This document shows, one piece after another, positions 1 to 15,772 of a DNA stretch of 15,772 bases. The notes beneath the pieces are model-generated. The model worked only from the letters and a program-made list of their open reading frames with translations. It did not search any database and was not told where the DNA came from. Made by a program: the position numbers and the translations under genes. Within the stretch, counting starts at the first letter, position 1. The number at the start of each line of letters is the position of its first letter. The DNA comes from Cyanobacteria bacterium P01_D01_bin.156 (GTDB lineage: Bacteria > Cyanobacteriota > Cyanobacteriia > Phormidesmidales > Phormidesmidaceae). The DNA lies in assembly GCA_039024555.1 (NCBI GenBank), contig JBCCQQ010000097.1, positions 1-15,772 of the forward strand, written 5' to 3'.

Positions 1-117
1 GGGGAGGACGTTGCTTAATAAAATCCTGCTTGGAATTTTATTTTTGTGCAATCGCCTAATCATCGATCAATAGAGTTTTGTAGTCTGTTGATAACAAATA
101 GTAAAAACTGCCAGGAA

Positions 118-159
118 GTAGACTACTATACAAACTATGCGACTGGCGCTTGCTAACGT
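118..159 (+). promoter_or_regulatory. NtcA-activated (class II) promoter: GTA-N8-TAC box plus TAN3T -10 element
   Basis: GTAgactactaTAC at 118-131, exactly 22 nt spacer, then TAACGT at 154-159; matches the established cyanobacterial GTAN8TAC-N22-TAN3T architecture. Confidence 0.6.
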
Positions 160-716
160 TGCATAGTTGAAGACTTGAAACACAGGCCCTGCAAGATGTT
201 AGTGCTATTTATCTACTTTTCATCTCTAAGCCCGTGTCATGAACCCTCCAACTTAAATCTTAAGGAGGGGAGACTTCACAAGCACTTGCTCAAATGGAAT
301 GGTGTGGGTTCTCCTTACGCCAGGGTGCTTGTGTAAGCCTGTATGACGGTTTAGAGCTACTTGATTTTTAGGAGCTTGGTCAAAGTGTTTTGGCCAATAA
401 GGTGATTGTTGCTCCTACACATCGTGAAGTGGACTCATGGCGATTGCTGTGAAAATTTCTGGTAGCTCTGGTAGTTCTCAAACCGTAGGCTTTACGGAAT
501 TCGATGCTGTTTTGACGTCGGCATCTGCAAGCTTTTTGTTCTAATTTGTTCACCTCTCTGCGTCTAGGTGATTTATCTAGTGCTTAAATGTGTCAGTTCC
601 AACTGTGGGGTGGATTGACGCATTTGAACTTAGCTGATTTAAGCATTCCTGGGTGGGGAAATGCTTGGTATTCTGTCGCAGATACACTACTGCATCATGA
701 GGAGTGACCGTTCTCG

Positions 717-1499
717 ATGACATCATCATCTTTAAGTAATCAATGCATTCTTATTACCGGTGCCAGCAGCGGTATTGGTAAATCCTGTGCTCGATTTTTT
801 GCCCAGGCAGGAGCCCGACTTATCTTGGCGGCTCGTCGCCAGGAGAAACTGCAATCTTTGGCAGAAGAATTGCAAAAGTCTTATCAAACCCAAACATTAC
901 TGCTGTGTGTCGATGTCCAAGATTATCAGACTGTGGCCACCACCTTTGAAGGCTTACCTGCGGACTGGAAGACCATTGATGTCCTGATTAATAATGCTGG
1001 TTTGAGTCGAGGTCTGGACAAACAGTACGAATCTCCCGTGCAAGATTGGGAGGAAATGATCGACACCAATGTTAAAGGGCTGCTGTATGTCACCCGAGCT
1101 ATTGTGCCAGGAATGGTGGCGCGAGGACGAGGCCATGTGGTCAATATTGGTTCTATTGCCGCTAGACAAACCTACATGGGGGGGAGTGTTTACTGTGCGA
1201 CCAAAGCCGCCGTTAAGTCGTTATCTGAAGGATTAAAAATTGATCTATTGGGGACTCCTGTACGGGTGACAAATATTGAACCTGGGTTAGTGGAAACGGA
1301 GTTTAGCAATGTCCGATTCCGGGGAGATGACACTAAGGCTAATTCGGTCTATACGGGCATGACGCCTCTCACACCAGATGATATTGCTGACACAATTTTA
1401 TTTGCAGTGACTCGCCCTGCCCATGTCAACATCAGCGAAATTTTTGTCATGCCTACGGACCAATCTTCCGTGACGCATGTTCATAGGAGAACGGTTTAA
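717..1499 (+). CDS. NADP-dependent short-chain dehydrogenase, YdfG/IsfD-like (3-hydroxy acid dehydrogenase / sulfoacetaldehyde reductase-like)
   Basis: TGASSGIG nucleotide-binding motif, ARR (NADP preference), NNAG, catalytic S...YCATK, ETEFSNVRFRGD and PAHVNI segments typical of the YdfG subfamily; GAGGAG RBS upstream. Confidence 0.9.
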   Translation: MTSSSLSNQCILITGASSGIGKSCARFFAQAGARLILAARRQEKLQSLAEELQKSYQTQTLLLCVDVQDYQTVATTFEGLPADWKTIDVLINNAGLSRGLDKQYESPVQDWEEMIDTNVKGLLYVTRAIVPGMVARGRGHVVNIGSIAARQTYMGGSVYCATKAAVKSLSEGLKIDLLGTPVRVTNIEPGLVETEFSNVRFRGDDTKANSVYTGMTPLTPDDIADTILFAVTRPAHVNISEIFVMPTDQSSVTHVHRRTV

Positions 1500-1501
1500 C
1501 G

Positions 1502-2224
1502 ATGGAGCTGATTATTATTATCACTACGTTTGTAGCGGCCTTTGTCCAGGGTGTTTCAGGCTTTGGTTTTGCCTTAGTTGCCATGCCAATTTTATCGGGT
1601 GTAACCAGTATTCAAACGGCGGCTCCTTTAGTGGCGCTCACGACCCTTACCAATAACCTTCTGCTGTGCCTCTATTACCGGCAGTCGTTTAATCGTACTG
1701 TTGTCAAAAATTTGTTGTTGGGCTCAGTCTTGGGCATTCCCATTGGTTTTTTAGCTCTAGAATATCTGCCAACAGCACTGATGCTAATTACCCTAGGCAT
1801 CATTATCGTTGGCTATTCTATATATTCCTTAGTAAGCCCAGTAATCCCTGTTTTGAAATCCAAACTGTGGGCCTATGGTGCCGGGTTTTTATCAGGAATT
1901 CTGTTAGGGTGCTTTAATTTGCCGGGACCCCCCATCATTCTCTATGGCAGTAGTCAGCGGTGGTCTCAGGAATTATTTAAAGGCAATCTCAGCAGTTTTT
2001 TCTGGATAAGTGTAGCCATTGTTGTTGTAGGGCATGGATTACAGCAACGGATTTCAGCAGATATTATGCGTCAGTTCTTAATGGCGTTTCCCAGTTTACT
2101 GTTGGGGTTATGTTGTGGTGTGGCGCTAGCGAAGAAGTTTGATCCTAATGTTTTCCGAAAAATTGTCACTATTTTGTTGTCCATGGTTGGAGTAAGGCTG
2201 ATTATTTCCGGCGTTTATTTATAA
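1502..2224 (+). CDS. TauE/SafE (DUF81) family sulfite/organosulfonate exporter
   Basis: 240 aa, highly hydrophobic, AAFVQGVSGFGFALVAMP N-terminal motif and second-half G(I)LLG..NLPGPP repeat; starts 2 nt after the SDR stop (coupled). Confidence 0.88.
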   Translation: MELIIIITTFVAAFVQGVSGFGFALVAMPILSGVTSIQTAAPLVALTTLTNNLLLCLYYRQSFNRTVVKNLLLGSVLGIPIGFLALEYLPTALMLITLGIIIVGYSIYSLVSPVIPVLKSKLWAYGAGFLSGILLGCFNLPGPPIILYGSSQRWSQELFKGNLSSFFWISVAIVVVGHGLQQRISADIMRQFLMAFPSLLLGLCCGVALAKKFDPNVFRKIVTILLSMVGVRLIISGVYL

Positions 2225-2282
2225 CTGGAAAATCATTTCTTAGAAAAGACATTAATGCCTTGAAATAGAGGTGTTTGCCTAT

Positions 2283-2312
2283 GTTTCAATTTTTTTGACA
2301 AAAAATTGAAAC
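2283..2312. repeat. Perfect 13-bp AT-rich inverted repeat (possible operator or terminator)
   Basis: GTTTCAATTTTTT-tgac-AAAAAATTGAAAC between the TauE gene and the aminotransferase. Confidence 0.6.
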
Positions 2313-2377
2313 GTCTTTAACGCACAATCCTACGGCATTAAGATTAGCTTTTCTTAATAGGAATCTTGTGTTAGATC

Positions 2378-2420
2378 GTGTGTAAATATACAGAAGAGAG
2401 CTTTTGATCCCCTTTATTGT
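2378..2420 (+). promoter_or_regulatory. Candidate NtcA-like promoter for the aminotransferase
   Basis: GTGtgtaaataTAC (2378-2391; GTG-N8-TAC variant), 23 nt spacer, TATTGT -10 at 2415-2420. Confidence 0.4.
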
Positions 2421-2575
2421 ATTGAACAATATTTAAAGGAATTTGCATCATAACAAGAGTGCTTTGTGGGTGAACTTTCTGTAAGGAGGGTACGACGGAA
2501 GCACGGTTGGTTATGACGTAAATGAGATTTTATTAGCTCTTTAAAAATGCTCTTTCGCTTTGGGGACTATTTTTG

Positions 2576-3964
2576 ATGGTTGCTAGTTTGAGTCCAGAAA
2601 AGGCTAATTTAGGCAAGATGGATGCCGATTCTCTTTGGCATTCGTTAGTCCAGCACAAGCCATTTTCTGAAAAGCCCCCCAAGTGTATGGCCAAGGGGGT
2701 GGGCTGTTATGTGACAGACACAGACGGCGTGGAATACTTTGATGGTGTTTCTGGATTGTGGTGCGTGAATGTGGGGTATGGTCGCCAGGAGCTGGCGGAA
2801 GTAGCCTATGAGCAGATGGTGGATCTAGCCTATTTTCCCATTACGTCCATGGGGCATGAGCCAGGTATTCGTTTGGCCCACAAGCTGTTAGAGCTATTGG
2901 GCTATGAGGGGAAGGTGTTCTTTTCCACAAGTGGCTCAGAAGCCAATGAAGCCGCCTTTAAGATTGCCCGTCAGTACCATGCTCAGACATCGCCTGCGGG
3001 GTCTGGTCCACGCTACAAGATTATCTCTCGCTATCGTGGTTACCATGGCCACACTATGGGAGCTTTGAGCGCAACCGCCCAGGCTGAACGCAAGCTTAAG
3101 TATGAGCCCTTGGTGCCAGGCTTTCTTCACGTGAGTCCTCCTTATTATTATCGGTTTGGCGATGGACAGCCGGAGGATGTTTACAATGCTGCCTGTTTGC
3201 GAGAGCTGGAACAGACGATTCGCTATGAAGGGGCAGAATCTGTTGCCGCAGTGATTGTGGAGCCTATTATTTCCGGCGGTGGTGTGATTCCACCTACCAA
3301 GGGCTATCTGCGTGGGGTACGAGAGATCTGCGATCGCACTGGTATCCTTCTCATCTACGACGAAGTCGTTAACGGCTTTGGTCGCACTGGCAAAATGTTT
3401 GGCCATCAGCATTGGGGTGTGGAACCCGATATCATCAACTTTGCCAAGGGTCTTACCAGTGGCTATATGCCCTTATCCGCGACGGTGGTCAAACAACATG
3501 TTTTTGAAGCCTTTCTAGATGAGCCTGGCAGCGACAGTCACTTTCGTCACATTACCACCTATGGTGGCACCCCCGTTTGTACAGCCGTAGGCTTAAGAAG
3601 CATTGAAATTTTAGAAAGAGAAAACCTGTGTGAGCGTGCTGCTGAAATGGGTGACTATCTTCTCGGCAAGCTACAGCGGCTGTTGGACCACCCCAACGTG
3701 GGAGACATTAGAGGTAAGGGATTACTGCTTGGTATAGAGCTAGTAAAAGACAAAGTCAGTAAAACACCCTTAGATAGCGACATTATTGCTTCAGTCCCCC
3801 GTTACTGTATGGATAAGCAGATCATTATTGGTCGCAACACCAATACGATTCCCGGATTTACCAATGTGTTGATTATGGCTCCACCATTGGTCATTAGCCG
3901 AGAAGATGCCGATCGGTTGGCTGATACCGTTTGTGATGCTGTTTTTGCGATGCCAAGTTCCTGA
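2576..3964 (+). CDS. Class III PLP-dependent omega-aminotransferase, taurine:pyruvate aminotransferase (Tpa/YhxA)-like
   Basis: SGLWCVNVGYGR, SGSEANEAAFKIARQYH, YRGYHG, RKLKYEPLVPGFLHV, EPIISGGGVI, DEVVNGFGRTG, PLP lysine in FAKGLTSGY, FRHITTYGG; from recall these resemble Bacillus/Geobacillus taurine:pyruvate aminotransferases. ATG at 2576 follows a GGGGA RBS (the ORF track starts at TTG 2573). Confidence 0.88.
   Translation: MVASLSPEKANLGKMDADSLWHSLVQHKPFSEKPPKCMAKGVGCYVTDTDGVEYFDGVSGLWCVNVGYGRQELAEVAYEQMVDLAYFPITSMGHEPGIRLAHKLLELLGYEGKVFFSTSGSEANEAAFKIARQYHAQTSPAGSGPRYKIISRYRGYHGHTMGALSATAQAERKLKYEPLVPGFLHVSPPYYYRFGDGQPEDVYNAACLRELEQTIRYEGAESVAAVIVEPIISGGGVIPPTKGYLRGVREICDRTGILLIYDEVVNGFGRTGKMFGHQHWGVEPDIINFAKGLTSGYMPLSATVVKQHVFEAFLDEPGSDSHFRHITTYGGTPVCTAVGLRSIEILERENLCERAAEMGDYLLGKLQRLLDHPNVGDIRGKGLLLGIELVKDKVSKTPLDSDIIASVPRYCMDKQIIIGRNTNTIPGFTNVLIMAPPLVISREDADRLADTVCDAVFAMPSS
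3330..3337. repeat. HIP1 octamer GCGATCGC (one of 7 copies)
   Basis: Copies at 3330, 4604, 6492, 8418, 9202, 10545 and 11222; over-representation is a cyanobacterial hallmark. Confidence 0.9.
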
Positions 3965-4031
3965 CGTTGCTTAGAAACGAGTCATAAAGGAGCATCGGCT
4001 ACCCAGGTAGATCGGATTATACGTTCCTTTT

Positions 4032-4063
4032 AGGCCCCCAATCTCAAATTTTGGTGGGGGCTT
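4032..4063 (+). terminator. Intergenic stem-loop (weak terminator or processing hairpin)
   Basis: GCCCCCA (4034-4040) pairs with TGGGGGC (4055-4061), followed by TTT, downstream of the aminotransferase stop. Confidence 0.4.
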
Positions 4064-4201
4064 TAGAGATTTACTGTCTCTATGGCTGGTCAATGTTAAA
4101 ACTCACCCTAGATCTTCTGACGGTGAAAACCAATGGAAGCCCTTGAGAAAGGGGAAATAGATACAATCTCTCAAATATCTCTCACTTGGAGTCCCGATCC
4201 G

Positions 4202-5764
4202 ATGCAGAAGCCGCTGTTTAGGCTAAAATATTACCTCTACGCCCTTGCCTGTTTACTGATTTTTCTTCCCCGAGTCGCCTTTGCCCAAGATGCTGCTGCC
4301 CCAGTTGGCTTTTTAGGCTCGATAGAAGCTGGTGTGCAAAGCGTTGTCGATGTTCTCAACCTGGTCTTCTACTTTAGGATAGGTGGCGAGAACGGCATGC
4401 CGTTTATTGTGCTTTGGTTGGTTGTTGGTGCTGTTTTCTTCACTTTTCGACTCAAGTTTATCAACATTCGCGCCTTCAAACATGCCATCGATGTGGTGCG
4501 TGGCAAATACGACAGTGATGAAGATGAAGGGGATGTCTCTCACTTCCAGGCCCTGGCCGCAGCCCTGTCTGGAACTGTGGGCATTGGTAATATTGCTGGT
4601 GTTGCGATCGCGATTCGCCTAGGTGGTCCAGGGGCAGCCTTTTGGATGACCATGGCCGGTTTCCTTGGCATGTCCAGTAAGTTTGCCGAATGTACCCTCG
4701 GTCAAAAGTACCGTGTGATTAAACCCGACGGCACCGTTGGGGGTGGTCCCATGTATTATCTATCCCGTGGGTTGTCGGCCATGGGCATGGCCCCAGTCGG
4801 TAAGGCCTTGTCCGTTATTTTCGCCGTCATGTGTGCCATTGGTAGCTTAGGCATTGGCAATATGTTTCAGGCGAACCAGGCATTTGCTGCTGTTTCTAAT
4901 GTGTTGCCATTTCTCACAAGCCTAAGCTGGTTGTTTGGCCTGTTCTTAGCATTAACGGTTGGCTTGGTAATTCTCGGTGGCATTGAGCGTATTGGTGCAG
5001 TGGCTGGTGTATTAGTCCCCTTTATGGCCGTGATCTATGCCATAGCCTGTTTTTGGGTAATGTTGGTGAAACTGCCTCAGGTTCCCAGCGCCATTGGTAC
5101 CATTATTTCCACGGCCTTTAGCCCAGAAGCCGTTGCCGGTGGGGCCATTGGTGCCTTGGTGATTGGATTTCAGCGGGCGGCATTCTCCAATGAAGCCGGT
5201 TTAGGGTCAGCCGCCATTGCCCACTCTGCCGCCAAAACAGATGAACCGGTGCGAGAGGGAATTGTCGCATTGCTAGAGCCCTTTATCGATACCATGTTCA
5301 TCTGTAATTTGACCGCCATTGTGATTGTGCTTACTGGGGTCTATGCCGATCCCACAGCGGTTGATCTGAATGGCGCTCAACTGTCGGCAGCATCGTTTGA
5401 AACGGTGATTAGCTGGTTTCCCTATGTGATTGCAGTTGCTGGATTTTTGTTTGCGCTGTCAACCATGATCTCCTGGAGCTATTATGGCCAACAAGCATGG
5501 GCTTTCCTCTTTGGGGAGAGTACCACAAACATTTACAAGGGTATTTTTCTCTTCTGTGTCTTTGTAGGTTCGGTCGTGAATCTAGGACCCGTTCTAGACT
5601 TTAGCGACATTATGGCCCTAGCAATGTCGCTACCAAATTTACTGGGTTGTTTTCTGATGTCAGGCTTAATAGCTAGAGAATTAAATAGCTACATGGCCCG
5701 TCTGAAGTCTGGGGAGATGCTACCCACTCCTCAAGTACCCCAAGAAACCGTATTGCGGAGATAA
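4202..5764 (+). CDS. Alanine/glycine:cation symporter (AGCS family, AgcS/AlsT-like)
   Basis: SHFQALAAALSGTVGIGNIAGVA, GGPGAAFWM, GGPMYYL, GNMFQANQ, RAAFSNEAGLGSAAIAH, LLEPFIDT, STMISWSYYG motifs. Start more likely ATG 4202 (GGAG upstream) than 4133. Confidence 0.93.
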   Translation: MQKPLFRLKYYLYALACLLIFLPRVAFAQDAAAPVGFLGSIEAGVQSVVDVLNLVFYFRIGGENGMPFIVLWLVVGAVFFTFRLKFINIRAFKHAIDVVRGKYDSDEDEGDVSHFQALAAALSGTVGIGNIAGVAIAIRLGGPGAAFWMTMAGFLGMSSKFAECTLGQKYRVIKPDGTVGGGPMYYLSRGLSAMGMAPVGKALSVIFAVMCAIGSLGIGNMFQANQAFAAVSNVLPFLTSLSWLFGLFLALTVGLVILGGIERIGAVAGVLVPFMAVIYAIACFWVMLVKLPQVPSAIGTIISTAFSPEAVAGGAIGALVIGFQRAAFSNEAGLGSAAIAHSAAKTDEPVREGIVALLEPFIDTMFICNLTAIVIVLTGVYADPTAVDLNGAQLSAASFETVISWFPYVIAVAGFLFALSTMISWSYYGQQAWAFLFGESTTNIYKGIFLFCVFVGSVVNLGPVLDFSDIMALAMSLPNLLGCFLMSGLIARELNSYMARLKSGEMLPTPQVPQETVLRR

Positions 5765-5769
5765 TTGAG

Positions 5770-6195
5770 ATGAGTTGGCTTAACCGAAAATCTGTTCTCA
5801 TTCCCATTGATTTCTCTGAACTTTCCTATCAGGCAATCGGACCCGCTAAAGAACATGTTGAAGACCTGACAGCATTAAACCTGATTCATGTGCTGGCCCC
5901 CTTACATCCGGCTGATCCGGCTGCCATGTGGGATACAGTCAGCGATGAGGACCGTAAAGAGAAAGTTCGAGCATTTACGCGAGATAAGCTCAGCGAGCTG
6001 GGATATGGCGATATTCACACTGAAGTTGTCATTGGTGACACCACATCCAAAATTGTGGACTATGCCCAGGAAATAGATGCAGACCTGATTGTGATGCCAT
6101 CCCATGGGCGTAAAGGGGTGAGTCGTTTTCTATTAGGCTCTGTCGCTGAACAGGTTGTGCGGTTGTCCCACTGTCCGGTGCTGATTCTTAAGTAG
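5770..6195 (+). CDS. Universal stress protein (Usp family)
   Basis: VLIPIDFS N-terminus and ADLIVMPSHGRKGVSRFLLGSVAEQVVRLSHCPVLI C-terminal ATP-binding USP motif; 5 nt after the symporter stop. Confidence 0.93.
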   Translation: MSWLNRKSVLIPIDFSELSYQAIGPAKEHVEDLTALNLIHVLAPLHPADPAAMWDTVSDEDRKEKVRAFTRDKLSELGYGDIHTEVVIGDTTSKIVDYAQEIDADLIVMPSHGRKGVSRFLLGSVAEQVVRLSHCPVLILK

Positions 6196-6207
6196 AAGAA
6201 TCGGCTT

Positions 6208-6245
6208 TTAGACAGCTGCCCATTTCCCAGTAGGCAGCTGTCTGA
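6208..6245 (+). terminator. Stem-loop at the end of the aminotransferase-symporter-USP unit
   Basis: AGACAGCTGCC (6210-6220) / GGCAGCTGTCT (6233-6243), perfect 11-bp stem 14 nt after the USP stop; no strong U-tract on +. Confidence 0.55.
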
Positions 6246-6437
6246 TCGAATAAGCAACGATAGAACCACATGCGCCACAAATTATTCGCCGTCAGTGCTT
6301 GGACCAAATTACAAATAATTGTAGAAACCTTGACTACCTATTCCTAGAGTTTCTAAGACCAAAGATATGGCTGACGTATACCGTTAAGACCGAAGATGGT
6401 TGATAATAGATAGCGTTGTTACAAACGTTAATCCATC

Positions 6438-6902
6438 ATGCCTGTACCCACTAATCTAGCCACATTGGATGGCCAGCCATTGAGTCCAGATGCGATCGCG
6501 AATAAAGTCGTCCTATTCGTTAACGTTGCCAGTGCGTGTGGTTTAACTCCCCAGTACGGTGGCTTGGTAGACCTAGATAAAACCTATGGCCCCAAAGGCT
6601 TAGTTGTTGTTGGTGTTCCCTGCAACCAGTTTGGTTCCCAGGAACCCGGTACTGCTGACGAAATCAAAGACTTTACCAAAACCAAGTACGACGTAGACTT
6701 CACCCTGCTAGAGAAGCAGGATGTAAATGGTCCTAGCCGTAGCCCCCTATATCAGTTCTTGGTGGGCGAAGGTGAAGACATTGAATGGAACTTTGGCAAA
6801 TTTGTCGTAGGCCGTGATGGTGACGTTGTTGCCCGCTTCGACCCCAAAACAGCTCCCGACGCTCCTGAGCTAAAGGCAGCCATCGAGAAAGCTTTGGGGT
6901 AG
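6438..6902 (+). CDS. gpx2: Glutathione peroxidase-like protein (Gpx2-type hydroperoxy fatty acid reductase)
   Basis: NVASACGLTPQY (peroxidatic Cys), PCNQFG.QEPG, WNFGKF; 154 aa, from recall closely similar to Synechocystis Gpx2, including EIKDFTKTKYDVDF. Confidence 0.9.
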   Translation: MPVPTNLATLDGQPLSPDAIANKVVLFVNVASACGLTPQYGGLVDLDKTYGPKGLVVVGVPCNQFGSQEPGTADEIKDFTKTKYDVDFTLLEKQDVNGPSRSPLYQFLVGEGEDIEWNFGKFVVGRDGDVVARFDPKTAPDAPELKAAIEKALG

Positions 6903-6938
6903 TGGTCAATAATACCAATAACCAATACCACAGTCTGT

Positions 6939-7145
6939 TTGCGCCCCTTCATCTGCTTTAGGATGGAGGGGCGCTCTGTTGAAGTCTTTATCGATCAGAC
7001 CCTTAAGAGTTTAGAACAAGCAGCCATTCCCATCAAAATACCTAGAACCCAGCTGCCCAATGGTTCAATAATCGCCATGGTTGAAGATCCCGATGGCAAT
7101 ATTGTGGAATTTTCTCAAGAAATCTGTGCAGCACAGACTCCGTAA
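6939..7145 (+). pseudogene. 5'-truncated VOC/glyoxalase-family remnant
   Basis: AMVEDPDGNIVEF is the C-terminal VOC signature; only about half a domain, no RBS, no N-terminal beta-alpha-beta unit. Confidence 0.6.
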
Positions 7146-7286
7146 ATCTGACCTTCAGCGTCCGCAAGAACGACTACTTTATAAAATCTATACATTCATA
7201 AATGAAACTTATAAATAGTATCAATGCCAACATGTCTAAAACCGATAGGGGAGTATAACCAGGAAAGTGCGTCTGCCGAGGGCGCG

Positions 7287-7306
7287 ATTGAGAATTATTT
7301 TTCAAT
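7287..7306. promoter_or_regulatory. Fur-box-like palindrome
   Basis: ATTGAGAATTATTTTTCAAT, an imperfect dyad 14 nt before the DUF1816 start, one base longer than an ideal ATTGAGAAT-N-ATTCTCAAT box. Confidence 0.35.
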
Positions 7307-7320
7307 AAGTCCCCCCCAAT

Positions 7321-7560
7321 ATGAAAAATTTTGTAGAGCAAATGTTTGGCTTACTTAATAAGTCTTGGTGGCTAGAAATTCTTGCGGCATCCCCTAGCCG
7401 TGGCTATTACTTCGGCCCATTTAATTCAGAACATGAGGCCGTCCAGGAACAGCTGCGCTATGTAGAAGATATTGAGAGTAAGGGCAGTGAAGTGCTACTA
7501 GTGTCTATTGTTCATCGCCAAGCACCTGCCAAACGCATGGTTGAGTATTCTAATATCTAA
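7321..7560 (+). CDS. DUF1816 family small cyanobacterial protein
   Basis: WWLEI...P...YYFGPF.S..EA......Y.EDI...G pattern, 79 aa. Confidence 0.8.
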   Translation: MKNFVEQMFGLLNKSWWLEILAASPSRGYYFGPFNSEHEAVQEQLRYVEDIESKGSEVLLVSIVHRQAPAKRMVEYSNI

Positions 7561-7611
7561 CCGGCTAAATCGCTTTTGCTACAGAACACTTGGGCTCTGC
7601 TAACAAGCTCC

Positions 7612-7671
7612 AAACTATCCCCTTGAGAATTTGTTGACTGTATTCAGCAGATTCTCAAGGGGATAGTTTTT
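7612..7671 (+). terminator. Long intrinsic terminator hairpin
   Basis: AAACTATCCCCTTGAGAAT (7612-7630) / ATTCTCAAGGGGATAGTTT (7651-7669), perfect 19 bp, extendable to 26 bp with G-U pairs, ends in a T run. Confidence 0.75.
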
Positions 7672-7723
7672 GTGTGAGACTCACCGAACATATCGGTTGG
7701 CGCACATAGGTGTTGCTATTTAC

Positions 7724-7778
7724 TATTGTCGCCTTTAAAAAGACAATATGTCTCTTATTTTGTATATTGTCTTTTTAA
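7724..7778. repeat. Nested inverted repeats with three TATTGTC/GACAATA half-sites
   Basis: TTAAAAAGACAATAT (7735-7749) / ATATTGTCTTTTTAA (7764-7778), perfect 15 bp; additional TATTGTC at 7724-7730. Confidence 0.6.
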
Positions 7779-7802
7779 GGTGCTCTATTCATAATGAAAA
7801 CG

Positions 7803-7893
7803 GGCATTACTGATCCTCGGGATGATTTGATCTGCCAAATCCAGCACTCTGGCCAGATGTACAGATCGTTTCATCCTCTAAATCAGCAATGGC
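7803..7893. mobile_element. ~91-bp MITE-like element, copy 1
   Basis: Ends GGCATTACTGAT ... ATCAGCAATGGC (10/12 inverted), internal GATGA/TCATC and GATCTG/CAGATC dyads; flanks TGAAAACG / TAAAAGCG (6/8 identical, possible decayed target duplication). Confidence 0.6.
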
Positions 7894-7901
7894 TAAAAGC
7901 G

Positions 7902-7992
7902 AGCCTTGTTAATTCCCGAAATGATTTTAGTTGTTGAACCCTGACTCTAAAAGGGGCTTCTAGATCGTTTTATTTCCGGAATCAGCAACGGC
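7902..7992. mobile_element. ~91-bp MITE-like element, copy 2
   Basis: Ends AGCCTTGTTAATTCCCGAAATGA ... TTATTTCCGGAATCAGCAACGGC; same length as copy 1 and 8 bp downstream of it. Confidence 0.6.
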
Positions 7993-8029
7993 TAAGTATC
8001 AAACATCAACTAAAGAGAGGAACATGACC

Positions 8030-8236
8030 ATGGCTAATGTTGAGATTTCTGTTTTAGACAATGGCCCAGTTATTGTGAAAGGAGACTTTTCCTTAAATGA
8101 CGGTGCCCAGAAGCCTTACCCTAAGCAAGAACAAATTGCTTTGTGTCGTTGTGGGGCATCGGCTAATAAGCCTTTCTGTGATGGTGCCCATGCTAAAGCT
8201 GGGTTTAAGGCTGAAGAGCGGGCTCCTGAAGCGTAG
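8030..8236 (+). CDS. CDGSH iron-sulfur domain protein
   Basis: NGP N-terminal motif and ALCRCGASANKPFCDGAH [2Fe-2S] (3Cys-1His) motif; GAGG RBS spacing favours ATG 8030 over 8024. Confidence 0.92.
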   Translation: MANVEISVLDNGPVIVKGDFSLNDGAQKPYPKQEQIALCRCGASANKPFCDGAHAKAGFKAEERAPEA

Positions 8237-8296
8237 AAAGGAATAGCCAACTTTGCACCTGTTGCTCACAACAGATTATAGATAAGACAATAGCCA

Positions 8297-8342
8297 AGCA
8301 GCTATGCCCGTGGTTTATATATGAACCACGGGCATAGCTGCT
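8297..8342. repeat. Perfect 19-bp GC-rich hairpin (terminator/stabiliser or REP-like)
   Basis: AGCAGCTATGCCCGTGGTT (8297-8315) / AACCACGGGCATAGCTGCT (8324-8342), 8-nt loop, no U-tract. Confidence 0.65.
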
Positions 8343-8528
8343 CTAACTCTGGAAAATCTCAGCTGATTGGCAAAGTTGTTGTATGGTCCAGTCGCCTATT
8401 TTGACATGGTTATTTTAGCGATCGCACATGCCAAAAGCCACAGGAGTAAAGTGTCAGGCTAGGGTAATTGCTTTACAGACTTGGCAAGTTATCCACACAA
8501 TAACGGTAGGACTCTAAATAGTAGGCCC

Positions 8529-9824
8529 ATGGCACCTATGGAGCAGACAGACAGCGACATTGACCAGCAGGGCTTGGCATGGCTACCCCAGCTCAGACGT
8601 GAGATCTGGATTTTGGCCACTGGACAGTTGCTTTTGTACATTGGCCAGGGATTTACCCTAGTCTATGCGTCAATTTATTTTGTGAACGATTTGGGGTTTT
8701 CTCCAACTCAGGTGGGGTTAGCCCTCAGCAGCAGTGGTTTAGCAGGAATTGCCGGTCGATTTTGGTCTGGCTATGCCATTGACTCAGACTTTTGGGGTCG
8801 CCGCCGTACGCTAATGTTGTCCTCTGTAATGACGGCCATTGCCTGCTTTTGCCTTGCTGGTGCGACGACCTTTGGGTTGCTAGTGCTAGGCAACATGCTG
8901 CTGGGGTTAGGGATTAGCCTTTATTGGCCTGCCAATTTGTCAGTGACAACAGATCTGACAACGCCAGAAAATCGATCAGAAGCCTTTGCCCTAACGCGAC
9001 TCGTGGATCATTTGGGTTTGGCCCTAGGGGCGCTATTAGCGGGACAATACGTGGCGATGTCCGGCAATTACAGTATTTTGTTTATTCTCAAGGGGGTAAC
9101 CTATCTACTATTTGCAGGGGTAATCTATGTCGCCATTGCAGAAACGCGACAGCCGCTTTCAGAACAGCGAAATGTATGGCAGGACTGGGGGCAGGCGCTG
9201 CGCGATCGCACATTGCTCATCTACCTAAGTGCCAACCTGTTCTTTACCATCTATGCCGCCCAGCACACAAGCACGTTGCCCCTGTACCTGGCAAACTTTA
9301 TTCCCCATGGCAACACAGCGACGGGCTTTTCAGAACAATGGATCAGCTACTTTTTTGTCTGGCATGTGTTTCTAAAAGTTGTTCTGCAGCTGCCCATTAC
9401 CCACTGGGTCAAGACTATCAACTATGTGTCGATTTTGTTGGTGGCCCTAACGGTGTGGAGCATAGCCTTTTTCTTACTTTGGTTAACCGCCGTTGTTCCT
9501 AACGGAGCGCTGTTTGTGGCCATTGCCGCCTTTGGCTTGATTTCCTTAGCCGAGATTCTTTACTCCCCTGCCGGAGTGTCTCTTTTAGGGGAAATGGCTC
9601 CGGAAAATCTACGTGGTATCTACTTTTCTCTAGAATCTCAATGTTGGTCCATTGGCTTTACCGTTGGCCCTGCCATGGGCGGGTGGGCTCTGGATCATCC
9701 TGACATCGTAGGCATTAACCTATGGCTTTACATTATTACCGGTGGATTTGTAGCTAGCGTGATTTTAGCAGTGCTAAAACAACAGCTAACAACGGTGTCT
9801 AATTTGTCGACCGATCCTGTTTAA
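8529..9824 (+). CDS. Major facilitator superfamily transporter
   Basis: About 12 hydrophobic segments, motif-A-like GYAIDSDFWGRRR, APENLRGIYFSL in the second half; ATG 8529 (or 8538) is more plausible than TTG 8481. Confidence 0.9.
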   Translation: MAPMEQTDSDIDQQGLAWLPQLRREIWILATGQLLLYIGQGFTLVYASIYFVNDLGFSPTQVGLALSSSGLAGIAGRFWSGYAIDSDFWGRRRTLMLSSVMTAIACFCLAGATTFGLLVLGNMLLGLGISLYWPANLSVTTDLTTPENRSEAFALTRLVDHLGLALGALLAGQYVAMSGNYSILFILKGVTYLLFAGVIYVAIAETRQPLSEQRNVWQDWGQALRDRTLLIYLSANLFFTIYAAQHTSTLPLYLANFIPHGNTATGFSEQWISYFFVWHVFLKVVLQLPITHWVKTINYVSILLVALTVWSIAFFLLWLTAVVPNGALFVAIAAFGLISLAEILYSPAGVSLLGEMAPENLRGIYFSLESQCWSIGFTVGPAMGGWALDHPDIVGINLWLYIITGGFVASVILAVLKQQLTTVSNLSTDPV

Positions 9825-10882
9825 CGGTGTAACAGCTGTTCCAGACTAGCTTCCATGATGGCAGTGTTCTGCCCTGATACAGAAAAGGCTAGGGCTTCTC
9901 GATACACCCGCTGAGCCGGGTGGTGATTAAAGTTTGCTGCACCTCGGGAGACAATCACAGCGGCATGGGCACAGCGAACGGCTAAGTCAATGGCCCAGGC
10001 CCGTAGACGGATACGTTCGGATGATGGATTTGCCAGAGTGTTGTAGGTTTTGGTGCGACACTGTAAAACCTCTTGGTGGAGCTGGTCATAGACATTCCTA
10101 ACAGTGGGGATTGTGCCTGTCTGAGCTTTTTCTAAAATATCCAGACCTGCCTGGGCACAGCCAAGGGCAAAAAAGTTGTGGGTGGGGGGATAGGTACGAT
10201 CGCTCTTTTGAATCCAGCCTGCAGGTTTAATATCCAAAACCAGTTCTTTGGGTGCCACCCAGTTGTCTAACGTTGCCGTCACCGTTTGGGTGGACCCTAA
10301 GGCCGCTAGTCTCATTGGTTCACTAAACGACAGTGAATTTCCCACATTCTGAAACGGGGCCAATACAAAAACGGACCGCCCATCCGGTAGCTGAGCCGCC
10401 AACATCCAGTGGTCAAAAATTCCAAACCCAGTAATCCAGGGCACCGTACCGTTAAAACAGTAGCCGTCAGTCTTTTCTGTTGCCGTTATGGGCTGCTGGG
10501 CGCGACGCAGGTGAGAAAAACCCACACCTAGACCAATGCGGCCTGCGATCGCGGCCTGAAGATACTTTTCTTTGAGGGCCTGATTATCAGAACTTGCCAG
10601 CTCCTGCACACAGCGCTGATGTTGACTTTGTAAAAAGACTAGTGCCCCCGAGTACCGCGCCAGCTGCTCGGTGTAGCCATAAGATTGCCGTGAGTCCCAT
10701 CCTTGTCCACCCAGCTGTTTCTCTACTTTGAGTCCCAATAGGTGATGAGTCCCTAGTGCTTCAAACGTTTGCTGCAGACAGCTTGGGTCTTGATCTATGC
10801 GCTCTGCGTGGGGTTCAACTAAAGTTTTTAAGAGCGTTTCAACAGACTGAACCGGAGAATTCGTAGCTATAGATAGATTCAT
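9821..10882 (-). CDS. Acyl-CoA dehydrogenase-like flavoprotein
   Basis: LLGLKVEKQLGGQG, KEKYL...G.IGLGVGFS, FNGTVPWITG, HPAQRVYREA motifs of the ACAD fold; stop overlaps the MFS stop (TTAA 9821-9824). Confidence 0.85.
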   Translation of the reverse strand: MNLSIATNSPVQSVETLLKTLVEPHAERIDQDPSCLQQTFEALGTHHLLGLKVEKQLGGQGWDSRQSYGYTEQLARYSGALVFLQSQHQRCVQELASSDNQALKEKYLQAAIAGRIGLGVGFSHLRRAQQPITATEKTDGYCFNGTVPWITGFGIFDHWMLAAQLPDGRSVFVLAPFQNVGNSLSFSEPMRLAALGSTQTVTATLDNWVAPKELVLDIKPAGWIQKSDRTYPPTHNFFALGCAQAGLDILEKAQTGTIPTVRNVYDQLHQEVLQCRTKTYNTLANPSSERIRLRAWAIDLAVRCAHAAVIVSRGAANFNHHPAQRVYREALAFSVSGQNTAIMEASLEQLLHR

Positions 10883-10912
10883 CGGGACAAATATAATAGC
10901 TTATACATTTCC

Positions 10913-11004
10913 GGTGTTGCTGATCGCCAAGGTGACGTTAGCTTTCAAGTTCTGAACCTAGCAAGGGTTTGCGGCTCGGTTCATTTCCAAGAATCAGCAA
11001 CGGC
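10913..11004. mobile_element. ~92-bp MITE-like element, copy 3, with 8-bp target duplication
   Basis: Ends GGTGTTGCTGAT ... ATCAGCAACGGC (10/12 inverted); flanked by ACATTTCC (10905-10912) and ACACTTCC (11005-11012); right end nearly identical to copy 2. Confidence 0.68.
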
Positions 11005-11047
11005 ACACTTCCAATGTAGTGGCTAAAGCTTTTTGGCTCAATTATTT

Positions 11048-14000
11048 TTATGAGCTAAGGTTGAGTTCCTCAGTATCAACAGCCCCTAGATCTTTCAGAC
11101 TGACTCTCTGTACTGGATCAATCCCCGTAATTCCCCTGATTTCCATATTTTCGTAGGGACGTGGGGGTCTAATGGGCTGGCACTCATTACTGATGATGTC
11201 GATGATGTAAATAGTGCCGCTGCGATCGCAGCTCACTAAATGGCGGCTATCCGACGTAAACACTAACGACTGAATCCCCAGCGGCTGGCCAATCAGCATC
11301 GGTATCTCCAGCTGTCTTACCTTCCAAGTTTTAGGATCTTCCATGTGAACATCCTCCCACACATAAATCCGATGGTCGTCGCTACCAGTGGCCATCCAAC
11401 ATCCATCTGGGCTAAACGCAACAGATTTTACCCCTGCAGTTTGGTGCTGTTCTTCAAAACGATGGAGACAGTCTCCTGTTTCGGCATTCCAAATAATCAC
11501 CTTGCCATCGTCGCTACCGCTAGCCAAGAGTAACGACTGTTCAGACTCTTGGCCAAGTTCTGAACCTCGAATGGGTCTAAACGCCACTGACCGAATTCTA
11601 TGTTGATGTTGACCCTGCAAGGGCCGAATTACCTTACCTGTAAATGGATTCCAAAGATAAATTATCTTATCGTCCCCGCCACTGGCCAGATACCGCCCAT
11701 CTCCACTAAAAGCCACTGCGCGAATCCAATGTTGATGCTGAGCCAATACCCGCAGTTTTCGTCCCGTGGGTAACTGCCAAAGACAAATTTGTTGATCATC
11801 TGCCCCACTGGCCAATATCGTACCACTGTGATTAAAAGCCACCGTGCGCACCCAATGCTGATGACCGGTGAGGACTTTAACACAGCAACTTGTCTGTAAA
11901 TTCCAAATTCGAATCGTACCATCATCACTGGCACTCGCCACCCAGTACCCATGGGCTGCAACACTCCACACTCGGCCCGTATGCCCTGCCAAATCTCGAA
12001 TAGGCATATTGGGATTTACCTTAGAGCCCTGCTGCCACAGTTTTATTCTCCAATCATTTCCCCCACTAATGATCAAATCTGGCTTAGGTGTCGATTGCTT
12101 TAGTACAGCCACTGAACGAGTGCCCATCGCAAACCCCCGCAAGATTTTACTGGGCTCAATCGGATGTACAGATTTATGCTGACCAGAAGAGACTTTAGAT
12201 AACACTACAGAGCGATCGTCCCCGCCGCTGGCCAGTAGAGTTTGCCGGTTATGTTGATAAAAGGCAACTGACCATACTCGGCTTTTATGGATTGGAAACT
12301 TACCAATGGGAGCTCTTCTGTTAAAGTCCCACAAAATGATTGTGCCATCGTCACTACCACTGGCAATGTAGTCGTCATTTGGGCTCACGGCCACCGAACG
12401 AACTCGATCCGTATGTTCTTTCAAAACTCGAATACAGGACTGAGTTTTCAGGTCCCATAGCCGAACTGTTTGATCGTCACCGCTGCTCACTAGGTAGCGA
12501 CCACAGGAAGAAAACGCCACCGAACGAGCCCAGCCTGTGTGGCCCTTGGTAACCGAAGAGATAAAAATCTGTTCTCCACTCTGCCAGTCCCAAACTCGGA
12601 CAGTCATATCATCTCCACAGCTGGCAATCCTATCACCGTTGGGGCTAAAGGCAATATAGCGCAGCGTCTCATTACCCATGGATATTGCCGATCCACGGTC
12701 AGTTGTTTGTAACTTTACGATTTCTTGGTGAGTTAGTTCATCGTATAAATAAATAACTCCATGACTGCAGCAAGCAATTATTTCTTGCTTTGGATGAAAT
12801 GCTACTGAACGCACCCAGTCTGGGAATCCATCTTTTTCCCACACTAAAGAAATATTGTTAAGGCTTGGGTGGTCGTCAGGACTCGGATGAAATCGCCAAA
12901 GTTTTAGTCTGCTGTCATCCCCACCAGTGGCCAACAATGTGTTGTCACGGTTAAACGCCAGCGATCTTACCCAGCCTAAATGCCCCTGCCAGTAGGTACG
13001 CTTTTTGTAGGTCAGCGCATTCCAAATATGAATGTGGCCGTTAGTATCACCTGCAGCCACATAGGGCGCAGCCAGAGTATTAGTATCACTTTGGTTATAG
13101 GTAAAATTAACGGATACTACATCACTCAGCATTTCGGTGAAGACAGACTTCTCTAAGTTACAGTTGTTAAACTTAGTCTTGGTGAGTTTGACTCCTTCGA
13201 GATCGGCTTGCCAAATCGCTAAGTCGGAAAAGTTTTTGTTGCTTAAATTCTTAGACTCATTGGCTTCTTTAGAGAGTTCGGCCATCAAATTAAACAAATT
13301 TCCACCAAAATACCCAGTTTTGTAGGCTGGATTCTGACGATGGCTATCAAGAATAGTCTCTAGCTTTTTTTGTGTTTCTTCGGTGCTGCCATATTCTTGT
13401 TTAAGTGCCTCTAGTACCGGTATTAGCAAGGTCTCGGTTTGTTGATCCCGCAGAGACCAGTCTGCATTTGCTTTGAGTAAAGAGTGACTGTTCAACAGCA
13501 AATCACCTGAAGCGATGGCTGATTTAGGCGTTGCCAACGCAGTTAGTTCACTAATAATGCATTCAGCTAAGTGCTGGGTAACATACTCCATCACAACAGG
13601 CTGTAGCTTATATCCAGCTCCGTTCTCAAGCACATCAATCAGCGCTCGATGTTCAAGGGAGCGCAGGGTATAGACTAGCTCTTTGCGATTACGCTGAGAA
13701 ACAATATCTAATCGCAAATTGTGGAAAGTCGTAAATGAGCCATTGATGGCGAGCCAATACATGGCTTCTTTTTCTAGAGCCGTAAGACGGGTGTCAAACT
13801 GTTGCTTTAAAATATCCCGAAGGTCGTCAAATACTAACCGATTTTGCTCAAAAAACTCCTGAATTGAACCGGCAAATAACTCTCTGATGGTTGTAGCTGC
13901 TAGTTTAAGCGCCAGGGGATTACCTGCATAGCAGTCAAGCAGCTGCTGTTGCTGCTGTTGGCCCAAATTATCAAGTCCAGTCTGATGTAAAATATGCCGG

Positions 14001-14890
14001 GCGTCGCTATCCTTAAGTCCAATTAAGGTACGCAGCCGCACCTTGAGTTTGTCTCCCTCTGAAGCGATGAGCATTTGGGGCTTTTCTCGACTCACAATAA
14101 CGACACAGCTGTGCAGGGGATTCTGGTGGCGAGCACCGCTGATTTGGTCAAGCAGCTCCTGATATAAACCCACATCCTCAGGAATTCCCGAATCGCGTGG
14201 AGATCCTAATACTCCAGCCTGACGATGACGGGAAGCTTCATTGACGTTTGCAGGGGCAGCATTGTCCCTAAACAAACACTCAAACTGATCAAGAATTAGT
14301 AAACATCGCTTTTGAGCTAGTACCTTCAACAGTGCTGTAGGTGTCAACTTAGAAGATTCATCGAGAAAAGACAGAGACTTCAATAGATTTGCAAATGAAC
14401 CGTGCTGTTTAACCGAGCGCCATGCAATCAGTTCAAAATCGTGCTTTAGCTGCTGAGCTAGCTCCACGGCTAAGGTTGTTTTACCTATACCGCCCATACC
14501 GGTCAGGGCAATCAAATCGCAGTGTTCATCCTGAATCCACTGGCATAACTCGCTGAGTTCCTGCTGACGTCCGACAAAATAACTGACCCTAGGGGCATTG
14601 CCCAAATCTAGACTGTCCTTAGCCTGATAATTGGGCAATGCCGCCTGTGCTTCACGGAGCTTCTCCTTAAGCCGTGCGAGCTTGCCAGGGCCTTTACTCT
14701 CAATCCCAAATTTGTGATACACCTCCCCCAGCCGTTTGCGAACAGCCGGATTAGTAATACCTAGTCGTTTTGCGGTATCGGCGTTGGACAAACCATTGAG
14801 TACTAGTATTAATGCCTCACGTTCTGCCTTAGTAACGCCTTTAGCTTTTAGTTGTGAGGCAAGAAAGTCATCCGAGATATCAGGCTCCAT
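11048..14890 (-). CDS. STAND NTPase: LuxR-type HTH + NB-ARC + pentapeptide linker + WD40 repeats
   Basis: N-terminal TKAEREALILVLNGLSNADTAKRLGITNPAVRKRLGEVYHKFGI HTH; FVGRQQEL, Walker A GMGGIGKT, Walker B LLILDQFE, GNPLAL; LSNKNFSDLAIWQADLEG pentapeptide stretch; roughly 13-14 GH..WV.SVAF..LASG.DD...WD repeats; PYENMEIRGITG C-terminus. Confidence 0.93.
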   Translation of the reverse strand: MEPDISDDFLASQLKAKGVTKAEREALILVLNGLSNADTAKRLGITNPAVRKRLGEVYHKFGIESKGPGKLARLKEKLREAQAALPNYQAKDSLDLGNAPRVSYFVGRQQELSELCQWIQDEHCDLIALTGMGGIGKTTLAVELAQQLKHDFELIAWRSVKQHGSFANLLKSLSFLDESSKLTPTALLKVLAQKRCLLILDQFECLFRDNAAPANVNEASRHRQAGVLGSPRDSGIPEDVGLYQELLDQISGARHQNPLHSCVVIVSREKPQMLIASEGDKLKVRLRTLIGLKDSDARHILHQTGLDNLGQQQQQQLLDCYAGNPLALKLAATTIRELFAGSIQEFFEQNRLVFDDLRDILKQQFDTRLTALEKEAMYWLAINGSFTTFHNLRLDIVSQRNRKELVYTLRSLEHRALIDVLENGAGYKLQPVVMEYVTQHLAECIISELTALATPKSAIASGDLLLNSHSLLKANADWSLRDQQTETLLIPVLEALKQEYGSTEETQKKLETILDSHRQNPAYKTGYFGGNLFNLMAELSKEANESKNLSNKNFSDLAIWQADLEGVKLTKTKFNNCNLEKSVFTEMLSDVVSVNFTYNQSDTNTLAAPYVAAGDTNGHIHIWNALTYKKRTYWQGHLGWVRSLAFNRDNTLLATGGDDSRLKLWRFHPSPDDHPSLNNISLVWEKDGFPDWVRSVAFHPKQEIIACCSHGVIYLYDELTHQEIVKLQTTDRGSAISMGNETLRYIAFSPNGDRIASCGDDMTVRVWDWQSGEQIFISSVTKGHTGWARSVAFSSCGRYLVSSGDDQTVRLWDLKTQSCIRVLKEHTDRVRSVAVSPNDDYIASGSDDGTIILWDFNRRAPIGKFPIHKSRVWSVAFYQHNRQTLLASGGDDRSVVLSKVSSGQHKSVHPIEPSKILRGFAMGTRSVAVLKQSTPKPDLIISGGNDWRIKLWQQGSKVNPNMPIRDLAGHTGRVWSVAAHGYWVASASDDGTIRIWNLQTSCCVKVLTGHQHWVRTVAFNHSGTILASGADDQQICLWQLPTGRKLRVLAQHQHWIRAVAFSGDGRYLASGGDDKIIYLWNPFTGKVIRPLQGQHQHRIRSVAFRPIRGSELGQESEQSLLLASGSDDGKVIIWNAETGDCLHRFEEQHQTAGVKSVAFSPDGCWMATGSDDHRIYVWEDVHMEDPKTWKVRQLEIPMLIGQPLGIQSLVFTSDSRHLVSCDRSGTIYIIDIISNECQPIRPPRPYENMEIRGITGIDPVQRVSLKDLGAVDTEELNLSS

Positions 14891-15160
14891 TGCAGACTCC
14901 AGTCCGTAAAACGGCTGACAACCATCAATAGTCCTCAGCCCGGTATAAGTGACAGTATTTTGAAAGGATACCTCACATGAGTGAGGATTAAAGTTTCAAA
15001 ATATTATTTTCAGAGGTTAAGCTCACAAGTCTATGAATTAAGCGTGAGCTGCTAGGGTAGCGAATAGGTCTGATCAAAGTTGCTTAGCTCTAGTGTCCAG
15101 TCTTAAGGAAACCGATTACCTATTCACAGTGCCTTGGTTTCTAAAAGCCACATATCTTTA

Positions 15161-15194
15161 GTGAGATAAAGTGAGCCAAAGTGAATAGATGTGA
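15161..15194. promoter_or_regulatory. Four GTGA direct repeats at exact 10-bp spacing
   Basis: GTGAgataaa GTGAgccaaa GTGAatagat GTGA at 15161, 15171, 15181, 15191, just upstream of the 15230 start. Confidence 0.6.
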
Positions 15195-15229
15195 TATCCT
15201 GCTAGGGAATTACCTCACACAGAGACTAT

Positions 15230-15637
15230 ATGCCTAAGCAGGATGCCTACTATAAGAGTCGATCACTCTATGATGTGCTGACATTGGTTGATTGTTCTAT
15301 TCGATCAACGATTTTGAATACAGGGTTTGGTGAGCTGAGTGTAGAATTCGCTCGCTCAGACAATCCAAAGAAATTGCGGATTGCTGTAAAGGATACGGCT
15401 CATCACTTTTATCAGGTGACAGCTGAGGAAATGCGGCAGTTTCTAACCAGTGGACCTCACTTTCCAGAGAGTTATGTGAGTCCAGAACTCTGGCAAGCTC
15501 TGGGTGACCGTTTCCACGTCATCTGTGGGGAAGGCAGCACTGGCTATGGTCAGATTCGCCTTTCGACTAAAAAAGGGAACCATCAACAGGTATTTATGGT
15601 TGCTGGGGGTGTTTCCCAACAGTTCCATATTAGCTGA
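15230..15637 (+). CDS. Hypothetical protein with two tandem ~50-aa TG[FY]G[EQ] modules
   Basis: 135-aa ATG-started ORF divergent from the STAND gene; internal repeat TGFGEL (aa 31-36) / TGYGQI (aa 104-109). Confidence 0.7.
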   Translation: MPKQDAYYKSRSLYDVLTLVDCSIRSTILNTGFGELSVEFARSDNPKKLRIAVKDTAHHFYQVTAEEMRQFLTSGPHFPESYVSPELWQALGDRFHVICGEGSTGYGQIRLSTKKGNHQQVFMVAGGVSQQFHIS

Positions 15638-15772
15638 AAGGGAGACACAACAGCTAAAGCGTATCTAGGACAGCTTCTATAGCTCTTAGCCCTCGTAAAT
15701 GATACTCAATTTTGTTTCGGTCGAGTCTCATCAACGCCTGAACGTGTTTGTGGCAACGGTGCCAAAAAGGAA

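What the first reader, a model, noticed from the sequence alone, without database searches (positions are those of the whole stretch)
717..6195. Candidate cyanobacterial taurine nitrogen-scavenging / isethionate-export gene cluster
Seen: five co-oriented genes encoding a YdfG-type NADPH SDR, a TauE/SafE exporter, a class III aminotransferase resembling taurine:pyruvate aminotransferases, an amino acid:cation symporter and a USP. Established: in Klebsiella oxytoca and Chromohalobacter salexigens, taurine is used as a nitrogen source by transamination to sulfoacetaldehyde, reduction by the SDR IsfD to isethionate, and export attributed to a TauE/DUF81-type protein (IsfE). Inference: this cluster is the same three-step logic plus an uptake carrier in a phototroph. 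It would let a cyanobacterium strip nitrogen from animal- or algal-derived taurine and release isethionate; I am not aware of this being described for cyanobacteria. Alternative: beta-alanine to malonate semialdehyde to 3-hydroxypropionate, which uses the same enzyme families, although the TauE gene favours a sulfonate.
Basis: partly seen in the sequence, partly recalled or inferred. Interest (0 to 1): 0.85.

Follow-up and report, generated by a model that had tools for sequence, protein, structure and literature searches.

The report
Cyanobacterial taurine nitrogen-scavenging gene cluster
Filamentous cyanobacteria related to Leptothoe carry a conserved gene cluster with a nitrogen-starvation-type promoter that most likely strips nitrogen from taurine and excretes the sulfonate waste, and it is headed by a small conserved gene of unknown role that may be a regulatory leader.

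Summary
All five genes are real, and their linkage is conserved. The taurine reading is supported by genomic context; no biochemistry exists.

For taurine:
- The aminotransferase groups with Xsc-linked enzymes, apart from pyrimidine/beta-alanine ones.
- In 8 of 47 cyanobacterial loci a TauABC-like importer replaces the AGCS carrier. Its binding protein keeps the TauA taurine-binding residues, including Asp205.
- Alanine dehydrogenase is linked (17 of 47 loci; probably here too, across a contig break).
- This genome has no Xsc or dihydropyrimidinase above cut-off.

Corrections: the enzyme is the pyruvate (Tpa/3N5M) type, not Toa. The SDR is a widespread cyanobacterial YdfG-like enzyme (182 of 401 genomes), not diagnostic for IsfD.

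- A canonical NtcA-activated promoter (118-159).
- An unnamed 46-codon ORF (196-336) under coding selection. It lies first in the cluster wherever downstream DNA is visible.
- Haem N-demethylase-like genes in 10 of 47 related clusters, hinting at N-methyltaurines.

My literature searches found no description in cyanobacteria. The scan's index held one related note on other DNA (a Tpa-like/ThDP operon), not this cluster. Verdict: new variant of a known pathway.

The parts
118..159 (+). Canonical NtcA-activated (class II) promoter: GTA-N8-TAC at 118-131, 22-nt spacer, TAN3T -10 box at 154-159; predicted start about 166
   Evidence: Only exact GTA-N8-TAC in window 1-6500. GTA and TAC invariant in 12 of 12 aligned upstream regions. 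The full pattern occurs 99 times on both strands of the 6.6-Mb genome, 0.0075 per kb. Definition from PMC3898017 passages. NtcA binding not tested.
196..336 (+). Conserved 46-codon ORF with no family match, core KEGR(L/R)HxHLxxxxGVGSP; candidate leader/arrest peptide or small regulatory protein
   Evidence: Against 25 homologues over 42 codons: 350 synonymous, 185 non-synonymous and 0 stop-involving changes in frame; 55-87 stop-involving changes in each of the five other frames. Found in 32 of 47 cyanobacterial loci (one degenerate), always before the first cluster gene. No NCBIfam or Atlas hit; 6 strong representatives among 1.84 billion proteins.
717..1499 (+). YdfG/IsfD-group NADPH SDR; inferred sulfoacetaldehyde reductase
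   Evidence: IsfD Tyr148 and Gln244 (PMC12133307) align to Y153 and Q249 by my count on the alignment, but YdfG keeps them too. IsfD Phe249 lies just beyond the aligned part and no Phe is present there. Close homologues in 182 of 401 cyanobacteria.
1502..2224 (+). TauE/SafE family membrane protein; inferred sulfonate (isethionate) exporter
   Evidence: PF01925; present in 30 of 47 cyanobacterial loci; substrate untested.
2378..2420 (+). Second, degenerate NtcA-type promoter (GTG-N8-TAC, 23-nt spacer, TATTGT) upstream of the aminotransferase
   Evidence: Relatives such as L031 and L032 have an exact GTA-N8-TAC with the -10 box at this place.
2576..3964 (+). PLP class III omega-aminotransferase, PRK07678/3N5M subfamily; inferred taurine:pyruvate aminotransferase (open frame from TTG 2573)
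   Evidence: trees; active-site fingerprint L-W-Y-R-G-G-N.
4202..5764 (+). AGCS-family amino acid:cation symporter; inferred taurine importer (open frame from ATG 4133)
   Evidence: TIGR00835 above cut-off; PDB AgcS 6cse. Mutually exclusive with TauABC-like genes in related loci. Also next to the aminotransferase and a true Xsc in L069.
5770..6195 (+). Universal stress protein, travelling with the AGCS gene
   Evidence: PF00582. All 22 loci with the USP also have AGCS; none of the 8 TauABC loci has it.
1..59 (.). End of a roughly 200-bp dispersed repeat at the contig break. Contig C125, carrying the divergent alanine dehydrogenase, probably continues here
   Evidence: 53-nt exact overlap of the C125 end with the window start; the ald-SDR spacer of relatives maps partly to C125:4003-4350 and partly to window 56-800. 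The overlap lies in a repeat, so the join rests on synteny.

Best explanation
This is a nitrogen-scavenging pathway for taurine or a close aminosulfonate.
1. Under nitrogen shortage NtcA switches on the cluster (inferred from a conserved canonical promoter).
2. Taurine enters through the AGCS symporter, or through a TauABC-type importer in relatives (inferred from gene swapping).
3. The class III aminotransferase moves the amino group to pyruvate, giving alanine and sulfoacetaldehyde (inferred from subfamily, tree and context).
4. The linked alanine dehydrogenase releases ammonium and regenerates pyruvate (gene identity shown, role inferred).
5. Lacking Xsc, the cell cannot cleave the C-S bond by that route. 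A recruited YdfG/IsfD-group SDR reduces the aldehyde with NADPH to isethionate, and TauE exports it (weakest steps; by analogy).
The 46-codon first ORF is a real conserved coding sequence that probably tunes expression.
Shown here: gene identities, linkage, promoter motif, coding selection, residue conservation. Not shown: any activity, substrate, product or expression.
For: (a) Tree: the window enzyme sits in a starred clade (SH-aLRT 98; local support 99) with enzymes next to true Xsc (L069 and L175 above the TIGR03457 cut-off) and PF03601 sulfate-export-family genes (L069, L184). The hydA/MMSDH-linked enzymes form a separate clade. Forcing the cyanobacterial group together with that clade gave p-AU 0.0004 without L178 and 0.028 with it (grouping chosen after seeing a tree).
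(b) In 8 of 47 cyanobacterial loci TauC/TauA(/TauB)-like genes follow the aminotransferase instead of AGCS. The one binding protein searched has E. coli TauA as best PDB match (166 bits against 91 for SsuA). Of 12 cluster-linked binding proteins, 10 keep all six TauA contact residues, one is truncated and one has Ser for Gly61. All 12 keep Glu106, Thr132 and Asp205; 0 of 3 control proteins keep Asp205. PMC6906117 passages name Asp205 as the TauA-versus-SsuA determinant.
(c) L150 has the aminotransferase between an ssuA-ssuD-ssuC-ssuB-like set (SsuD above cut-off) and tauA.
(d) Alanine dehydrogenase (TIGR00518 above cut-off) is adjacent in 17 of 47 loci. Here a 91% orthologue lies on C125, with a second ald on C27.
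(e) 27 of 37 cyanobacterial loci with at least 700 nt upstream have a class II NtcA promoter before the first gene or the aminotransferase; chance is about 1% per locus from the rate.
(f) This genome has no dihydropyrimidinase above cut-off and only 5 of 22 genus genomes do, while the aminotransferase is in 19 of 22 including this one. No Xsc in 22 of 22 (positive control rang).
(g) The N-terminal QH motif is shared with 4 of 4 Xsc-linked and 2 of 2 'tpa'-named enzymes, and 0 of 5 hydA+MMSDH-linked ones.
Against: The 3N5M subfamily holds both beta-alanine and taurine enzymes, and Bilophila Tpa also turns over beta-alanine (95 against 250 mU/mg; PMC9418295). At fingerprint position 348 the window has Asn like the beta-alanine enzyme 3N5M, not Thr like the two Tpa sequences in that table, although Xsc-linked L175 also has Asn. 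A 52%-identical homologue lies in a pyrimidine-degradation cluster (L142). The QH motif also occurs in L083 (MMSDH neighbour just over cut-off) and L094 (carbamoylase neighbour). No characterised Tpa sequence could be placed in the tree; labels are gene context. The SDR is generic, closer to YdfG than to IsfD, and missing from 11 of 39 loci with enough upstream DNA. The TauA/B/C hits are below the NCBIfam taurine cut-offs, and this genome's own cluster has AGCS, whose solved relative is an alanine carrier. The genome encodes nitrogenase (two nifD above cut-off), so it has another nitrogen source.
Confidence: 0.7

Rival explanations
1. Same logic, but the main substrate is another aminosulfonate (N-methylated taurines, hypotaurine or homotaurine). 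In relatives a haem N-demethylase would first strip N-methyl groups.
For: A PF11927 haem N-demethylase alpha-like gene (PDB 5lte, E 7e-19) lies at the head of 10 of 47 cyanobacterial loci. In the class sample, 8 of 9 genomes with both genes have it beside the aminotransferase (my comparison of coordinates). Unrelated N-demethylase-type genes lie next to homologues outside cyanobacteria: dimethylglycine/sarcosine dehydrogenase-like (L171, L172), sarcosine oxidase (L092), MttB-like (L081). NCBI names some homologues hypotaurine--pyruvate aminotransferase.
Against: No PF11927 gene in this genome, nor in the 3 other genus members sampled. The family occurs in 76 of 401 cyanobacteria, mostly without the aminotransferase and without conserved neighbours. 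N-methylated beta-alanine would fit a demethylase equally well.
Confidence: 0.12
2. Beta-alanine nitrogen scavenging: transamination to malonate semialdehyde, reduction by the YdfG-like SDR to 3-hydroxypropionate, then export.
For: The closest solved structure 3n5m is a beta-alanine:pyruvate-type enzyme and position 348 matches it. The SDR is closest to YdfG, a 3-hydroxypropionate dehydrogenase by NCBIfam name. AGCS carriers transport alanine-like solutes. Family members sit in pyrimidine clusters (L142 and others).
Against: The tree separates it from the hydA/MMSDH clade. Swap partners are TauA-like with Asp205. No dihydropyrimidinase here. A CoA-acylating MMSDH above cut-off exists elsewhere in the genome, which would let the carbon be used rather than excreted. 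TauE, SsuD, Xsc and PF03601 neighbours all point to sulfonates.
Confidence: 0.08
3. Taurine transamination is right, but the SDR/TauE half is accessory: sulfoacetaldehyde leaves as such, is oxidised to sulfoacetate by another dehydrogenase, or is reduced by an unlinked enzyme.
For: 7 of 39 loci with enough upstream DNA have neither SDR nor TauE. L067 pairs the aminotransferase with tauCAB, an aldehyde dehydrogenase and TauE; L061 with TauE and a 2-hydroxyacid dehydrogenase.
Against: The SDR and TauE genes are separated by 2 nt here and co-occur in 23 of 39 loci behind the same NtcA promoter.
Confidence: 0.06
4. The substrate is 2-aminoethylphosphonate or its N-methyl forms.
For: In L064 the aminotransferase follows a GntR/UTRA regulator, divergent from C-P lyase genes phnH, phnI and phnJ. 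TauA can be crystallised with 2-AEP (PMC6906117 passage).
Against: Only 1 of 47 loci. GntR/UTRA regulators also precede taurine-context homologues (L067, L084). Nitrogen-type promoter and sulfonate-type neighbours dominate.
Confidence: 0.04

Closest known systems
[quoted passage not shown]
   Same: Import, transamination, NADPH-SDR reduction and export without C-S cleavage; IsfD-group SDR; TauABC-like importer in 8 related loci.
   Different: Pyruvate-type aminotransferase plus alanine dehydrogenase instead of Toa. AGCS-USP module in most loci. SDR drawn from a widespread cyanobacterial YdfG-like family. NtcA promoter and a conserved leading small ORF. PMC6616044 (2019) says IsfD clusters had been predicted only in Proteobacteria.
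Tpa + Ald module (Bilophila wadsworthia, Ruegeria pomeroyi; 3N5M subfamily, PMC9418295)
   Same: Subfamily, six of seven fingerprint positions, linkage to alanine dehydrogenase.
   Different: Position 348 is Asn rather than Thr. No Xsc or other dissimilation genes in this genus sample, so carbon and sulfur would not be used by that route.
Bifidobacterium kashiwanohense Toa-TauF cluster (PMC6616044)
   Same: Same overall purpose outside Proteobacteria.
   Different: Metal-dependent NADH reductase TauF and Toa rather than an SDR and a Tpa-type enzyme.
Beta-alanine aminotransferases of the extended reductive pyrimidine pathway (PydD-type; name recalled; cluster seen in L142)
   Same: Same PRK07678 subfamily, about 50% identity.
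   Different: Separate clade, linked to preA, hydA and MMSDH; lacks the QH motif in 5 of 5 hydA+MMSDH-linked examples.
Metabolite-sensing leader/arrest peptides (TnaC seen in a search listing; SpeFL, SecM recalled)
   Same: Short first ORF, conservation concentrated in a C-proximal stretch ending in Pro, free tail of variable length, always upstream of a catabolic operon.
   Different: No sequence similarity shown. No conserved downstream terminator or structure. Spacer to the next gene varies from 36 to 730 nt.

Membership tests
Taurine:pyruvate aminotransferase (Tpa, 3N5M subfamily) | Class III PLP enzyme of the PRK07678/3N5M subfamily with R145 and no flipping Arg346 | tested here: met
   606.9 bits above the 488 cut-off; R145 and G346 present (against Table 1 of PMC9418295).
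Taurine:pyruvate aminotransferase (Tpa, 3N5M subfamily) | Tpa fingerprint L-W-Y-R-G-G-T | tested here: inconclusive
   Window has L-W-Y-R-G-G-N: Leu16 as in Tpa, Asn348 as in 3N5M; Xsc-linked L175 also has Asn.
Taurine:pyruvate aminotransferase (Tpa, 3N5M subfamily) | Groups with taurine-context rather than pyrimidine-context enzymes | tested here: met
   context labels only, no characterised sequence in the tree; AU test post hoc.
Taurine:pyruvate aminotransferase (Tpa, 3N5M subfamily) | Preference for taurine with pyruvate in vitro | not testable with these tools
   Needs an enzyme assay.
Taurine:2-oxoglutarate aminotransferase (Toa) | Closest to the Toa structure among class III enzymes | tested here: not met
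   6jix 218 bits against 3n5m 501 bits.
Sulfoacetaldehyde reductase IsfD | SDR of the 3-hydroxyacid dehydrogenase group with the sulfonate contacts Tyr148 and Gln244 | tested here: met
   Y153 and Q249 by my count on the alignment; residues from PMC12133307. Not discriminating: YdfG keeps them too.
Sulfoacetaldehyde reductase IsfD | Closer to IsfD than to YdfG; C-terminal Phe249 reaching into the site | tested here: not met
   YdfG 246 bits against IsfD 208; no Phe in the tail; 182 of 401 cyanobacteria carry close homologues. This lowers 'is IsfD', not 'works like IsfD'.
Sulfoacetaldehyde reductase IsfD | NADPH-dependent reduction of sulfoacetaldehyde | not testable with these tools
   Needs an assay.
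TauE/SafE/IsfE exporters | PF01925 domain | tested here: met
   91.6 bits above 32.6. That IsfE is a PF01925 protein is recalled, not checked.
TauE/SafE/IsfE exporters | Exports isethionate | not testable with these tools
   Needs a transport or knockout experiment.
TauA taurine-binding protein (related loci only) | Gln30, Gly61, Gly79, Glu106, Thr132, Asp205 | tested here: met
   All six in 10 of 12, and Glu106/Thr132/Asp205 in 12 of 12 cluster-linked proteins; Asp205 in 0 of 3 controls. Gln30 was placed by motif, outside the alignment. The one protein scanned is below the TIGR01729 cut-off (229.5 against 304).
NtcA-activated class II promoter | GTA-N8-TAC, about 22 nt, TAN3T | tested here: met
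NtcA-activated class II promoter | NtcA binding and induction on nitrogen step-down | not testable with these tools
   Needs EMSA/ChIP and transcript data.
Ribosome-arrest leader peptide | Conserved coding uORF in cis, first in the transcript | tested here: met
Ribosome-arrest leader peptide | Downstream terminator, anti-SD or other structure controlled by the stall | tested here: inconclusive
   No conserved structure downstream. One 6-bp hairpin inside the ORF has 14 double changes, but the sequences are related.
Ribosome-arrest leader peptide | Ligand-dependent stalling | not testable with these tools
   Needs toeprinting or ribosome profiling.

The most novel reading that the evidence does not exclude
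The 46-codon ORF is a metabolite-sensing ribosome-arrest leader peptide (sensing taurine, alanine or the aldehyde) that adds substrate control beneath NtcA on a cyanobacterial taurine/N-methyltaurine nitrogen-scavenging pathway. The stand-alone haem N-demethylase in related clusters would then be an N-methyltaurine demethylase.
Probability: 0.2. Interest if true: 0.87.

Novelty: new variant of a known kind. Interest (0 to 1): 0.62.

Why it matters
Taurine is abundant in marine animals (about 1 mM in pore water of one sponge, PMC10356861 passage). The named close relatives include a sponge-associated Leptothoe (PMC8225149) and cultured strains such as Leptolyngbya sp. PCC 7375 and Synechococcus sp. 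PCC 7335.

If the reading holds:
- Benthic and host-associated cyanobacteria take host or algal taurine as a nitrogen source and release isethionate, so phototrophs would feed the sulfonate pool that heterotrophs consume.
- It would give AGCS-family carriers a candidate taurine substrate.
- It would assign a role to a widespread orphan cyanobacterial SDR in this lineage.
- It would provide a testable small leader ORF, and a candidate substrate for stand-alone DUF3445 haem proteins.
All of this can be tested in cultured, harmless strains.

Tried and rejected
- The sigma-70 promoter/terminator scan gave chance-level counts. An Rfam scan of 1-8500 gave two sub-threshold eukaryotic hits, so no riboswitch was found.
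- Structured-RNA reading of the conserved 196-336 block: rejected in favour of coding. The consensus fold is only -2.5 kcal/mol and conservation follows codons. The window's own leader folds at z -2.8, but that structure is not conserved.
- AlphaFold2 of the small ORF was uninformative (pLDDT 59); the Atlas gave no usable hit.
- Sequencing runs: no RNA holder listed, which is no evidence either way; read laying was not used.
- The IQ-TREE run on 114 rows timed out. I used FastTree and a 34-row IQ-TREE without mixture model. Rows left out: most near-identical cyanobacterial and Alphaproteobacterial loci, and fragments under 380 aa.
- The first AU test omitted L178, which lies in the rival clade; with it included, p weakened from 0.0004 to 0.028.
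- A phylum-wide search around L067 was not run (one search returned an error).
- The HODM paper was not held, so its catalytic residues are not used as evidence.
- HODM-like genes as a marker of this pathway: rejected, since they are in 76 of 401 genomes, mostly unlinked.
- The SDR as a marker of isethionate formation: rejected.
- Literature searches listed no paper that, by title or abstract start, describes this cluster, taurine-nitrogen use with isethionate release in cyanobacteria, or this ORF. The library lacks most subscription papers, and I read no supplements, where genome tables might list the genes. JGI already auto-names some homologues taurine-pyruvate aminotransferase.
- Word and place searches of the scan's own index returned nothing.

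Full report
1. Observation. The window is the whole of contig C97 of a 6.6-Mb, 99% complete genome. Its nearest named homologues are from Leptothoe, Adonisia and related Leptolyngbya-like cyanobacteria. The aminotransferase passes the PRK07678 cut-off. Its best solved relative is 3n5m (501 bits); the Toa structure 6jix scores 218. The SDR is closest to YdfG (246 bits), then 2nwq (240) and IsfD 6ixj (208).

2. Conservation. The aminotransferase was found in 19 of 22 genus genomes including this one; the three misses are 65-75% complete. It was found in 27 of 401 class genomes. Among 47 cyanobacterial loci (L021-L066, L070; some truncated, a few from the same genome) I counted SDR 30, TauE 30, AGCS 26, USP 22, alanine dehydrogenase 17, PF11927 10 and TauC/TauA 8. 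AGCS and TauABC never occur together, and USP appears only with AGCS. In this genome the ald orthologue (91%) is on contig C125, whose end overlaps the window start by 53 nt inside a repeat. The ald-SDR spacer of relatives is split between the two contigs, with a D-amino-acid-dehydrogenase gene and the repeat inserted between. Linkage here is therefore probable, not proven.

3. Taurine or beta-alanine? The family does not decide this. PMC9418295 (passages, Introduction and Table 1) places both Bilophila Tpa and the beta-alanine enzyme 3N5M in one subfamily, and a 52% homologue sits in a pyrimidine-degradation cluster. I therefore labelled homologues by gene context and built trees.

In both the 114-row FastTree and the 34-row IQ-TREE, the cyanobacterial enzymes join a well-supported clade. 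Its other members lie beside true Xsc (L069, L175), PF03601 exporters, AGCS plus acetate kinase, or ThDP enzymes that were not shown to be Xsc. The hydA/MMSDH-linked enzymes form a separate clade. Forcing the cyanobacterial group onto it gave p-AU 0.0004, or 0.028 with L178 included; the grouping was chosen after seeing a tree. Context can flip: L083 has a marginal MMSDH neighbour inside a clade with Xsc-linked enzymes, and L178 has a PF03601 neighbour inside the beta-alanine clade. The active-site fingerprint is mixed (Leu16 as Tpa, Asn348 as 3N5M).

The strongest evidence is the swapped importer. Its binding protein is closest to E. coli TauA. All 12 cluster-linked copies keep Glu106, Thr132 and Asp205, while 0 of 3 controls keep Asp205, the residue that PMC6906117 (passages) names as separating TauA from SsuA. 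L150 embeds the aminotransferase in an ssu/tauA region. This genome lacks dihydropyrimidinase and Xsc above cut-off but has an MMSDH. In the genus, hydA is in 5 of 22 and Xsc in 0 of 22, with a working positive control.

4. Regulation. A canonical NtcA class II promoter (GTA-N8-TAC at 118-131, 22-nt spacer, TAACGT) has its GTA and TAC invariant in 12 of 12 aligned relatives. A degenerate second one precedes the aminotransferase. 27 of 37 cyanobacterial loci with enough upstream DNA have such a promoter at one of the two places, against a background of 0.0075 per kb; kin are not independent. PMC3898017 (passages) says genes for scavenging traces of combined nitrogen carry this promoter type. 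This points to nitrogen acquisition rather than sulfur assimilation or osmolyte synthesis.

5. An unnamed first gene. Thirty bases after the predicted start lies a 46-codon ORF (196-336). It is under coding selection: 350 synonymous, 185 non-synonymous and no stop-involving changes against 25 homologues, with stops in all other frames. It was found in 32 of 47 cyanobacterial loci (one degenerate; several misses are truncated), always ahead of whichever gene comes first: SDR, PF11927, TauE or the aminotransferase. In the class sample, 16 of 401 genomes have a strong match, and 15 of those 16 have the aminotransferase; the exception, G190, has the SDR and a partial PF11927 gene downstream. Conversely, 15 of 27 aminotransferase genomes have it. 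One genome has a second copy at a contig end. Conservation peaks in KEGR-x-H-x-HL-x4-GVGSP and stops after the Pro; tails vary from 2 to 15 residues in the aligned set and are longer in database representatives. That pattern fits an elongation-arrest leader, but I found no conserved downstream switch, and a trans-acting small protein is equally open. My estimate: about 0.35 for a cis-acting leader of some kind, and about 0.2 for the full ligand-sensing case.

6. Weak links. The SDR has close homologues in 182 of 401 cyanobacteria, so it is a general enzyme recruited here. PMC6616044 (abstract, introduction, part of the methods, and passages) says IsfD belongs to a ubiquitous 3-hydroxyacid dehydrogenase group, which makes recruitment plausible but unproven. 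TauE and AGCS substrates are untested. The genome also encodes nitrogenase.

7. N-methyl extension. Ten related clusters start with a haem N-demethylase alpha-like gene, and unrelated demethylase-type genes flank homologues in other phyla. This genome lacks it, and the family is common and mostly orphan in cyanobacteria. N-methyltaurine use is therefore a lead for relatives only. That N-methyltaurines occur in algae and invertebrates is recalled; one search listed nothing.

8. Comparison and novelty. It works like the known taurine-nitrogen/isethionate pathway. It is not a straight member, because the Toa test and the IsfD-orthology test were not met. PMC6616044 (2019) limited predicted IsfD clusters to Proteobacteria. 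Passages of a 2026 review (PMC13474568) mention cyanobacteria as taurine producers, not as users by this route. My ten searches listed no description of the cluster. Other papers were seen as passages only: PMC8225149, PMC12133307, PMC10356861, PMC8694187, bioRxiv 10.64898/2026.10.08.757548. The original Klebsiella, Chromohalobacter, PydD and HODM papers were not read, and supplements were not read.

9. Verdict. A real, conserved cluster; taurine to isethionate about 0.7; new variant of a known kind; interest 0.62, raised by the NtcA link and the unexplained leader ORF.

Noticed in passing
G000:C125:4406-5662 (-) (L164): A D-amino acid dehydrogenase (PRK00711 above cut-off) plus a repeat is inserted between ald and the cluster in this genome, with a 46-bp near-duplicate (91%) on either side. 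L171 also has a D-amino-acid-dehydrogenase-like gene near a homologous aminotransferase and ald.
   Followed up: partly
window 1-59; C125 end: A roughly 200-bp dispersed repeat with dozens of copies in the genome, often at contig ends; probably a MITE-like element.
   Followed up: no
G000:C94 (L165): A cluster of several SsuA/TauA-like ABC sets, allophanate hydrolase, a PF03601 putative sulfate exporter, a PRK08275 flavoprotein and a HEAT-repeat protein; looks like a separate organosulfur/nitrogen scavenging region. The two of its binding proteins checked lack TauA Asp205.
   Followed up: partly
G000:C59 and C71: Two nifD genes above cut-off, each near a long NifE/N-like open frame: two nitrogenase clusters.
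   Followed up: no
G000:C13:32509-33453: One TauD-family dioxygenase next to a probable methyltransferase, unlinked to the cluster.
   Followed up: no
L067 (record titled Domibacillus MAG): GntR, aminotransferase, tauC-tauA-tauB, aldehyde dehydrogenase, TauE. The aminotransferase nests among cyanobacterial ones, so either transfer or mis-binning; it looks like a sulfoacetate-excreting version.
   Followed up: partly
L246-L275: Stand-alone PF11927 haem N-demethylase-like genes in 76 of 401 cyanobacteria, with no conserved neighbours in the 30 loci examined except two aminotransferase clusters.
   Followed up: partly
L071, L092, L170, L173: Sister-clade aminotransferases sit directly after ThDP enzymes; L092 is far below the Xsc cut-off and L170 had no hit at 1e-95. 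Matches the earlier scan note e1-4356669.
   Followed up: partly
L070 (and L157): A degenerate small ORF with an early stop ahead of the PF11927 gene and aminotransferase, without SDR or TauE, next to UDP-sulfoquinovose synthase; may be a decaying cluster.
   Followed up: no
window 11048-14890 (-): A 1280-aa protein with an HTH-like N-terminus (by inspection), a P-loop NTPase region, a short pentapeptide-like stretch and many WD40 repeats; STAND-like by inference.
   Followed up: no
window 6438-10882: Glutathione peroxidase, DUF1816, CDGSH iron-sulfur protein, MFS transporter and a convergent acyl-CoA-dehydrogenase-like gene. Only the peroxidase recurs near the cluster (8 loci).
   Followed up: partly
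window 245-270: A 6-bp hairpin inside the small ORF covers an AAGGAGG Shine-Dalgarno-like run; 14 double changes at two third-codon pairs in 20 related sequences.
   Followed up: partly
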